NCBI GenBank assembly: GCA_964441285.1
Contig: CAYTUK010000002.1
Span: 25,551 to 89,550 of the forward strand
Direction of reading: 5' to 3'
Source: an uncultured Thiotrichaceae bacterium
GTDB lineage: Bacteria > Pseudomonadota > Gammaproteobacteria > SZUA-229
Length of the DNA stretch: 64,000 bases
Positions 1 to 64,000 of the stretch are shown here, one piece after another (the first letter of the stretch is position 1; the number at the start of each line of letters is the position of its first letter). The position numbers and the translations under genes were made by a program. Under the pieces are notes generated by a model. The model searched no databases. It saw nothing but the letters and a program-made list of their open reading frames with translations, and was not told where the DNA came from.

Positions 1-609
1 CAGAGTAATGCTATTCACCTTCGTATCAAGAGCGACCGTCAATGCCTGCGTGGTTCCACCAGTTGATGCCTCGGCCACCAGTTTATATTTTCCCGGCAAT
101 GCAACACTGCCATCATCTTTAAAACCGTCCCATTGAAATTGCATATTGCCAGCAGCCCCACTGCCCAGCGGTAAACTGCGAACTTCAGCCCCCTGTGCAT
201 CAATCACCCGCAAAGTGACATTGGCCGCTGATTGCGGCAGCGTTATTTGCCCATGGATAGAACCACCCGCATTAAGCACACCGTTACCGCCAGCAATCAG
301 TACATTACGCCCGACCAGTCCCGTTGCCTGTAATGCCTGACTGGATGACAATTTTCCTGCCAGCGAATTAAACGAGGTATTTAAATTCTGCATCCCTTTC
401 ACCGTTGACAATTGTGCTAGCTGGTTCATAAACTGACTTGGGTCCAGGGGTTTACTCGGATCCTGATTTTTTACCTGCGCCACCAGCAGCTTCATAAAAT
501 CGGTTTGGCTTAGTTGCGATTTATCTGCACGGGTTATCTTTTTTGCCAGTGAATTACCAATCGCGGCATTCGCTGGTGAAAGTGCATTCGCTAGATTAAT
601 TGCAGACAT
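1..609 (-). CDS. flgD: flagellar basal-body rod modification protein FlgD (N-terminal part; runs off window start)
   Basis: Minus-strand ATG at 607-609 with GGGAGAA RBS 7 nt upstream. Translation MSAINLANALSPANAAIGNSLAKKITRADKSQLSQTDFMKLLVAQVKNQDPSKPLDPSQFMNQLAQLSTVKGMQNLN matches the FlgD N-terminus. Frame stays open to position 1. Sits directly after flgC. Confidence 0.6.
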   Translation of the reverse strand, partial: MSAINLANALSPANAAIGNSLAKKITRADKSQLSQTDFMKLLVAQVKNQDPSKPLDPSQFMNQLAQLSTVKGMQNLNTSFNSLAGKLSSSQALQATGLVGRNVLIAGGNGVLNAGGSIHGQITLPQSAANVTLRVIDAQGAEVRSLPLGSGAAGNMQFQWDGFKDDGSVALPGKYKLVAEASTGGTTQALTVALDTKVNSITL

Positions 610-644
610 TTTCTGTTCTCCCGCTTCTTTATGTTTTATTCAGC

Positions 645-1058
645 TTATTTTCCAAGATTCAGCGTTTTTAACAGCAACCGCTTGGAAGTGTTAAAGACAT
701 CAACATTGTTTTGATAGGCGCGTGATGCCGCCATCATATTCGTCATCGCTTCAATCGTATTCACGTTTGATTTATACACGTAACCATTTTTATCTGCTTT
801 CGGATTAGCCGGTTGATATTGCGCTACACCCTGCGCCTGGCTTTGCACAATACCCGCAACGCGCACCGGAATGGATACCTGCTGATCATTTAAACCTTGC
901 ATTACGGCAGCAAAAACCGGCTGTCGTGAGCGGTAAATTTTATCTTTACTGCTCGCCACTACATCCGCATTTGCCAGATTACTGGCCACGGTATTCAAAC
1001 GCACAGACTGTGCACTCATAGCCGAACCACTCACATTAAAAATATTATATAAACCCAT
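645..1058 (-). CDS. flgC: flagellar basal-body rod protein FlgC
   Basis: 137 aa. N-terminus MGLYNIFNVSGSAMSAQSVRLNTVASNLANADVVASS is the canonical FlgC opening. Follows flgB. Confidence 0.9.
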   Translation of the reverse strand: MGLYNIFNVSGSAMSAQSVRLNTVASNLANADVVASSKDKIYRSRQPVFAAVMQGLNDQQVSIPVRVAGIVQSQAQGVAQYQPANPKADKNGYVYKSNVNTIEAMTNMMAASRAYQNNVDVFNTSKRLLLKTLNLGK

Positions 1059-1060
1059 TT

Positions 1061-1516
1061 TTATTGTCCTTTAATTGCCGCAAGCAGACCCCTGAATTTA
1101 CCACTCAGAAAGGTCAGGCTGGCTTCATAATGTAATGCGTTTTCTGCAAACGCACTTTTTTCAAGTTGGGAATCGACGGTATTACCATCAAGTGATGCAT
1201 GCATAGGAACACGATACTGAACCTGCATCGCTGGCTGGCTAATCGATAAACGATCTTCTATCGGAATGGCGAGATGATTTTTGTTGCTAAGCGTTAATTT
1301 TTCTGCACCAGCAAATGAATCACCATTACGCATTGATGCGCTGGCTACAGCAGATTGCATACTTGCGCTTAAGGCCGCCCTAAAATTAATGTCTCTGGCC
1401 TTGTACCCTGGGGTATCCGCATTTGCCAGATTCGATGCCAACAACTCCGCACGACGAGAGCGGATAGCTAACGCCTCTGGGTGAATACCCAAAACAGAAT
1501 TAAAGCTTATCGACAT
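1061..1516 (-). CDS. flgB: flagellar basal-body rod protein FlgB
   Basis: Internal start MSISFNSVLGIHPEALAIRSRRAELLASNLANADTPGYKARD is the FlgB rod N-terminal motif. The longer ORF-track start at 1717 has no RBS and precedes the conserved N-terminus. Confidence 0.88.
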   Translation of the reverse strand: MSISFNSVLGIHPEALAIRSRRAELLASNLANADTPGYKARDINFRAALSASMQSAVASASMRNGDSFAGAEKLTLSNKNHLAIPIEDRLSISQPAMQVQYRVPMHASLDGNTVDSQLEKSAFAENALHYEASLTFLSGKFRGLLAAIKGQ

Positions 1517-1553
1517 TATTTTCTCCAACTTTAGTTTTTCTTGCTGAAAAAAA

Positions 1554-1569
1554 TGCAAGGCCCGTGCCA
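1554..1569 (-). promoter_or_regulatory. sigma-54 (RpoN) promoter, -24/-12 elements, upstream of flgB
   Basis: Minus strand reads TGGCACGGGCCTTGCA, an exact TGGCAC-N5-TTGCA match. It lies about 40 nt upstream of the flgB ATG. Confidence 0.55.
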
Positions 1570-1789
1570 ACAACTCAAGAACGTTGATACACCGCACTTT
1601 GATGGAGTGGCATAATGTTTTTTTTGATTTATAAAACAGATTTGGGGATTTTTCTGACACCAGAGCGGCAAGAATTTTCCTCTTAACGGCAGGAAAATGC
1701 CTTTTTGTCGATGCCACTTGAGGGCTTTGCGCGCTGTAGATTTGTTGTTAGAGCAAAGTCCTCAACTGCTAAAAAATTCAATGCCGGTA

Positions 1790-2764
1790 TCAGGCTGCCT
1801 CTGATGAAGCTTTGTCTTCATTTTCCTGTAAAATCGGAATTAATGCTGTCACCAGTTCATCGGCACTAAACTTGGGTATAAAGCGATTGGCGCCCACAGT
1901 TTTCACCATATTTTCATTAAACACACCGCTTAATGATGAGTGCAGGATGACATATAAATCTTTCAATTTTGGATCACGACGAATTTCTGAAGTCAGCGTA
2001 TAGCCATCCATCTCTGGCATTTCGATGTCCGAAATAATCATTGATACATGCTCACTTAAGGGTTTTTCTGTCTGCGACCACTGCTGCAATAACTCCAGCG
2101 CCTGTTTTCCATTATTAACGATGGTGCAGTCAACACCTATTTGTGTCAGCGCTTGCTTGATCTGATTACAGGCAACCTTGGAATCATCGACTACTAGTAT
2201 ATGATGCGTTTTTGAATCATTCAATACCAGTGAATCGACGGTTTCAGCAGACACCATTTCCGGCTCACCAATAACTTCTGACAATACCATTTCGACATCA
2301 ATCAACTGCACCAGATGATGATTATCATTTACAAATTTCCCGTTTGGCACGCTGGTAACCGCATTGATGTAACTGTTACCGTCAGTCCCTTCAGGCGGTA
2401 AATGAATATCTTCCCAGTTTAAATTAACAATGCACTCAACCGAGGACACCATAAATCCCTGAATGCTACGATTAAACTCGGTAATAATAATATAGCTGTT
2501 CCTGGCATCTTCAATTTTCGGCCCTGAAATAGCCAGACTTAAATCCATAATCGACAACGTGCTACCCCGAATATTGGCAATCCCGCAGACCACCGGGTGT
2601 GAGGAATGCACTGCGGTGAGCCCCGGGCAGCGAATAACTTCGCGCACCTTAAAGACATTAATACCATAAAGCTCACCATCGCTTAGGCGGAACATTAACA
2701 GCTCAAGGCGATTTTTACCCACAAGTTGGGTGCGCTGATTAATACCATCTAACACACTGGCCAT
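1790..2764 (-). CDS. cheV: chemotaxis protein CheV (CheW-like domain fused to C-terminal receiver domain)
   Basis: N-terminal CheW-like segment LMFRLSDGELYGINVFKVREVIRCPGLTAV. C-terminal REC domain HHILVVDDSKVACNQIK...ISDIEMPEMDGYTLTSEIRR. Sits upstream of flgB, as in Vibrio and Pseudomonas. Confidence 0.85.
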   Translation of the reverse strand: MASVLDGINQRTQLVGKNRLELLMFRLSDGELYGINVFKVREVIRCPGLTAVHSSHPVVCGIANIRGSTLSIMDLSLAISGPKIEDARNSYIIITEFNRSIQGFMVSSVECIVNLNWEDIHLPPEGTDGNSYINAVTSVPNGKFVNDNHHLVQLIDVEMVLSEVIGEPEMVSAETVDSLVLNDSKTHHILVVDDSKVACNQIKQALTQIGVDCTIVNNGKQALELLQQWSQTEKPLSEHVSMIISDIEMPEMDGYTLTSEIRRDPKLKDLYVILHSSLSGVFNENMVKTVGANRFIPKFSADELVTALIPILQENEDKASSEAA

Positions 2765-2814
2765 GTTATTTTATTCCTCATTTTTCGGTGACTAATTATT
2801 GCCGACTAATTTTA

Positions 2815-2842
2815 CTATCGGCGCTCCTCCCTCAAACCTTTA
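2815..2842 (-). promoter_or_regulatory. sigma-28 (FliA)-type promoter upstream of cheV
   Basis: Minus strand reads TAAAGGTT-N11/12-GCCGATAG against consensus TAAAGTTT-N11-GCCGATAA. It lies about 50 nt upstream of the cheV ATG. Confidence 0.45.
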
Positions 2843-3026
2843 CTTTAAATTCAGCCATCGAAGAGACCAGGCGACAACTGCCCAGCGGATAGGTAACAAA
2901 CCAAAAAAAATTCCCCTTTAACAACAAAACGATAAAAAACCCCAGACCTGGATAATCAGGCATGAATCTTGCTTTATAACAATATACCGGATTCATAGCG
3001 ACGGAAATCCGTCGAACAGTTAATTA

Positions 3027-3779
3027 ATGGCAGACAAAATAATGACCCTACAACACTTCATCCGTTCTCTACAGCTGAAAACCGTTTCGCTAGTTGGTAC
3101 AACATTAATTATAAGTAGCCTGTTTTGCCCGGCACTAGCAACAAACTACCAGAGTCATAGCAGTATTCAGCACACCGCTAAAATGTTTATGGCGCAACAT
3201 ATAAAACAAAATTATACGCTGCCGGCGACCATTACCATTAACCGACTCGACAACCGCTTAAGACTGAAGCAATGCAATCAACCGCTAACCGCATTTCGAC
3301 CCGAAGGCAGTCGTGATATTGGCCGAACCACTGTCGGGGTAAAATGCGATGGCAGCCAACCCTGGTCATTACAAATACCGATAACCGTTAGCATGATGAA
3401 AACGATTGCGGTTGCAGCCGAACTATTACCCCGTGGTAAGCTGTTAAGTAAAAATGACATTCGAATGAAAAAAATAGACCTGGCGACCCTACCACAGGGT
3501 TATATTGATAATATCAACAATCTGGTCGGGCTGAAATTAAAACGCCGACTGGCTGCAGATGTTGCCTTTACACCCGCAATGATTGAAAAACCACAACGCA
3601 TTAAACGCGGGCAACGCATCACTATCGTGGCACGTTCAGGATCAATGGAGGTGCGGATGTCGGGAAAAGCGCTCTCAGGCGGTGCCGTCGGTGATCGCAT
3701 TCAGGTAATAAATATTGCCTCAAAACTACACCGCGAAGGCGTTATCACCGCGCAGGGCGAAGTTCAGGTTAATTTATAA
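3027..3779 (+). CDS. flgA: flagellar basal-body P-ring formation chaperone FlgA
   Basis: 250 aa with N-terminal signal peptide. C-terminal SAF-like region ITIVARSGSMEVRMSGKALSGGAVGDRIQVINIASKLHREGVITAQGEVQV is typical of FlgA. Divergent from cheV-flgB. Confidence 0.85.
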   Translation: MADKIMTLQHFIRSLQLKTVSLVGTTLIISSLFCPALATNYQSHSSIQHTAKMFMAQHIKQNYTLPATITINRLDNRLRLKQCNQPLTAFRPEGSRDIGRTTVGVKCDGSQPWSLQIPITVSMMKTIAVAAELLPRGKLLSKNDIRMKKIDLATLPQGYIDNINNLVGLKLKRRLAADVAFTPAMIEKPQRIKRGQRITIVARSGSMEVRMSGKALSGGAVGDRIQVINIASKLHREGVITAQGEVQVNL

Positions 3780-3900
3780 TGCGCGTTACAAGTACCGGAA
3801 AAGCGCTTAAGGAAATCAATATTTTGCACCTGGATACAAGCCTGTTCAGGACTAAACTGAAGAAATTTTCTACCTAAAAGGGTAAAAGCGGTAGTATGCG

Positions 3901-3927
3901 TAAAGTTTTTGTATTTTGGGTCGATAA
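3901..3927 (+). promoter_or_regulatory. sigma-28 (FliA) promoter for flgM
   Basis: TAAAGTTT-N11-GTCGATAA, a near-perfect FliA consensus, 38 nt upstream of the flgM ATG. Confidence 0.55.
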
Positions 3928-3965
3928 CCGGGCTAACAAAGAAATTTTTAACGAGGGACAACGTA

Positions 3966-4292
3966 ATGTCTATTGATATTAACGGCATTGGCAGCAATCA
4001 GGTAGCCTCCAAGGTTAATGGTTCTGCAGAAGATGCAAAAGTAAAGCAACATCAACCGACACCGGCAGCAGCGGAAACCGGGAAAAGCGCCACGACGGAC
4101 ACTGTTAGTCTGTCTGAGAGTGCAAAACAGCTAGAGAGGCTAGGGAATAGTGTTACCGCTTCGCCAGTGGTGGATACTCAGCGGGTTGAACAAATTAAAC
4201 AGGCCATTAATAATGGCAGCTACAAAATTGATCCGACAAAAATTGCCGATAAACTGATGCAGTTTGAAAATATACTCAAGCCCAAAGGTTAA
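3966..4292 (+). CDS. flgM: anti-sigma-28 factor FlgM
   Basis: Start MSIDINGIGS after a GAGGGA RBS. C-terminal VDTQRVEQIKQAINNGSYKIDPTKIADKLMQFE is the FlgM sigma-28-binding helix region. The ORF-track start at 3909 overlaps the promoter. Confidence 0.8.
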   Translation: MSIDINGIGSNQVASKVNGSAEDAKVKQHQPTPAAAETGKSATTDTVSLSESAKQLERLGNSVTASPVVDTQRVEQIKQAINNGSYKIDPTKIADKLMQFENILKPKG

Positions 4293-4336
4293 GGACAAAA
4301 CCACCTTAAAGTATTCAACAAACCAGAGAAAATTCA

Positions 4337-4852
4337 GTGACTGACCTATTCAACACTAAACAGCAGCAGCAACTTACACATCTGTTACAACATGAAATTG
4401 ATTGTGCTGAGCAAATGTTACTCACACTGCAAGCTGAAACCACTGCGCTGGGTCAACACACACCGGAAGCATTGGAATCCGTCATTCAAACCAAGCTGGA
4501 AAAAATGCAACAACTTGAACAGGTAAGTAAGCAGCGTGAACACCTGCTGACGACAATAACTCCGCTGGATAATGGCTCTACTCCATTGAACCCTGACGAT
4601 CTGTTCAGACAGGATTCATCGTTACAACCATTATGGAAGGCATTAATTCTACTAGCCAAACAGTGCCAACAATTAAATTATGTCAATGGCAGCATTGTTG
4701 AGCGCGGCTATCAGCAGTCACGGTATGCGCTGGATATTCTCCAGGGGAAAACCGCTTTTGGTGATGTTGATAAAAATGCCGGTACCGATGGTTACAACCA
4801 CAATGGCCGGACAACCTATTCAAACAGGTCACGCACCATCGCACAGGTTTAG
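4337..4852 (+). CDS. flgN: flagellar export chaperone FlgN-like protein
   Basis: 171 aa, Q/L-rich helical, GTG start. Position directly after flgM, and the N-terminal region, are consistent with FlgN. Confidence 0.65.
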   Translation: MTDLFNTKQQQQLTHLLQHEIDCAEQMLLTLQAETTALGQHTPEALESVIQTKLEKMQQLEQVSKQREHLLTTITPLDNGSTPLNPDDLFRQDSSLQPLWKALILLAKQCQQLNYVNGSIVERGYQQSRYALDILQGKTAFGDVDKNAGTDGYNHNGRTTYSNRSRTIAQV

Positions 4853-4886
4853 CACACAAAAGATGCCCAAAGCCTGATTCCAGCTT

Positions 4887-5204
4887 CTACATACGCCTCC
4901 GGCGAAAATCACTCACTCGATTCAACCGTTCAAGCAAACCACCGCCACCAGTAACACTGTCCCACATCATACTCGATATGCGGATACAGGCACCCATTGG
5001 AGTTTTGGCGAGTCGGCGCTCCTGGTCTACCCGCCATTGCAACCCGGTCAATCGACGCCGGCTGGCTTCAGGCACTTCATTAATAACCTCGTTCACCATT
5101 TGCTTACGCAATAGCTCAAATGCATCAGGATCCGCTTTAGCTATTTTCACCAGATTATCGAACCAGTTATCAAAATCTGTTGCCATGCAATCTAATTGCC
5201 TCAT
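4887..5204 (-). CDS. DUF3135-family small protein
   Basis: 105 aa. GAGGGA RBS 8 nt upstream of the ATG at 5204. Resembles the conserved DUF3135 proteins (MATDFDNWFDNLVKIAKADPDAFELL...). Confidence 0.45.
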   Translation of the reverse strand: MRQLDCMATDFDNWFDNLVKIAKADPDAFELLRKQMVNEVINEVPEASRRRLTGLQWRVDQERRLAKTPMGACIRISSMMWDSVTGGGGLLERLNRVSDFRRRRM

Positions 5205-5262
5205 TATTAAATCCCTCAGCCATTATTTTGTACAATTTACGTTCAGAGGATACACGATTCTT

Positions 5263-6186
5263 TCAATTTTCGCTATTTAATATCTCCTTTAAATTCATTT
5301 CAACCTGTTGATATTTATTATGTATTTCAAGTGTTTTTTGCTCTAATAGTCGCATATCCACCACCTCTTCACAGCCTGCACGTTCAATTTCTCGACAACC
5401 ATCAGCCATTGTCAGCGCACCAACAGCCTGGCTGGAAGAGCGTAGCGAGTGGGCTATATCAACCACATGGGTAACGTTTTTCTCCGCCATTGCCGTTGAT
5501 AATTTTAATAATAGATCAGGCGTCTGCCCCAGATACATATTAATAACCCGCACCAACAATGGCACTTTGGTGGTTGACACGTTTTTTTTCTGTTGCCCAC
5601 TTTGACGCAAACGATTAATCATCACAGCATCAATAATCACATTTTTTTGCGCGGATTGAGTATCCAATGGATACTGTGCCTGCACATTAACAGGTTGCGC
5701 TGATGGGGTTATTGAAGCAGCACCACAATCAGACCCCAGCGGCATCCACTTTTTGACTACCGCATAAATATCGTCCATACCAAAAGGTTTTGAAAGAAAG
5801 TCATTCATCCCACTGTTAAGACACCTGTCACGAACGCCTGTAATTGCGTGAGCCGTTAAAGCAACAATTGGAACGGGAGGGGTTTGCTGCTGAGATTCAT
5901 TGAAACGAATTTTCTCTGTGGCCTTCAATCCATCCAGCACTGGCATCCTGTAGTCCATTAACACCAGCGAGTAATTCTCTTTCCGGCAGGCTTCAACTGC
6001 CTCTTTACCGTTGTTAACAACATCAATGTGGTAACCTAACTGCTCCAGCATATCCATAACAACTTCCTGATTTACCAGGTTGTCTTCTGCCAGTAAAATT
6101 TTCCTTTTTAATACAGGAATAGATAAATTTTTCATTTCATTACCACTTCTATTACCACCGCAAATACCCATTATAAATGGATCCAT
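5263..6186 (-). CDS. response-regulator receiver domain fused to C-terminal Hpt phosphotransfer domain (REC-Hpt)
   Basis: REC segment ILLAEDNLVNQEVVMDMLEQLGYHIDVVNNGKEA...LVLMDYRMPVLDGLKATEKIR. C-terminal Hpt signature HVVDIAHSLRSSSQAVGALTMA. True start may be the internal MKNLS (position 6135). Confidence 0.75.
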   Translation of the reverse strand: MDPFIMGICGGNRSGNEMKNLSIPVLKRKILLAEDNLVNQEVVMDMLEQLGYHIDVVNNGKEAVEACRKENYSLVLMDYRMPVLDGLKATEKIRFNESQQQTPPVPIVALTAHAITGVRDRCLNSGMNDFLSKPFGMDDIYAVVKKWMPLGSDCGAASITPSAQPVNVQAQYPLDTQSAQKNVIIDAVMINRLRQSGQQKKNVSTTKVPLLVRVINMYLGQTPDLLLKLSTAMAEKNVTHVVDIAHSLRSSSQAVGALTMADGCREIERAGCEEVVDMRLLEQKTLEIHNKYQQVEMNLKEILNSEN

Positions 6187-6395
6187 ATTTTCGATCTTGC
6201 CTATACCTTTTGCTTATACCCTTCGATTATAAACGAACGACTCCATTAATCTACTAATCTACAAAACCCATAATTGGAACAGGCAGACGGTTAATCCTAT
6301 TGCAGACTTCAATTTCTGCTTACACACAACTGGTAATATTCTGGCACTGGCATTATTATGCTAGCCAGCGATACTGTACTTACTAAAGGTCTACT

Positions 6396-8879
6396 ATGGA
6401 AAACAGCTTCACCCCAGATCTCCACGCCAGAATCCTGATTATCGATGACGATCCAATGATGCGTCTGCTAATGAGAGAAGCGCTGGATGATGGTACGTAT
6501 GATATTGAAGAGTTCGAAAACGGGGCTGACGCGCTCAAAGACATCCAGCAAAAAATACCCGACATGATTCTGCTGGATGTAAAAATGCCGGGCATGAGTG
6601 GGTTTGATGTTTGCACCCAGATTCGAGAAAAATACGATGAGAACAGCGTTTCAATCGTCGTGGTAACAGGCCTGGATGATTCTGACTCCATTGAGCGCGC
6701 CTTCAATCTCGGCGCAACGGCTTTTATTAATAAACCCATCAACCCCACCACATTACCCCATCGCATTAAATACTTACTCCAGGCAAGAAATGCTTTTATT
6801 GCACTTAAGCAGCGTGAGACCCATCTGGAACAGATGGATAAAATTTCACGTATCCTGACTTACAGCAACAATCTGGAGGTTATTTTGCAGGAAATTGCGG
6901 AAGAAATGCTAAACATCTTTACCGCCAACAGTGTCTTTATTTTTAGCTCGGATGATGTCAAACCTTATGATATAACCGCAGTCTGTCATGCCACGAGTGA
7001 ACAATGTCACGCTATTGCTGACAATACGGATAGATTTATAAAGGGTTTTTCTCATAATACCTTCTATCGGGCCAAAAATAGTGAATACCCGGTAGTAATA
7101 AAAATGCACCCAGCAGACAGTTGCCAGCAAGATGGACACGCCTGCTTAAAAACAATAATGATCAAAGCGCTGCATCCGCTCGACGATCAAACCTGGTATA
7201 TCATTATGCACAGGTGCGCGGTCGACACTGCCTGGCTTACCTGGCAGCAGGAGACTTTTTATCGTATCAGTATTCGTTTAAGCTCGATTTTATCCCATCA
7301 TTTATTGCTACAACGCCTGCATGAAAGCGAGTCATTACTCAGGCAGGCGCAACATATTGGAAAACTTGGCAACTGGAGCATTAACGTCAAAACCGGGGGA
7401 GTAATCTGGTCGGATGAAATATATCGCATCTATGGTTATGAGCCTGGTGACTTCACCCCTACGCTGAATACGCTGCATGAACACACTCTCTACGAAGACA
7501 TTAATCGCCTGAATCATTTTGAACAAAATGCTTTTTATTCAGGGAAAACGGCAAGTATTGAATACCGCATTCAACACCCTGACAACAAAATTCACTGGAT
7601 TCATAAACAAGGTATTGGGAAGTTTGATGACCAGGGCCATCTCATTGCGGTTAATGGCACACTACAGGATATAACCGAACGCATCCTGAAACAGGAGCAA
7701 GAGTTACATGACCATAAAATGGATGCCGTTGGTCAGCTTACCAGCGGTATTGCGCACGATTTTGGTAATTTAATGACCATTGCAAAAGGCAATCTTGAGC
7801 TAATTAATGACGCCTTTATGCAACACTACCAGATTGAATCTGATGACTGGGAGATTATCGAGGATGCACGTTCCGCTGTTTATGATGGCGTTAAACTGAC
7901 AAAACAATTACTCGCATTTTCACGAAAAAAATCCATTGCACCGAAACCGCTTAATATTGAGTCAAGCATTCAGAATTTTAGCAACCTGTTCAAAAAGACC
8001 CTCGGAGACATTATAACGTTAAGCCTTAAAATTCAGCATAACCTACCCGATATTCTGGTTGATAAAGCTCAGTTTGAGAGTAGCCTGTTAAATGCTGTAA
8101 TTAATGCCAGGGATGCCATGCCTAAAGGTGGACACATGACTATTCATGCAAAATTACACCATAAACCACCTCGGTCACTGCTCTTCAATTCATCGTATTT
8201 AACTGCAACTTCTTATATCTGTATCAACATTGCCGACACTGGTGAGGGCATGAGAACGGACGTTTTAAAACATGTAACCGAGCCCTTTTTTACGACCAAA
8301 AAAGAGACTGGCACCGGGCTGGGGCTAAGTATGATTTACGGCTTTATGCGCCAGTCTAACGGCGCACTTAATATTACCAGTAAGCCTGGCAAGGGCACTT
8401 GCGTATCAATGTATTTTCCGGTTTGTCCAACCACGACCATACAGGCTGAAAACGCACCCATTGCTTATCTTAATACAACCACCAAAGTGCTCACCAAAAC
8501 CCTAACGATTCTGGTCGTTGAAGACCGCGAAGCAGTACGGCGATTTGCTATGCGTTGCCTGAAAAATGCAAACATCCATATTCTACAAGCGGAAAATGCC
8601 AGCGCAGCCATAGAACTTTTAAATAATAACCCAACCGTACATCTGCTATTTTCTGATATTTTAATGCTCGGAGATATGAATGGTCGTGACCTGGCAACAT
8701 GGGTAAGAAACAATCGGCCAGAAATAAAAATCCTGCTCACCACCGCGTCAGAAAGAGAAAGCCATCTCGCACTGTCCACACACACAAATGACTTTCAAAT
8801 GTTGCCCAAGCCTTACAGTCAACAGGATTTGCTGAATAAAATTAACACTATTTTTCAGGAACCCTCTGCACCGGCCTGA
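6396..8879 (+). CDS. hybrid sensor histidine kinase (REC-PAS-HisKA-HATPase-REC)
   Basis: N-terminal REC (ILIIDDDPMM...ILLDVKMPGMSG). PAS (GNWSINVKTGGVIWSDEIYRIYGYEP). H-box LTSGIAHDFGNLMT. ATPase G-boxes DTGEGM and GTGLGLS. C-terminal REC (ILVVEDREAV...LFSDILM). Confidence 0.85.
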   Translation: MENSFTPDLHARILIIDDDPMMRLLMREALDDGTYDIEEFENGADALKDIQQKIPDMILLDVKMPGMSGFDVCTQIREKYDENSVSIVVVTGLDDSDSIERAFNLGATAFINKPINPTTLPHRIKYLLQARNAFIALKQRETHLEQMDKISRILTYSNNLEVILQEIAEEMLNIFTANSVFIFSSDDVKPYDITAVCHATSEQCHAIADNTDRFIKGFSHNTFYRAKNSEYPVVIKMHPADSCQQDGHACLKTIMIKALHPLDDQTWYIIMHRCAVDTAWLTWQQETFYRISIRLSSILSHHLLLQRLHESESLLRQAQHIGKLGNWSINVKTGGVIWSDEIYRIYGYEPGDFTPTLNTLHEHTLYEDINRLNHFEQNAFYSGKTASIEYRIQHPDNKIHWIHKQGIGKFDDQGHLIAVNGTLQDITERILKQEQELHDHKMDAVGQLTSGIAHDFGNLMTIAKGNLELINDAFMQHYQIESDDWEIIEDARSAVYDGVKLTKQLLAFSRKKSIAPKPLNIESSIQNFSNLFKKTLGDIITLSLKIQHNLPDILVDKAQFESSLLNAVINARDAMPKGGHMTIHAKLHHKPPRSLLFNSSYLTATSYICINIADTGEGMRTDVLKHVTEPFFTTKKETGTGLGLSMIYGFMRQSNGALNITSKPGKGTCVSMYFPVCPTTTIQAENAPIAYLNTTTKVLTKTLTILVVEDREAVRRFAMRCLKNANIHILQAENASAAIELLNNNPTVHLLFSDILMLGDMNGRDLATWVRNNRPEIKILLTTASERESHLALSTHTNDFQMLPKPYSQQDLLNKINTIFQEPSAPA

Positions 8880-9101
8880 ATCTATTTTATTCACGACTTA
8901 CGCAGAGCTTCTCTCAGAGTCTCCCCGACTTGATTTACATTACTTTACACATCTAATCGCCAATTTTTTGGCAACTCTGTTAAGTTATCTCTACAATTTT
9001 ATGACACAGGGCTAATACGGTTTAATGTCAATATTCTGACACTAGAAAACAATGTTCTCATCTATATATTTGAACATGAAGCCGATCTACGGGGACAGGT
9101 T

Positions 9102-10199
9102 ATGAACAAAAATTACAGCATTGATGAACAACCTAAAATGCAACGAAAAATTCTTTTTCGCAGTTTAGTCGGCAACAGCGCCATAATGCAGACAGTGCGA
9201 AATGAAATTGAACAGGTAGCTAACAGTGATGCCAATGTTCTGATTCTGGGCAAGTCAGGCACTGGCAAAGAAGTGGTTGCACGCAATGTTCATTATTATT
9301 CTGCTCGACACGATAAAGCGTTCGTTCCAGTTAACTGTGGCGCGATTCCCCACGAATTACTGGAATCAGAACTTTTTGGCCATGAAAAAGGGGCCTTTAC
9401 CGGTGCTATATCCAGCCGCCAGGGGCGTTTTGCTATGGCCGAAGGCGGTACGCTGTTTCTGGACGAAATAGGTGAGATGACAATGGCGATGCAGGTAAAA
9501 CTTTTGCGCGTCCTGGAAGAGCGTACTTTTGAACGTGTTGGTGGCAATAAAACCATTCAGGCGGATGTACGCATTATTGCGGCCACCAATCGCAATCTTA
9601 AAGAAATGGTTCAACAGGGCGATTTCAGAGAAGACCTCTATTTCCGACTTGATGTCTTCCCTATTCGCCTGCCGACATTACGTGAGCGGATTGAGGATTT
9701 ACCTTTACTGGTTAACGAGCTGATCTCTCGGCTTGAGCATAACAAAGGCAGCTCAGTGCGTTTTTCCACTGACGCTGTTATGGCACTCTCGCAATATGAC
9801 TGGCCCGGCAATGTACGTGAACTGGCCAATCAAATCGAACGCATGGCGATTAAACACCCCTGCGGACTGGTTCAGGCGCAACATTTACCGGAGAAATTCC
9901 GTGACTCAACCCAGCCATTATCACAACCGCTAAATGTCGCAGCCATTGATGCCGTTATGCAAAAGGATAATACAGACACACCCATACCTAATACGCCACC
10001 CATCAACTTTCCAACCGAGAATTTCGACCTTAAATCGTATATTTCTAATATTGAGGTCAGCATTATCCAGGCCGCGCTGGACCAATCACACGGCGTGATC
10101 GCACATACGGCAAAAAGTTTGGGGATGCAACGCACAACACTCGCAGAAAAAATGCGCAAATATCATATTAGCCGACCCGTAGAAGCATCAGCAGCTTAA
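9102..10199 (+). CDS. sigma-54-dependent transcriptional activator (AAA+ sigma-54 interaction domain plus C-terminal Fis-type HTH, no N-terminal regulatory domain)
   Basis: Walker A GKSGTGKE. GAFTGA motif in ESELFGHEKGAFTGA. Walker B/arginine-finger region in LFLDEIGEM. HTH at the C-terminus. The upstream frame has a stop at 8931 and no alternative start, so there is no REC or FleQ N-domain. Confidence 0.85.
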   Translation: MNKNYSIDEQPKMQRKILFRSLVGNSAIMQTVRNEIEQVANSDANVLILGKSGTGKEVVARNVHYYSARHDKAFVPVNCGAIPHELLESELFGHEKGAFTGAISSRQGRFAMAEGGTLFLDEIGEMTMAMQVKLLRVLEERTFERVGGNKTIQADVRIIAATNRNLKEMVQQGDFREDLYFRLDVFPIRLPTLRERIEDLPLLVNELISRLEHNKGSSVRFSTDAVMALSQYDWPGNVRELANQIERMAIKHPCGLVQAQHLPEKFRDSTQPLSQPLNVAAIDAVMQKDNTDTPIPNTPPINFPTENFDLKSYISNIEVSIIQAALDQSHGVIAHTAKSLGMQRTTLAEKMRKYHISRPVEASAA

Positions 10200-10285
10200 C
10201 TCAGGTTTACAAAAGAAGAAACCGGAGATACAAGCTTGTTCACCGCAAGCCTACCGACAAGACAGGTATATAGCGGTAGAAAAAA

Positions 10286-10359
10286 TGGAGCGGGTGATGG
10301 GAATCGAACCCACGTTTGAAGCTTGGGAAGCTCCAGTTCTACCATTGAACTACACCCGC
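10286..10359 (-). tRNA. tRNA-Gly (anticodon CCC)
   Basis: Minus strand reads GCGGGTGTAGTTCAATGGTAGAACTGGAGCTTCCCAAGCTTCAAACGTGGGTTCGATTCCCATCACCCGCTCCA. It folds as a cloverleaf with a 7-bp acceptor stem, D arm, TTCCCAA anticodon loop, T arm with TTCGATT, and encoded CCA. Confidence 0.85.
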
Positions 10360-10402
10360 ATGGACGAAGTAGAAACCGTTAGCTTCTATTCATTGGCGCG
10401 AA

Positions 10403-10430
10403 ATTATCGCATCTTTATAACAATTTGCAA
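10403..10430 (-). promoter_or_regulatory. sigma-70-type promoter for tRNA-Gly with GC-rich discriminator
   Basis: Minus strand TTGCAA-16/17 nt-GATAAT, followed by TTCGCGCC, about 44 nt upstream of the mature tRNA 5' end. Confidence 0.35.
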
Positions 10431-10600
10431 GCACAACAACATCCCTGTTGACGACAAACCTGAAGGAATACATTATTCATTTTCGACATAAATCACCAGA
10501 AAAAGGTTTCTTTACGCAAAAAGATGTTCATTAATAATGCTCACGCGACTTTCTGGATATATCGAAAAATACATTTTCTGGCTACGGTGACGGCATAAAA

Positions 10601-11821
10601 TCAGCCATCACGGCGGCTGGCCTGCATTCTCAATCGCAATGCGTTTAACTTAATAAATCCATCCGCATCTTTGTGGTCATACGCACCGCCATCATCTTCA
10701 AAAGTCGCCATATTTTCATCAAATAATGAATCACTGGATTGACGGCCAACAACATCCACATTGCCTTTATATAACTTCACTCGCACCACACCATTCACAT
10801 ATTGCTGCGAAGTGTCAATCATCTGCTGCAGCATTTCACGTTCAGGACTCCACCAATAACCGTTATAGATTAATGTGGCATAACGCGGCATTAATTCATC
10901 TTTCAGGTGTGCCACTTCACGATCCAGCGTTAAGGATTCCATTGCGCGATGGGCACGTAACATAATTGTGCCACCCGGGGTTTCATAGCAACCGCGTGAT
11001 TTCATACCAATGAAACGATTTTCGACGATATCCAGTCGGCCAATACCGTTTTCACCACCCAGTCGATTTAATTCAATCAACACCTGTGCCGGTGTCAGGG
11101 TTTTCCCATCAATCGCAACAATATCGCCCTGCCTGTAAGTCAGTTCCAGATAGGTGGCTGTATCCGGTGCCTGTTGCGGTGATACCGTCCAGCGCCACAT
11201 CGCTGCTTCCGCTTCAACCCAGGGATTTTCCAGTATGCCACCTTCATAGGAAATGTGTAACAGGTTGGCATCCATTGAATAAGGTGATTTTTTACCTTTA
11301 TTAAAATCAACGTCGATACCATGCTTTTGTGCATAGGCCATTAATTTTTCACGCGACAGTAAATCCCATTCTCGCCAGGGTGCAATCACCTGCACCCCCG
11401 GTTTTAAGGCATAAGCCCCCAGTTCAAACCGAATCTGATCATTACCTTTACCGGTAGCACCATGTGAAATTGCATCGGCACCGGTTGCATTGGCTATTTC
11501 AACCATACGTCTGGCGATTAATGGGCGGGCAATGGACGTACCTAATAAATACTCACCCTCATAAATCGCATTGGCACGAAACATCGGAAAAACAAAATCG
11601 CGCACAAATTCTTCCTGCAGGTTGTCGATGTAAATTTCTTTTACCCCCAGCGCTTCGGCTTTTCCGCGGACGGGTTCAACTTCTTCACCCTGTCCAATAT
11701 CGGCGGTAAAGGTCACCACTTCACAATGATATTCGTCCTGTAACCATTTAAGAATGACGGAGGTATCAAGGCCACCGGAGTAGGCAAGCACCGCTTTTTT
11801 TATAATGACTTTTGCAGACAT
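10601..11821 (-). CDS. argG: argininosuccinate synthase
   Basis: 406 aa. N-terminal [11 protein letters not shown]-loop. Ordered similarity across the whole ArgG family. Confidence 0.9.
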
Positions 11822-12120
11822 GGCAGGATTCCAATAGTAAATTTGTCAATCAGGCTGGCGATTATACTTAAAAAACGATCAACTACATATCAATCATGCA
11901 AATTCACTGAGCAAAATTAATGCGGTAACAGTGATTCGAGTTAATGCTTGCTGTTAGAAGTAATTCGACTAAATTCATATTAACTTTTATAATGCACCTA
12001 CACTTGGAAAAAACATCAGTATATAACTCCTCAATTTATCAGGAATTATTAAAACTTCTCTTAAAATTACACTATTTTTCACGATCTCCGTGTGACTTTA
12101 CCATAACGTGCGAGAGTTAA

Positions 12121-14778
12121 ATGACAAACCAACACGATATTGACCCGATTGAAACCCAGGAATGGCTCGATGCACTCAGTGCAGTACTCGAAAATGAAGG
12201 TGTTGAACGCACACACTTTCTGCTTGAGCAGCTAATTGATAACGCACGCCGTAATGGTGCCAGTCTGCCATTCACCAATAACACGGCTTATCTGAATACA
12301 ATCCCGGCCCACCTTGAACAGCGCACGCCTGGCGACCCTGAACTGGAATACCGGATTCGTTCATTTATTCGCTGGAACGCAATGGCAATGGTTGTGCGGG
12401 CAAATAAAGAAAGTTCTGAACTGGGTGGTCATATTGCCAGCTTCGCATCAGCCGCAACACTCTATGACGTTGGTTTTAATCATTTTTTTCATGCTCAAGA
12501 TAAAAATCACGGCGGTGATCTGATTTTCATGCAGGGCCATTCTTCGCCGGGTATTTATGCGCGGGCTTTTCTTGAAGGCAGACTGAACCAGAGCCAGCTT
12601 GACAAATTCCGCCAGGAAGTTGATGGCGGCGGCCTGCCGTCCTATCCGCACCCCTGGTTAATGCCCGATTTCTGGCAGTTTCCAACCGTCTCAATGGGGC
12701 TGGGGCCGATTATGTCGATCTATCAGGCAAGGTTTATGAAATACCTGCACGACCGAGGCATTGCACACACCGAAAACCGCAAAGTCTGGACATTCTGCGG
12801 TGACGGTGAAATGGACGAACCGGAATCACTGGGAGCAATTTCGCTTGGCGGTCGTGAAAAGCTGGATAATCTGATTTTTGTTATCAACTGTAACCTGCAA
12901 CGTCTGGATGGCCCCGTACGGGGGAATGGCAAAATCATTCAGGAACTGGAATCCGTCTTTCGTGGTGCGGGCTGGAACGTCATCAAAGTTATCTGGGGCT
13001 CCTACTGGGACCCTCTACTGGCCAGAGACAAGGACGGCTTACTGGCTAAACGCATGGCCGAAGTTGTGGATGGCGATTACCAGAACTACAAAGCCAAAGA
13101 CGGCGCCTTTGTACGCGAGCACTTTTTTAACTCGCCTGAATTAAAAGCCATGGTCGCAAATATGTCGGACGATGACATCTGGCGACTCAACCGTGGCGGA
13201 CACGACCCGCACAAAGTCTATGCCGCTTATAAACAGGCAACGGAACATAAAGACCAGCCTACCGTTATCCTGACCAAAACAGTCAAAGGTTATGGCATGG
13301 GTGAAGCTGGCGAAGGCCAGAATACAACCCACTCACAGAAAAAAATGAATATTGACGCGCTGGCAGCCTTTGCTAAACGCTTTAATATTCCCGTATCGAA
13401 AGAACAAATTGAAACCGCTGAGTATTACAGGCCAGCCGAAGACAGCCTCGAAATGCAATACATGCAGGCGCGCCGCAAAGCAATGGGCGGTTATCTACCA
13501 GCACGAACCCATCTGGCTGCACCACTGGAAGTCCCGCCCTTGTCAACGTTTGAGGCATTATTGAAAGGCTCCGGCGAGCGTGAAATGTCCACTACAATGG
13601 CCTTTGTTCGTATTCTCACTGCCCTGGTGCGAGATAAAAAAATCGGTAAAAACATTGTCCCCATTGTGCCCGATGAAGCCCGCACCTTCGGTATGGAAGG
13701 CATGTTCCGTCAGCTGGGCATTTATTCTTCTGTCGGTCAGCTCTACGAACCTCAAGATAAAGCGCAGGTAATGTTTTATAAAGAAGACAAAAGCGGACAG
13801 ATCCTGGAAGAAGGCATCAATGAAGCGGGCGCAATGTCCTCATGGATTGCCGCTGCAACCGCCTATAGCTCGCATGGTGTCAACATGGTGCCATTCTATA
13901 TCTATTACTCCATGTTTGGTTTTCAGCGGGTTGGCGATCTAACCTGGGCATCAGGTGACATGCAGGCGCGTGGTTTTCTTATTGGCGGCACTGCTGGCCG
14001 TACTACGCTGGCAGGTGAAGGTCTACAACACCAGGATGGACACAGCCTTCTGCTTGCCTCAACCATTCCTAACTGTGTGGCTTACGACCCCTGCTTTGCC
14101 TACGAGCTGGCGGTTATTATTCATGATGGGATGCATCGCATGGTACAGCAACAGGAGAATGTGTATTACTACATCACCACTATGAATGAGAATTATGCCA
14201 TGCCGCCTATGCCTGAAGATGCTGAAACAGGTATCAAGAAAGGCATCTACCGTTTCAGTAAAGACACGGCCAGAAAAGGTGAAGTGAAAGCTCAGTTATT
14301 TGGTAGTGGTACCATTCTACGCGAAGTCATTGCTGCCGCTGAGTTACTAAAACAGGACTGGAAAGTCAGTGCCGATGTATGGAGCATTACCAGCTACAAT
14401 GAACTGGCGCGTGAAGCCGTGGATTGTGAACACTGGAACCGGCTCAACCCCGGCAAAAAGGCACGCGTGCCCTATATCACCAAACAGTTAGCAAACGCTG
14501 AAGGCCCTGTTATTGCTGCATCTGACTATATACGCGCGGTCTCCAACCAGGTTCGCCAATACATCCCTGCAACCTATACGGTACTGGGCACCGATGGTTT
14601 TGGTCGCTCAGATACCCGCAAAAAGCTGCGCCGTCACTTTGAAGTTAACAGTCATTACGTTACCCTGGCCACATTAAAAACCCTGGCAGATGAAGGCAAA
14701 ATTCCGGTCAGTAAAGTCAGTGATGCGATTAAAAAATACAATATTGATACTAAAAAACCCAACCCCATTACAGTATAG
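12121..14778 (+). CDS. aceE: pyruvate dehydrogenase E1 component (homodimeric type)
   Basis: 885 aa. MTNQHDIDPIETQEWLDAL N-terminus and length are typical of AceE. Followed by the E2 and E3 genes. Confidence 0.95.
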   Translation: MTNQHDIDPIETQEWLDALSAVLENEGVERTHFLLEQLIDNARRNGASLPFTNNTAYLNTIPAHLEQRTPGDPELEYRIRSFIRWNAMAMVVRANKESSELGGHIASFASAATLYDVGFNHFFHAQDKNHGGDLIFMQGHSSPGIYARAFLEGRLNQSQLDKFRQEVDGGGLPSYPHPWLMPDFWQFPTVSMGLGPIMSIYQARFMKYLHDRGIAHTENRKVWTFCGDGEMDEPESLGAISLGGREKLDNLIFVINCNLQRLDGPVRGNGKIIQELESVFRGAGWNVIKVIWGSYWDPLLARDKDGLLAKRMAEVVDGDYQNYKAKDGAFVREHFFNSPELKAMVANMSDDDIWRLNRGGHDPHKVYAAYKQATEHKDQPTVILTKTVKGYGMGEAGEGQNTTHSQKKMNIDALAAFAKRFNIPVSKEQIETAEYYRPAEDSLEMQYMQARRKAMGGYLPARTHLAAPLEVPPLSTFEALLKGSGEREMSTTMAFVRILTALVRDKKIGKNIVPIVPDEARTFGMEGMFRQLGIYSSVGQLYEPQDKAQVMFYKEDKSGQILEEGINEAGAMSSWIAAATAYSSHGVNMVPFYIYYSMFGFQRVGDLTWASGDMQARGFLIGGTAGRTTLAGEGLQHQDGHSLLLASTIPNCVAYDPCFAYELAVIIHDGMHRMVQQQENVYYYITTMNENYAMPPMPEDAETGIKKGIYRFSKDTARKGEVKAQLFGSGTILREVIAAAELLKQDWKVSADVWSITSYNELAREAVDCEHWNRLNPGKKARVPYITKQLANAEGPVIAASDYIRAVSNQVRQYIPATYTVLGTDGFGRSDTRKKLRRHFEVNSHYVTLATLKTLADEGKIPVSKVSDAIKKYNIDTKKPNPITV

Positions 14779-14837
14779 AATCGTTACTGCTGCGTTTATT
14801 AAATAAGCAATGCAGTAAAAAAACAGGCGTAAAAATT

Positions 14838-16178
14838 ATGGCAGAAATTAAAAATATACGGGTTCCTGATATTGGCGATTTTGAGGGTGTTGAAGTCATC
14901 GAAATCATCGTTTCACCTGGCGACTCCGTCCAGGTTGAGGACCCTCTGGTTTCACTTGAATCCGATAAAGCCGCCCTGGAAATCCCCGCTGAATTTGCCG
15001 GTATTGTTAAAGACATTAAAATCAAGCTGGGCGATAAAGTTTCTCAGGGCGATCTACTGATAACGCTTGAGGTTAATGAAAGCGGCCTTAATGAGAATAT
15101 AGCAGACAGCACGGTAGCAGAGCCAAATACAATCGCCACCGCCACACAGGAAGTAGTGCCCATCCAGACCACCACCGCAGCCGAACAACAAATCCCGGAA
15201 ACAGCGCAACCTGTTCCTGCCGCCAACCCACCTCACCCTGCTCCCACACGGCAGGTAGCTCCCATTGATGAAACGGGTTTCAGCAAAGCCCATGCCAGTC
15301 CAGCGGTCAGGAAATTTGCGCGTGAACTGGGTGCTGACCTCGGTCAGATGACAGGTTCGGGTACCAAAAATCGTATTTTGAAAGCGGATGTAAAAAGCTG
15401 GGTGAAGCAAGCGCTGGCATTAAATCCGTCTGGCAATACGTTCAGCGTTGCGCCCATGCCGGAAATTGATTTTAGTTTATTCGGTGACACAGAAACACAG
15501 CCGCTGACAAAGATTAATAAACTCACCGGAAAATTCTTGCATCGCAACTGGGTGACTATTCCTCACGTCACCCAGTTTGACGAAGCTGACATCACTGAAC
15601 TGGAAGCCTTTCGCAAACAGCTAAATGAAGAAAATAAAAAAGAGGGTGTACGTATAACAGTGCTTGTCTTTTTAATGAAAGCACTCGTTTCTGCACTAAA
15701 AGAATATCCGCGTTTTAATGCCTCACTGGACGTCAAGGGTGAAACTCTGGTGCTAAAAAAATACGTTAATATTGGTGTTGCAATGGATACTCCTGCGGGT
15801 CTGGTTGTCCCTGTAATTCGCGACTGCAACCATAAAACTTTGCTCGAACTGGCAGACGAACTGGTCACTACCAGTCAGCGGGCGCGCGATAAAAAACTGT
15901 CGCCCGCCGACATGCAAGGTGGCTGCATCAGTATCTCCAGCCTTGGCGGTATTGGCGGTACGGCCTTTACCCCCATTGTCAATGCACCGGAAGTGGCTAT
16001 TTTAGGTGTTTCACGCTCATCAATAAAGCCGGTTTATCAGGGAGATGAATTTGTCCCACGGCTAATGTTGCCCTTATCCTTGTCGTATGACCACCGCGTG
16101 ATTGATGGTGCTGATGGTGCACGTTTCACCTCTTATTTAAGTAAAGTCCTGTCTGATACCCGCAGACTACTACTATAA
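14838..16178 (+). CDS. aceF: dihydrolipoamide acetyltransferase E2 (single lipoyl domain)
   Basis: Lipoyl-lysine motif LESDKA. Pro/Ala-rich linker. E3-binding domain. Catalytic DHRVIDGA motif. Confidence 0.9.
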   Translation: MAEIKNIRVPDIGDFEGVEVIEIIVSPGDSVQVEDPLVSLESDKAALEIPAEFAGIVKDIKIKLGDKVSQGDLLITLEVNESGLNENIADSTVAEPNTIATATQEVVPIQTTTAAEQQIPETAQPVPAANPPHPAPTRQVAPIDETGFSKAHASPAVRKFARELGADLGQMTGSGTKNRILKADVKSWVKQALALNPSGNTFSVAPMPEIDFSLFGDTETQPLTKINKLTGKFLHRNWVTIPHVTQFDEADITELEAFRKQLNEENKKEGVRITVLVFLMKALVSALKEYPRFNASLDVKGETLVLKKYVNIGVAMDTPAGLVVPVIRDCNHKTLLELADELVTTSQRARDKKLSPADMQGGCISISSLGGIGGTAFTPIVNAPEVAILGVSRSSIKPVYQGDEFVPRLMLPLSLSYDHRVIDGADGARFTSYLSKVLSDTRRLLL

Positions 16179-16319
16179 AAAATAGAGGATAATCGCAGAT
16201 ACGCCGAGCACACAGGGAAATACCCGCCTGGCTGTAACTACACAAAAATAAAAAACTCTGTGCACTCTGCGTTTCTGTGGTAAATTTTTTAATACTGTTT
16301 ATTTTCTGAGTAATGCGTT

Positions 16320-18059
16320 ATGAGTAAAATAGTGAATGTAGAAGTTCCCGATATTGGTGATTTTACCAATGTTGATATTATTGAAGTTCTGGTTAGTGTC
16401 GGTGACAGCATCAACGAAGAAGATCCACTCATTACACTGGAATCGGATAAAGCAACAATTGAAATTCCATCCCCTTCTGCGGGCATAGTCAAAGCAGTTC
16501 TCGTCGGTGTTAATGAAAAAGTTAGCCAGGGTCAGGTGATTTTAAAACTGGAAGTTAATGACAGCACGGCTACCCAGTCACCGATAGAACAGACGACAAC
16601 CACTTCTGCACCACAACCAGACGCTGCACCGACAATTGCTACAGGTAATACTGGCCTTCATGCTGAAGTCGTGGTACTTGGTTCCGGCCCCGGCGGTTAT
16701 ACTGCTGCCTTCCGGGCTGCCGATTTGGGTAAATCCGTTATTTTGATTGAGAAACATAACGTCATTGGTGGCGTCTGCCTGAATGTGGGCTGCATTCCCT
16801 CCAAGGCTCTACTGCATTCAGCACAAATCATTAATGAAGCGGCTGAAATGGCTGCACACGGCATCGAGTTTGGCAAACCCAAAATTAATATTAAAAAACT
16901 GGCCGAGGTTAAAAACGGGATAATTAAGCAACTCACCGGCGGGCTAACCGGGCTGGCCAAACAGCGCAAAGTTCAAATTGTCACCGGTTACGGAAAATTT
17001 ACCTCACCGAAAACCATTGCGATTGAAACCAAAGCGGGCACCCAAACAATCGCCTTTGATAATGCCATTATTGCTGCCGGTTCATCGGTATTCAAAATTC
17101 CCGGTTTCCCTTATGACGACCCACGCCTGATGGATTCTACCGGTGCGCTCGAACTGGCCGATATTCCAAAACGCCTGCTGATCATTGGCGGTGGCATTAT
17201 TGGCCTGGAAATGGCCACCGTTTATGATGCACTGGGGTCAAAAGTTTCCATCGTCGAACTCGCTGCAGGTTTAATTCCTGGTTGTGATGCCGATCTGGTG
17301 CACCCATTAATGAAGCGCGTTAAAAACCGTTATGAAAATATCTGGCTCAATACCCGAGTCACCTCCATTGAGGCTTTAAAGAAAGGCTTAAAAGTTTCTT
17401 TTGACGGTAAAGGCGCACCAGAAAATGCTACCTTTGACCGTGTCCTGGTAGCAGTTGGTCGCACCCCGAACGGCAAACTGATTGATGTGGAAAAAGCGGG
17501 TGTTAGCGTGGATGAACGTGGCTTTATTAGCGTGGACAAACAACAAAAAACCAATGTTGGTCATATCTACGCCATTGGTGATATTGTCGGTCAACCCATG
17601 CTGGCACACAAAGCCACCCATGAAGCCAAAACCGCGGCCGAAGTAATTGCTGGAATGAACTCTTTTTTCGATGCAAAAACCATCCCTTCAGTTGCCTACA
17701 CCGACCCGGAGATTGCCTGGATGGGCATCACCGAAGAGCAGGCAAAAACTGAGGCAATGGCATACACCAAAGGTGTTTTCCCGTGGGCAGCCAGTGGACG
17801 CTCACTCAGTATCGGTCGCAATGAAGGCATGACTAAAATACTGTTTGATAAAGAGACTCAACGCATTATCGGCTGCGGCATAGTCGGCACCAATGCAGGT
17901 GAACTCATCGCCGAAGCCGTGCTAGCGCTAGAAATGGGGGCCGACATTGAAGACATTGCGCTCACCGTGCATCCTCACCCAACGCTATCAGAAACCTTTA
18001 ACTTTGCAGCAGAAATGGCAGAAGGTACGATTACGGATCTGTACATTCCCCAGCGTTAG
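16320..18059 (+). CDS. lpdA: dihydrolipoamide dehydrogenase E3 with N-terminal lipoyl domain
   Basis: N-terminal lipoyl domain (LESDKAT). FAD-binding fold GSGPGGYTAA. Redox-active disulfide GGVCLNVGCIPSK. C-terminal HPHPTLSE interface motif. Confidence 0.9.
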   Translation: MSKIVNVEVPDIGDFTNVDIIEVLVSVGDSINEEDPLITLESDKATIEIPSPSAGIVKAVLVGVNEKVSQGQVILKLEVNDSTATQSPIEQTTTTSAPQPDAAPTIATGNTGLHAEVVVLGSGPGGYTAAFRAADLGKSVILIEKHNVIGGVCLNVGCIPSKALLHSAQIINEAAEMAAHGIEFGKPKINIKKLAEVKNGIIKQLTGGLTGLAKQRKVQIVTGYGKFTSPKTIAIETKAGTQTIAFDNAIIAAGSSVFKIPGFPYDDPRLMDSTGALELADIPKRLLIIGGGIIGLEMATVYDALGSKVSIVELAAGLIPGCDADLVHPLMKRVKNRYENIWLNTRVTSIEALKKGLKVSFDGKGAPENATFDRVLVAVGRTPNGKLIDVEKAGVSVDERGFISVDKQQKTNVGHIYAIGDIVGQPMLAHKATHEAKTAAEVIAGMNSFFDAKTIPSVAYTDPEIAWMGITEEQAKTEAMAYTKGVFPWAASGRSLSIGRNEGMTKILFDKETQRIIGCGIVGTNAGELIAEAVLALEMGADIEDIALTVHPHPTLSETFNFAAEMAEGTITDLYIPQR

Positions 18060-18115
18060 CTGCAAACGTGACAGCATCCATATCAGGCCAGTGTGCAGAT
18101 ATTTAAAACCAACAC

Positions 18116-18505
18116 ATGCCATATGAAATAACCACAGAAGATAATGGAAGCAGGATAATTACTCGATATTACGGGAAATTAACTGCGGCTGAAGTCTATG
18201 CCGCATACACTGATCGGTTTACTGATATTAAAAAAATCAACCAGTATAAAGTATTGCTTAATGATTATACTGATGTAACAGAAACGGTTGTCAGTGACGT
18301 AGATGTAGCAAAACTTGCAGCCATTTATACCGCAGCGGCAATGCAGAACCCCCATGTTATCGCTGTTAGTATCATGCCAACAGATTTACAATTTGGCCTG
18401 GGCAGAATGTGGGAAGGCTACATATTTGAAATCCCCTGGGAAGAAATAATCGTGCGGACACAACAGGAAGCAACACAGTGGCTTGCAAAGAAACTGGGGG
18501 CATAA
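18116..18505 (+). CDS. hypothetical acidic protein (no family recognised)
   Basis: 129-aa ORF with an AUG start. Convergent with nosL. No recognisable motifs. Confidence 0.4.
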   Translation: MPYEITTEDNGSRIITRYYGKLTAAEVYAAYTDRFTDIKKINQYKVLLNDYTDVTETVVSDVDVAKLAAIYTAAAMQNPHVIAVSIMPTDLQFGLGRMWEGYIFEIPWEEIIVRTQQEATQWLAKKLGA

Positions 18506-18553
18506 ATACGTACCATACACCTATCTATGAACAGTTCACGTTCAAACCAGACG

Positions 18554-19099
18554 TTACTTTACCCCCATTTTAGACATCATCTGCTGATTCATCTTTGTTA
18601 TTACCGCCTGAGTAATCGCCTTAAACGGCAGTAGCTTGCCACCGTGCTTGAGGATAAATATCTGCGCAGCGGCTTTCTGCTTAAACGCAGCCAACGTTGG
18701 CCCCATTGCACCTTTCATGTCAGACCCCACTACATACCAGGCCGAACGCCCTGGTATCAGGTATTTATCATTGGGTTTTTTCCAGGACGCTCGACCCATA
18801 TCATGAACATAAATCTCCCGGGTATTGTTTTTGTTTTCAGGCTGGAGATACCACGAAAACATGTCGCGGGTGGAACAGAATTTCTCTACCTGACCACTGC
18901 GGTTATAAAGCTCACCTTTTGGGCCAGCAAATTTTGAAATTATCATGCCACATAGATGACATTCTTCACCCGGCTTAATGGCGACAGGCCCATGCTTTTT
19001 GCTTCCTGAATCACCGGAACCATTACAGGCACTTAGGCTTAGACCCAGCACCAGTAGAATGACGAACAGAAAGCCCGGTTTAATTTCCTGCTTGAGCAT
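18554..19099 (-). CDS. nosL: copper-chaperone lipoprotein NosL
   Basis: Lipoprotein signal with lipobox LSAC. Conserved NosL core (EECHLCGM). Last gene of the nos cluster. Confidence 0.8.
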   Translation of the reverse strand: MLKQEIKPGFLFVILLVLGLSLSACNGSGDSGSKKHGPVAIKPGEECHLCGMIISKFAGPKGELYNRSGQVEKFCSTRDMFSWYLQPENKNNTREIYVHDMGRASWKKPNDKYLIPGRSAWYVVGSDMKGAMGPTLAAFKQKAAAQIFILKHGGKLLPFKAITQAVITKMNQQMMSKMGVK

Positions 19100-19110
19100 A
19101 ATCACCCGCC

Positions 19111-19932
19111 TCATACAACTCTTCGGCGTAATACAAGATAGGCAACCCCAAAGGGTACAGCCACCCACAGCAGCATAATAGCGAATAGAGCGCTGTAACT
19201 CAGTTTAAGATCAGTCGCAATGCTCATTAAGCTGGTACCCCCTTCAAACCCCATCATGTTTATTAACCGGAACAGATCGGTCGGGTTAAGTAACATCAGG
19301 TAGGGCAATGCGTCCGGCTGCAATTTGCCAGCAGTGATCACCAGCAACCCCAGCAATCCCAGGTCAAAAACAAGTACGAAGAAGAACCAGACAATAAGCG
19401 CAATACCTGCGGCTTTAGATTTCTCTGCCACACTGGCACTGATTAAATAGGCGATGGATAGAAACACCATGCCTAATATAATGGACGAAGAAATAAACAG
19501 GCTAAATGCCTTAACCAGATCCAGCGTGTCTACCCCGGCCGCAAACAGCAGTATCATAAGGGCAGAAATGCCAAAACCGATTACGGTGGAAATGGCCAGA
19601 ATCAGGGTGTGTCCCAATAACTTACCCATTAATAATTCAGCTCTGGATAAAGGATAAGTGAGCAACAACATCAGAGTGCCTTCTTCATCCTCACCTACGA
19701 TAGCATTGTAAGCCAGCAATAACGCGATCAGAGGAATAATGAACACTGCTAAACTTGCCAGACTGGCGATAGTATTGGGGATGGAGGTAAATCCGATTAC
19801 CCCCGAAGCCACCGCACCAAACCAGGCGATACCCGATGCCAGTAAAGCAAATATAAGCGTAATCGCCACAATCCAGCGATTACGAAATCCATCTTTCAGC
19901 TCTTTTTGAGCCACGCAGAAAATGGCATTCAT
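19111..19932 (-). CDS. nosY: ABC transporter permease NosY
   Basis: 273-aa polytopic membrane protein immediately downstream of nosF, in the canonical nosDFY order. Confidence 0.8.
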   Translation of the reverse strand: MNAIFCVAQKELKDGFRNRWIVAITLIFALLASGIAWFGAVASGVIGFTSIPNTIASLASLAVFIIPLIALLLAYNAIVGEDEEGTLMLLLTYPLSRAELLMGKLLGHTLILAISTVIGFGISALMILLFAAGVDTLDLVKAFSLFISSSIILGMVFLSIAYLISASVAEKSKAAGIALIVWFFFVLVFDLGLLGLLVITAGKLQPDALPYLMLLNPTDLFRLINMMGFEGGTSLMSIATDLKLSYSALFAIMLLWVAVPFGVAYLVLRRRVV

Positions 19933-20870
19933 GACCCCACCTCCTGTTGCACATCGTTTAACTCAGGTGCTGCATCCATTAAACAGGTATAAAGTTGTTC
20001 CAGTGTGGGCAGATTAATATCCACATCTTCCACCTTCGGCATCGCCAGCAACTGCCTGAGCAATGGCATTTTATTTACCTCACTGGTAAAACCTTCCACG
20101 GTTGCCTCATTTACACGGTGATGATCGTACATCAATGCCGCAGTTTGATCACAAAGACAGCTATAATTAATATTGCTTTTAATGCGCACTCGAATGGGCA
20201 ACTGCGCCTGCTTGCTTAAATGCGCGAGCGTCCCAAGGGCGCGCAATTCCCCATTACTCAGCACCGCGGCGCGATCAATATGGCCTTCCAGTCCCGGCAG
20301 AATATGTGAAGACAGGATAATTGCACAGCCTTCTTTTTTGAGCTCATCAATCGTGGTGTAGAAATCCTGCGTGGCAATCGGATCCAGCCCAGCCGTAGGC
20401 TCATCCAGCAATAATAGTTTAGGGATAGTCAGAATCGCCTGCGCCAATCCCAAACGTTGTTTCATTCCTTTTGAATAAGTTTTTACCTTACGCCGAGCTA
20501 CATGACTCAAACCCACTTTCTCAAGCAGTTGATCACAGCGCGATTTATTAACCCGCTTTAATTTACCAAAATAATACAGCACCTCACGACCTTCAAGCTG
20601 CGGGTAAAACGAGACATTTTCCGGCAAAAAACCTAACTGAAAGCGTAATGGATTAAAGCCCTCCGCGGCGGGCGCTTTACCCATCACCTGAACCTGACCG
20701 AAAGTGGGTGATAGCAAACCCAAGATCAATTTTATCGTCGTGGTTTTACCCGCACCGTTATGGCCGAACAACCCCATCACTTCGCCTGAGTGGATACTCA
20801 GACTCAGGTTCCGCAGCGCTGTCACCTGCTGATATTGTTGTGTAACCTGATTAATTTCTACAACCGTCAT
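19929..20870 (-). CDS. nosF: ABC transporter ATP-binding protein NosF
   Basis: Walker A GHNGAGKTT. ABC signature YSKGMKQRL. Walker B LLLDEP. Its 3' end overlaps the nosY start. Confidence 0.85.
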   Translation of the reverse strand: MTVVEINQVTQQYQQVTALRNLSLSIHSGEVMGLFGHNGAGKTTTIKLILGLLSPTFGQVQVMGKAPAAEGFNPLRFQLGFLPENVSFYPQLEGREVLYYFGKLKRVNKSRCDQLLEKVGLSHVARRKVKTYSKGMKQRLGLAQAILTIPKLLLLDEPTAGLDPIATQDFYTTIDELKKEGCAIILSSHILPGLEGHIDRAAVLSNGELRALGTLAHLSKQAQLPIRVRIKSNINYSCLCDQTAALMYDHHRVNEATVEGFTSEVNKMPLLRQLLAMPKVEDVDINLPTLEQLYTCLMDAAPELNDVQQEVGS

Positions 20871-20877
20871 AGCTTCC

Positions 20878-22389
20878 TCACTGGTGTGTACGCATTATCG
20901 AAGTGGTGTCAGTTGGCGGTGACATTAATGGATGGCTATCGCGAATACCGGGTGATTTCAATACTGGGAATTCAGACTGTACCGCCTTCAATAATCGGAT
21001 TGCAGGGCTATTCATTAAAAGTTTTGCGGATGGGTATTTCCACAACAGCTTGTCAATGCTGTCATTGGGCTCGTACCAGGTATCACCGATACCATTATTA
21101 TCACGGTCCCAGCCCATGTAATCACTCCAGTAATTGCCTCGACCATTATGCGACCATTCCTGGCGACGTCTACCCACGTACTTTACCTGGCGCCTGTTAT
21201 GGATAAATTGATTGCCAAAAAAAGTGTTGTCCTCAGAACCAGCAGTCAGATGAATGCCGATATCACTTTTTTCTAATTTATTATTGCTGATGGTATTAAA
21301 CAGTGAGTTATAAACAAACAGGGCTTTGCCTTCGGCACCATCAATGGTTTGCTGTCCAGACGGATTAACCCCCTGGTTTACATTACTGAAGGTGTTACCA
21401 GAAATCGTTGAGTGCGTGATAAAATTCATCAACATGCCATAATTCTGGTCATGGTCCGAACGGTTACCGATAATAGTGAGATATTTTGATTGCATCATTG
21501 CGTAGCCGGTACGTGTGTTATGCGTGTAGTTATTTTTAATGATATTGTTGTACGAATACATATAATGAATTCCGTAGCGCAGGTCATGCATTTCGTTATG
21601 GCGAAGAGTATTGCCATTGCTGGTCTGGATATAAATACCATCACGCGTATGCCAAATTTCGTTATTGGCAATATCTGCGCCGTGATTACCAGAAAGGTGA
21701 ATGCCATTGCCTCGATCCTGTGAACGTATCTTCAGGTTGCCCTCAACTTTATTGCCTTCAACAGTGGCATCAGCACAACTGTCGAGATAAACCCCAAACG
21801 CATCACCGCGTAAATAATTGTTCTTGATCAGGACATGGGATGCCGACGATCTCACATAGATACCCGCATCCATAGTGGTTAAATCATGTCCCCAGTTAAT
21901 AATCCGGCAACCAGTTACGGTAACATTTTTTGCGGTAATGGTCAGCGTATTTCCATGTCCACCGCCATCGAGAATAGCACCCGACGCACAGGCTAATGTA
22001 ATGCTTTTATTAATGATGAAATTACCCGTATAGCGACCTTTTTGCAGCAAAATCTGCGCACCGTTCTGTCCCCGTTGTAGCGCCGCAGCAAATCCACCGA
22101 CAGTCGTAGTGATGGACTTCGCCAGCACTGGCAAACTTATAAAAAATACGCTAATGACAAAAAAACCACCCAGCTGCTTTGCACATTGAATGATTCTATT
22201 ATGGGTTTTATTACCGAAACGAATGAAAAGGCTACCCATGGTTAAAGACACGCGGTGAATACGTCCATATAGACTCGGCACCTGCATCCCTGTGGCTGAC
22301 GGTCTTGAACCATGGGTCGCCTTTTCATTTGTACTGTTAGTAATTGTATACAGCATGATGCATGACAGGGTAAGGAGAAACAGGAGCAA
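20878..22389 (-). CDS. nosD: periplasmic copper-binding beta-helix protein NosD (start uncertain, probably an internal Met)
   Basis: Repeated right-handed parallel beta-helix units (NNxxxGN / IHLxxN repeats). Positioned between nosZ and nosF. Confidence 0.8.
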   Translation of the reverse strand: MLLFLLTLSCIMLYTITNSTNEKATHGSRPSATGMQVPSLYGRIHRVSLTMGSLFIRFGNKTHNRIIQCAKQLGGFFVISVFFISLPVLAKSITTTVGGFAAALQRGQNGAQILLQKGRYTGNFIINKSITLACASGAILDGGGHGNTLTITAKNVTVTGCRIINWGHDLTTMDAGIYVRSSASHVLIKNNYLRGDAFGVYLDSCADATVEGNKVEGNLKIRSQDRGNGIHLSGNHGADIANNEIWHTRDGIYIQTSNGNTLRHNEMHDLRYGIHYMYSYNNIIKNNYTHNTRTGYAMMQSKYLTIIGNRSDHDQNYGMLMNFITHSTISGNTFSNVNQGVNPSGQQTIDGAEGKALFVYNSLFNTISNNKLEKSDIGIHLTAGSEDNTFFGNQFIHNRRQVKYVGRRRQEWSHNGRGNYWSDYMGWDRDNNGIGDTWYEPNDSIDKLLWKYPSAKLLMNSPAIRLLKAVQSEFPVLKSPGIRDSHPLMSPPTDTTSIMRTHQ

Positions 22390-22503
22390 TCTCCATTCAC
22401 CTAAAAGTTTGTAGTAATCAAAAATAGCGCCCGTTTTTTATCCGCTAAGGAAATGCCCTGTCACCGAATACACACTCAGTAACAGGGCTAACAGCCCTTC
22501 TGG

Positions 22504-24420
22504 CTACGCTTTTTCTACCAGCATTCTGCCGCGCATTTCCATATGTAAAGCGTGACAGAACCACTGGCAGTAATACCAGTACACGCCCGGATTTTTAGCC
22601 GTAAAGGTAATCGATGCGGTTTCCTGCGGACTGATTTCCATCACTACACCATGATCGGTTACGGTAAATCCATGCGTAACATCTTCCACCATATCCAGAT
22701 TGGTAACCGCCACCGTTACTTCATTACCGGCCTTAACAGTAAACTGTTCCATACCATATTGAGGTGCAATAGAAGTCATATAAACTCGAACCTTATTCCC
22801 ATCACGGATTACCTTGTTATCTGTTTCCAGCGTTACGCCGTCTTTTTTAGCCTGGGCAACTGTTGCGGCAAAAAAACTGTCTTCTCGATCCCATATTTTT
22901 CTGGTTTTATTTTCCAGAACATTCCGATGCACGAGAATGCAGTCATGCGGTTCTGCAAAAGCCGGGCCATCATCAACTAGAATCATTTCACTGCCGGAAA
23001 TATCAATCAACTGGTCATTTTCAGGGTGCAATGGACCCACGGATAAAAATCGGTCTTTTGAAAATTTGCTAAGTGAAACCAGCCACTTACCATCCGCATC
23101 GCGGGTTTCACCCATTGAGGTGTGATCATGCCCCGGCTGAAACTGGACATCCAGTTTTTGGCTAATGTAATTAACTTTCTTACCCTGATAAGCCTGAATG
23201 GCTTTTTCAATGTCCCACTTTACTATCTGGCTATCGATAAACAAGGTGGTGTAGGCATTACCACGTCCATCGTAAGCGGTATGCAGAGGCCCTAAGCCGA
23301 GTTCTGGTTCACCGACTACTGCATCACGCGGCTTAATTTTATCGTTAAACAGATCATCCAGTTTTTTAATATCAACGATTGAAACCGTTGGGGAAAGTTT
23401 GCCCGCAATACAAAAATATTTACCATCAGGTGTCGTGTTTACCCCGTGAGGACTTTTTGGAATAGGAATGTATCGTGTCACTTTAGAACCATGACGACCA
23501 TCAACCACAGGAACCTTCGAAGTGCCAATGGTGGTAAATTTTCCAGCTTTAACCGCTTTTTCAATACGGGGTAAATTGAATATAACGACCCAGTCACGCT
23601 CATTGCTGATCATTCCTGCCAGATTAGTGGCGTCTTCAGAGTTGTAGCAAGTGGTGGCAAAATATTTACCCTGGTAATCCGCATCGGCATTATCCAGATT
23701 ACCATCAACAATAACCTGTGCGAAAACTTCCATTTTCTCTGCATCAATTATATTGAACATAGTGAAATATTTAGCCGGGTCATTAATGTCCCTGCCATCA
23801 TTAGGATGCGGAATACGAAATTCACTATTACAGAAAAAATATTTGGTATAAGGGACTTTTTGAACCCGTAAACCATGAATTGCCTGTGAGTTAGGCACGG
23901 TCAACATTTTATCGCATTTCATCACATCACAACGGATGCGCGCTACCCGTGAGTTGGCTTTATCATTGACAAAAATGTACTTGCCATCATAACGACCATC
24001 TTTCATCGACATATGTGGATGGTGTAAATCACCGTTAGGAAAATGCGCTGAGTCACCTTTTATGCGCTTACTCTCGTTGGTTAATCCCCAGCCTGTCGCC
24101 GAGTCAATATTAAAAACCGGAATACGCATAATCTCCCGCATGGAAGGCACGCCCATAATACGAACTTCGCCAGACTGACCACCACTCCAGAAACCATAGT
24201 ACTCATCCAGGTCACCTGGCTTCACATGCGTTTTACCAAATTCATCCTGTGCATCTTTAGCAGCTCGGGCAAAAGCATCCGGGGTCATCACTGTTGCTGC
24301 CAGACCGGCAACACCGGTTATCCCTGCAGCACCCACAGCACCTGCAGCGCCCAGAAATTTACGCCGACTTATTGCTGAAGAGGTATTCTCCTCGCCATGA
24401 TTTTTTTCATTATCACTCAT
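22504..24420 (-). CDS. nosZ: nitrous-oxide reductase NosZ (clade I, Tat-exported)
   Basis: Twin-arginine signal [17 protein letters not shown]-terminal CuA cupredoxin motif [12 protein letters not shown]. 638 aa. Confidence 0.95.
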
Positions 24421-24449
24421 GATAGATCTCCTAAGGTTAAAGTTAAGTT

Positions 24450-26570
24450 TTAGCTGATACCCAGTTGGGTTACTGAAATTTTCGAAGGCTCAGGTCTGCC
24501 TTTTTTGCGCCGCTTATTCTTATTAACAAGAGGCGGACATTTTTTCTCATCGTGATAGGTCATCTGACAATCCAGGCAGTGGTGGCACTCATTAGCATTA
24601 ATCTTGCCATCAGGATGAATCGCCTGAATCTCACATTCCACCGCACACAGCTGACAGGGTTGGCCACATTCTTTGCGTCGTTTAAGCCAGTCAAACAAAC
24701 GCAGCTTGGTTGGGATCGCCAGTGCAGCACCCAGAGGGCAAATATAGCGACAATAAACTTTACGGGTAAAGATCGAAATAAAGAGAAGCGTTATCGCATA
24801 GGCTACGAACCACCATTCCCGCTGGAAGAACAGCATAATGGTGGTCTTGAAAGGTTCCACTTCTGCAGCTTTCTCCGCCATGCTGACAGATTGTAACGAG
24901 AGGCCAAAAAGTGCTAGCAAAATAATATATTTCACCGCCCAAAGTCGCTCATGGACGGCAAAAGGTAATTCATACTGTTTAACTTTAAATTTGCGTGCCA
25001 GCTCATTGATCAGCTCCTGTAACGCGCCGAACGGACAGAGCCAGCCGCAGAAAACGCCGCGCCCCCAAAGTAAAATAGTCGCAGCGGTAAACCCCCAGAG
25101 CATAAAGATAACCGGATCCATCAGGAAAACATCCCAACGAAACTTACCCATTAGTGCATGAGTAAAAGTAAAGACATTTTCCACAGAGAGCTGACCTAAT
25201 GAGTACCAGCCAATATAAAACAGGGTATAGATCAGATACCCTCGACGTAAATTATGTAACAGGCGAGGACGGCGCACCAGCAGGTCCTGCATAAAGATAA
25301 TAGCCATCAACAAGACCAGACTGAAAGCAACAATAGCAACCTGAAAAATACGCGCCTGCCAGATTTTAGCCCACACTGGTAACGGCTTCACAACAACAGG
25401 AGCGGGTGGCCGAGTAATGTATTTTTCGGGAATCTGGTAACTCGCACTGAACGTGTGGAAAACACTATCCAGTGGACCCGTCGCGCGTTTCACCAGCAGC
25501 TGTAGATGCCACATGGCACCTGGATCGAAGTCATAGTGCTGACGAATAATGAAGATAGCCATTTCATCAAAATCGGGATGTCCTTTGGCATAAATATCAG
25601 ATAACCGATAGTAATCCAGATCCCGGAAATTAATACCGATCATACCCTGACTTACCTTAACGCGATCAAAAATGCCGCCCCGGACATAACCTGAACCTTT
25701 AAAAGAATACATGCCGCGACCCATAATCGCCACAGCCTGTTCACCGGGTTTTAATTTTTTCAGTAACCATTGAAACTGTTCTTTACCCAACAGGTTCTGA
25801 CCAATGGTTGGTGCATCCAGATAGGTATAATACAGATCAATAAAAGTATCCTGCTTTTCACCGGGTGTTGCTGTATCCACATTTTGTGCAGCCGTTCCTT
25901 TGAAACCATCATCCACCTGTGCACGCGTTAGATGCAGGCGGCGAATAGAACCATCACCGGTAAGCGCTTGCCAGTCTTCGGGCTTAAACAACTTCATTTT
26001 GACAAGTGCGTGCGGCATGGACTCTGCTGCTGTTTTTTTCAGAATACCGACTTCTTCGGCCACTTTTTTGGCCGCATGCATAATGGACTGGTTCACCACC
26101 ATTGACGTGACCGTGGCACTGCTTATGCCATCAACGGTATTTTTTCCGGTACCCACTTCAACATGTTCGGCAACCGATTTGGTCACATATTGATGTGCAA
26201 AGTCATACAGTTTCTGCACCGGGATTCCCACCAGTAAAATGGGTTCATGCTGCTCGACCACCCAGGCATCTTTAATAAAACCTTTGGCATCAATCGTAAC
26301 CAGTGTATTAACAGGCTGACCTGAATAAGCGGGAATATCAACTTGTTGTGCGGTTTGAAAGCTGTAACCAACTATCTTTTTCCCTGCATAAACAGTTGCT
26401 ATTTCTAATTTTTTATCCTCATTGGTTACGCGATCTGCACCTGGAAAAAGTTTCATGACATGCGTTTTCCAGGTGACAGGCAGCGGCTTCAGTGCTGCGT
26501 TCGAAAGGGACGAGAACACGATCACACAAAACAAAAGAACAACACTGGAAGGGTGAAACCTGAATAACAT
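24450..26570 (-). CDS. nosR: NosR membrane-bound FMN-binding/ferredoxin-type regulator of N2O reductase
   Basis: Signal peptide, periplasmic FMN-binding region, transmembrane segments. C-terminal CxxCxxCxxxCP-type clusters ([12 protein letters not shown] and CHHCLDC). Confidence 0.85.
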
Positions 26571-26637
26571 AAAATAGCCATAAATTTTTATTGAACTAAT
26601 TGCGGGTTAATTTACCCTTATAGGACATCATCAATCC

Positions 26638-26651
26638 TTGACATAAATCAA
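26638..26651. promoter_or_regulatory. FNR/DNR/NnrR-type binding site (TTGAC-N4-ATCAA) upstream of nosR
   Basis: TTGACATAAATCAA palindrome centred about 75 nt upstream of the nosR start codon. Confidence 0.45.
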
Positions 26652-26753
26652 TACGCTATAAAAATTATGGTTAAGTCTGATAAAGCGAAGCACCGTATAC
26701 AATACTCAGCTTAAAAATACTTAAGTTCTGCTCAGCATGCACACCGAACGGAC

Positions 26754-27332
26754 TTAATTTGATTTTTTAACAAATTTGGCCAGAATAACAATCTGTTGCC
26801 CATTCACCTTGCCTTCGATGTGTTCCGAGTTATCCGCCACCAGTGAGATGCCACGCACTGCAGTGCCGCGTTTAGCGGTAAAATTTGCCCCTTTCACATT
26901 CAGATCCTTGATCAGAGTCACCGTATCACCCGACTCAAGCATGGCACCGTTGCTGTCCTTATGTTTGACTTCATGGTCATCACTGCCAGCATTATCTGCC
27001 TGCGCCCAACTTAAGGTTGTATCATCCAGATAGAGCATATCAAGTAAATCCTGTGGCCAGCCTTCAGCGCGTAATCGATTAAGCATTCGCCACACCATAA
27101 CCTGCACCGCAGGTATCTGACTCCACATGCTGTCGTTAAGACAGCGCCAGTGGTTAATCTCAAGGTTCGCGGAATTGTCTACCTGATCTTTACAGGTAAC
27201 ACAGAGTAATACGCATTGCTCAGCACTGCCGTCAGAGTCGGGTGGGATTTCATAAACACTGAGATTTTCTATTGCGCTGCACAGTTCACATGTTGAATTA
27301 CTGCGTATTTGTAATGTTTGGTCTGGGTTCAT
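26754..27332 (-). CDS. phnA: PhnA-family protein (N-terminal zinc-ribbon, C-terminal PhnA domain)
   Basis: Cys pairs CELC...CVTC. C-terminal DSNGAMLESGDTVTLIKDLNVKGANFTAKRGTAVRGISLV resembles the PhnA/YjdC C-domain. Confidence 0.65.
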   Translation of the reverse strand: MNPDQTLQIRSNSTCELCSAIENLSVYEIPPDSDGSAEQCVLLCVTCKDQVDNSANLEINHWRCLNDSMWSQIPAVQVMVWRMLNRLRAEGWPQDLLDMLYLDDTTLSWAQADNAGSDDHEVKHKDSNGAMLESGDTVTLIKDLNVKGANFTAKRGTAVRGISLVADNSEHIEGKVNGQQIVILAKFVKKSN

Positions 27333-27396
27333 AATGTATAGTTTATCGCTTATTAAAGCAAAAAAGATGTCTGTGTTATGTCCTGTTTTTTATTAA

Positions 27397-29343
27397 TTAA
27401 TCCGGCGTAGAATTGACTGAGTTTTCCAGTTCTTCGCTATATTGTAACCAGTTGTTTTCTGCGACCTCATGTAATTTATCAAGCTCCGACTTTTGCTGGA
27501 GGATTTTCTGTAGTGACGTTTTATTATTTTCTATATAGATATTAGAATCGAGTAACTGATTTTCCAGCTCCATTCTCTCCGTCTGTAGCGCTTCCATCTG
27601 CTGCTCTGCCTGGATGATCTTTTTACGTAACGGCTGAAGTCTCTTCCTGCTTTCAGCCTCCAGACGTTTACGATTTTTCTTATCACTGGCTTTTGTGGCG
27701 CCGATTAGTTTCACGTTTGCCGACTCTACCCCGAGTGTTGAAGTGGCATTATCAGCGGCAATAGCCGGCTGTTTATTTTGTTCCTGTAACCACTGTGGAT
27801 ATTCTTCCAGACCGAGCGGAAACACATCAACCGTTTTATCATGTACCAACAATAACTGGTCACAGGTGACACGTAGTAGATGACGATCATGAGAAACAAT
27901 CACCATTGCTCCAGAAAAATCCTGTAATGCCTGTGCCAGTGCCTGACGCATTTCGAGATCAAGGTGGTTAGTGGGTTCATCCAGCAGCAACAGGTTAGGG
28001 CGCTGATAAACGATCAGGGCAAGTACTAGCCGGGATTTCTCACCGCCAGAAAAGGGGGCAATCGGACTGAGAGCCATGTCGTTGGAAAAACCAAAGCCAC
28101 CCAAAAATTGCCTTAAATCAGAGTCACGCGCTTTGGGGTCAAGCTGACGCAGGTGTTCAACCGGCGTATGTTCGAGCTGAAGTTGTTCGAGCTGATGCTG
28201 GGCAAAGTAACCGAAGCGGGTTTCCTTACTCAGCTGTCTTTCACCACACTGGATAGACAACGTGTTGGCTAATACTTTAATGAGTGTAGACTTACCCGCG
28301 CCGTTTGGCCCCAGCAAGCCTATGCGATCACCCGGACGCAGTGTCAAGTTGATGCCATGCAGAATTTGTGTCTGGTCATAACCGGCGGCTACCTGCTCCA
28401 GGCGGAGCAGAGTATCCGGCGTTTTCTCTGCTTCCAACAGGGAAAAGTGAAACGGTGAGTCCACATGCGCGGGCGCAATCTCTTCCATTCGCTGTAGCGC
28501 TTTGAGCCGACTTTGTGCCTGACGGGCTTTGGTGGCCTGAGCGCGAAAGCGATTAATATAGCACTGTATATGCTCACGCTCACGCTGTTGCTTAAGATAT
28601 TGTGACTGCTGGTTAGCCAGACGTTCAGCACGAATGCGTTCAAAAGCAGAATAATTACCGCTATAAAGTGTAATCCGCTGATTTTCAACCTGAGCAATGT
28701 GGCTACAGACGGCATCGAGAAAATCACGATCATGAGAAATGGTTAACAGGGTACCACGATAGGCTTTAAGCCAGCTTTCCAGCCAGATAACCGTTTCCAG
28801 ATCAAGGTGATTGGTGGGCTCATCCAGCAACAGCAGGTCGGAACGACACATCAAGGCTTTTGCCAGGCTTAAACGCATGCGCCAGCCACCAGAAAACGCA
28901 TGTATTGCCCGGCTCTCATCACCTGGTTTGAACCCCAGGCCAAACAATAACTGACCGGCGCGGCTACGTGCACTGTAACCACCAATATTTTCATACTGGC
29001 TATGCAACTCAGCCTGCAATATTCCATCTTCTTTTGCTTCAGCTATTTTTAATGCTGCTTCAATTTCACGTAGCTCTTTATCCCCATCTAAAATAAATTC
29101 AATGACTGCCTGGCTGGTGGTATCGGATTCCTGAGCAACGTGTGCAATAACCCAGTTTTTCGGGTAAGAATAATCCCCACTATCGGCATGTAACTGATTA
29201 AGAATTAGTGCAAATAAGCTCGACTTACCGCAACCATTCGCCCCGGTCAAACCAACTTTCCAGGCAGGATAAACCTGAAAACTGGCTTCTTTAAACAGGA
29301 GTTTGAGGCCGCGACGCAGACTAAGAGAATCAAATTGCAACAT
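27397..29343 (-). CDS. ABC-F family ATPase (two tandem ABC domains, no TMD; YheS/Uup-like)
   Basis: Two Walker A motifs (GANGCGKSS and GPNGAGKST). Two signature/Walker B sets. C-terminal coiled-coil tail. Confidence 0.85.
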   Translation of the reverse strand: MLQFDSLSLRRGLKLLFKEASFQVYPAWKVGLTGANGCGKSSLFALILNQLHADSGDYSYPKNWVIAHVAQESDTTSQAVIEFILDGDKELREIEAALKIAEAKEDGILQAELHSQYENIGGYSARSRAGQLLFGLGFKPGDESRAIHAFSGGWRMRLSLAKALMCRSDLLLLDEPTNHLDLETVIWLESWLKAYRGTLLTISHDRDFLDAVCSHIAQVENQRITLYSGNYSAFERIRAERLANQQSQYLKQQREREHIQCYINRFRAQATKARQAQSRLKALQRMEEIAPAHVDSPFHFSLLEAEKTPDTLLRLEQVAAGYDQTQILHGINLTLRPGDRIGLLGPNGAGKSTLIKVLANTLSIQCGERQLSKETRFGYFAQHQLEQLQLEHTPVEHLRQLDPKARDSDLRQFLGGFGFSNDMALSPIAPFSGGEKSRLVLALIVYQRPNLLLLDEPTNHLDLEMRQALAQALQDFSGAMVIVSHDRHLLRVTCDQLLLVHDKTVDVFPLGLEEYPQWLQEQNKQPAIAADNATSTLGVESANVKLIGATKASDKKNRKRLEAESRKRLQPLRKKIIQAEQQMEALQTERMELENQLLDSNIYIENNKTSLQKILQQKSELDKLHEVAENNWLQYSEELENSVNSTPD

Positions 29344-29492
29344 GGTTCTATTTTAACTCGGATATTTCATAAGCATACAGAATTTTGGGGAAAGTATAAC
29401 CTGATGACTGAAACGGATGAAAAGGAGACTGATGATTCAAGGCATGCTGTCAATACATCGCTGTACACTCGACACTGGCAGCACCAGGGAAT

Positions 29493-29528
29493 AAAAAAGC
29501 CCGACTAAACTACCGTCAGGCTTTTTCC
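29493..29528 (-). terminator. rho-independent terminator after the OMP gene
   Basis: AAAAAGCC/GGCTTTTT 8-bp stem with an A-tract before and a T-tract after on the minus strand, directly downstream of the stop at 29567. Confidence 0.45.
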
Positions 29529-29566
29529 ACAGGCTAAATCAGTTCTGCCCTAGAATGCTATCTATC

Positions 29567-30319
29567 CTAAAATTTTAAATAGCCACCAACAAAGGGACCG
29601 GCAAAAGTTACATTTGCATTGGTACTGTCAATATCGTTGAGCTTAAAATTCTGACGGCGATAACCTGCTTCAAAACCAACAAAGGCACTGGTCGTGTAGG
29701 CAATTTTTGCTGTCATATCCGATATCGAGTTGCCTGAATACGCAACATAGCTAATATCCGCGCTAATTTTCAGGCCAGGCCAGGGAGAGGCACCTACCAG
29801 TGCATACAACATGGGAAAAACCTGGCGAATAGAATTTGAAGTTGAAATACCCGTAGAGCTGGTAAAGATGTAGCTAAGATCAATCTTGCGAATATTCAAA
29901 CCAAGATCAAGATCAACGACGTTATCCATAAGCTGATAGTAGGCGATAACATCCAGGGTTTTTATCTGGACATTACTGACAACATCATTACTGAAGGTCA
30001 GGTTATTAAACTTAAAGATTGTTGTGCCACTGCCAGAGTGGTCTAATTTGGTATACATAACGCGAATATTAGGTACCAGTGGTATCGCGTGTTTAATATC
30101 CGCAAATAGATAACCCTGTGATTTTTTGTTCAAAAACAGGTTATCTCTCAAATCAACATTCGTGGCATCGACCGTTCGCCGGATTGAACCAGAAGGCGTT
30201 TCGCTCCAGATACCACCGCCCGCGGTAAAGGATAGAAAGTCTGCACTGGCAACGGCAGGTAACATTAATAAAACTGACGCACAAATGAGGACTTTACATT
30301 GAATAGATTTTAATCGCAT
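29567..30319 (-). CDS. outer-membrane beta-barrel protein (signal peptide, C-terminal aromatic residue)
   Basis: Signal MRLKSIQCKVLICASVLLMLPAVASA. Alternating amphipathic strands. Terminal ...GGYLKF. Confidence 0.5.
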   Translation of the reverse strand: MRLKSIQCKVLICASVLLMLPAVASADFLSFTAGGGIWSETPSGSIRRTVDATNVDLRDNLFLNKKSQGYLFADIKHAIPLVPNIRVMYTKLDHSGSGTTIFKFNNLTFSNDVVSNVQIKTLDVIAYYQLMDNVVDLDLGLNIRKIDLSYIFTSSTGISTSNSIRQVFPMLYALVGASPWPGLKISADISYVAYSGNSISDMTAKIAYTTSAFVGFEAGYRRQNFKLNDIDSTNANVTFAGPFVGGYLKF

Positions 30320-30613
30320 GGAGAACTCGCCTGATGTTGATAAGTAGTGATAAGTAGTAATTTGCAAGTATAGGTGACTAACCGGCTATTTTCCGTTTAA
30401 CAGAAAGATTTACTTTAATTTAAACTCGCTTAAACAGTCAGACGGTATCGTATATAAGCAGGCCTGTGTTAAGGCTCCGTTAATATGCAATTAAAACCAG
30501 GGTTATCACTTTATAAGCGGGCATCGTCATACCTATATTGGCATCAATATAGATAGAATGAATTTCTCAAATACTAGCACTCCATATTCGTACCGGTTGC
30601 ATTCTTACCAGTG

Positions 30614-31219
30614 TTAATTGGCTTTCTGTGCAGCAATTGCCGCAGCTAACTCATCCTGACCTTTTTTCGCTTTAAACTGTTGCCATAAAGCTCGGTCATT
30701 CCCCATACTGGTTCGTACCGCCTTTTCTGTTGCATTAACGGCCGCCATCGGGTCCATACCGAGTAATATATAGAGAGTACCGTTCGGACTGGTAAGCGTC
30801 TTAACTATTTTAGTGCCAACTAACGATTCATCCGTAATCTGTTTGGTCACAGATGTATTAACTTTATCAACGGTTTCCGCACTTGCTGCGCCCGTTGTTT
30901 CTGCATATTGTTTAACCAGATTCTGCACATGCACTTTCATTGCCTGTGCAAGCTGCACACGGGCATCCGTTGCAGCCATATTTTTCATAAAACTATATCC
31001 AGCAGCAGATTTTTCAGCCACCCCAACGGCAGAGACAGCAATACCTTTTACCGGCTCATCACACACCCAGCCAGGTGCCGCAGCAGAAGGAGCATCAGGA
31101 AACACACAGTCTGGCGCGATGGCTGTTTTAATCGTCTTTTCACCACCGCTACAGGCAGCTAGCATGGATACCACCAGTAACAGTACCGCTTTTATTGCAG
31201 CATTATCTTTTTTCATCAT
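30614..31219 (-). CDS. LPP20-family lipoprotein
   Basis: Lipobox LAAC after MKKDNAAIKAVLLLVVSM. Ala-rich LPP20/FlgP-like body. GGAG RBS favours the third ATG as start. Confidence 0.6.
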   Translation of the reverse strand: MMKKDNAAIKAVLLLVVSMLAACSGGEKTIKTAIAPDCVFPDAPSAAAPGWVCDEPVKGIAVSAVGVAEKSAAGYSFMKNMAATDARVQLAQAMKVHVQNLVKQYAETTGAASAETVDKVNTSVTKQITDESLVGTKIVKTLTSPNGTLYILLGMDPMAAVNATEKAVRTSMGNDRALWQQFKAKKGQDELAAAIAAQKAN

Positions 31220-31359
31220 CGCCATCTCCTAATATAACCATTGCCTTGCTACAGTCTAAATTTAAGACGCTGTTGTAGACCATCTATTTAAATTGTCTTT
31301 TATAAGACGTTTTCATGAATTTAGCCACAGTTATACGACAAAATCCATCTTATTAATAT

Positions 31360-31995
31360 CTATTTATGCGCTGCCGGTGCCGCGCTTTCTTTTTTGATTA
31401 GATAATTTAAGATTTTAATCAGCTTTTCGTAAGTGCCTGCCAGTCGCCCACTTAACATGTATTTACCGTTAACGACTACCGTCGGAACCCCGTTAATTTT
31501 ATATGCGGCAAGCTCTTCTACCGCTTTACGTACCAGACCATCAACCGCGAACGAATTATACTCCTGAATAAACTTAGCTCGATTAACCCCCTGCTTTGCA
31601 ACAAAATCGGCGATACCTGTTACCGTGTCCAGAGGGTTTCTGTGCTTGTGAATTTCGTCAAATATCTTGTCATGTACGCTTTCAATCACCCCCATTTGCT
31701 GTAGAGCATAATAGGCGCGCGCCTGTACTTTCCAGCCTGGACGAAAAACCGCCGGGATACGAACAAAGGCGACATTTTTGGATTTTGTTTTATTCCATTG
31801 ACTAATGTAGGGTTCAAAGTGGAAACAATGCGGACAGCCGTACCAAAAAAACTCAATCACTTCAATTTTCTTACCGCTATGCGTCGGTTGTGGTGACTCA
31901 ATTTTGGTGTAATCGACTCCCGCTTTATACTGTTTGGCACTTGCAATAGCCATTGATGAAAATACAAGTAAAACTAAAATCAGTAATTTTTTCAT
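31360..31995 (-). CDS. dsbA: thiol:disulfide interchange protein DsbA
   Basis: Signal peptide. CPHC active site within a thioredoxin fold. 211 aa. Confidence 0.85.
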   Translation of the reverse strand: MKKLLILVLLVFSSMAIASAKQYKAGVDYTKIESPQPTHSGKKIEVIEFFWYGCPHCFHFEPYISQWNKTKSKNVAFVRIPAVFRPGWKVQARAYYALQQMGVIESVHDKIFDEIHKHRNPLDTVTGIADFVAKQGVNRAKFIQEYNSFAVDGLVRKAVEELAAYKINGVPTVVVNGKYMLSGRLAGTYEKLIKILNYLIKKESAAPAAHK

Positions 31996-32071
31996 AGCTA
32001 ACTCCTTATATTATTTTTTATTAATAATTTGCTTTGAGCATTTAAAAAATTTTAAAATTTAATTTAACGCG

Positions 32072-33394
32072 CTATTTAACAACTTTATTGATGGTTATAT
32101 TAATTATTTTATCTGTATGAACATCATTAACCTCTGCAGTGCCTATATAGTCACCTGCACGGGCAATGGCAGAACCTGATCGGGTCACCCGGGCAGAGAC
32201 AACAACCTGGCCAAAAGCACTGATATCCATCCCCTGCATCATTGCCATACTATCATCCAGCACAACGGTTGCAGGAAACTGTGACAGCTTCATCCGTTTC
32301 ACTGCTAGCGGCATACGCGGCCCCTGTCTGGCTTTTGCATAAACGAAAACATCAGCAGAACCTTTAAACTGCTGTTTTACCTTATCACTAATCCGCACCC
32401 GTATATGCAACACCGCTGCCTGGATAGATTTTGATTTTGACTGTGCCACGCTATTTGCCGCTGCCGTCTTAGCAGGCACAACATAGTTGTTTATCTTTTT
32501 GATTGCTGCCATAGCATCCAGTGCTGGCATACTTATTCCCTGAGCCATTAATTTTTTACGTGCCTCGGTCACATAACTGGTTATAGTCAGCCTGACATTT
32601 TTATTACTAATCGCATTTGTTTTAGCCAGGCGGGTTAAATAGGCAATGCTTTTACGGTAGCTTCCTGCCTGAAACTCAGCCACGCCAGCAAACCATATCG
32701 CACTCACATTATTAGGCTTTAGCCTGATTGCATGTAAAATTAATTTTCTGGCTTCGGGAACAAACTGACGATTATTTAACAACGCCAGCACTTCGGCTCG
32801 TTCCAGCATGAGCACCGCATTATCGGGTGACATTTTTAACGCTTCAGCAAATGACTGGGATGACTTACTGTATTCCTTCATGAATTTATACGCACGTCCC
32901 AGCATAGTCCAGTCCTGCACGTTACCTCCAGTTTTTTCAATCCGCTGCCTTAATTTCTCTGCCATCTGCGGAATTGACATCTGCGGCTGCGCTACCATCT
33001 TAGCAGGAGGCTGATTCGTGGTAACTGCGGGCATGCCCAGATCAAGATAAACCAGGTAAACAGTCAGTGGAATAAACACGGCAATAATTAATGCCACTAT
33101 CGGTTTGCGTTTTATTTGCCGCATAGGATATGATGCGTCTTCACTATTATTTTCAGGTATGTCCCTCAGCAATTCTCGATCCAGTTCATCGTGCGCCTGG
33201 TTATAATATTGTTGATCGATGCGTCCATCACTTAAATCCTGCTCAAGCTCATTAAGTTTGTCATCATTAATACTAAGATTGCTGTCTTTGTAACCAAGAC
33301 TCGATGCATTTCGAACGCGTAACAATGGATATACCAGCATAGCGATTGCAAACAATATCATTAACAATAGCCAACCCAAAAAAACAATATTCAT
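32072..33394 (-). CDS. ccmI: c-type cytochrome biogenesis protein CcmI/CycH (TPR-containing)
   Basis: N-terminal TM segments. TPR repeats. Located upstream of ccmH in the ccm cluster. Confidence 0.75.
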   Translation of the reverse strand: MNIVFLGWLLLMILFAIAMLVYPLLRVRNASSLGYKDSNLSINDDKLNELEQDLSDGRIDQQYYNQAHDELDRELLRDIPENNSEDASYPMRQIKRKPIVALIIAVFIPLTVYLVYLDLGMPAVTTNQPPAKMVAQPQMSIPQMAEKLRQRIEKTGGNVQDWTMLGRAYKFMKEYSKSSQSFAEALKMSPDNAVLMLERAEVLALLNNRQFVPEARKLILHAIRLKPNNVSAIWFAGVAEFQAGSYRKSIAYLTRLAKTNAISNKNVRLTITSYVTEARKKLMAQGISMPALDAMAAIKKINNYVVPAKTAAANSVAQSKSKSIQAAVLHIRVRISDKVKQQFKGSADVFVYAKARQGPRMPLAVKRMKLSQFPATVVLDDSMAMMQGMDISAFGQVVVSARVTRSGSAIARAGDYIGTAEVNDVHTDKIINITINKVVK

Positions 33395-33400
33395 TAATTT

Positions 33401-33886
33401 TTACTCTCTCTTATCCGTATTGGCGGCTGTTTTATTATGCAACCTGTTTATACGCTCGATTTCTTCACCACTCAATATATCTTCTTCTTTACGCTTTGAC
33501 TGATTACGAACAATGCTTATCACATAAATCAGTGCAAAACCAAATAACACGACAGGGCCAATCCATAATAACCAGGTTAAAGGTTTAAATGGTGGGCGAA
33601 ATAACACATAATCACCATATCGGTCGACCATAAAGGCAAGAACTTCTTTTTCTGTCTTCCCCCGCCTCAACATTTTATAAACCTGCAATCTTAAGTCTTT
33701 CGCCAGACCCGCATTAGAATTTGCAATATTTTCATCCTGACAGACCAGACAACGCAATTCTTCACTTAATTTATGAAACAACTGTTCATTTTTTTTAGAA
33801 TCAAAATGAAAAGTTTCTATCGGCACTGCATTCGCATAACCAGTACCGATAAATAAGAAAAACAGTAAGAGAAAAATGGAGCGCAT
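33401..33886 (-). CDS. ccmH: cytochrome c-type biogenesis protein CcmH
   Basis: LRCLVCQ (LRCxxC) heme-handling motif. Signal peptide plus C-terminal TM segment. Confidence 0.85.
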   Translation of the reverse strand: MRSIFLLLFFLFIGTGYANAVPIETFHFDSKKNEQLFHKLSEELRCLVCQDENIANSNAGLAKDLRLQVYKMLRRGKTEKEVLAFMVDRYGDYVLFRPPFKPLTWLLWIGPVVLFGFALIYVISIVRNQSKRKEEDILSGEEIERINRLHNKTAANTDKRE

Positions 33887-34162
33887 GTATTATTTCCTGT
33901 TGATGGTTAGCGCTGGATGTATCCAGACACTGATCAAACTTACTACTGAGTTGTATAAAAAGAATGCTCTGCGTTCAAGACACGCAGTAGATACATTCAG
34001 GCAGGCCCGACATTCGCAGCCCTGCGGCTGAAGGTTTTGAAGCAGAAGCATCCGTTTTATTTGCACTATTAATAAGCCACCATAGCAAAGCAATGCCGAG
34101 TTTAAACAGACCGGCTGCAAACAGCTTTTCACTGGTAAATTCATCATCTAATCGACAGCGGC

Positions 34163-34699
34163 CTAATTAAGTTCTTTGATTTTTTCAAGTAGCTTATGTA
34201 ATGCCTTTGGCTCCGATAACGAACCAATCACCTTGTAACGGATGATGCCTTTTCGATCGATTAAAAAGGTTTCTGGCGCACCATAAACACCCCAGTCTAT
34301 CGCAACACGCCCTTTAATATCTGACACAATTTCCTTATAGGGGTTACCCAACTGTCGCAACCAGGCTTTTGCATCTTTGGGTTTATCTTTATAGTTATAG
34401 CCAATCACCCTGTAACCCTGGCGGCTTAATTGCTTAACGGTTTCATTTTCTTCGCGGCAGACAAAACACCAGCTTGCCCAAACATTTAATAATGTCACCT
34501 TACCGATAAAATCCTTAGTGCTGAATGTACCTGGCTTATTCAACAGCGGCAATGTAAAGACTGGCGCAGGTTTACCAATTAGCGGTGAAGGCACCAACCG
34601 TGGATTTTTCCTAAGTCCTATCGCTAATACAACAACCAGTGAAATAAAAATAATTAACGGTACGAAGCGTTTTAGTTTTGAAGGTTTTGTGTCATGCAT
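34163..34699 (-). CDS. ccmG: thiol:disulfide oxidoreductase CcmG/DsbE
   Basis: WASWCFVCREE active-site motif. N-terminal membrane anchor. Confidence 0.9.
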   Translation of the reverse strand: MHDTKPSKLKRFVPLIIFISLVVVLAIGLRKNPRLVPSPLIGKPAPVFTLPLLNKPGTFSTKDFIGKVTLLNVWASWCFVCREENETVKQLSRQGYRVIGYNYKDKPKDAKAWLRQLGNPYKEIVSDIKGRVAIDWGVYGAPETFLIDRKGIIRYKVIGSLSEPKALHKLLEKIKELN

Positions 34700-34746
34700 T
34701 ATTTAACTTTACTGTGTTGTAGATTATATTTAACTGACACCTATAT

Positions 34747-36705
34747 TTAACTAGCATCTGATGCCTGTAGGCCATGTTTTATGCCCATTTTCTGCTTTAC
34801 TTTCTGCCGGTAACGGCGGTCGCTCACTGCCAGCACGCCACCCGCCGCCATAAAGATACAGCCAAACCATATCCACCATATCATCGGCTTGTAATAGACT
34901 CGCATACTCCAGGCACCACCACCTAATGATGCACCCAGCGCAGAATATAGATCACGGAACATCCCCTGATCGATGGAAGCTTCCGTCATTGGGCTATCCT
35001 GGCCGCTGTAAACACGTTTTTGCGGAAACAACACTGCAATTTTTTTATGGTTCTTTCTGACCACAATAGTGGCTTCGTCAGCAATGTAGTTCGGCCCCTT
35101 GACTTTATGTGTGCCCTGAAAGGTGAAATCGTAGCCCGAAATGTTATAGCTTGTCCCTGGAACCATACGTAAATCTTTTTCATCGCTGTAACTCGTTGTG
35201 ATCACAACACCGACGACAAACATACAAAGACCAAGATGTGCCAGCACCATACCCAGGTAAGCCAGAGGTAGCCTGGATTTACTGCGGATACGTACAAACA
35301 GCTCGCGTAACGTTACCAGCGCTATCCATATAGCGGCTGCCAGGCCAAGCCCGGCTTTTATGTTCAGGCTGTCTTTATAAATAAAGGGCACCAAGAAACC
35401 AACTATCAATGCAATAATCAGCAACGTGATCGTACTTTTAGAAATTCGCGACCAGGTATCCCCTTTCCAACGCACAATTGGACCAATACCCAACGCCAGT
35501 AGCAAGGGGATGGCTATCAGTGAAAACATTATATCAAAATAAGGTCGCCCGACTGAAATCTTGCCGATACCCAATACCTCCACTACCAGCGGATACATGG
35601 TGCCAATAAATACTGCCGCTGCTGCCGTGACAAAGATAATATTATTAAGCAGTAATGCGGTTTCACGTGAGAACCACTTAAACCGGCCAGTGCTCACAAC
35701 CGTAGCAGAACGCCATGCATACAGTGCCAGCGAGCTGCCAATCACGATACATAGGAAAATAAGAATGTAGATGCCTCGTCGTGGATCGGTGGCAAACGCA
35801 TGCACTGATACCAGCACCCCAGAGCGCACAATAAAGGTGCCAAGCAAACTTAGAGAGAAGGCCAAAATCGCCAGTAATACCGTCCAGCTTTTAAACACAC
35901 CACGCTTTTCTGTACTGGCCAGGGAATGAATTAATGCTGTCCCCACCAGCCACGGCATAAAAGAGGCATTTTCAACCGGATCCCAGAACCACCAGCCTCC
36001 CCAACCAAGCTCTTTATAGGCCCACCAGCTCCCCAGCGCGATACCGAAGGTAAGAAAGCTCCAGGCAATCGTGGTCCAGGGGCGCGACCACCGCGCCCAG
36101 GTTGCATCCAGCTTACCACCTAGAAGCGCCGCAACCGCAAAAGCAAAGGCAACTGAAAAGCCAACATAGCCCATGTACAACATGGGTGGATGTATCGCCA
36201 GACCAGGATCCTGCAAGATGGGGTTAAGTTCACTGCCATTGAGCGGAACTGGAAAAAGTCGCACAAAGGGGTTGGAGGTAAATAACATAAAAACAATGAA
36301 ACCCACACTAATTATTCCCATCACCGCCAGTACTCGAGATATTAATACGTCTGGCAGACGCCGGCTAAAAGCTGCCACAGCGACCGTCCAGATGGAAAGA
36401 ATCAGTGTCCATAGCAACAACGAACCTTCATGCGCCCCCCAGACACCGGCAATTCGATAAAGCAAAGGCTGCACCAGGTTTGAGTGTTCAGCAACATATA
36501 AAACTGAAAAATCATGCTCAATAAAAGCGCGGGTAAGAATGACATAGGCCAGACCAATAAACAAAAACTGGGTTAAGGCTGCAGGACGCGCCAGTGACAT
36601 CATCGCGGCATTATTTTTAGCTGCACCAATGATCGGTACAATGCTTTGCACAATGGCAACTGCTAAAGCAATAATTAAAGCGAAATGGCCAAGTTCTGGA
36701 ATCAT
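34747..36705 (-). CDS. ccmF: cytochrome c heme lyase subunit CcmF
   Basis: 652-aa polytopic protein with WWD-domain region (WGGWWFWDPVEN). Confidence 0.9.
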   Translation of the reverse strand: MIPELGHFALIIALAVAIVQSIVPIIGAAKNNAAMMSLARPAALTQFLFIGLAYVILTRAFIEHDFSVLYVAEHSNLVQPLLYRIAGVWGAHEGSLLLWTLILSIWTVAVAAFSRRLPDVLISRVLAVMGIISVGFIVFMLFTSNPFVRLFPVPLNGSELNPILQDPGLAIHPPMLYMGYVGFSVAFAFAVAALLGGKLDATWARWSRPWTTIAWSFLTFGIALGSWWAYKELGWGGWWFWDPVENASFMPWLVGTALIHSLASTEKRGVFKSWTVLLAILAFSLSLLGTFIVRSGVLVSVHAFATDPRRGIYILIFLCIVIGSSLALYAWRSATVVSTGRFKWFSRETALLLNNIIFVTAAAAVFIGTMYPLVVEVLGIGKISVGRPYFDIMFSLIAIPLLLALGIGPIVRWKGDTWSRISKSTITLLIIALIVGFLVPFIYKDSLNIKAGLGLAAAIWIALVTLRELFVRIRSKSRLPLAYLGMVLAHLGLCMFVVGVVITTSYSDEKDLRMVPGTSYNISGYDFTFQGTHKVKGPNYIADEATIVVRKNHKKIAVLFPQKRVYSGQDSPMTEASIDQGMFRDLYSALGASLGGGAWSMRVYYKPMIWWIWFGCIFMAAGGVLAVSDRRYRQKVKQKMGIKHGLQASDAS

Positions 36706-36783
36706 AGGATTACTCTCTTCTAACGGATGTTGCCAAGCATAACGGCTACGAACAATGCGTTACTACTAAGATCTTTAAGGGTA

Positions 36784-37236
36784 TTACAGTTTAGCGGCCT
36801 TCTTTTCCGCCGCTTCTTTACTGGCCTTCAGGGCGGCAGCAACATCCGGTGGCATATACTTTTCATCGTGTTTTGCCAGCACCTGCTGGGCAATAAATAC
36901 GCCATTAGGCTGAATTTTACCCGTCGCAACAATGCCCTGGCCTTCTCTAAACAAATCCGGCAGGATGCCCGTATATTTAACCGCGACGGTTTCCGTATTG
37001 TCAGTTAAGTCAAACCGCACACCCAAATCTTTCGCGTCATGTTTAACGCTGCCCATTACCACCAGCCCACCAATCCGAAATGAGCGATTAGCCGGTGCTT
37101 CGCCAGCTTTAATCTGAGTTGGACTATAAAAATACAGTAAATTTTGATTAAACGCGCTCAGCCCCAACGCGGTGGCAACTGCCACTCCAAACAGCACCAG
37201 CACTACCAGTAACTTTCTTTGACTTCGTTTATTCAT
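36784..37236 (-). CDS. ccmE: heme chaperone CcmE
   Basis: 150 aa. N-terminal anchor and OB-fold with a Cys-less heme-binding region. Canonical position. Confidence 0.9.
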   Translation of the reverse strand: MNKRSQRKLLVVLVLFGVAVATALGLSAFNQNLLYFYSPTQIKAGEAPANRSFRIGGLVVMGSVKHDAKDLGVRFDLTDNTETVAVKYTGILPDLFREGQGIVATGKIQPNGVFIAQQVLAKHDEKYMPPDVAAALKASKEAAEKKAAKL

Positions 37237-37260
37237 ACAACGCTTACCTGAATTTTGATT

Positions 37261-37434
37261 TTATGACGATTTCATCGCCTCACGCTTAATTGCGCGCTTA
37301 ACTTTGGCTATCACCTGTTTACGTTGCCATAATGGCAAAATAATATTAGCCAGCACCACAATCAGTGCCAACCCGTAAGATGGCCACACATAAACGGCAT
37401 AACCACCCATAGCAAAAAATTTTGGCCAGTCCAT
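37261..37434 (-). CDS. ccmD: heme exporter protein CcmD (not in ORF track, length below cut-off)
   Basis: 57-aa ORF MDWPKFFAMGGYAVYVWPSYGLALIVVLANIILPLWQRKQ... with a single TM segment, between ccmC and ccmE. Confidence 0.7.
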   Translation of the reverse strand: MDWPKFFAMGGYAVYVWPSYGLALIVVLANIILPLWQRKQVIAKVKRAIKREAMKSS

Positions 37435-37453
37435 ATTTATTCTCTATAACCTC

Positions 37454-38191
37454 TCATAGCCGGTCGATTAGTTCGCGCACCCAGCGTCGGTTGCGATCAC
37501 GATACAGGGCCTCATTGCGGGTGCGTACCAGCACCACTGCGAAGTAAAACAATTGAAACGCCACGGCCATCAATAACAGCGGTATCAGCATACTGGTAGC
37601 CATTGATGGGCTGGAAAATTTACTTACCGTTGCACCCTGATGCAGGGTATTCCACCAGACCACTGAGTAATGAATAATGGGTACATTGACCACGCCAACA
37701 ATGGCAAGCAGGCCACTGGCTTTATCGGCTGTACGCTGATCTTCTATTGCCGACTGTAACGCCATATAACCAAAATACAGAAATAGCAGAATCAGTTCGG
37801 AGGTTAGCCGTGCATCCCATACCCAGTAGGTGCCCCACATTGGTTTGCCCCACAGCGAACCCGTTACCAGTGCCAGGAAGGTGAACGATGCGCCTATTGG
37901 CGCGCTGGCGGCAGCCACCATATCAGCCAGGCGAATTTGCCAGATTAAGCCAATACCCGCTGCAACCGCCATTGCCACATAAATAAACAGCGACATCCAG
38001 GCCGCTGGTACATGGACAAACATTATTCGATAACTATCACCCTGCTGATAATCAGGCGGTGCCACAAACAAGCCCTGGTAAAGTCCGAAGGCAGCAAATA
38101 AAAATGCCGCAACAGCAAACCAGGGGATAAGTTTACCCGCCATTTCAAAAAAATATTTTGGTGATGAAAAACGCTGTATCCAGTGCCACAT
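37454..38191 (-). CDS. ccmC: heme exporter protein CcmC
   Basis: WWD motif LWGKPMWGTYWVWDARLTSEL. Six TM helices. Confidence 0.9.
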   Translation of the reverse strand: MWHWIQRFSSPKYFFEMAGKLIPWFAVAAFLFAAFGLYQGLFVAPPDYQQGDSYRIMFVHVPAAWMSLFIYVAMAVAAGIGLIWQIRLADMVAAASAPIGASFTFLALVTGSLWGKPMWGTYWVWDARLTSELILLFLYFGYMALQSAIEDQRTADKASGLLAIVGVVNVPIIHYSVVWWNTLHQGATVSKFSSPSMATSMLIPLLLMAVAFQLFYFAVVLVRTRNEALYRDRNRRWVRELIDRL

Positions 38192-38250
38192 AATCTAACC
38201 TTATCTATATTCTACGCTGTGCAAACTCATTTAGCCCTATACGGCTCTAA

Positions 38251-38922
38251 CTACCGTGATGCCGTTATACGCAACGCAACTGCTGTCGCCAGTGGTGCCA
38301 GCGATAATGCCAGCACCAGTACAGAGCCAAGAAACAACAACTGCCCGTTAACGCTTAATCCATCCATCGCTACATCCACTGCATTGGCACCGAAGATCAG
38401 TATTGGAATATACAAAGGTAGAACAATAAGAGACAGTAATACCCCGCCTCGGTTCACTGCAACCGTTAACGATACCCCGATTGCGCCAATTAAACTTAAC
38501 ACCGGCGTTCCCAGCAACAGACTATAAACTAATGTCGGCATGGCTTTTTCCGGCACCGTTAGGAACATACCCAGTAATGGTGAAATAATCACCAGCGGTA
38601 GTCCGGTTAAAAGCCAGTGGGCACAGACTTTAGCCAGCACCAGTATCATTAATGGATTCTGACTCAGCATGAGCTGATCCAGTGAACCATCTTCATAATC
38701 CTGTTTGAATAACCGATCCAGAGACAATAACACTGCCAGCAAGGCTGAAACCCAGATAACACCTGGAGCCATTTCTCTAAGCACTTCTGCTGTTGGCGTT
38801 ACCGCCAGCGGAAACAAAGACACTATCAGTACAAAAAAGATTAATGGATTCACCAGTTCGTGGCGCGAACGAAAAGCCAGCCTTAAATCACGCAACAATA
38901 GATGATAAAACGCTTTTAACAT
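38251..38922 (-). CDS. ccmB: heme exporter permease CcmB
   Basis: 223-aa six-TM permease directly downstream of ccmA. Confidence 0.85.
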   Translation of the reverse strand: MLKAFYHLLLRDLRLAFRSRHELVNPLIFFVLIVSLFPLAVTPTAEVLREMAPGVIWVSALLAVLLSLDRLFKQDYEDGSLDQLMLSQNPLMILVLAKVCAHWLLTGLPLVIISPLLGMFLTVPEKAMPTLVYSLLLGTPVLSLIGAIGVSLTVAVNRGGVLLSLIVLPLYIPILIFGANAVDVAMDGLSVNGQLLFLGSVLVLALSLAPLATAVALRITASR

Positions 38923-39572
38923 GCCGCCGCCGTTGTCGCCGAACTCTTAACTGCTTCACCCAACGTCACCGAACGCATACTACCGTCCAGCACCATGCCA
39001 TGGTGCGTGGTAAAGATAACGCTACCGCCACTGGCACTGTGTGCCAGAATCATGTTTTCAACCAGCGTGACACCCTGTACGTCCAGCGCAGTTAAGGGCT
39101 CATCCAGAATCCAGAGCCGCGCTTTAACCAGTAAAATAAATGCCAGCAGTATTCTGCGTCGCTGACCTGATGACAAAGCTTTACTGGGCGCATCATCAAA
39201 ACCACGCAAACCCACTTTGCTCAGTGCGGCATCAATGACCTCAAATGTCGCCGATTGTGAACGTGCATCCAGCAATGAGCGGATGTTTTCAACAACGGTT
39301 AAATCCGCCTTAACGCAGGACAGGTGACCGACATAAACCATGTTGGCATAATAGTCTTCCCGCACTTCAGTCAGACGACTACCCCGCCAGAAGACAGCAC
39401 CCTCATCGGCCTGCCGCAAGCCACATAAGATACGCAGCAAACTGGTTTTACCACTGCCGTTAGCGCCTTCAATTTGCAAGATTTCAGACTCGGACAGGGC
39501 AAAATTAAGGTCGTGAAATAACAGACGATCATCTCGCGTACATTCCAGTGATTTCACTTCAAGTATCGACAT
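38916..39572 (-). CDS. ccmA: cytochrome c biogenesis ATP-binding export protein CcmA
   Basis: Walker A GANGSGKTS. ABC signature. Walker B ILDEP. Confidence 0.85.
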   Translation of the reverse strand: MSILEVKSLECTRDDRLLFHDLNFALSESEILQIEGANGSGKTSLLRILCGLRQADEGAVFWRGSRLTEVREDYYANMVYVGHLSCVKADLTVVENIRSLLDARSQSATFEVIDAALSKVGLRGFDDAPSKALSSGQRRRILLAFILLVKARLWILDEPLTALDVQGVTLVENMILAHSASGGSVIFTTHHGMVLDGSMRSVTLGEAVKSSATTAAAC

Positions 39573-39655
39573 CAGCTGCGTTTAAACCTAAAAAGGATGG
39601 CGAAACCATCCCTTTTAGCAAGCCTTAAATGGTTAATTTAAGTGCCTCTTTCCGC

Positions 39656-40294
39656 CTACTTGAGGCTGGCAATATAATTCGCCAGGGCGACTATATCTTT
39701 ATCCGACAACTTGGCTGCGATGATACGCATAAGTTTATGTGCGTCATTGGCTCGTGTCCCATCCTTAAAGGCTTTTAACTGCGCCACTATATAAGGCACG
39801 TACTGGCCGGTAAGTTCTGGGTAACCACTACCAGGATTCCCCGCACCCGTTGGACCATGGCAGGCCTTACAGGCAGGAATATGCGTTTGTAAATCGCCAC
39901 CATTAAACAGTTCACGTCCACGCGCAAGCTGGGATTTGTCAAAAGGTGCTGTACTCCTGATTTTCTGGGCTTGAAAATAGGCTCCGATATCCGCTGCATC
40001 CGCTTTACTGACTGGCGTAGCCATACCCAGCATAATAGAGTTTTTACGTGTCGTATTTGCCTTAAAATCGGCCAGCTGCTTGGCAATATAGCGCTCATTC
40101 TGACCCGCAAGCTTGGGGAAGCTCGCTACCGGACTATTGCCATCTAAACCATGACAGCCGCCGCAAACAGCGGCCTTTGTTTTACCTGCGCTGGCATTAC
40201 CTAGCGCCAATGCAGTACCAGATACCGTGGAAATAATGGATAACAGCAGGTATAAAAATACTTGTTTCATAATATTTGAGCTCCAGACGACCAA
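39656..40294 (-). CDS. diheme cytochrome c4
   Basis: Signal peptide. Two CxxCH heme-binding motifs (CGGCHG and CKACHG), each followed by a Met ligand region. Confidence 0.8.
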   Translation of the reverse strand: MVVWSSNIMKQVFLYLLLSIISTVSGTALALGNASAGKTKAAVCGGCHGLDGNSPVASFPKLAGQNERYIAKQLADFKANTTRKNSIMLGMATPVSKADAADIGAYFQAQKIRSTAPFDKSQLARGRELFNGGDLQTHIPACKACHGPTGAGNPGSGYPELTGQYVPYIVAQLKAFKDGTRANDAHKLMRIIAAKLSDKDIVALANYIASLK

Positions 40295-40475
40295 AACGTA
40301 TTCGGGTGAAAAGTGGCGCGAATTCTACACCACTAACCCCGGGCAAACAACTTTAAGATCAACTTCGCCGGTAAAAATCTTCCGGCTACACTATCAAAAC
40401 ATCAGTAAAAATCAGTCATCCGAGGAATAAAAGATACTTTTAAAATAATGCGCGCAGCCTTTTAAATTAGAAAAA

Positions 40476-41360
40476 TCAATGCCGCCCTCTGGATTTATCC
40501 CGCCAATATTTCGCCTTCCCCAAATCTTTTTCAAGACCAGGGAAACCACTAGAGTAAAGCGCTGACAACGCTTTCATTGCCAGCAGATTGCCATTATTTG
40601 CCGCCTGCTTCAACCAGTACAAGGCTTTTTCCGGATTGGGTTTAAGCTTATCGCTAAAAGCACCACTTTTGTAACGCAGCCCCAGCTCATATTGCGCTTC
40701 AGGGTCGCCTGCACTCGCTTTTTCATTAAGCGCATCAAAAGATTGCTGCTGCACGACTGTTGTATCTTTGTACAGCGTATCAATCAGACCAAGCAGATTA
40801 ATCGCTTCAGTATGACCGTTCGCCGCAGCACGACTCAACCAGTCTCTGGCCTGCCCATGATTCTGGGCGACGACATAGCCTTCATGGTACATTTTCCCAA
40901 TCAGATATTGGGCATGATGATTGCCAGACTGCGCCGATTGCGTCAGCCAGTTAATGGCCTTTTTAGCATTATGCGCAACCCCAACACCTTCCAGATAGGC
41001 TTTGCCTAAATGGTACTGGGCTTTAGCGTTACCGCCCTGTGCTGACATTTGCCACCAGCGCGCAGCCTGTTTTGCACTCTGTTTTACGCCTTTACCACTG
41101 GCGTAACAATTACCCAGAATAAGTTGCGCATAATGGTTGCCCCCACGAGCCGATAGCTTCAACCAGCCAACCGCTTTTGGATAATCAGGCCGGAGCCCAT
41201 AACGCCCTTCAAGCAAAGCCAGGCCGTACAACATCTGCGCGCCAGAATCACCGTCCTGTGACGCATGCCTGATTATGTTCAGCTCATATTGATCCGGTGG
41301 CGCAGCAGCACATACGCTAACAACGGCACACAATATACCCGCAATTAAATACCTAATCAT
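40476..41360 (-). CDS. Sel1-repeat (TPR-like) periplasmic protein
   Basis: Signal peptide. About 7 repeats of the Sel1 pattern (GDxxAQxxLGxxYxxGxGV). Confidence 0.7.
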   Translation of the reverse strand: MIRYLIAGILCAVVSVCAAAPPDQYELNIIRHASQDGDSGAQMLYGLALLEGRYGLRPDYPKAVGWLKLSARGGNHYAQLILGNCYASGKGVKQSAKQAARWWQMSAQGGNAKAQYHLGKAYLEGVGVAHNAKKAINWLTQSAQSGNHHAQYLIGKMYHEGYVVAQNHGQARDWLSRAAANGHTEAINLLGLIDTLYKDTTVVQQQSFDALNEKASAGDPEAQYELGLRYKSGAFSDKLKPNPEKALYWLKQAANNGNLLAMKALSALYSSGFPGLEKDLGKAKYWRDKSRGRH

Positions 41361-41708
41361 TCTGCCTCAACTCCCCATTCGGCAAGCACAAAAAAATAAA
41401 ATAGGGCACCTGTGCAGCACCTGTCCGTATTAAAATCTAATCGTCATTAAAATTGTATCATTGTACTCTAATTGGCACTATTTCGCCTCCTATTAGATAA
41501 CAACACCATGATAACATTGAACTTTCATGCTTTACAGACGGTATACAGATACACCACTCAACAACCTGATTATGTCTGGAAGGCCCCGACAAGCCTATCA
41601 TTTATACGATTTTTCAGCCGTTTTTTAACCCTATTGTATGGCAAATACAATGATTTTAGCTAGAATACGTGCACACCAACTGGGAGAAAGAAACTGAGCA
41701 CCAAATTA

Positions 41709-43250
41709 TTGCGTTCCAGCCTGACCGTCGGCGGTATGACGCTACTTTCAAGGATTTTCGGGTTATTTCGTGACATCACCCTGGCGACGATTTTTGGCGC
41801 AACTGGCGGTACGGATGCTTTTCTGGTCGCGTTTAAAATACCCAATTTCATGCGACGTCTGTTTGCCGAGGGTGCCTTTTCCCAGGCCTTTGTGCCGGTT
41901 TTTTCCGAGTATCGCGAACATCACGATGCGGCGGCTCTAAAAGACCTGATTAACCACGTTGCTGGCACACTCGGCGGCTTTCTAATACTGCTAACCATCG
42001 CCGGCACCGTTTTTGCACCCGTGCTGGTGCATGTCTTCGCACCAGGCTTTATTGATAACCCCCAGCAACTACATTTAACGACTGATTTACTGCGCGTCAC
42101 TTTCCCCTATATCTTCTTCATTGCACTGGTTGCATTTGCCGGCGGCATACTCAATAGTTTTCACCAATTTGCAGTCTCGGCATTTACACCTATTTTACTC
42201 AACCTTTGCCTGATTACTGCTGCCTATGTCTTTGCGCCTTATTTTAAGCAACCACTAATGGCATTAGCATGGGGCGTTGCCGCTGCGGGCCTGGCGCAAT
42301 TACTGGTGCAATTCCCTGCACTAATTAAACTTGGTTTACTGCCCATTCCACGTTTAGGTCGCAGCCACAAAGGTGTGCGCAAAATCATGAAATTGATGTT
42401 GCCGGCCATTTTCGGCTCATCGGTCGCACAGATAAACCTGCTCCTGGATACGCTTATTGCTTCCTTTCTACTCACTGGCAGCATCACCTGGCTGTATTAT
42501 TCGGACCGGCTACTGGAATTTCCTTTGGGCGTACTGGGAATTGCTGTCGCCACAGTCATCTTGCCCACACTTTCCCAACAGCACGCCAAAGCATCATCCG
42601 ATGAATTTAATCGCACTTTAAACTGGGCTATTCGGCTGGTATCACTGATTTCGATTCCCGCCTGCGTGGGTCTTTTTATACTTGCCACACCGGTATTAGC
42701 TACTCTGTTTGAATATGGAAAATTTACCGCGATCGATACCCATTTTTCCAGCCTGAGCCTGATGGCTTATATGGTGGGTTTACCCGCATTTATTTTAACT
42801 AAAATACTTGCCCCTGGATTTTATGCCCGACAAGATATCCGCACACCAGTTAAAATTGGCATTATCGCTATGGTCAGCAATATGGTAATGAATATTGTTT
42901 TTGTGGTGGCCCTGGTTTTATCTGGTTTCGAAGCCCCTCATGTCGGCCTGGCGCTGGCTACCAGCCTGTCGGCCTACATCAATGCCGGCCTTCTGTACCG
43001 CGGCCTGTGCCAGCGCAAAGTTTTTATTCCCGATGCCAGCTGGCTGCCCCATTTTGTCAAAGTCATTATCGCCAGCATTAGCATGGCACTCGTCCTGCTC
43101 TGGTTCCTACCGGCAACAGGTCAATGGAGCCAATGGGGGTTGCAACAACGCTTGCTGCACCTGATATTAATTATTCTACTTGCTGCTACGACTTATTTTG
43201 CCAGTTTATGGTTACAGGGTTTGCGCTTCAATCAACTAAAAAAACACTAA
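41709..43250 (+). CDS. murJ: lipid II flippase MurJ (MviN)
   Basis: N-terminal LSRIFGLFRDITLATIFGATGGTDAFLVAFKIPNFMRRLFAEGAFSQAFVP matches the MurJ signature. TTG start; exact start is uncertain. Confidence 0.85.
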   Translation: MRSSLTVGGMTLLSRIFGLFRDITLATIFGATGGTDAFLVAFKIPNFMRRLFAEGAFSQAFVPVFSEYREHHDAAALKDLINHVAGTLGGFLILLTIAGTVFAPVLVHVFAPGFIDNPQQLHLTTDLLRVTFPYIFFIALVAFAGGILNSFHQFAVSAFTPILLNLCLITAAYVFAPYFKQPLMALAWGVAAAGLAQLLVQFPALIKLGLLPIPRLGRSHKGVRKIMKLMLPAIFGSSVAQINLLLDTLIASFLLTGSITWLYYSDRLLEFPLGVLGIAVATVILPTLSQQHAKASSDEFNRTLNWAIRLVSLISIPACVGLFILATPVLATLFEYGKFTAIDTHFSSLSLMAYMVGLPAFILTKILAPGFYARQDIRTPVKIGIIAMVSNMVMNIVFVVALVLSGFEAPHVGLALATSLSAYINAGLLYRGLCQRKVFIPDASWLPHFVKVIIASISMALVLLWFLPATGQWSQWGLQQRLLHLILIILLAATTYFASLWLQGLRFNQLKKH

Positions 43251-43363
43251 GTTGTATTCTTTAATAGAGTCATAATCTGGTAGGATAGCTATTCTGGTGG
43301 TCGATCAGGCATTAATCTGCCGAATAACCAATACTCTAACAACTCACTTTTATTTATTTTCGT

Positions 43364-44320
43364 ATGCGCGTCATTCGAGGGCTCCACAATATAAAACCCG
43401 AACACCGGGGCAACGTACTGACCATTGGTAATTTTGATGGTCTGCATCTTGGTCATCAGGCTATGCTGGCATTAATGACAGAAAAAGCCAGAGCCATGCA
43501 AACTCAAAGCTGTTTAATGAGTTTTCATCCACTGCCACAGGAGTATTTTGCGGCCGTATCCAAAACGACTGACACCGTCCCGCCGCGCCTGCTTAATCAG
43601 CAGGAAAAAATACGTACATTATTTTCTTTTCCACCGCGGATAAAACCCGACAATCTGCTCCTCATCGCCTTCAATAAAATACTGGCATCAATGACCGCTG
43701 AACAGTTTATTGCACAGATACTGGTCGATAAACTGAACATACGTGCGCTGATTATTGGCGACGATTTTCGGTTTGGCTGTGACCGTAAGGGCAATAGTGC
43801 GTTACTGCATCAAAGTGGCCGCTTATTCGGCTTTGATGTCAATGCCCTTGATTCTCATTGCATCGACAATACGCGCGTTAGCAGCACGCTGATTCGTGAT
43901 GCCCTGCAAGCCAATCAACTGGTATTAGCCAATGAAATGCTAGGTCGACCCTATACAATTTGTGGCCATGTCTCACATGGCGATAAACGTGGTCGAACTA
44001 TTGGCTTTCCAACAGCGAATATTCACTTACGTCGCCATGAAACGCCGCTTCATGGCGTATATTCTGTTACCATGCACACGGAGAAACACGGTGACATAGC
44101 GGGCATCGCCAATCTGGGAAAGCGCCCCACCGTAAAAGGCACACGCGTACAGCTTGAAGTTCACCTGTTTGATTTTGACAATGACCTGTATGGGCAATAT
44201 GTTTGCGTTTCATTTGTGAATAAAATACGTGATGAGAAAAAAATGGACTCACTGGATGCGTTAAAACGGCAGATTCAAATTGACTGCAAACAGGCGCGCC
44301 TGACTTTTACCGGGAGTTAA
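43364..44320 (+). CDS. ribF: bifunctional riboflavin kinase / FMN adenylyltransferase
   Basis: 318 aa. N-terminal nucleotidyltransferase GNFDGLHLGH. C-terminal riboflavin kinase domain. Confidence 0.9.
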   Translation: MRVIRGLHNIKPEHRGNVLTIGNFDGLHLGHQAMLALMTEKARAMQTQSCLMSFHPLPQEYFAAVSKTTDTVPPRLLNQQEKIRTLFSFPPRIKPDNLLLIAFNKILASMTAEQFIAQILVDKLNIRALIIGDDFRFGCDRKGNSALLHQSGRLFGFDVNALDSHCIDNTRVSSTLIRDALQANQLVLANEMLGRPYTICGHVSHGDKRGRTIGFPTANIHLRRHETPLHGVYSVTMHTEKHGDIAGIANLGKRPTVKGTRVQLEVHLFDFDNDLYGQYVCVSFVNKIRDEKKMDSLDALKRQIQIDCKQARLTFTGS

Positions 44321-44411
44321 CCGCAGCATAACGCTCAACCCGTTTTTTGAGCCATTAATTGCTAAAACCTCTTAATCTTTAGAACCCTATTATTAGAACC
44401 TTATTATAAGA

Positions 44412-47240
44412 ATGACCGATTACAAACCGACTTTAAATCTACCCCATACCGCTTTCCCCATGCGCGGCAACCTGGCCAATCGCGAACCGGAAACACTCAA
44501 ACAATGGCAGGCAAATAACCTGTACCAGAAAATTCGCCAACATTGTGATGGTCGACCCACCTACGTGCTGCATGACGGCCCGCCGTATGCCAATGGCAGT
44601 ATTCATATCGGTCATGCCGTCAATAAAATTCTCAAAGACATTATTATTAAAAGCCGCACTATTGATGGTTATGATGCCCGTTACGTGCCTGGCTGGGACT
44701 GTCATGGCCTGCCCATTGAACTCATGGTCGAAAAAAAGACCGGCAAGGCCGGGCAGAAAGTGGATGCAAAGACTTTTCGCCAGCATTGCCGTGAATACGC
44801 CGCCAAACAGGTGGATGGACAGCGCAAGGATTTCATTCGTCTGGGCATACAGGGTGACTGGGATAAACCCTACCTCACTATGGACTACAAATTTGAAGCC
44901 CATATTGTACGTACACTGGGCAAAATTATTGAACAGGGCCATCTGCATCAGGGCAGTAAACCGGTGCACTGGTGCCTGGACTGCGCCTCGGCACTGGCTG
45001 AAGCAGAAGTTGAATATCAGGACAGAGAGTCACCGGCGATTGACGTTATCTTCCGCGCCACCAACAACCGTGATTTTGAACAGGCTTTTGGTAGTAATAG
45101 GGGTGAAGGTCCCATTTGCGCCGTTATCTGGACTACCACGCCGTGGACCCTGCCCGCAAATCAGGCAGTGGCACTGCACCCCGATTTTAATTATGACCTC
45201 ATCCAGGTACAAACAGACAACGGCCCGCTACGGCTAATACTGGAACACTCACTAGCACCAGACGCGCTCCAGCGTTATGGGCTTGAGTACAGTGAACCCC
45301 TTGCCAGCACGCCAGGGCATACGCTGGAAAATCTAACCTTACACCATCCATTTTATGACCGACAGGTCCCCCTTATTCTGGGCGACCACGTTACCACTGA
45401 AACCGGTACCGGTGCAGTGCACACCGCCCCTGGTCATGGTCAGGATGACTATATTGTGGGCCTGCATTATGACCTTGACGTTTACAACCCGGTTGGCGGC
45501 AATGGCGTATTCCTGGCTGACACCGAATTATTCGCTGGCCTGCACGTTAACAAAGCCAACCCGGCAATCATTGAAGTTTTAAAAGAAAACCACGTTCTAC
45601 TCAACCACAGCAAGATCAAACACAGTTATCCGTGTTGCTGGCGACATAAAACGCCGATTATTTTCCGCGCCACCCCGCAGTGGTTTATCAGCATGGAACA
45701 GGCGGGGCTGCGCGAAGCGGCAAATAAAGCCATTAAAACCACCACCTGGCTACCGGAATGGGGGCAGGCGCGCATTGAAAGCATGGTAAACAATCGCCCA
45801 GACTGGTGCATTTCACGGCAACGCACCTGGGGTGTACCAATCACCCTGTTCACCCATAAAGAAACGGGAGAACTGCATCCCGACACCCTCCATATTATTG
45901 AACAGGTTGCACAAAAAATCGAAGCCGAAGGCATTGAAGCCTGGTTTGCAGCCGAGGCGACTGACATTATTGGTACCGATGCTGAACACTACGACAAAGT
46001 AACCGATACACTGGATGTCTGGTTTGATTCGGGCGTTACCCATGCCTGTGTACTGGGGCAACGAGACAAACTCACCTTTCCTGCCGATTTATACCTGGAA
46101 GGTTCCGATCAGCACCGCGGCTGGTTCCAGTCATCACTGCTTACCTGTGTCGCAATTAATGGTGTAGCACCGTATAAAACGGTGCTTACACATGGCTTTA
46201 CCGTTGATGCCCACGGCAAAAAGATGTCGAAATCACTCGGCAATGTAGTCGCGCCGCAGAAAATTGTCGGCACCCTGGGCGCGGACATTCTTCGTCTCTG
46301 GGTCGCCAGTAGCGACTACAGTAATGAGATGACAGTGTCCGATGAAATCCTCAAGCGCAGCGCTGATTCATATCGACGCATACGCAATACTGCGCGTTTC
46401 CTGCTCGCCAACCTCAACGGATTTGATCCAGCCAACGATAAAATTGCAGCCCAGGACATGCTTTCACTCGACTGCTGGGCGGTCGCAAAAGCACTGGATT
46501 TACAAAATGAAATTATCCACGCTTATGCGGACTTCAATTTCCATTTGATCTGCCAGAAGTTGCAACATTTTTGCACTGTGGACATGGGGGGGTTCTATCT
46601 CGATATAATTAAAGATCGCCAGTACACCACGCAGAAAAACAGCCTGGCACGACGCTCGGCACAAACCGCTCTGTTCCATATCGTCGAAGCCTTATGCCGC
46701 TGGATTGCACCAATTCTTACTTTTACCGCCGATGAACTCTGGCAGGCAATTCCGGGGCAACGTACCGAATCGGTGCTACTGGAAAACTGGTATGGCGCAT
46801 TAACCGAACTTGATAGCAACGAACCATGCAATATGGCTTTCTGGCTAACCTTGCAGGAAATTCGTGCGGTGATCAGTAAGGAGCTGGAAGCCCTCCGCGC
46901 CAATAAAATTATCGGCTCATCACTGGACGCTGAAATCACTTTATATTGCGACGATAATATGCAAACCACACTCAATCAGTTAGGCGATGAACTGCGGTTT
47001 GTATTCATCACCTCAGCCGCCAATGTGCAACCAATGGCTGAAGCCACTGAAAACAGTATCGAAGTAACCACAGCAACTGGCACAATATTAAAAATATCAG
47101 CGCACGCATCAACATATAAAAAATGCGTTCGTTGCTGGCATCATCATGCCAATGTCGGGAGTAATGCAGAACACCCTGAGCTTTGTGGGCGCTGCATTGA
47201 GAACGTTGCTGGTGATGGCGAACAACGCTTATATGCTTAA
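44412..47240 (+). CDS. ileS: isoleucyl-tRNA synthetase
   Basis: 942 aa. HIGH motif. KMSKS motif. C-terminal zinc-binding Cys cluster. Confidence 0.95.
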
Positions 47241-47278
47241 CAGTACTCTGCTAATGCTGATTCGAGTTTAGTGAAAAA

Positions 47279-47791
47279 ATGAAATGGTTATGGCTTTCAG
47301 CACTGGCAATAGTGCTGGATCAGATCACAAAAAAAGTCGCCGCAACGCAGCTACTATTGCATCAGCCTTTAGCTATCATGCCGAGCTTTAATCTAACCCT
47401 GCTCTATAACAAAGGTGCCGCTTTCAGCTTTTTGAGTGATGCAGGTGGCTGGCAGCGCTGGTTTTTCATCACCCTTTCCACACTCATTAGTGCCGGCCTG
47501 TTTATCTGGCTAAAAAAAATCAGTGCAAATACCGGCACTGATATTCATCAGCCAGATAAACACAATGCACTATTACAGGCCGCTATTTCTCTGGTACTCG
47601 GTGGCGCAATCGGCAATTTAATCGACCGTATTTTATATGGTCAGGTGACCGATTTTATTCAGGTGTACTATTCAAACCACTATTTTCCGGCATTTAATCT
47701 TGCCGACTCTGCAATAACATTAGGTGCAGGGTTACTAATTCTGGATATGCTATTAGAAGGCAAACGTGATAAAAACGACTCTCCAGCATAA
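47279..47791 (+). CDS. lspA: lipoprotein signal peptidase II
   Basis: 170 aa with four TM segments. Conserved NKGAAFSF and catalytic Asp regions. Confidence 0.9.
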   Translation: MKWLWLSALAIVLDQITKKVAATQLLLHQPLAIMPSFNLTLLYNKGAAFSFLSDAGGWQRWFFITLSTLISAGLFIWLKKISANTGTDIHQPDKHNALLQAAISLVLGGAIGNLIDRILYGQVTDFIQVYYSNHYFPAFNLADSAITLGAGLLILDMLLEGKRDKNDSPA

Positions 47792-47858
47792 TGTTTAGCG
47801 CGCCTGAATATTGTTTTATCATTAACTGTCGTGGCTTACGCCAAACCTGCACAACCTT

Positions 47859-48332
47859 ATGAAACAAATTATGGCAGATAAAATAAACATGCATAGCCTG
47901 GTATTAATGCACTACAGCATTACGCTACCAGACGGTAATATAATAGAAAGCAGCTTTGATGAAGATCCTATTGAAATTATTATGGGCCATGATGATTTAA
48001 CTGAAGGCATGGAGCTGGCTATTTTTGGTTTAGAAGAGGGTGACAAACAAACCCTCACACTCACGCCTGAACAGGGCTTCGGTTGTAGCGATGATGATAA
48101 TATAAATGAAATGCCGACAAGTGATTTTCCGGCAGACTTGACACCCGAACCCGGCCTTGCCTTTTCTTTCGAAACCCCGGAAGGCGCAGAAATACCTGGT
48201 ATCGTTCTCAGCGTAAAAGGCGACAAAGTTGAAGTTGATTTTAATCATCCACTGGCAGGACAGGCGCTAATTTTTAGCGTAGAAATTCTTGGGGTAAATA
48301 ATGCGCGAACAGAAATAGTTAATCCATCATGA
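47859..48332 (+). CDS. fkpB: FKBP-type peptidyl-prolyl cis-trans isomerase (FkpB/SlpA-like)
   Basis: FKBP domain with IF insert. Located between lspA and ispH as in E. coli and Pseudomonas. Confidence 0.8.
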
Positions 48333-49279
48333 ATATTTATCTGGCTAACCCACGCGGATTTTGCGCTGGCGTTGACCGTGCCATAGAAATTGTTGAACGC
48401 GCACTGGCTATTTTTTCTGCACCGATTTATGTCCGTCATGAGGTGGTACATAATCGTTATGTGGTCAATAACCTGAGTAAGAAAGGGGCGATTTTTGTTG
48501 AGGAACTGGAAGAAATTCCCGATGGTGCCACGGTTATTTTCAGCGCTCACGGGGTATCACAAAAAGTACAACAGGAAGCCAAACAGAGAAATCTGTCTAT
48601 TTTTGATGCCACCTGCCCGTTAGTCACCAAAGTGCATCTTGAGGTCGCCCGACACGCGAAAAATGGGGAGGATGTCATCCTGATTGGACATGCTGGTCAT
48701 CCAGAAGTTGAGGGTACACTGGGACAATATAAACCCAGCCCGACCAGCAGCATCTACCTGGTCGAAACCCTCAACGATGTGAGCGCACTGACAGTGAAAA
48801 ACCCTCAGGCCCTGGCCTACGTCACCCAGACCACCTTATCCGTTGATGATAGCAAAAATATTATTACTGCTTTGCACGCCAAATTCCCCGCTATACAGGG
48901 TCCCAGAAAAGATGATATCTGCTATGCCACACAGAATCGACAGGATGCCGTTAGAGAGCTTGCGGATAAAGTGGATGTTTTTCTGGTGATCGGCTCAGCC
49001 AACAGCTCTAACTCGAATCGCCTGCGTGAATTAGCTGAAAAACAACAGCATAATCACTTACCGCAGGTAAAAGCTTATTTAATTGACAGTGTTGAAGACA
49101 TTAATACAGCCTGGTTTGATAACGCCCACTCTATTGGCCTGACGGCGGGAGCCTCTGCACCTGAAATCCTGGTTCAGGATGTCATTAAAACACTGGAATG
49201 TTTATTTAAAACCAGCATTATTACCAATACAAGAGCAACTGAAAACGTCCATTTTCAATTGCCCAGAGCGTTACGATAG
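48329..49279 (+). CDS. ispH: 4-hydroxy-3-methylbut-2-enyl diphosphate reductase
   Basis: [24 protein letters not shown]-terminus with three conserved Cys ligands. 316 aa. Confidence 0.9.
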
Positions 49280-49634
49280 GCAGGCTTCCAGACGGCCGTC
49301 TATTGCCAGCAATCTGCTACTGGTATTTGTACCCGTTGAACCTTTGACTGAGCTGATTTCTGGTTCCCATGCTCCGCGTGGGAACCCATACCTTACTTGC
49401 CAGTTTAGCCACACAGTCCACCTGTTCACAGTCTATTGTTAGACCATAAAGTACGGTATCTGCCTCTGGCTGTCGTATGCATTCCCACGCAGAGCAAACG
49501 AGAAATTCATTCTAACTCCCCACACACGGAACCGGGGCTTTAGCCCCGGCAATGTAAATCGGCAATGTTAAGCAACCAAAGTTAAGCGAGGCTAAAGCCT
49601 CACCTCCAGATACGTTGCCAGTTAAATCTGCCTG

Positions 49635-50036
49635 TTACCAGCAATTTGTCGCGGGCATGTGTTGACCCGTCTGGTTCAAAGTGAGCGTCCCGCAGGAATC
49701 CGTCGCCTGCGCGCCCACAGGAACAGCACTAAGCGTATAGGACGATGCTGAGGGTGTTATCACTGATAAGTTATAATAAGTTGTACCTGTTTTAGGTGAA
49801 ACGGTAAATGGCAGGGCAACAGCGGTGCCATCCACTTTCCTGTCGTAACGATTATTCTCGGTAAAAAAGCGCTCCATAAAGCTGGATAACTCCATCAGGT
49901 TTGCCTGTGCATCTGCTCGACGGCTTTTTTGCACACTCGATAGATAGCTGGGATAACCGACAGCTGCGAGGATCCCTATAATGGCGATTACGATCATCAA
50001 CTCGATAAGTGTAAAGCCTTTATTTTTAATCATCAT
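49635..50036 (-). CDS. pilE: type IV minor pilin PilE-like (class III prepilin signal)
   Basis: MIKNKG|FTLIELMIVIAIIGILAA prepilin leader with Gly-1 and Glu+5. C-terminal Cys pair. Located in the fimU-pilVWXY1Y2E cluster. Confidence 0.75.
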   Translation of the reverse strand: MMIKNKGFTLIELMIVIAIIGILAAVGYPSYLSSVQKSRRADAQANLMELSSFMERFFTENNRYDRKVDGTAVALPFTVSPKTGTTYYNLSVITPSASSYTLSAVPVGAQATDSCGTLTLNQTGQHMPATNCW

Positions 50037-50349
50037 CTTCCACCCACATTCGCGTAACACGCCCGGCCTTTTCACCCTGCGCCCTTTCAACATTGTAATG
50101 AACATGCAAGCCGTGGCGTAAGTCCTCCAGCTTCATCGAGCCGATACCCCTGAGCACGTATTTTTTATTACTGATACGAATCCATCGGCCTTGCGGGTCA
50201 ACAACATCTACTGTTCCAGTCTTGCCAAACTCCGTAGTTAATGCTGGTGCATGGTTACTCAGCCCCAGTGGTGATGCCAGTGTTACTGCTAAAACTGACT
50301 GTGAACCGGTCAAAATAATTAGAAATAAAAACAGTTTCATATAATTCAT
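50026..50349 (-). CDS. small secreted protein at the pilY2 position
   Basis: 107 aa with signal peptide, between pilY1 and pilE. Called by position only. Confidence 0.35.
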   Translation of the reverse strand: MNYMKLFLFLIILTGSQSVLAVTLASPLGLSNHAPALTTEFGKTGTVDVVDPQGRWIRISNKKYVLRGIGSMKLEDLRHGLHVHYNVERAQGEKAGRVTRMWVEDDD

Positions 50350-50364
50350 GGTATGCCCCTCTCA

Positions 50365-53300
50365 TTAACGAATAATTTCCCGCCAGGAAAGGCGACCCGA
50401 TTTAGATTGTACACTCTCAGAAATAACCTTCGTATCCCCTGAACTTTCATTACCAATTTTTAATTCTCTCGCCTTCTTACGATCTCCGATCACCGTCGGT
50501 GTAGTCATAATATTCCGAATTTTAATGCCGGACGCATAGTTACCGTTAACTTTACCAATAGCCGTAAAAGGTGAAATAAATAGCCTTCCACCTGTGAGGT
50601 AATCAAGCTCCATTAACCAGCTGCTACCACCGGAAGCACAAAGGCCTGTATTGGGGACAAGTGTGGTGAAGATAAAACGGCCATCACGAATAATCGGGTT
50701 GAATGCGACCCGCTCGCCTGTATCTGGCAGATCCAGATACCAGCCTTTTCTGGTTGCATAATTAACGGGGTTCCGGCTGGTTACACGAACCGTATTCGTG
50801 CCAACATTGACCACCGAGTCCACTGTTTGTGCTACCAGCTCACTACGTCCAGACACCGTTGCACCTTTATCCAGAATGCCATAGATTGTTTGTACGTTAG
50901 TCGTGGTGATATCACCAACTCCCAGATATTTCCCTGTTGCAAACCCAACCATCATATTGCCATTGGGCGCAAACGTCACCAGTGGCGCGGTTGTAATTGG
51001 CTGGGCATTATTCGCCGCATCTTTAGCCGTAAATAACGGGGCAGGGTTTGAGGTAGTGCCATACGCCACTTTCCAGCCTGAAGCAGAAGTATCACTTAAA
51101 TCAAATTTCCAGAGATTGCCTGACAGATCACCCGCATAGATCGTGTCGACACGACCATCACCGGTGGTATCAACCGGTTTGGGAGTAGCCAGACCATTCG
51201 GTGTGCTCACACTGCCCACGCCGGTATCTATTTTGATGTAATCAGTCCCCTGAACCCACGTTTTATTCACTCCGGTAGGGCCGTGGAGATACAAAATATA
51301 AAGATAGGCATGGCCCGTTGTACTGGCGTGTCCATCTGCTGCTGAATTATTATAGCCATTACCAACAATCAGTGCCCACTGTCCATTCTCCATACGAGCG
51401 ATTTGTGCCGACTGATTCGTCAGCCGATTCAACATTGGCTGGTTAAAAGTAAGCCCAATATCTGGATCATCTTTATCGGTAAATTCCCAGAGTACAATAT
51501 TTGCTGCATTCGCTTCTGTAAGAGACGATGGATCCGTTACATCCAGTGCATAATAGCCCTGACCGCCGGCATTGAGTCCGCCAGCAAGAACCGTCTTCCA
51601 GTCGGGGGTAATGTCATCACCCAGATTGGCATCGGCAACCATTGGTGAACCATCAACAAAATAGCGGTGGGCGATTGATTTAGCATAATTCGGGTCAGTC
51701 AGGTCGCTTAGATGAGCATAGACAGTACCCGGCACATAAGCCATTTTCTCTTCACCATTATTGGCATCAAAACCATGCAACATGCCATCATTAGCCCCAA
51801 CATATAACATTGACATACGGCTGAGATGAGCATTATGAAATGCCTTATAACCTTTCATTTCACTCTCGATATAACCGGCAGCGGGTGGTCCCAGATAAAA
51901 AGGACTTGAATTGATAATATCACCCAGTTTACTGCTACGCGTCCTGAAACCGGCATTTGTACCACCACGCAGATAGTTGACCCTGTCGTTGCCTAAACCA
52001 TCAACATTTCCGAGCGCATCCATGTTAAGAAAATCTTTTTGTGTTGTATCAGTCAATCCGGCAATATTCGTCCACTGAAACGGTATACCCGTTTTGCTAC
52101 CGTGAGCAAAAGTTATAATCTGCCGAGTACTGGGTGATTGCCCGTTCAGCACCGACCCGGCATCCCAGTCTGCTGTGGCACTAATGACACCATTGCTATC
52201 AATCGATCTTGACAATAACTGCCCACTCCAGTTGCCACTATTAAAGCGCGCCTGATAGATATGACTATTCTGGGATAATGATGTCGAGTTGGTTGCTGAT
52301 GAGGATGATGCCCCGGTTTTTGCAAGGATGTCCGTGAAAATAGCATTGAAAGCTGCCTGTAAGGTTGTCGGGTCATTAGCCTGATACGCACTGCCAGTGC
52401 CACCAGCAACAGCAACCTGATCCAGTGTCGTTGGATCAACCCCATAGGGCAGCGCGAAACCAATCATATAGGTTTCTATGCCTTTCTGTTTTATGCCGAT
52501 CTGCGCACTCTTGAGGGCAGCGGCCGCATTAGCAGCAGCGGCAATAGCGGTTGCTGGATTAGTAATAACATCACCATCCTTGTCAGTCGAAGGCAGACCA
52601 TCAGTCAGCAGCGCAATAAAGTTCTTCCCACAGGATTCCGGTGGCGCTGCTTGTGGACCGCCTTCACTGGCTTTGGTTAAACTGCCTTCAAAATAATCCT
52701 TTGCAGTTAATAGCGTGCCTTCGATCGGTGTAAGGCCCGCATTTTGCAGAGGCAGTGTTGGATCGGTCGGGCCATTGGTTACAAATTGTGAAGTAGCCAG
52801 TTTTATATTCAATTTTCCTGCCTGAATCGAGTCAAGGTCGGCAACGGGGATATGCAAATAACCACGACCTGGTGAAGAATTGGAAAACCAGGTGGGACTA
52901 ATCTGCACCGAAGCCAGGCGGGCGCCAAAAGCATGAATATTTTGCGCCAGATCACTATCGGTTGGACTAAATGAACCCTTAAACCAGTAGTTAAGATAGG
53001 CAGAATCAGCCCTCGCATCAGATGTCCCCTTTTTATGGTGAAAACATCTATAGTGTATGCCAAGTCCATTTATTGGTGTAAAGGTATAAGGATTTGGTTC
53101 AGGGTCGGGCCCTTTATCCGAATAACAGTACATTGTATCGCCTGTTACCCCTCCCGTATGATAAAAAGGCAGAGCCACATTATAGTAGATATAATTCCCA
53201 GGATTATCCGCCTGCACCATCCGGAATTTCTTCGTTCTGGATCCTCGATCACCTGTAAAGGCTGGGTCATAGTTAGCTGGATTATAGCTGGCATCGTAAG

Positions 53301-53640
53301 GTGAATTATCCAGATTTCTGTGTCTGATATTAACTTGTTGATACGCCATCAGACCCATATTAATCTTGCCGCTATAGGCCGTAATCAGATTTTTGACCGC
53401 TTTACGTGCAATTTCTGATTTGCTATCAGGGCTGGCACTGCCAACGGCACCGCCACTGGCGTTTTCATCCATACTATTGGAATCATCAAGAATAACCAGC
53501 ACATTGGCTTTTTGCGAATTGGTCACAAACAGAGGCGCTTCTGCAATCGGCAGCAGCGATGCCGTGGCCGCTGCAGCCAGCGCCATCAGCAATAAACCCA
53601 TATTGGCTCGAACACACCAGTGATTGATAATCGTTTTCAT
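50365..53640 (-). CDS. pilY1: type IV pilus tip adhesin PilY1 (N-terminal vWA, C-terminal beta-propeller)
   Basis: Signal peptide MKTIINHWCVRANMGLLLMALAAAATA with a GGAG RBS. vWA MIDAS DDSNSMDEN. Large C-terminal PilY1 propeller domain. About 1092 aa. Confidence 0.85.
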   Translation of the reverse strand: MKTIINHWCVRANMGLLLMALAAAATASLLPIAEAPLFVTNSQKANVLVILDDSNSMDENASGGAVGSASPDSKSEIARKAVKNLITAYSGKINMGLMAYQQVNIRHRNLDNSPYDASYNPANYDPAFTGDRGSRTKKFRMVQADNPGNYIYYNVALPFYHTGGVTGDTMYCYSDKGPDPEPNPYTFTPINGLGIHYRCFHHKKGTSDARADSAYLNYWFKGSFSPTDSDLAQNIHAFGARLASVQISPTWFSNSSPGRGYLHIPVADLDSIQAGKLNIKLATSQFVTNGPTDPTLPLQNAGLTPIEGTLLTAKDYFEGSLTKASEGGPQAAPPESCGKNFIALLTDGLPSTDKDGDVITNPATAIAAAANAAAALKSAQIGIKQKGIETYMIGFALPYGVDPTTLDQVAVAGGTGSAYQANDPTTLQAAFNAIFTDILAKTGASSSSATNSTSLSQNSHIYQARFNSGNWSGQLLSRSIDSNGVISATADWDAGSVLNGQSPSTRQIITFAHGSKTGIPFQWTNIAGLTDTTQKDFLNMDALGNVDGLGNDRVNYLRGGTNAGFRTRSSKLGDIINSSPFYLGPPAAGYIESEMKGYKAFHNAHLSRMSMLYVGANDGMLHGFDANNGEEKMAYVPGTVYAHLSDLTDPNYAKSIAHRYFVDGSPMVADANLGDDITPDWKTVLAGGLNAGGQGYYALDVTDPSSLTEANAANIVLWEFTDKDDPDIGLTFNQPMLNRLTNQSAQIARMENGQWALIVGNGYNNSAADGHASTTGHAYLYILYLHGPTGVNKTWVQGTDYIKIDTGVGSVSTPNGLATPKPVDTTGDGRVDTIYAGDLSGNLWKFDLSDTSASGWKVAYGTTSNPAPLFTAKDAANNAQPITTAPLVTFAPNGNMMVGFATGKYLGVGDITTTNVQTIYGILDKGATVSGRSELVAQTVDSVVNVGTNTVRVTSRNPVNYATRKGWYLDLPDTGERVAFNPIIRDGRFIFTTLVPNTGLCASGGSSWLMELDYLTGGRLFISPFTAIGKVNGNYASGIKIRNIMTTPTVIGDRKKARELKIGNESSGDTKVISESVQSKSGRLSWREIIR

Positions 53641-53696
53641 AATAGTCTCCATTAAATACCGATAAGCGACAGGGACAAAAAATATTGATTCATTAT

Positions 53697-54233
53697 TTAA
53701 GGTAATGTATAAACTTCCTGTAATATGCGTTGCGCACTCTGCGCTCCTCCATAGCCAATTGCCGTAATTCGGTAGCAATATTTCCACGATTGCCAGCCCG
53801 GCCCGATACATTTCTTGCCTTCAACCAGATAAGCCGGCTGACTCTTCACTTCCGGGACTGATGTTGCACCGGTATAGAATCCGAAACTTACGGCCTGTTT
53901 CGTTTTTGTCGTATCTTTCCAGATGCTCGGCGACCATCCTGCACACAGGCCGTTGGTACAGCCTGAATCAAAATCGTTGAGTCCAGAAATGAGTGGCGTG
54001 CGTGCATGACCGGTGCTATATGAAATACCGGCAAGGTCGTTTTCACCGTCACGTAGTGCCGATTCTGCTGCCTGGAAAGCAATATTACTATTGCGGTAGT
54101 TGCCCGCCATTTTCTCTTCCAGAGTCGTGGATCGCATCGCGGATAAACCAATAATAGTCATGACCAGCAACATGAGAAGACTAACGATAAGAACCGCGCC
54201 CTGCTGTTTGTTTATATAGGGATTTATCGTCAT
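53697..54233 (-). CDS. pilX: type IV minor pilin PilX
   Basis: N-terminus QQGAVLIVSLLMLLVMTIIGLSAMRSTTLEEKMAGN is PilX-like. Follows pilW. Confidence 0.7.
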   Translation of the reverse strand: MTINPYINKQQGAVLIVSLLMLLVMTIIGLSAMRSTTLEEKMAGNYRNSNIAFQAAESALRDGENDLAGISYSTGHARTPLISGLNDFDSGCTNGLCAGWSPSIWKDTTKTKQAVSFGFYTGATSVPEVKSQPAYLVEGKKCIGPGWQSWKYCYRITAIGYGGAQSAQRILQEVYTLP

Positions 54234-54241
54234 CTTTAACC

Positions 54242-55021
54242 TCATACCAGGCGGTTCCGTAAAGCGATGGTGAGACTAAACACCTGATGCAGACGTTTAT
54301 CGCCTGCGGTAACTGTGGCACCATTGTAGTGGTAGGTCTGTGCCGATGTGGCGACATTATCTTCCTCTGTGACCAGCAGCAGACTAATATGAATGCTCAC
54401 TACTTTTGACCAGTCCGTCACTTTATTCGCCGTAACATAAAAATTGACCGCGCCGTTGTTATCAGCGTCTACGCCATAGGTGATCTGCATATTTGTAACA
54501 TCTCCGACCAGTGCTTGCTTAACCAGTGCTGGCGCAGCCGCTGGTACGGTTGTTCGTGAACAATAAAGACTGCTAACGCCGTTGGCATCAGGCGCAATAT
54601 AAAACTGGTTAGTGATCATAGTGGGTGGGTTAGTGGCAGGAAATTTTTTGCCAAGACAATCAACCGTGGTTCCATCCGCTGCGGCCTGAAAAGAAACTGA
54701 AAGCGTATCCGGTGCACCCGCAGTCGTTGCATCAGTACCGGTTAATGCTCCGGTGGCGAAAGTGGTCGTGTCGGTTGAATTTGCTTTATAGCCGGTCATG
54801 CGGAGAATGCTCCCCATCTGATTGACGGCGAAACGACCATCCTCCTGCAAACGCGACATATTATTCTGAATCCGGTAGGACTGTTTATTGGCGATAAATA
54901 ACTTGAAAACACCCGCAATCAGAAAAAGACTAATGGCCATTGCAACCATAATTTCTACCAGAGTAAACCCCCGTTGCAATGGATTTAACCTGTGTCTGTA
55001 GTCATTGTGAGCATTCTGCAT
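54242..55021 (-). CDS. pilW: type IV minor pilin PilW
   Basis: QRGFTLVEIMVAMAISLFLIAGV prepilin-like N-terminus after an AAGGAA RBS. PilW-length C-domain. Confidence 0.75.
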   Translation of the reverse strand: MQNAHNDYRHRLNPLQRGFTLVEIMVAMAISLFLIAGVFKLFIANKQSYRIQNNMSRLQEDGRFAVNQMGSILRMTGYKANSTDTTTFATGALTGTDATTAGAPDTLSVSFQAAADGTTVDCLGKKFPATNPPTMITNQFYIAPDANGVSSLYCSRTTVPAAAPALVKQALVGDVTNMQITYGVDADNNGAVNFYVTANKVTDWSKVVSIHISLLLVTEEDNVATSAQTYHYNGATVTAGDKRLHQVFSLTIALRNRLV

Positions 55022-55031
55022 GGGAGATTCC

Positions 55032-55559
55032 TTATTTTTGGTAAGTGACAACAAAACGCTTGAGCGGGGGCGGCGAAACATTGCTTCGACCATCCAGCCA
55101 CCATATCTTTATGGCATAGCTTGAACCTGTTCCATCACAGTTAGGCGCTGTACTGGAGGCGCCATCCATTGGTGTGCTGTCAAGGCATACGATACCTGCG
55201 CCTGATGGCAGGGTGTTGCCAAGATTGGTACTCCATACATACATGTCATTTTTGGCCATTGCTAGCGGTTTACATCCTGTCGTTGATTCACAACTGGCAT
55301 CGAGTGTTGCTGCCGGTTTGTCGTAGTCGCCTGCGGTAAAGCCTATATTATTGGCGCGCATACGCTCTGCCATATCAGAAGCAAACAGGGTCGCCTGCGA
55401 GCGCATAAGTGAAGAATGATTGCTGCGTAAGCCCGTAACCTGTAATCCGGCGATACCCAATAGACCAACAGAGAGAATAACCAGAGAAACCAGTACCTCG
55501 ATAAGACTAAAGCCTCGGTTACTGGCAGGCTTTCTATGGGGGAGCTGCATCCTGATCAT
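55032..55559 (-). CDS. pilV: type IV minor pilin PilV
   Basis: RGFSLIEVLVSLVILSVGLLGIAGLQ class III signal. About 175 aa. Confidence 0.75.
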   Translation of the reverse strand: MIRMQLPHRKPASNRGFSLIEVLVSLVILSVGLLGIAGLQVTGLRSNHSSLMRSQATLFASDMAERMRANNIGFTAGDYDKPAATLDASCESTTGCKPLAMAKNDMYVWSTNLGNTLPSGAGIVCLDSTPMDGASSTAPNCDGTGSSYAIKIWWLDGRSNVSPPPLKRFVVTYQK

Positions 55560-56101
55560 GGACAGGTGACTCCTGCACGGGTAGTAATTCGCCCGGTTGT
55601 ACTAATCGTCAGATCCTTACCTACGGCACCCGTGCGATCATCACAGAAATGAATCGTCCCTGACTGAATACCGCCGCCCGCCTGCTGGCTCTGGCCTGAC
55701 GCAATATAGGATACATAGTTAGTGATAGAAGAATTCCCCGTAGCCGTTATCAAACCGGCCAAAGCGCCATGTACCCGTATCAGTGTTTCCGGTGGGGTGG
55801 CAGTGGCATTATAGGTTGCATCGTTATTTTCATCAGTAAAGATTATCCAGCCCTGCTCCCATCCTTTGGTAGTCGCACAGCCAGTCTGGTTAGTACTTTT
55901 ACAGACGGTGACCCGGATGCCCCTTTTTACTGCTTCGCTACGCGCCAGGTTCATGGCAGCTACCAGCTCATTAGTTCCGGTGATAAGCTGACTATCTTTA
56001 ATGAATGTCCTGAAACTGGGGATGCCCACAACCAGCAAAATACCCACAATAATCAGCGTAATCATCAGTTCAATCAATGTAAATCCGATGTACTTTTTCA
56101 T
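55556..56101 (-). CDS. fimU: type IV minor pilin FimT/FimU (GspH-like)
   Basis: MKKYIGFTLIELMITLIIVGILLVVGIPSF prepilin signal. GspH-domain body. First gene of the minor-pilin operon. Confidence 0.7.
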   Translation of the reverse strand: MKKYIGFTLIELMITLIIVGILLVVGIPSFRTFIKDSQLITGTNELVAAMNLARSEAVKRGIRVTVCKSTNQTGCATTKGWEQGWIIFTDENNDATYNATATPPETLIRVHGALAGLITATGNSSITNYVSYIASGQSQQAGGGIQSGTIHFCDDRTGAVGKDLTISTTGRITTRAGVTCP

Positions 56102-56405
56102 AAAGTCTAATTTAGACCCATTATTTTCATTTACCACCAGATAACGACAGGGCACTATTTATATCAGATAGGCGGTCATTTTTTGAGCACTACTTTGCGC
56201 ACGACAAAGATCCGGGCACAAATATTTAGTGACTGCATGGACGGATGATACAACCATATCGCAATGACACACGTCAAGAACGAAACAGCAACCACGATAT
56301 TACTAATCAGTCACCAAATTCAAGTTGAATCCGAACCTCATCCCGCTTTATGGTCTACAACAATACTACGATTAGATAACCTACTGAACAGTAGAACAGA
56401 CAAAT

Positions 56406-57392
56406 ATGCCCGCTACGAATACAACCACTACTAATACAATGACTACCGAGCCACTGCTCCAACCTGCTATAGAATCCAGTGGCCTATTATTAAGCGCCGT
56501 TATTAAACAAATCAGACAGATTATTGTTGGTAAGCCGGAGCAGGTTCAGCTAGCAGTCACCTGCATAATCGCCAGTGGGCACTTGCTTATTGAAGATCAA
56601 CCCGGAGTAGGTAAAACCACATTGGCCCATACCATTGCACAGGTAATGGGCCTGGCTTTTCGCCGCATTCAATTTACCAGCGACCTGCTCCCCGCCGATA
56701 TACTGGGTGTGTCTATTTTCAACCAGAAACAAAACACTTTTAGCTTCCATCCTGGCCCCATTTTTTCACATTTTGTGCTGGCCGATGAAATTAATCGCGC
56801 TACCCCTAAAACGCAAAGTGCACTGCTGGAAGCGATGGAGGAACAACAGGTATCCATTGAAGGTGAATGTCGTACTTTACCTTCCCCTTTTTTTGTTGTT
56901 GCGACTCAAAACCCAAGCCACCAAATTGGTACTTATGCGTTGCCTGAATCACAACTTGATCGTTTTCTTATGCGGCTACATCTGGGCTACCCAGATAAGC
57001 TTGCCGAACGTGAATTACTGACAGGTGCCGACCGACGCAAGCTGATTGCAACCATTAAACCGGTACTCGACCCAACGTGTCTGAACATACTGCAGCAACA
57101 GGCTGCACAAATCCATGCTTCCGCTGCAATACTTGACTACCTGCAGGCGATACTCGAATTCAGTCGACAATCCCATTTTTTTGAATATGGTCTGTCACCG
57201 CGTGGTGGGCTGGCCATACTGCGCGCCGCTAAAGCGCTGGCATTGATTGGCAAACAGGCCTTTGTTATACCTGAACATATTAAATCGGTCCTGCCGGCTG
57301 TGGTGAACCATCGCCTGCCTTTACATGAACAACACAAGACCCATTTCGAGGATGCTGCCAGCTGCATTATTGACGCTATCCCAGTCACCTGA
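56406..57392 (+). CDS. MoxR-family AAA+ ATPase
   Basis: Walker A GVGKTT. Walker B ADEINRA. 328 aa, typical MoxR size. Confidence 0.85.
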   Translation: MPATNTTTTNTMTTEPLLQPAIESSGLLLSAVIKQIRQIIVGKPEQVQLAVTCIIASGHLLIEDQPGVGKTTLAHTIAQVMGLAFRRIQFTSDLLPADILGVSIFNQKQNTFSFHPGPIFSHFVLADEINRATPKTQSALLEAMEEQQVSIEGECRTLPSPFFVVATQNPSHQIGTYALPESQLDRFLMRLHLGYPDKLAERELLTGADRRKLIATIKPVLDPTCLNILQQQAAQIHASAAILDYLQAILEFSRQSHFFEYGLSPRGGLAILRAAKALALIGKQAFVIPEHIKSVLPAVVNHRLPLHEQHKTHFEDAASCIIDAIPVT

Positions 57393-57417
57393 CGTCGACA
57401 ATATTTCTCATTTTGCA

Positions 57418-58413
57418 ATGAAAACATCAGCTAAACGCCACTTCCCGGATTTCGCCCGTAGCCCCGTCTTTAAATTTATTGCCAACCGTAGCGGCCCCTT
57501 TGATGGCAGTGTTACGCTGACTCGAGATCGAGTTTACATCGTCCCGACACGTTCTGGATTAATGTTCGGCCTGCTGGTTTTTATTTTACTCATTGGCTCG
57601 ATTAATTACGGTAAAAGCCTGGGGTTTGCGCTAACCTTTTTACTGGTCGGCATTGGCAACATTCTGCTGTATACCAGTTGGCAAAATCTTGCTGGTTTGA
57701 CAATTCACAGTGGCGGCTGTCCAGCAGTATTTTCTGGTGACATGGCGCACTTTACCATCCGGGTTGAGAATCCCGATGCAAAACCGCGCCAGGCTATCTA
57801 TCTTAGTCAGAGGGGCATTGATTTTGATCTTGTTGATATTTCGGCAAAGACCATTAAAACCCTGCAATTTCAACAGAAAACCCAGCGGCGTGGCAGGTTA
57901 AATAGCCAGCGCTTTCGACTTTATACTACATTCCCATCGGGTTTATTTATAGCCTGGACCTGGATTGAATTATCCATGCAATGCCTGGTTTACCCCCAAC
58001 CAGTCGATACAGCCAACCTGCCGGTATCGACTAGCGACAACGATAACGGCAACAGCAAGCATCCACGGGGAACAGGCATAGAAGATTTCAGCCAGCTGGA
58101 AAAATTTAAGCCCGGGGATAGCTGGCGACACATCGACTGGAAAACAACCGCAAAAAATAATACGCTCTACAGCAAACATTTCAGTCGTGGTTCATTACCG
58201 CAACAATGGATAGACTGGTACGCGATTAACGCCGCTACAACTGAATTGCGCCTGTCAATCATGACGCGACTGTTAATTGATGCAAACCGGGAAAACCACT
58301 TTTACGGACTGATTCTTCCCAATAAGAAAGTCACACCTGACACCGGCAATACTCATTATCACCAGTGCTTAAAACTGCTGGCTCTTTATAATCCGGATCT
58401 TCATAATGGTTAG
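57418..58413 (+). CDS. DUF58-domain protein (vWA-like partner of MoxR)
   Basis: Starts immediately after the moxR stop. Two N-terminal TM segments and a DUF58-like body. The ORF-track start at 57325 overlaps moxR and is unlikely. Confidence 0.65.
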   Translation: MKTSAKRHFPDFARSPVFKFIANRSGPFDGSVTLTRDRVYIVPTRSGLMFGLLVFILLIGSINYGKSLGFALTFLLVGIGNILLYTSWQNLAGLTIHSGGCPAVFSGDMAHFTIRVENPDAKPRQAIYLSQRGIDFDLVDISAKTIKTLQFQQKTQRRGRLNSQRFRLYTTFPSGLFIAWTWIELSMQCLVYPQPVDTANLPVSTSDNDNGNSKHPRGTGIEDFSQLEKFKPGDSWRHIDWKTTAKNNTLYSKHFSRGSLPQQWIDWYAINAATTELRLSIMTRLLIDANRENHFYGLILPNKKVTPDTGNTHYHQCLKLLALYNPDLHNG

Positions 58414-58511
58414 TCCCACCAGTGACTCTTTAGCCGGATGAAAAGAGAAATCCGCGTTGAATACCATCAGCCAGAGAAACCTGAATGCCAGGTTGATATA
58501 GAAGTTAATCT

Positions 58512-60527
58512 ATGAAGCTCAGTGCACAACAAAGACTGGCTTTATTAACCGCGATTCATCTGGCTGCACTACCGACTTACCTCGCCATGCCGGTGGTGCT
58601 ACTGTTGTTTATTCTTTCCCTGAGTTTATGGCAGTTATTAATAATAACGCGCTCAAACACCACCTTAATATCTGCCACTATCAATCCCGGAGCATTGATT
58701 CGTCTGCTGCTTATTTTTTGTAGTATTTGGCTAATATATTATAGCTACGGAAGGTTTCTCGGACGGTTACCTGGCACGGCAATGATTACTCTTATGGCGT
58801 TGTTAAAGTTATTTGAAATAAAAACGCAACGGGATATACATATTATAATTTTTACCAGCTTCTTTATACTGGCAAGCCACTTCTTTCAGAGCCAGCAGAT
58901 GCTGCTGGCTGTTTACGTTTTTAGCGTGGTTATTTATTTAACTACACTACTGATTGTCTTTAGTGATCAGTTACAACAAACGCGATTCTCACAGCATTTA
59001 AAAACCGCGACCCGTCTGGTCTTTATCAGCCTGCCTTTTATGCTGATTTTGTTTATTTTGTTTCCACGTATTCCTGGCCCGTTATGGGGTTTGCCAAGTG
59101 ATGCTTTTACCGCCAGCACCGGTATGGATGAAACCATGTCACCGGGGAGCATTAACAAACTGGTGCGTTCATCTGCCATTGCTTTTCGCGTAAAATTTCA
59201 ACACTCGCCTCCAGCCTACAATAACTTATACTGGCGCGGTGCAATATTATCCCGGTATGATGGAAGAACCTGGAGACGAGATGACGCGCCTGTCACAGAC
59301 AAACTTAATTTAGATACCACAACCCGTGCTCACAACAATCTGCGTTATACCGTAACGCTGGAGCCGAATAACCTCAACTGGTTATTCGCACTTAACTACC
59401 CGATAAAGAATACGCAGCGCTACCAGATTAACCGCGAAGCTATGCTGCTCACCGCAGCTAAAATAACGCACATAACAAACTATACGGTGTTATCGGACAG
59501 TACCGCAATAAACCGTTCACTGTCGGCACGAGAAGCACTCAAATACCGGCAGTTCCCCGCTAACTTTAATCCACAAACACAACAGTTCGCCCGGCAAAAA
59601 TTTAAACAGTCAGGTTACAATGTTGAAGAATATATTCAAATCATTCTACGCTATTTTCAGCAGCAACCTTTTTTTTACACGCTGTCACCACCTCGGCTAG
59701 GAAGAAATTCTGTGGATGAATTTTTATTTAAAACTCGGCGTGGCTTTTGCGAACACTATGCCAGCAGCTTTACTTTACTCATGCGTGCAGCAGGCATTCC
59801 TGCGCGTGTGGTTATTGGTTATATGGGTGGTGAAATTAACCCTCTGGATAACTATATGATCGTGCGCCAGTCCGATGCACATGCCTGGACTGAAGTTTGG
59901 GTCAATCACCACTGGCGGCGTATTGATCCCACTAGTGCCATCTCGCCTGAACGTGTTGAACACGGTAGTTTAAATACCGGGCGAGAGCGAGAACACTCAG
60001 CTTTTCTGCTACAGGGCAGCTCGCAGTTCCTACAGCAGGCCGGTTACCTCTTCGACAGCATACAAAATAGCTGGAACCAGTGGGTGATCGGCTTTAATCA
60101 GCAGCAACAACAATATTTTCTGGCTCGTCTGGGATTAAAAAATACCGATCCCGCAATGCTGATAATCTGGCTAATAGTTGCCATGACAGTTGCGAGTTTT
60201 GTGATTGCATGGCGGCTGTTTTATCACTCACAACGCAGCAGCAATAAAGTTCAACATTATTATTCCATATTCTGTAAAAAACTGGCAACCGCCAACCTGC
60301 CGCGCTGCGCCAATGAGGGCGCACTGGATTATCAGTACCGACTAACAGGAAAGTCGTGTAAACAACATGCCTTTTCGGAAGCAGAGATGATTTTTATATT
60401 AACGGCCTATCGAAAAGTACGCTATGGCACTTCCCCTGGTGAAAAACTTGAAAAACAGTTTATTTACCGCGTCAGAGCGTTCAGGGTGAGGCGGCCATTA
60501 TTGGCCAGACTCACCTTAAAGCGATAA
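58512..60527 (+). CDS. transglutaminase-like membrane protein (TgpA-type: DUF3488 TM region + transglutaminase core + DUF4129)
   Basis: Six N-terminal TM helices. TGase core GFCEHYASSFTLLMRAAGIPARVVIGY with downstream His/Asp. Third member of the MoxR/DUF58 triad. Confidence 0.8.
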   Translation: MKLSAQQRLALLTAIHLAALPTYLAMPVVLLLFILSLSLWQLLIITRSNTTLISATINPGALIRLLLIFCSIWLIYYSYGRFLGRLPGTAMITLMALLKLFEIKTQRDIHIIIFTSFFILASHFFQSQQMLLAVYVFSVVIYLTTLLIVFSDQLQQTRFSQHLKTATRLVFISLPFMLILFILFPRIPGPLWGLPSDAFTASTGMDETMSPGSINKLVRSSAIAFRVKFQHSPPAYNNLYWRGAILSRYDGRTWRRDDAPVTDKLNLDTTTRAHNNLRYTVTLEPNNLNWLFALNYPIKNTQRYQINREAMLLTAAKITHITNYTVLSDSTAINRSLSAREALKYRQFPANFNPQTQQFARQKFKQSGYNVEEYIQIILRYFQQQPFFYTLSPPRLGRNSVDEFLFKTRRGFCEHYASSFTLLMRAAGIPARVVIGYMGGEINPLDNYMIVRQSDAHAWTEVWVNHHWRRIDPTSAISPERVEHGSLNTGREREHSAFLLQGSSQFLQQAGYLFDSIQNSWNQWVIGFNQQQQQYFLARLGLKNTDPAMLIIWLIVAMTVASFVIAWRLFYHSQRSSNKVQHYYSIFCKKLATANLPRCANEGALDYQYRLTGKSCKQHAFSEAEMIFILTAYRKVRYGTSPGEKLEKQFIYRVRAFRVRRPLLARLTLKR

Positions 60528-60528
60528 T

Positions 60529-60894
60529 TCAACATGTCAGTTCACTATTATTTTCGATAAATTCGCGTAAAAACGAAAGGGGCTTCGCACCACTAAAACG
60601 CGCCACTTCTTCACCTCGAATAAAAAGTATCACTGTCGGAAAACCCCGCACCTGATACCGGCCCGCCAGCTTCATATTCTCACCTTCGTCCACTTCTACC
60701 TTCGCCAGCTTCAGCCTGCTGTCAAATTCTTCAACCAGCTTTTTTAGTAGCGGCGCTACCACCAGACAGGGCGAACACCATTGCGCCCATAAATCGACTA
60801 TTACAGGCATCTGAGCGGATGCCTGCAAAACCTGCTCATCAAAATTCTCCAGATCAACATCAACAATAGAGTTCATATTCATATTTATTTTCAT
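60529..60894 (-). CDS. thioredoxin
   Basis: WAQWCSPC active site within a 121-aa thioredoxin fold. Confidence 0.75.
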   Translation of the reverse strand: MKINMNMNSIVDVDLENFDEQVLQASAQMPVIVDLWAQWCSPCLVVAPLLKKLVEEFDSRLKLAKVEVDEGENMKLAGRYQVRGFPTVILFIRGEEVARFSGAKPLSFLREFIENNSELTC

Positions 60895-61146
60895 CTCATT
60901 AACCAGGGATCTCCGATCAATCCATAAAATCGTATCTTACAGGCTGACACAGCTAGCTTCGGCATGGTGAAACTTCGCAATAACCCGCTATTACGCACAG
61001 TTCACGCCTTGAAGTTGAATAAATCAGCTTACAATCTACTGCATACCGAATTAAGCAGAAGTTCCTAAAAAAACAGGATATTATACAGGTTTGGCTCTAT
61101 TTTCGTTATAATAGGCCATTCTTTAATTACAGGCAGCTTAATCAAT

Positions 61147-61422
61147 ATGGATACAATTACCGTCGAACGCAATGTAACACCAGCAAAACTTGACGTTTTA
61201 TATGTTGATGACTGGCCCGTCTGGTCAAAAGGCATTGCTGAATTTGAGTGGCATTATGAACAAAAAGAAACCAGCTACATTATTGAAGGCAAGGCAATCA
61301 TCACGCCTGATAACGGCGAACCTGTCACCATTGAAGCCGGCGACATGATTTTTTTTCCTAAAGGTTTAAAATGTGTCTGGAAAATAATCGAACCCATTGA
61401 AAAAAATTATCTAGTTGAATGA
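61147..61422 (+). CDS. small cupin-domain protein
   Basis: 91 aa, beta-rich, with a GDMIFFPKG cupin-type motif. Confidence 0.5.
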   Translation: MDTITVERNVTPAKLDVLYVDDWPVWSKGIAEFEWHYEQKETSYIIEGKAIITPDNGEPVTIEAGDMIFFPKGLKCVWKIIEPIEKNYLVE

Positions 61423-61435
61423 GGTTTAACGAATC

Positions 61436-61630
61436 ATGCACGGAATGGCTTTATGGGAACAAATTGCAATAACGGCTGTAGGTCTGCTGGTTATTTTTAT
61501 GTTTTTCCCCGGCATTAAAGCAACCCTGACGCGCAGTAAAAACGCCACAGAGAAACACTGGGGGACGCTGGCATTACTTACCATCGTATTAATTGCATTT
61601 GTGTTATTGCTCATTAGTAGTGTGCAATAG
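61436..61630 (+). CDS. possible small two-TM membrane protein
   Basis: 64-aa ORF, 13 nt after the cupin gene, with a GAGG RBS and two hydrophobic helices. Coding status is uncertain. Confidence 0.3.
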   Translation: MHGMALWEQIAITAVGLLVIFMFFPGIKATLTRSKNATEKHWGTLALLTIVLIAFVLLLISSVQ

Positions 61631-61685
61631 CCGTGCATAGCAGGCGGCCATAAGTCCAACATCTCGTGATGACATTGCCCCACTG

Positions 61686-63740
61686 TCAATCAGCTGCGTG
61701 CTGGTTAACCGCCTGCCAGTGATGCCAGTCTGCACGATTTTCTGCCACAAATAATAAAGCGGCAATGACCCGTCGATCATAGTGTTTGTCCGCTTGCTCA
61801 AATAACATCTCCAACACATCCGTTAATGGTTTCCCGCTACGGTAAGCACGCGAACTGGAGATTGCAACAAACGCATTGGCAACTGCAAGAATTCGTGATT
61901 CCAGACATATTGCATCACCCGTCGCACCTTCGGGATATCCACTGCCATCAATATATTCATTTTTTTGCTTAACAATATCAATGACCGGACCTTCGAACTC
62001 AAGACCTTCAAGTATTTCCACACTGTACTGATTGTGCTTACGCAGGAGCAATGTTTCCGCCTCCGTTAATGGCTCAGCCGAAGTCAGTATTTCTGTTGAA
62101 ACATATAACTTACCCACATTGGCCAATAGCGCCGCCATCGCCAGTGATTGTGTTCGATCAGCCGGTAAATCCATTGCCTGGGCAATAGCCATAGCTACTT
62201 CCTGGGTACGTTCAGAGTGCCGCGCACAATGCGGATCATGGATATCAGTAAGGCGTACCAACGTCTGCAATATGGCTTCCATCATCCGATGATGTCTGCC
62301 CTGTGCATTTTTTAGTTCAGTGATGTCGTGCAGCACATACAAATGTGACTGCTTATATGTTTCATGTTTTAGTGCTACAACCGTTACATGAAAGTCATAA
62401 CGCCGAGCATTTATTTCCAGTCGCATTTCCCGATTACGAACTTCATCCTGCTTTATATCAAGCAATTGCCGCGTTGTGTCAACATCATAAAGATAATTTA
62501 AAGCTTTACCTTTAACGTCTTCAAAATTAAGCTTTAGAAAGGTCGCCAGTGAATGATTAACCATCACCAGTTTTTGTCTGTTATCAAGCAGAAAAATATA
62601 GTCTTTACTGCTTTCACTTACCGCGTTTAACAAAGCAGTTTTTGTGGTCAACTGATCGGTTGTTTTTTGCAACCTCACGCTGGTAGCATGTCGCCAGATA
62701 GCAATAAAACTGACGGCAACAACAAACACGGCCAGCAACAGAATAGTTAATATAAACCGCTGATGTGACATGGCTTCCCGCAATGCCTCGTCTGCATTAA
62801 TTTTCTGTATCAGTACCCAGTCGGTATTATTTATTTTCCTTGAGGTAACCAGCACACGGTTATTTTTATAATCTTTCTCAACTGCAAAACCGCCAATATT
62901 TGCCGCGCCAAATGCGGCAGCAACATTCAACTCACCAACGGGACACTGATGAAAAATTTTGTAACGCCCGGATAGCGGACTGACATAAAGAATATTTGTC
63001 CGATTTTTTACCACAAGGATTGACTCATCACTGTTTGTCGTTAACCAGTGCCGAGTGAGAATTTTATACAATGACATCGACGGATTGATTACCGCAACGA
63101 CAACACCCCGATAATCACCCGCTTTTATTGACTGCACTGAACGAACCGGAACAGCAATAATAAACCGTGGCTGGTTTGTTTGATCACTATAAATGGCAGA
63201 AATCAGTGTTTTTTTATCTTTTACCGCCCTTTTCGCAAGGGCATTTACTTCACGACTGCTAACCGGGAAATAACGTGTTGATAACAAAAGACCGGCTTTA
63301 TTCATTATTGCCAGGCCATCATTGACCGTTTGGGCACGGTTATTTGAAATTGGCTTTACTGGGGTAAAAACACCTGCCATACGCGCTACTGCATTCAATA
63401 GATTACGCAGATGGTGCAACTGTCCAAGGCGTGACTCGCTGACATTTGATGACTGAAACTGATCTATTTCTGTCACATATATCTGTACCAGCGGATTAGC
63501 CGCCAAAGACTGCATTTGCGCTGTTTGTTTTTGCAACCAACTTTCAACACTGTGCTTTTGTGATTCTGCAATCACACCTAGCCGTGGCTCCCAATTTTGT
63601 AAATCCCGCTGTTTCTCGGCTGACACGTACTGAAAAACCAGCCAGACACCTATGCCGACAAAGAGAAATAAAAAGATACTGGCAATAATAGTTGTACGAT
63701 TAGTTTTCAATACAATCTCCACCCTGATTTCTGCTGACAA
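61686..63740 (-). CDS. HD-GYP c-di-GMP phosphodiesterase with periplasmic Cache-like sensor and PAS domain
   Basis: TTG start. TM, large periplasmic region, TM, then PAS. C-terminal HD-GYP motifs (H..HD...HHE-like region and DGSGYPEG). Confidence 0.85.
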   Translation of the reverse strand: MSAEIRVEIVLKTNRTTIIASIFLFLFVGIGVWLVFQYVSAEKQRDLQNWEPRLGVIAESQKHSVESWLQKQTAQMQSLAANPLVQIYVTEIDQFQSSNVSESRLGQLHHLRNLLNAVARMAGVFTPVKPISNNRAQTVNDGLAIMNKAGLLLSTRYFPVSSREVNALAKRAVKDKKTLISAIYSDQTNQPRFIIAVPVRSVQSIKAGDYRGVVVAVINPSMSLYKILTRHWLTTNSDESILVVKNRTNILYVSPLSGRYKIFHQCPVGELNVAAAFGAANIGGFAVEKDYKNNRVLVTSRKINNTDWVLIQKINADEALREAMSHQRFILTILLLAVFVVAVSFIAIWRHATSVRLQKTTDQLTTKTALLNAVSESSKDYIFLLDNRQKLVMVNHSLATFLKLNFEDVKGKALNYLYDVDTTRQLLDIKQDEVRNREMRLEINARRYDFHVTVVALKHETYKQSHLYVLHDITELKNAQGRHHRMMEAILQTLVRLTDIHDPHCARHSERTQEVAMAIAQAMDLPADRTQSLAMAALLANVGKLYVSTEILTSAEPLTEAETLLLRKHNQYSVEILEGLEFEGPVIDIVKQKNEYIDGSGYPEGATGDAICLESRILAVANAFVAISSSRAYRSGKPLTDVLEMLFEQADKHYDRRVIAALLFVAENRADWHHWQAVNQHAAD

Positions 63741-63743
63741 AAA

Positions 63744-64000
63744 TTATTCTGGCACATGCATCCACCAGTGTTTTTCATTAAGTGAATAGACCGGTACATA
63801 ATGATAAATATCATGATGTGATAATATTTCAGGTATCTCATTATCAAGAATATAAATATCCCCCGCCCTTTGTATCGACATGACAGCATGTGGAGTGTGC
63901 AGATTAGTATCCTGCACAACAACAATCCGCATTTTGTTCACATCATAACCCAGCCATTTCATTGAGAGCATTTTTATAATGGCATAATCTTCACAGTCAC
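63744..64000 (-). CDS. transglutaminase-like cysteine proteinase (BTLCP family), C-terminal part; gene continues beyond window end
   Basis: RIVVVQDTNLHTPHAVMSIQRAGDIYILDN matches the His/Asp half of the BTLCP catalytic core. The frame is open to the window edge. Confidence 0.45.
   Translation of the reverse strand, partial: DCEDYAIIKMLSMKWLGYDVNKMRIVVVQDTNLHTPHAVMSIQRAGDIYILDNEIPEILSHHDIYHYVPVYSLNEKHWWMHVPE

Follow-up and report, generated by a model that had tools for sequence, protein, structure and literature searches.

A predicted FleQ-family sigma-54 activator without the N-terminal domain, encoded beside flagellar and signalling genes

In the window (the whole stretch of 64,000 nucleotides analysed here), we identified a sigma-54 activator, sFleQ, which by its sequence is a member of the FleQ/FlrA family and carries no FleQ or REC N-domain. 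It represents what is apparently a conserved, previously undescribed branch of the FleQ family of flagellar master regulators; a limited literature search found no paper on an N-domain-less FleQ clade. In the bacteria that carry it, sFleQ is probably the flagellar master regulator. The explanation that we prefer as a whole, with fair but not strong confidence, is that sFleQ acts as the top flagellar regulator, is gated by c-di-GMP and is influenced only indirectly by the neighbouring phosphorelay. The features concerned are listed in Table 1.

Table 1 Features of the sFleQ locus and of candidate target promoters in the window.
Feature	Positions	Strand	Description
Sigma-54 promoter TGGCACGGGCCTTGCA	1554..1569	-	exact match (TGGCAC-N5-TTGC), upstream of flgB
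Sigma-54 promoter-like AGGCATGAATCTTGCT	2958..2973	+	5' of flgA; candidate sFleQ target
flgA leader palindrome GCGACGGAAATCCGTCGA	2998-3015	+	after the sigma-54 element; box matrix score only 0.7
DUF3135 gene	4887..5204	-	Pfam assignment; between flgN and REC-Hpt
REC-Hpt phosphotransfer protein	5263..6186	-	307 aa by first ATG, 302 aa in the gene call
HK2	6396..8879	+	827-aa hybrid histidine kinase, REC/~200 aa without Pfam match/PAS_3/HisKA/HATPase_c/REC
Direct repeat TTTACATTACTTTACA	8934..8949	+	sFleQ promoter region; candidate regulator site, OmpR/KdpE-type-like form
FleQ box 1 GCCAATTTTTTGGC	8959..8972	+	overlaps -35-like TTGGCA (8968-8973)
-10-like TACAAT	8992-8997	+	sFleQ promoter, 3' of FleQ box 1
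FleQ box 2 GTCAATATTCTGAC	9027..9040	+	PWM score 15.1; 68 bp 3' of box 1
sFleQ	9102..10199	+	365-aa sigma-54 activator of the FleQ family; no FleQ/REC N-domain
tRNA-Gly(CCC)	10286..10359	-	conserved neighbourhood breaks here

Family membership and loss of the N-terminal domain

The Pfam profiles placed Sigma54_activat at residues 22-188 of sFleQ (6e-75), together with AAA_lid_14 and an HTH_8 domain at 316-354 (2.2e-11). The protein consists of a 17-aa tail, with which it starts directly ahead of an LFRS linker (R20), an AAA+ core with Walker A (K56), GAFTGA (97-102) and Walker B (D121/E122), a lid, and the Fis-type HTH (316-354). Its top PDB matches were FleQ and FlrA, with residues 137-484 of P. 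aeruginosa FleQ as the alignment span (E 1e-132; PDB 8p53), while NifA, ZraR, FlrC and PspF followed far behind, the next family after FleQ having an E of 1e-80 and PspF one of 5e-56. The identity to full-length relatives was 55-61%. In the tree, the short sFleQ clade was monophyletic (support 100/100) and joined the gammaproteobacterial FleQ/FlrA proteins, also with 100/100 support, on a long stem branch. A PspF/HrpS-type identity is ruled out by the similarity values and by the gene neighbours. The first-pass annotation, which had itself proposed the AAA+ core phylogeny as a check, was thus mistaken in choosing PspF and HrpRS as comparators for what is a FleQ derivative; the activator reached 300 bits on the NCBIfam pspF profile, whose cutoff is 443. 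The matches listed in a contig scan, which the generic motif FGHEKGAF had filled up, were distant full-length relatives only.

According to the residue table, Walker A/B, the R-fingers and GAFTGA are kept in 15/15 sFleQ proteins; the HTH is likewise retained in the clade. Also conserved in 15/15 are the c-di-GMP residues R144, R185, N186, E330 and R334 of FleQ, whose equivalents in the sFleQ of the window are R20, R61, N62, E206 and R210; among other bEBPs, R144, N186 and E330 were each found in 0/10, R185 in 6/10 and R334 in 2/10. Of two further residues, R138 is only partly conserved in sFleQ and R151 is not. In FleQ, R144, R185 and R334 take part in binding ATP as well (PMC10723142), so that their conservation by itself is no proof of c-di-GMP binding. 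The LFRS linker and the KEVVARN (after Walker A) and ExxxR c-di-GMP motifs are common to sFleQ and FleQ. Sensor I is Asn in all 15 sFleQ proteins, versus His (H287) in 11/11 canonical FleQs. The AAA+ residues that contact FleN are conserved in sFleQ, but they are kept to an equal degree in unrelated bEBPs and therefore do not discriminate for inhibition by FleN/FlhG.

The first-pass annotation had described the activator as having a closed upstream frame and no regulatory N-domain, and this was confirmed: an in-frame TGA lies at 8931, all three frames are stopped between 8879 and 9102, and the region 5' of sFleQ holds conserved promoter elements and no coding sequence. Nothing was found in favour of a frameshifted or misassembled full-length fleQ, whose correction would restore an N-terminal receiver. 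The ORF is short and without the N-domain in all 46 related loci examined, and the identical sFleQ protein is present on several independent assemblies. Upstream of LFRS, the open frame spans at most 88 codons (in the 42 loci where LFRS was located), compared with ~142 in FleQ, and canonical FleQ relatives do carry PF06490. The absence of the domain is therefore not an assembly error; together with the closed frames and the upstream promoter elements, these data make such an artefact vanishingly improbable. In P. aeruginosa, structural and genetic studies of FleQ hold the receiver-like N-domain to be necessary for dimerisation. FleQ of this species has further been reported to need the domain in order to be active and to bind FleN stably (PMC10723142), so control by FleN may be lost in sFleQ.

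The signalling module and its neighbourhood

The three ORFs of the signalling trio are real, with the coordinates of the first-pass annotation, and their domain limits were upheld by Pfam: REC-Hpt contains Response_reg (30-144, 1.4e-25) and Hpt (214-295, 6.4e-9), and HK2 a Response_reg at each end with PAS_3 (337-422), HisKA (445-512) and HATPase_c (559-676) between them. The D/E-D, D57, T87 and K109 equivalents are intact in all three receivers, as are the His residues of HisKA (IAHDFGN) and Hpt (IAHSLRSSS), so that the module appears to have a complete residue set for the predicted multi-step His-Asp-His phosphorelay. The earlier statement that this relay cannot phosphorylate the activator also stands.

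The position of the trio between flgN and tRNA-Gly was right as to the overall context, but a DUF3135 gene separates flgN from REC-Hpt and the trio therefore does not abut flgN. Likewise, HK2 and sFleQ are adjacent, but REC-Hpt is divergent from both, on the opposite strand. The conservation of the trio as a module had been missed altogether, as had the nature of REC-Hpt, which is a shortened form of a hybrid kinase, HK1. In many relatives, the counterpart of REC-Hpt is the C-terminal end of this ~750-aa kinase, whose long forms (738-773 aa, HisKA-HATPase-REC-Hpt) occupy the same position; a shortened version like that of the window was seen in L108, L104, L128 and L131 (L numbers denote loci). 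The HK2 gene lies directly 5' of sFleQ in 31/38 loci as well as in L131-L133 (3/3), and in the seven loci without HK2 upstream, sFleQ and its promoter are unchanged. It is only from this gene neighbourhood that we infer a link from the relay to the activator.

The flagellar genes in the window are flgC, flgB, cheV, flgA, flgM and flgN, and the neighbours of sFleQ are the kinases, DUF3135, a tRNA and argG; the NCBI contig of this organism stops 193 bp past flgL. No GGDEF/EAL, pilZ, fleN, OmpR-type or partner-switch genes were found in the window. In relatives, a motA-motB-pilZ operon usually lies downstream of sFleQ, the ORFs 3' of the gene in 29 loci giving 18 PilZ, 17 MotB_plug, 21 OmpA and 12 MotA matches. 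Within the subclade of the window, pilZ-motB-motA follows straight after sFleQ in L131, L108 and L110, where the window has tRNA-Gly. In the flg-adjacent subclade, the module is accompanied by the DUF3135 gene, which holds the same position in L085, L108 and L131. Near the module in L084, L110 and L131-L133, there are c-di-GMP enzymes and partner-switch genes, and the module-side genes of relatives encode DGCcoil-GGDEF, REC-GGDEF-EAL, REC-SpoIIE (PP2C), REC-HATPase_c_2 and STAS proteins. Module sites lie beside motAB-pilZ, cheR/cheB or flgAMN, and never in the fleQ slot.

Promoter elements and the empty fleQ position

The direct repeat in the sFleQ promoter was found at a near-constant distance in 44/44 loci with enough upstream sequence (match of at least 11/14; 22 loci exact), and the 21-kb loci have it essentially nowhere else. 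A link through such TTTACA repeats to the promoter of a neighbouring OmpR-type regulator was unsupported, with only 1/5 loci. FleQ box 1, with a PWM score of 22.6, is the maximum of the window. Its palindrome, G-N-CAA-W4-TTG-N-C, occurs in 44/44 sFleQ promoters, against an estimated expectation of ~0.05 per locus, and agrees in form with the FleQ box described in the literature, GTCAAT-WW-ATTGAC (PMC10723142). FleQ box 2 lies probably downstream of the transcription start; a second box is equivalent in L108/L110 and stands at other spacings in L093, L094, L111, L118 and L121. Taken alone, the exact GTCA-N6-TGAC at 9027 (2 matches versus 0.6 expected) is not conserved as such in relatives, and the site gained meaning only when the clade-derived matrix picked it out as a second box. 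By this PWM, strong FleQ-box sites in the window occur only in the promoter of sFleQ itself. The palindromes and the HTH_8 domain may form the operator/reader pair of sFleQ; with two of the boxes in the sigma-70-type promoter of sFleQ itself, this would imply autoregulation.

The first-pass annotation had based a flagellar role for the activator on a perfect sigma-54 promoter of flgB. The exact match is present and is conserved in L085, L137 and L138; however, the flgB promoter depends on FleR/FlrC in P. aeruginosa/Vibrio and on FleQ in P. putida (10.1101/2021.08.29.457346), and it is therefore not specific evidence. Either sFleQ or a FleR-type activator may act on it. The sigma-54 element upstream of flgA is conserved in L085 (AGGCACGCATCTTGCT), and at the position of the flgA leader palindrome, L085 and L108 have strong FleQ-box matches (scores 19.2 and 17.4). 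In P. putida, FleQ and sigma-54 directly control PflgA and PflgB, with boxes located upstream or downstream (10.1101/2021.08.29.457346). The matrix scan found no strong FleQ box near flgB or flgA in the window, and a weak match at 1509 before flgB proved to be the -10 element of a sigma-28 promoter. Elsewhere, a FleQ box stands beside the sigma-54 cheR promoter in L104, with a weaker site in L086, and in L136 and L138 the sigma-54 promoter of fleS is preceded, at ~90-125 bp, by an upstream activating region with two palindromes, which is conserved between these loci. No FleQ boxes or sigma-54 promoters were found before motA, where 4/5 loci have sigma-28 promoters.

In L136 and L138, the gene order is fliS-fliT-ORF157-fleS-fleR(-fliE) with no FleQ remnant, whereas fleQ lies beside fleS-fleR in 8/8 canonical-FleQ control loci with visible context. 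These two contigs were assigned to sFleQ carriers by matching sources and represent two carrier lineages; the slot was seen on contigs of incomplete genomes, and a canonical FleQ could lie elsewhere in them. In L137, which stands for the subclade of the window, fleSR is not on a contiguous stretch and the slot falls outside the view. Related sulfur-oxidiser lineages commonly have a canonical FleQ, but no match among those compared was traceable to an sFleQ carrier. Because the usual fleQ position is empty in these carriers, sFleQ is most likely their top-level flagellar regulator, and the earlier suggestion of a flagellar role is now much better founded, on FleQ/FlrA family membership and on the empty slot in two lineages.

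Gating of sFleQ and comparison with known systems

In canonical FleQ, c-di-GMP and FleN exert their control via the AAA+ domain (PMC10723142, PMC8528422). The protein is not phospho-regulated either, so the gating puzzle that had been raised over sFleQ does not follow from the missing receiver alone. The c-di-GMP residues are kept in 15/15 proteins, and gating of sFleQ by c-di-GMP, possibly also by FleN, via the AAA+ domain is what we infer as most likely. In the proposed mechanism, the Fis-type HTH would recognise FleQ-box palindromes, including the two in the sigma-70-type promoter of sFleQ, and the ATPase with its GAFTGA loop would act on the sigma-54 promoters of fleSR and flgA, possibly flgB. 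sFleQ would not be gated by phosphorylation; the AAA+ domain itself would be the sensor, as in FleQ, and c-di-GMP in the linker/AAA+ pocket (R20, R61, N62, E206, R210) would turn sFleQ off, as might FleN/FlhG. The relay of HK2 and REC-Hpt/HK1 would act indirectly, either through c-di-GMP enzymes such as those beside the module of relatives (HsbD-like DGCcoil-GGDEF, REC-GGDEF-EAL), also via their REC-PP2C and REC-kinase partner-switch proteins, or through a response regulator on the conserved TTTACA repeats of the sFleQ promoter.

Alternatively, sFleQ could be an accessory paralogue, that is, a second FleQ-type activator in carriers that also hold a canonical FleQ, which either forms mixed oligomers with FleQ (compare FleQ/FleT and HrpR/HrpS) or governs a separate motility sub-regulon of stator/PilZ brake, chemotaxis and flgAMN genes. 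An old paralogue fits the long stem branch and the Asn at sensor I, which would be ancestral, as well as a relocated orthologue does. The location of the module, never at the fleQ slot, the FleQ boxes before flgA and cheR, the known mixed bEBP oligomers (PMC10084136, PMC11999139) and the frequency of canonical FleQs among related sulfur-oxidisers point in the same direction. We nevertheless regard this reading as unlikely, as the canonical slot is empty without remnant in two carrier lineages while fleQ is kept in all eight controls, no canonical FleQ match was traced to a carrier, and the motA operon has sigma-28 promoters instead of sigma-54 promoters or FleQ boxes.

The remaining alternatives concern gating. 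A constitutive sFleQ, always on and ruled by its expression through a TTTACA-repeat factor and negative autoregulation at the boxes, would have retained the 'c-di-GMP' residues for ATP binding. The elaborate promoter layout in 44/44 loci, the catalytic role of R144, R185 and R334 (PMC10723142), the intrinsic activity of activators without an N-domain such as PspF (PMC10084136) and the constitutive ATPase of FleQ (PMC8528422) are in line with it; yet N186 and E330 are FleQ-specific (0/10 other bEBPs versus 15/15 sFleQ), the module of relatives lies among PilZ, GGDEF and EAL genes, and in P. aeruginosa a tandem of FleQ boxes at a sigma-70 promoter is the layout that responds to c-di-GMP, which renders constitutive activity rather improbable. 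Finally, there is only a slim chance that sFleQ is a 'split' enhancer-binding protein, in which a receiver acting in trans (HK2 or REC-Hpt) replaces the lost inert receiver-like domain. That this receiver docks on the AAA+ domain in a phosphorylation-dependent manner, as an in-trans regulatory domain, seems very improbable to us. Tight linkage of HK2 and sFleQ (31/38 plus 3/3 loci), the receiver with which HK2 ends just 5' of sFleQ, and the frequent control of receiver-less bEBPs by partner proteins would suit such docking. On the FleQ N-domain profile, however, E. coli CheY (7.0 bits) outscored the three module receivers (at most 1.2 bits); there is therefore no sign of gene fission, and the idea that the C-terminal receiver of HK2 is the lost FleQ N-domain has no sequence support. 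Moreover, sFleQ and its promoter are the same in the seven loci without HK2 upstream. If the split reading were true, a phosphorelay would directly switch a FleQ-type master regulator, jointly with c-di-GMP sensing on the AAA+ domain.

The sFleQ clade, which is strongly conserved without the N-domain and apparently serves as master regulator in genomes with an empty fleQ slot, offers a natural experiment, in which the capacities of the AAA+/HTH core alone (c-di-GMP sensing, box recognition, sigma-54 activation) can be told apart from the functions that need the N-domain. Through the fixed linkage of sFleQ to a pair of hybrid kinases, to a PilZ-stator operon and to c-di-GMP enzymes, the module is also a compact, testable circuit for the question of how environmental signals reach the top of the polar-flagellum hierarchy in uncultured marine gammaproteobacteria.

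FleQ, FlrA and FlaK of Pseudomonas, Vibrio and Shewanella are sigma-54 flagellar master regulators and c-di-GMP receptors, with which sFleQ shares the AAA+ domain, lid, HTH, GAFTGA and flagellar gene context; as for FleQ, its likely operator is an AT-centred 14-bp GxC...GxC palindrome. Unlike them, sFleQ has no N-domain, has Asn at sensor I, is not encoded between fliS and fleS, and has two hybrid kinase genes, and in most cases motAB-pilZ, linked to it. Its promoter has FleQ boxes, in contrast to PfleQ of P. putida, which is not FleQ-regulated. PspF and HrpR/HrpS share the layout of AAA+ plus HTH without a regulatory domain; however, sFleQ has no neighbouring anti-activator gene of the pspA or hrpV kind, and these proteins, like the other bEBPs sampled, lack the FleQ-specific N186 and E330. 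FleT of the Cereibacter (Rhodobacter) sphaeroides Fla1 system is likewise a flagellar sigma-54 activator without an N-domain (PMC10084136, PMC11999139). In P. aeruginosa, an Hpt relay beside flagellar genes is coupled to a diguanylate cyclase and links c-di-GMP with motility (PMC5085249). This Pseudomonas HptB-HsbR-HsbA-HsbD cascade is encoded beside cheR/cheV-flgAMN-flgZ, and the module resembles it, in domain content and position only, as an Hpt relay with hybrid kinases beside flgA-flgM-flgN, to which relatives add DGCcoil-GGDEF cyclase, REC-PP2C, REC-kinase, STAS and PilZ proteins; in contrast to the stand-alone HptB, the Hpt of the module forms one protein with a receiver or with an entire hybrid kinase.

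A short FleQ-family activator

All three genes of the signalling trio were confirmed at their annotated positions, with domains assigned by Pfam (see table). The gene order in the window is flgC, flgB, cheV, flgA, flgM, flgN, a DUF3135 gene, the trio, tRNA-Gly(CCC) and argG; thus, the first-pass placement of the trio between flgN and tRNA-Gly holds as an order, with the DUF3135 gene intervening after flgN. As described, the activator cannot extend further upstream: all three frames contain stops there, including an in-frame TGA at 8931.

No NCBIfam equivalog matched the activator at its cutoff. Among solved structures, it aligned end to end with residues 137-484 of P. aeruginosa FleQ (E 1e-132), followed by other FleQ/FlrA chains, with NifA (1e-80), ZraR, FlrC (5e-70) and PspF (5e-56) far behind. 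Its 120 best database relatives (66-84% identity), several of which bear the JGI label 'flagellar transcriptional regulator A', are all 339-402 aa long, and none carries a precomputed N-terminal domain; the extra length of the longer members is only a low-complexity tail. The nearest organism-named relatives are FleQ/FlrA proteins of 480-511 aa with an N-terminal extension of 120-160 aa. The AAA+ phylogeny that the first-pass annotation had proposed was run by neighbour-joining on the AAA+ and HTH regions with 100 bootstraps. Fifteen short proteins were monophyletic (100/100) on a long stem, and this clade, hereafter sFleQ, joined gammaproteobacterial FleQ/FlrA in a group without other enhancer-binding proteins (100/100). 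Searching with a DNA pattern specific to the clade added 42 metagenomic loci. Since the gene was short in 46/46 loci, and the open frame 5' of the LFRS motif, where located, spanned at most 88 codons versus about 142 in FleQ, loss of the N-domain is, judged from these sequences, a fixed character of the clade.

Across diversity, FleQ-like proteins without the N-domain are not unusual: of the top 150 cluster representatives, about 21 are shorter than 400 aa, although some of these may be fragments. Because activators without a receiver have been described before, among them PspF, HrpRS and FleT, sFleQ varies an already known theme and is not a category of its own. A limited literature search found no description of the clade or its module.

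Features of the window (positions in nucleotides)
Feature	Position	Strand	Description
REC-Hpt protein	5263-6186	minus	307 aa; Pfam
HK2, hybrid kinase	6396-8879		827 aa; REC-PAS_3-HisKA-HATPase_c-REC; Pfam
HK2 residues 135-335	6801-7400		about 200 residues between N-terminal receiver and PAS; no Pfam match; may be an undescribed sensor domain
sFleQ, sigma-54 activator	9102-10199		365 aa; Sigma54_activat from residue 22, HTH_8 316-354
TTTACA direct repeats	8934-8949		two to four repeats; 44/44 loci
AT-centred palindrome	8959-8972		14 bp, G-N-CAA-W4-TTG-N-C, GCCAATTTTTTGGC; overlaps -35-like hexamer; 44/44 loci
-10-like element			after palindrome in sFleQ promoter; 44/44 loci
Sigma-28 (FliA)-type promoter before flgM	3901-3927	plus	TAAAG-N14/15-GCCGATAA
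Sigma-28 (FliA)-type promoter before cheV	2842-2815	minus	TAAAG-N14/15-GCCGATAA
Sigma-28 (FliA)-type promoter before flgB	1533-1507	minus	TAAAG-N14/15-GCCGATAA; beside sigma-54 promoter
Nitrous-oxide reductase cluster	18554-26570	minus	complete-looking; nosL, nosY, nosF, nosD, nosZ, nosR-like
ccm cytochrome c maturation cluster	32072-39572		after nos cluster
Type IV pilus minor-pilin cluster	49635-56155		ComP/PilE-like, PilY1, PilW, GspH/FimU-like
Exact TGGCAC-N5-TTGC	49816-49830		inside the pilin gene; probably a chance match

The module across relatives

The trio is a conserved module. The hybrid kinase HK2 lies directly 5' of sFleQ on the same strand in 31/38 loci with enough sequence and in three further long contigs, and beyond it a divergent gene ends in REC-Hpt. 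In many relatives this gene encodes a 738-773-aa HisKA-HATPase-REC-Hpt hybrid kinase, of which the window and loci L108, L104, L128 and L131 retain the REC-Hpt part alone. No receiver has lost its acid-pocket, phospho-Asp, Thr or Lys residues, and the H-box of HisKA and the histidine of Hpt are likewise intact, so at the residue level the phosphorelay looks functional. HK2 was missing 5' of sFleQ in L090, L094, L099, L106, L111, L117 and L124, some with moaA-like or other genes; the FleQ box (the FleQ operator palindrome) and TTTACA repeats remain in all seven, which indicates that linkage to the kinase is less tightly conserved than the promoter architecture.

The usual 3' neighbour of sFleQ is a convergent motA-motB-pilZ operon (among 70 downstream ORFs, matches to PilZ 18, MotB_plug 17, OmpA 21 and MotA 12), with a sigma-28-type promoter 5' of motA in 4/5 loci and often followed by an OmpR-type regulator. 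L131, from the window's own subclade (78% identity), has the full layout, seen also in L110: flgEDCB-cheV, flgAMN, DUF3135, REC-Hpt, HK2 and sFleQ, and then pilZ-motB-motA, an OmpR-type regulator, SPOR, a kinase, DGCcoil-GGDEF, REC-HATPase_c_2 and REC-PP2C. Other sFleQ loci add REC-GGDEF-EAL, PAS-GGDEF-EAL, CheR/CheB and STAS genes. In L084, a sigma-54 promoter-like sequence, TGGCATACAGTTTGCA (3473, minus strand), about 370 bp 5' of a module-adjacent REC-GGDEF-EAL gene, raises the possibility that sigma-54 controls a c-di-GMP enzyme. The window follows the L131 layout as far as sFleQ and breaks at tRNA-Gly; its remainder is housekeeping, with none of the pilZ-motB-motA, OmpR-type regulator, GGDEF/EAL, CheR/CheB, STAS or partner-switch genes. 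At 10200-10600 it has the tRNA and argG where its subclade relatives L131 (11180-13667), L108 and L110 have pilZ-motB-motA and the OmpR-type regulator immediately after sFleQ, and this difference suggests that the locus was rearranged, or lost a segment, at tRNA-Gly(CCC).

The sFleQ promoter and candidate targets

The same promoter arrangement precedes sFleQ in 44/44 loci with enough sequence. Its palindrome, with a chance expectation estimated at about 0.05 per locus, is built like the published FleQ box (GTCAAT and ATTGAC with two A/T between; PMC10723142) when compared through the GxC ends. A matrix built from the clade's promoter palindromes gave only two good matches in the 64-kb window, 22.6 at 8956 and 15.1 at 9024, both in the sFleQ promoter, and second boxes recur in the relatives. 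In P. aeruginosa, sigma-70 promoters with tandem boxes are repressed by FleQ as long as c-di-GMP stays low; by this likeness, the candidate boxes suggest that sFleQ may be autoregulated.

In L085 and L108, a strong box immediately precedes the start codon of flgA and follows a sigma-54 promoter, which is also conserved in the window (2958-2973). Strong boxes stand before cheR in L104 and L128 as well, with a sigma-54 promoter in L104; L086 has a weaker box with a sigma-54 promoter. In the window, the palindrome in the flgA leader (2998-3015) has diverged and scores low. This variant, GCGACGG-N-GTCG(C/A), also occurs upstream of fleS in L138 (about 16150-16170) and equivalently in L136, and may represent a second class of FleQ-type operator.

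The perfect sigma-54 promoter reported at flgB was found as an exact TGGCAC-N5-TTGC. The matrix gave no convincing box near it; a weak match before flgB was rejected, being the sigma-28 -10 element. PflgA and PflgB of P. putida depend directly on FleQ and sigma-54, with boxes upstream or downstream, whereas rod and hook genes of P. aeruginosa depend on FleR. The proposed tie of the activator to the flagellum through flgB is therefore only possible.

Canonical FleQ and the gating of sFleQ

Related sulfur-oxidiser lineages commonly carry canonical FleQs (473-516 aa, with PF06490); on a less favoured reading, sFleQ could be an accessory paralogue of one encoded elsewhere, unseen. None of those found was matched to an sFleQ carrier. 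FlgL of the window organism, whose contigs stop just past flgL, served as the anchor for looking beyond the flg cluster. Two carrier lineages were informative: L136, with the same FlgL as the 592,963-bp contig of P0069, and L138 (102,241 bp, P0018). Both contain flgB-L, flagellin(s), flaG, fliD, fliS, fliT, a 157-aa reverse ORF, fleS and fleR, and L138 runs on into fliE and fliF. fleQ is absent from its usual position between fliT and fleS in both, with no remnant by tblastn; the order fleQ-fleS-fleR was seen in 8/8 canonical-FleQ loci with visible context. In L137, of the window's subclade, the cluster stops at fliT and fleSR lies elsewhere, leaving this position out of view. Two GxC...GxC palindromes are conserved before the fleS sigma-54 promoter (about 125 bp in L136, about 90 bp in L138), which is exact in L138. 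The reverse ORFs (L136, 18219-18692; L138, 15473-15946) are 77% identical and match DUF6998 weakly. On the best reading, sFleQ would be the FleQ of the carrier lineages, moved to another locus and without its N-domain, yet still at the head of flagellar activation.

Canonical FleQ is controlled not by phosphorylation but through its AAA+ domain, by c-di-GMP and FleN (PMC8528422, PMC10723142), so N-domain loss costs the protein an oligomerisation and FleN-stabilising element and not a sensor. Walker A, Walker B, the arginine fingers, the Asn switch and GAFTGA were each present in 15/15 sFleQ proteins. So were the equivalents of the FleQ c-di-GMP contacts R144 (LFRS linker), R185 and N186 (after Walker A), E330 and R334 (PMC10723142), which are R20, R61, N62, E206 and R210 in the window. 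These residues are stricter in sFleQ than in the full-length FleQ sample, and R144, N186 and E330 occurred in 0/10 other enhancer-binding proteins compared. The caveats are that R144, R185 and R334 of FleQ also serve ATP binding (PMC10723142), that R138 is only partly conserved and R151 is not, and that sensor I is Asn in sFleQ versus His in 11/11 canonical FleQs. The FleN-contact residues (defined in PMC8528422) are uninformative, because unrelated activators keep them equally. Conservation of the pocket makes c-di-GMP the probable gate of sFleQ. A rival is a constitutive activator regulated by expression level only. Alternatively, a relay receiver might dock directly on sFleQ. The earlier statement that the relay cannot phosphorylate this receiver-less activator directly stands, and the gene-fission version of docking finds no support in the sequence.

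The sigma-28-type promoters of the window agree with the reported FliA dependence of PflgM and PcheV in P. putida. P. putida PfleQ, unlike what is suggested for sFleQ, is not autoregulated. Steadily accompanied by PilZ, GGDEF/EAL and partner-switch genes, the relay is similar to the Pseudomonas HptB-HsbR-HsbA-HsbD cascade beside flgAMN (PMC5085249), and this gene neighbourhood suggests that it would act on sFleQ through c-di-GMP or via a regulator at the TTTACA repeats.
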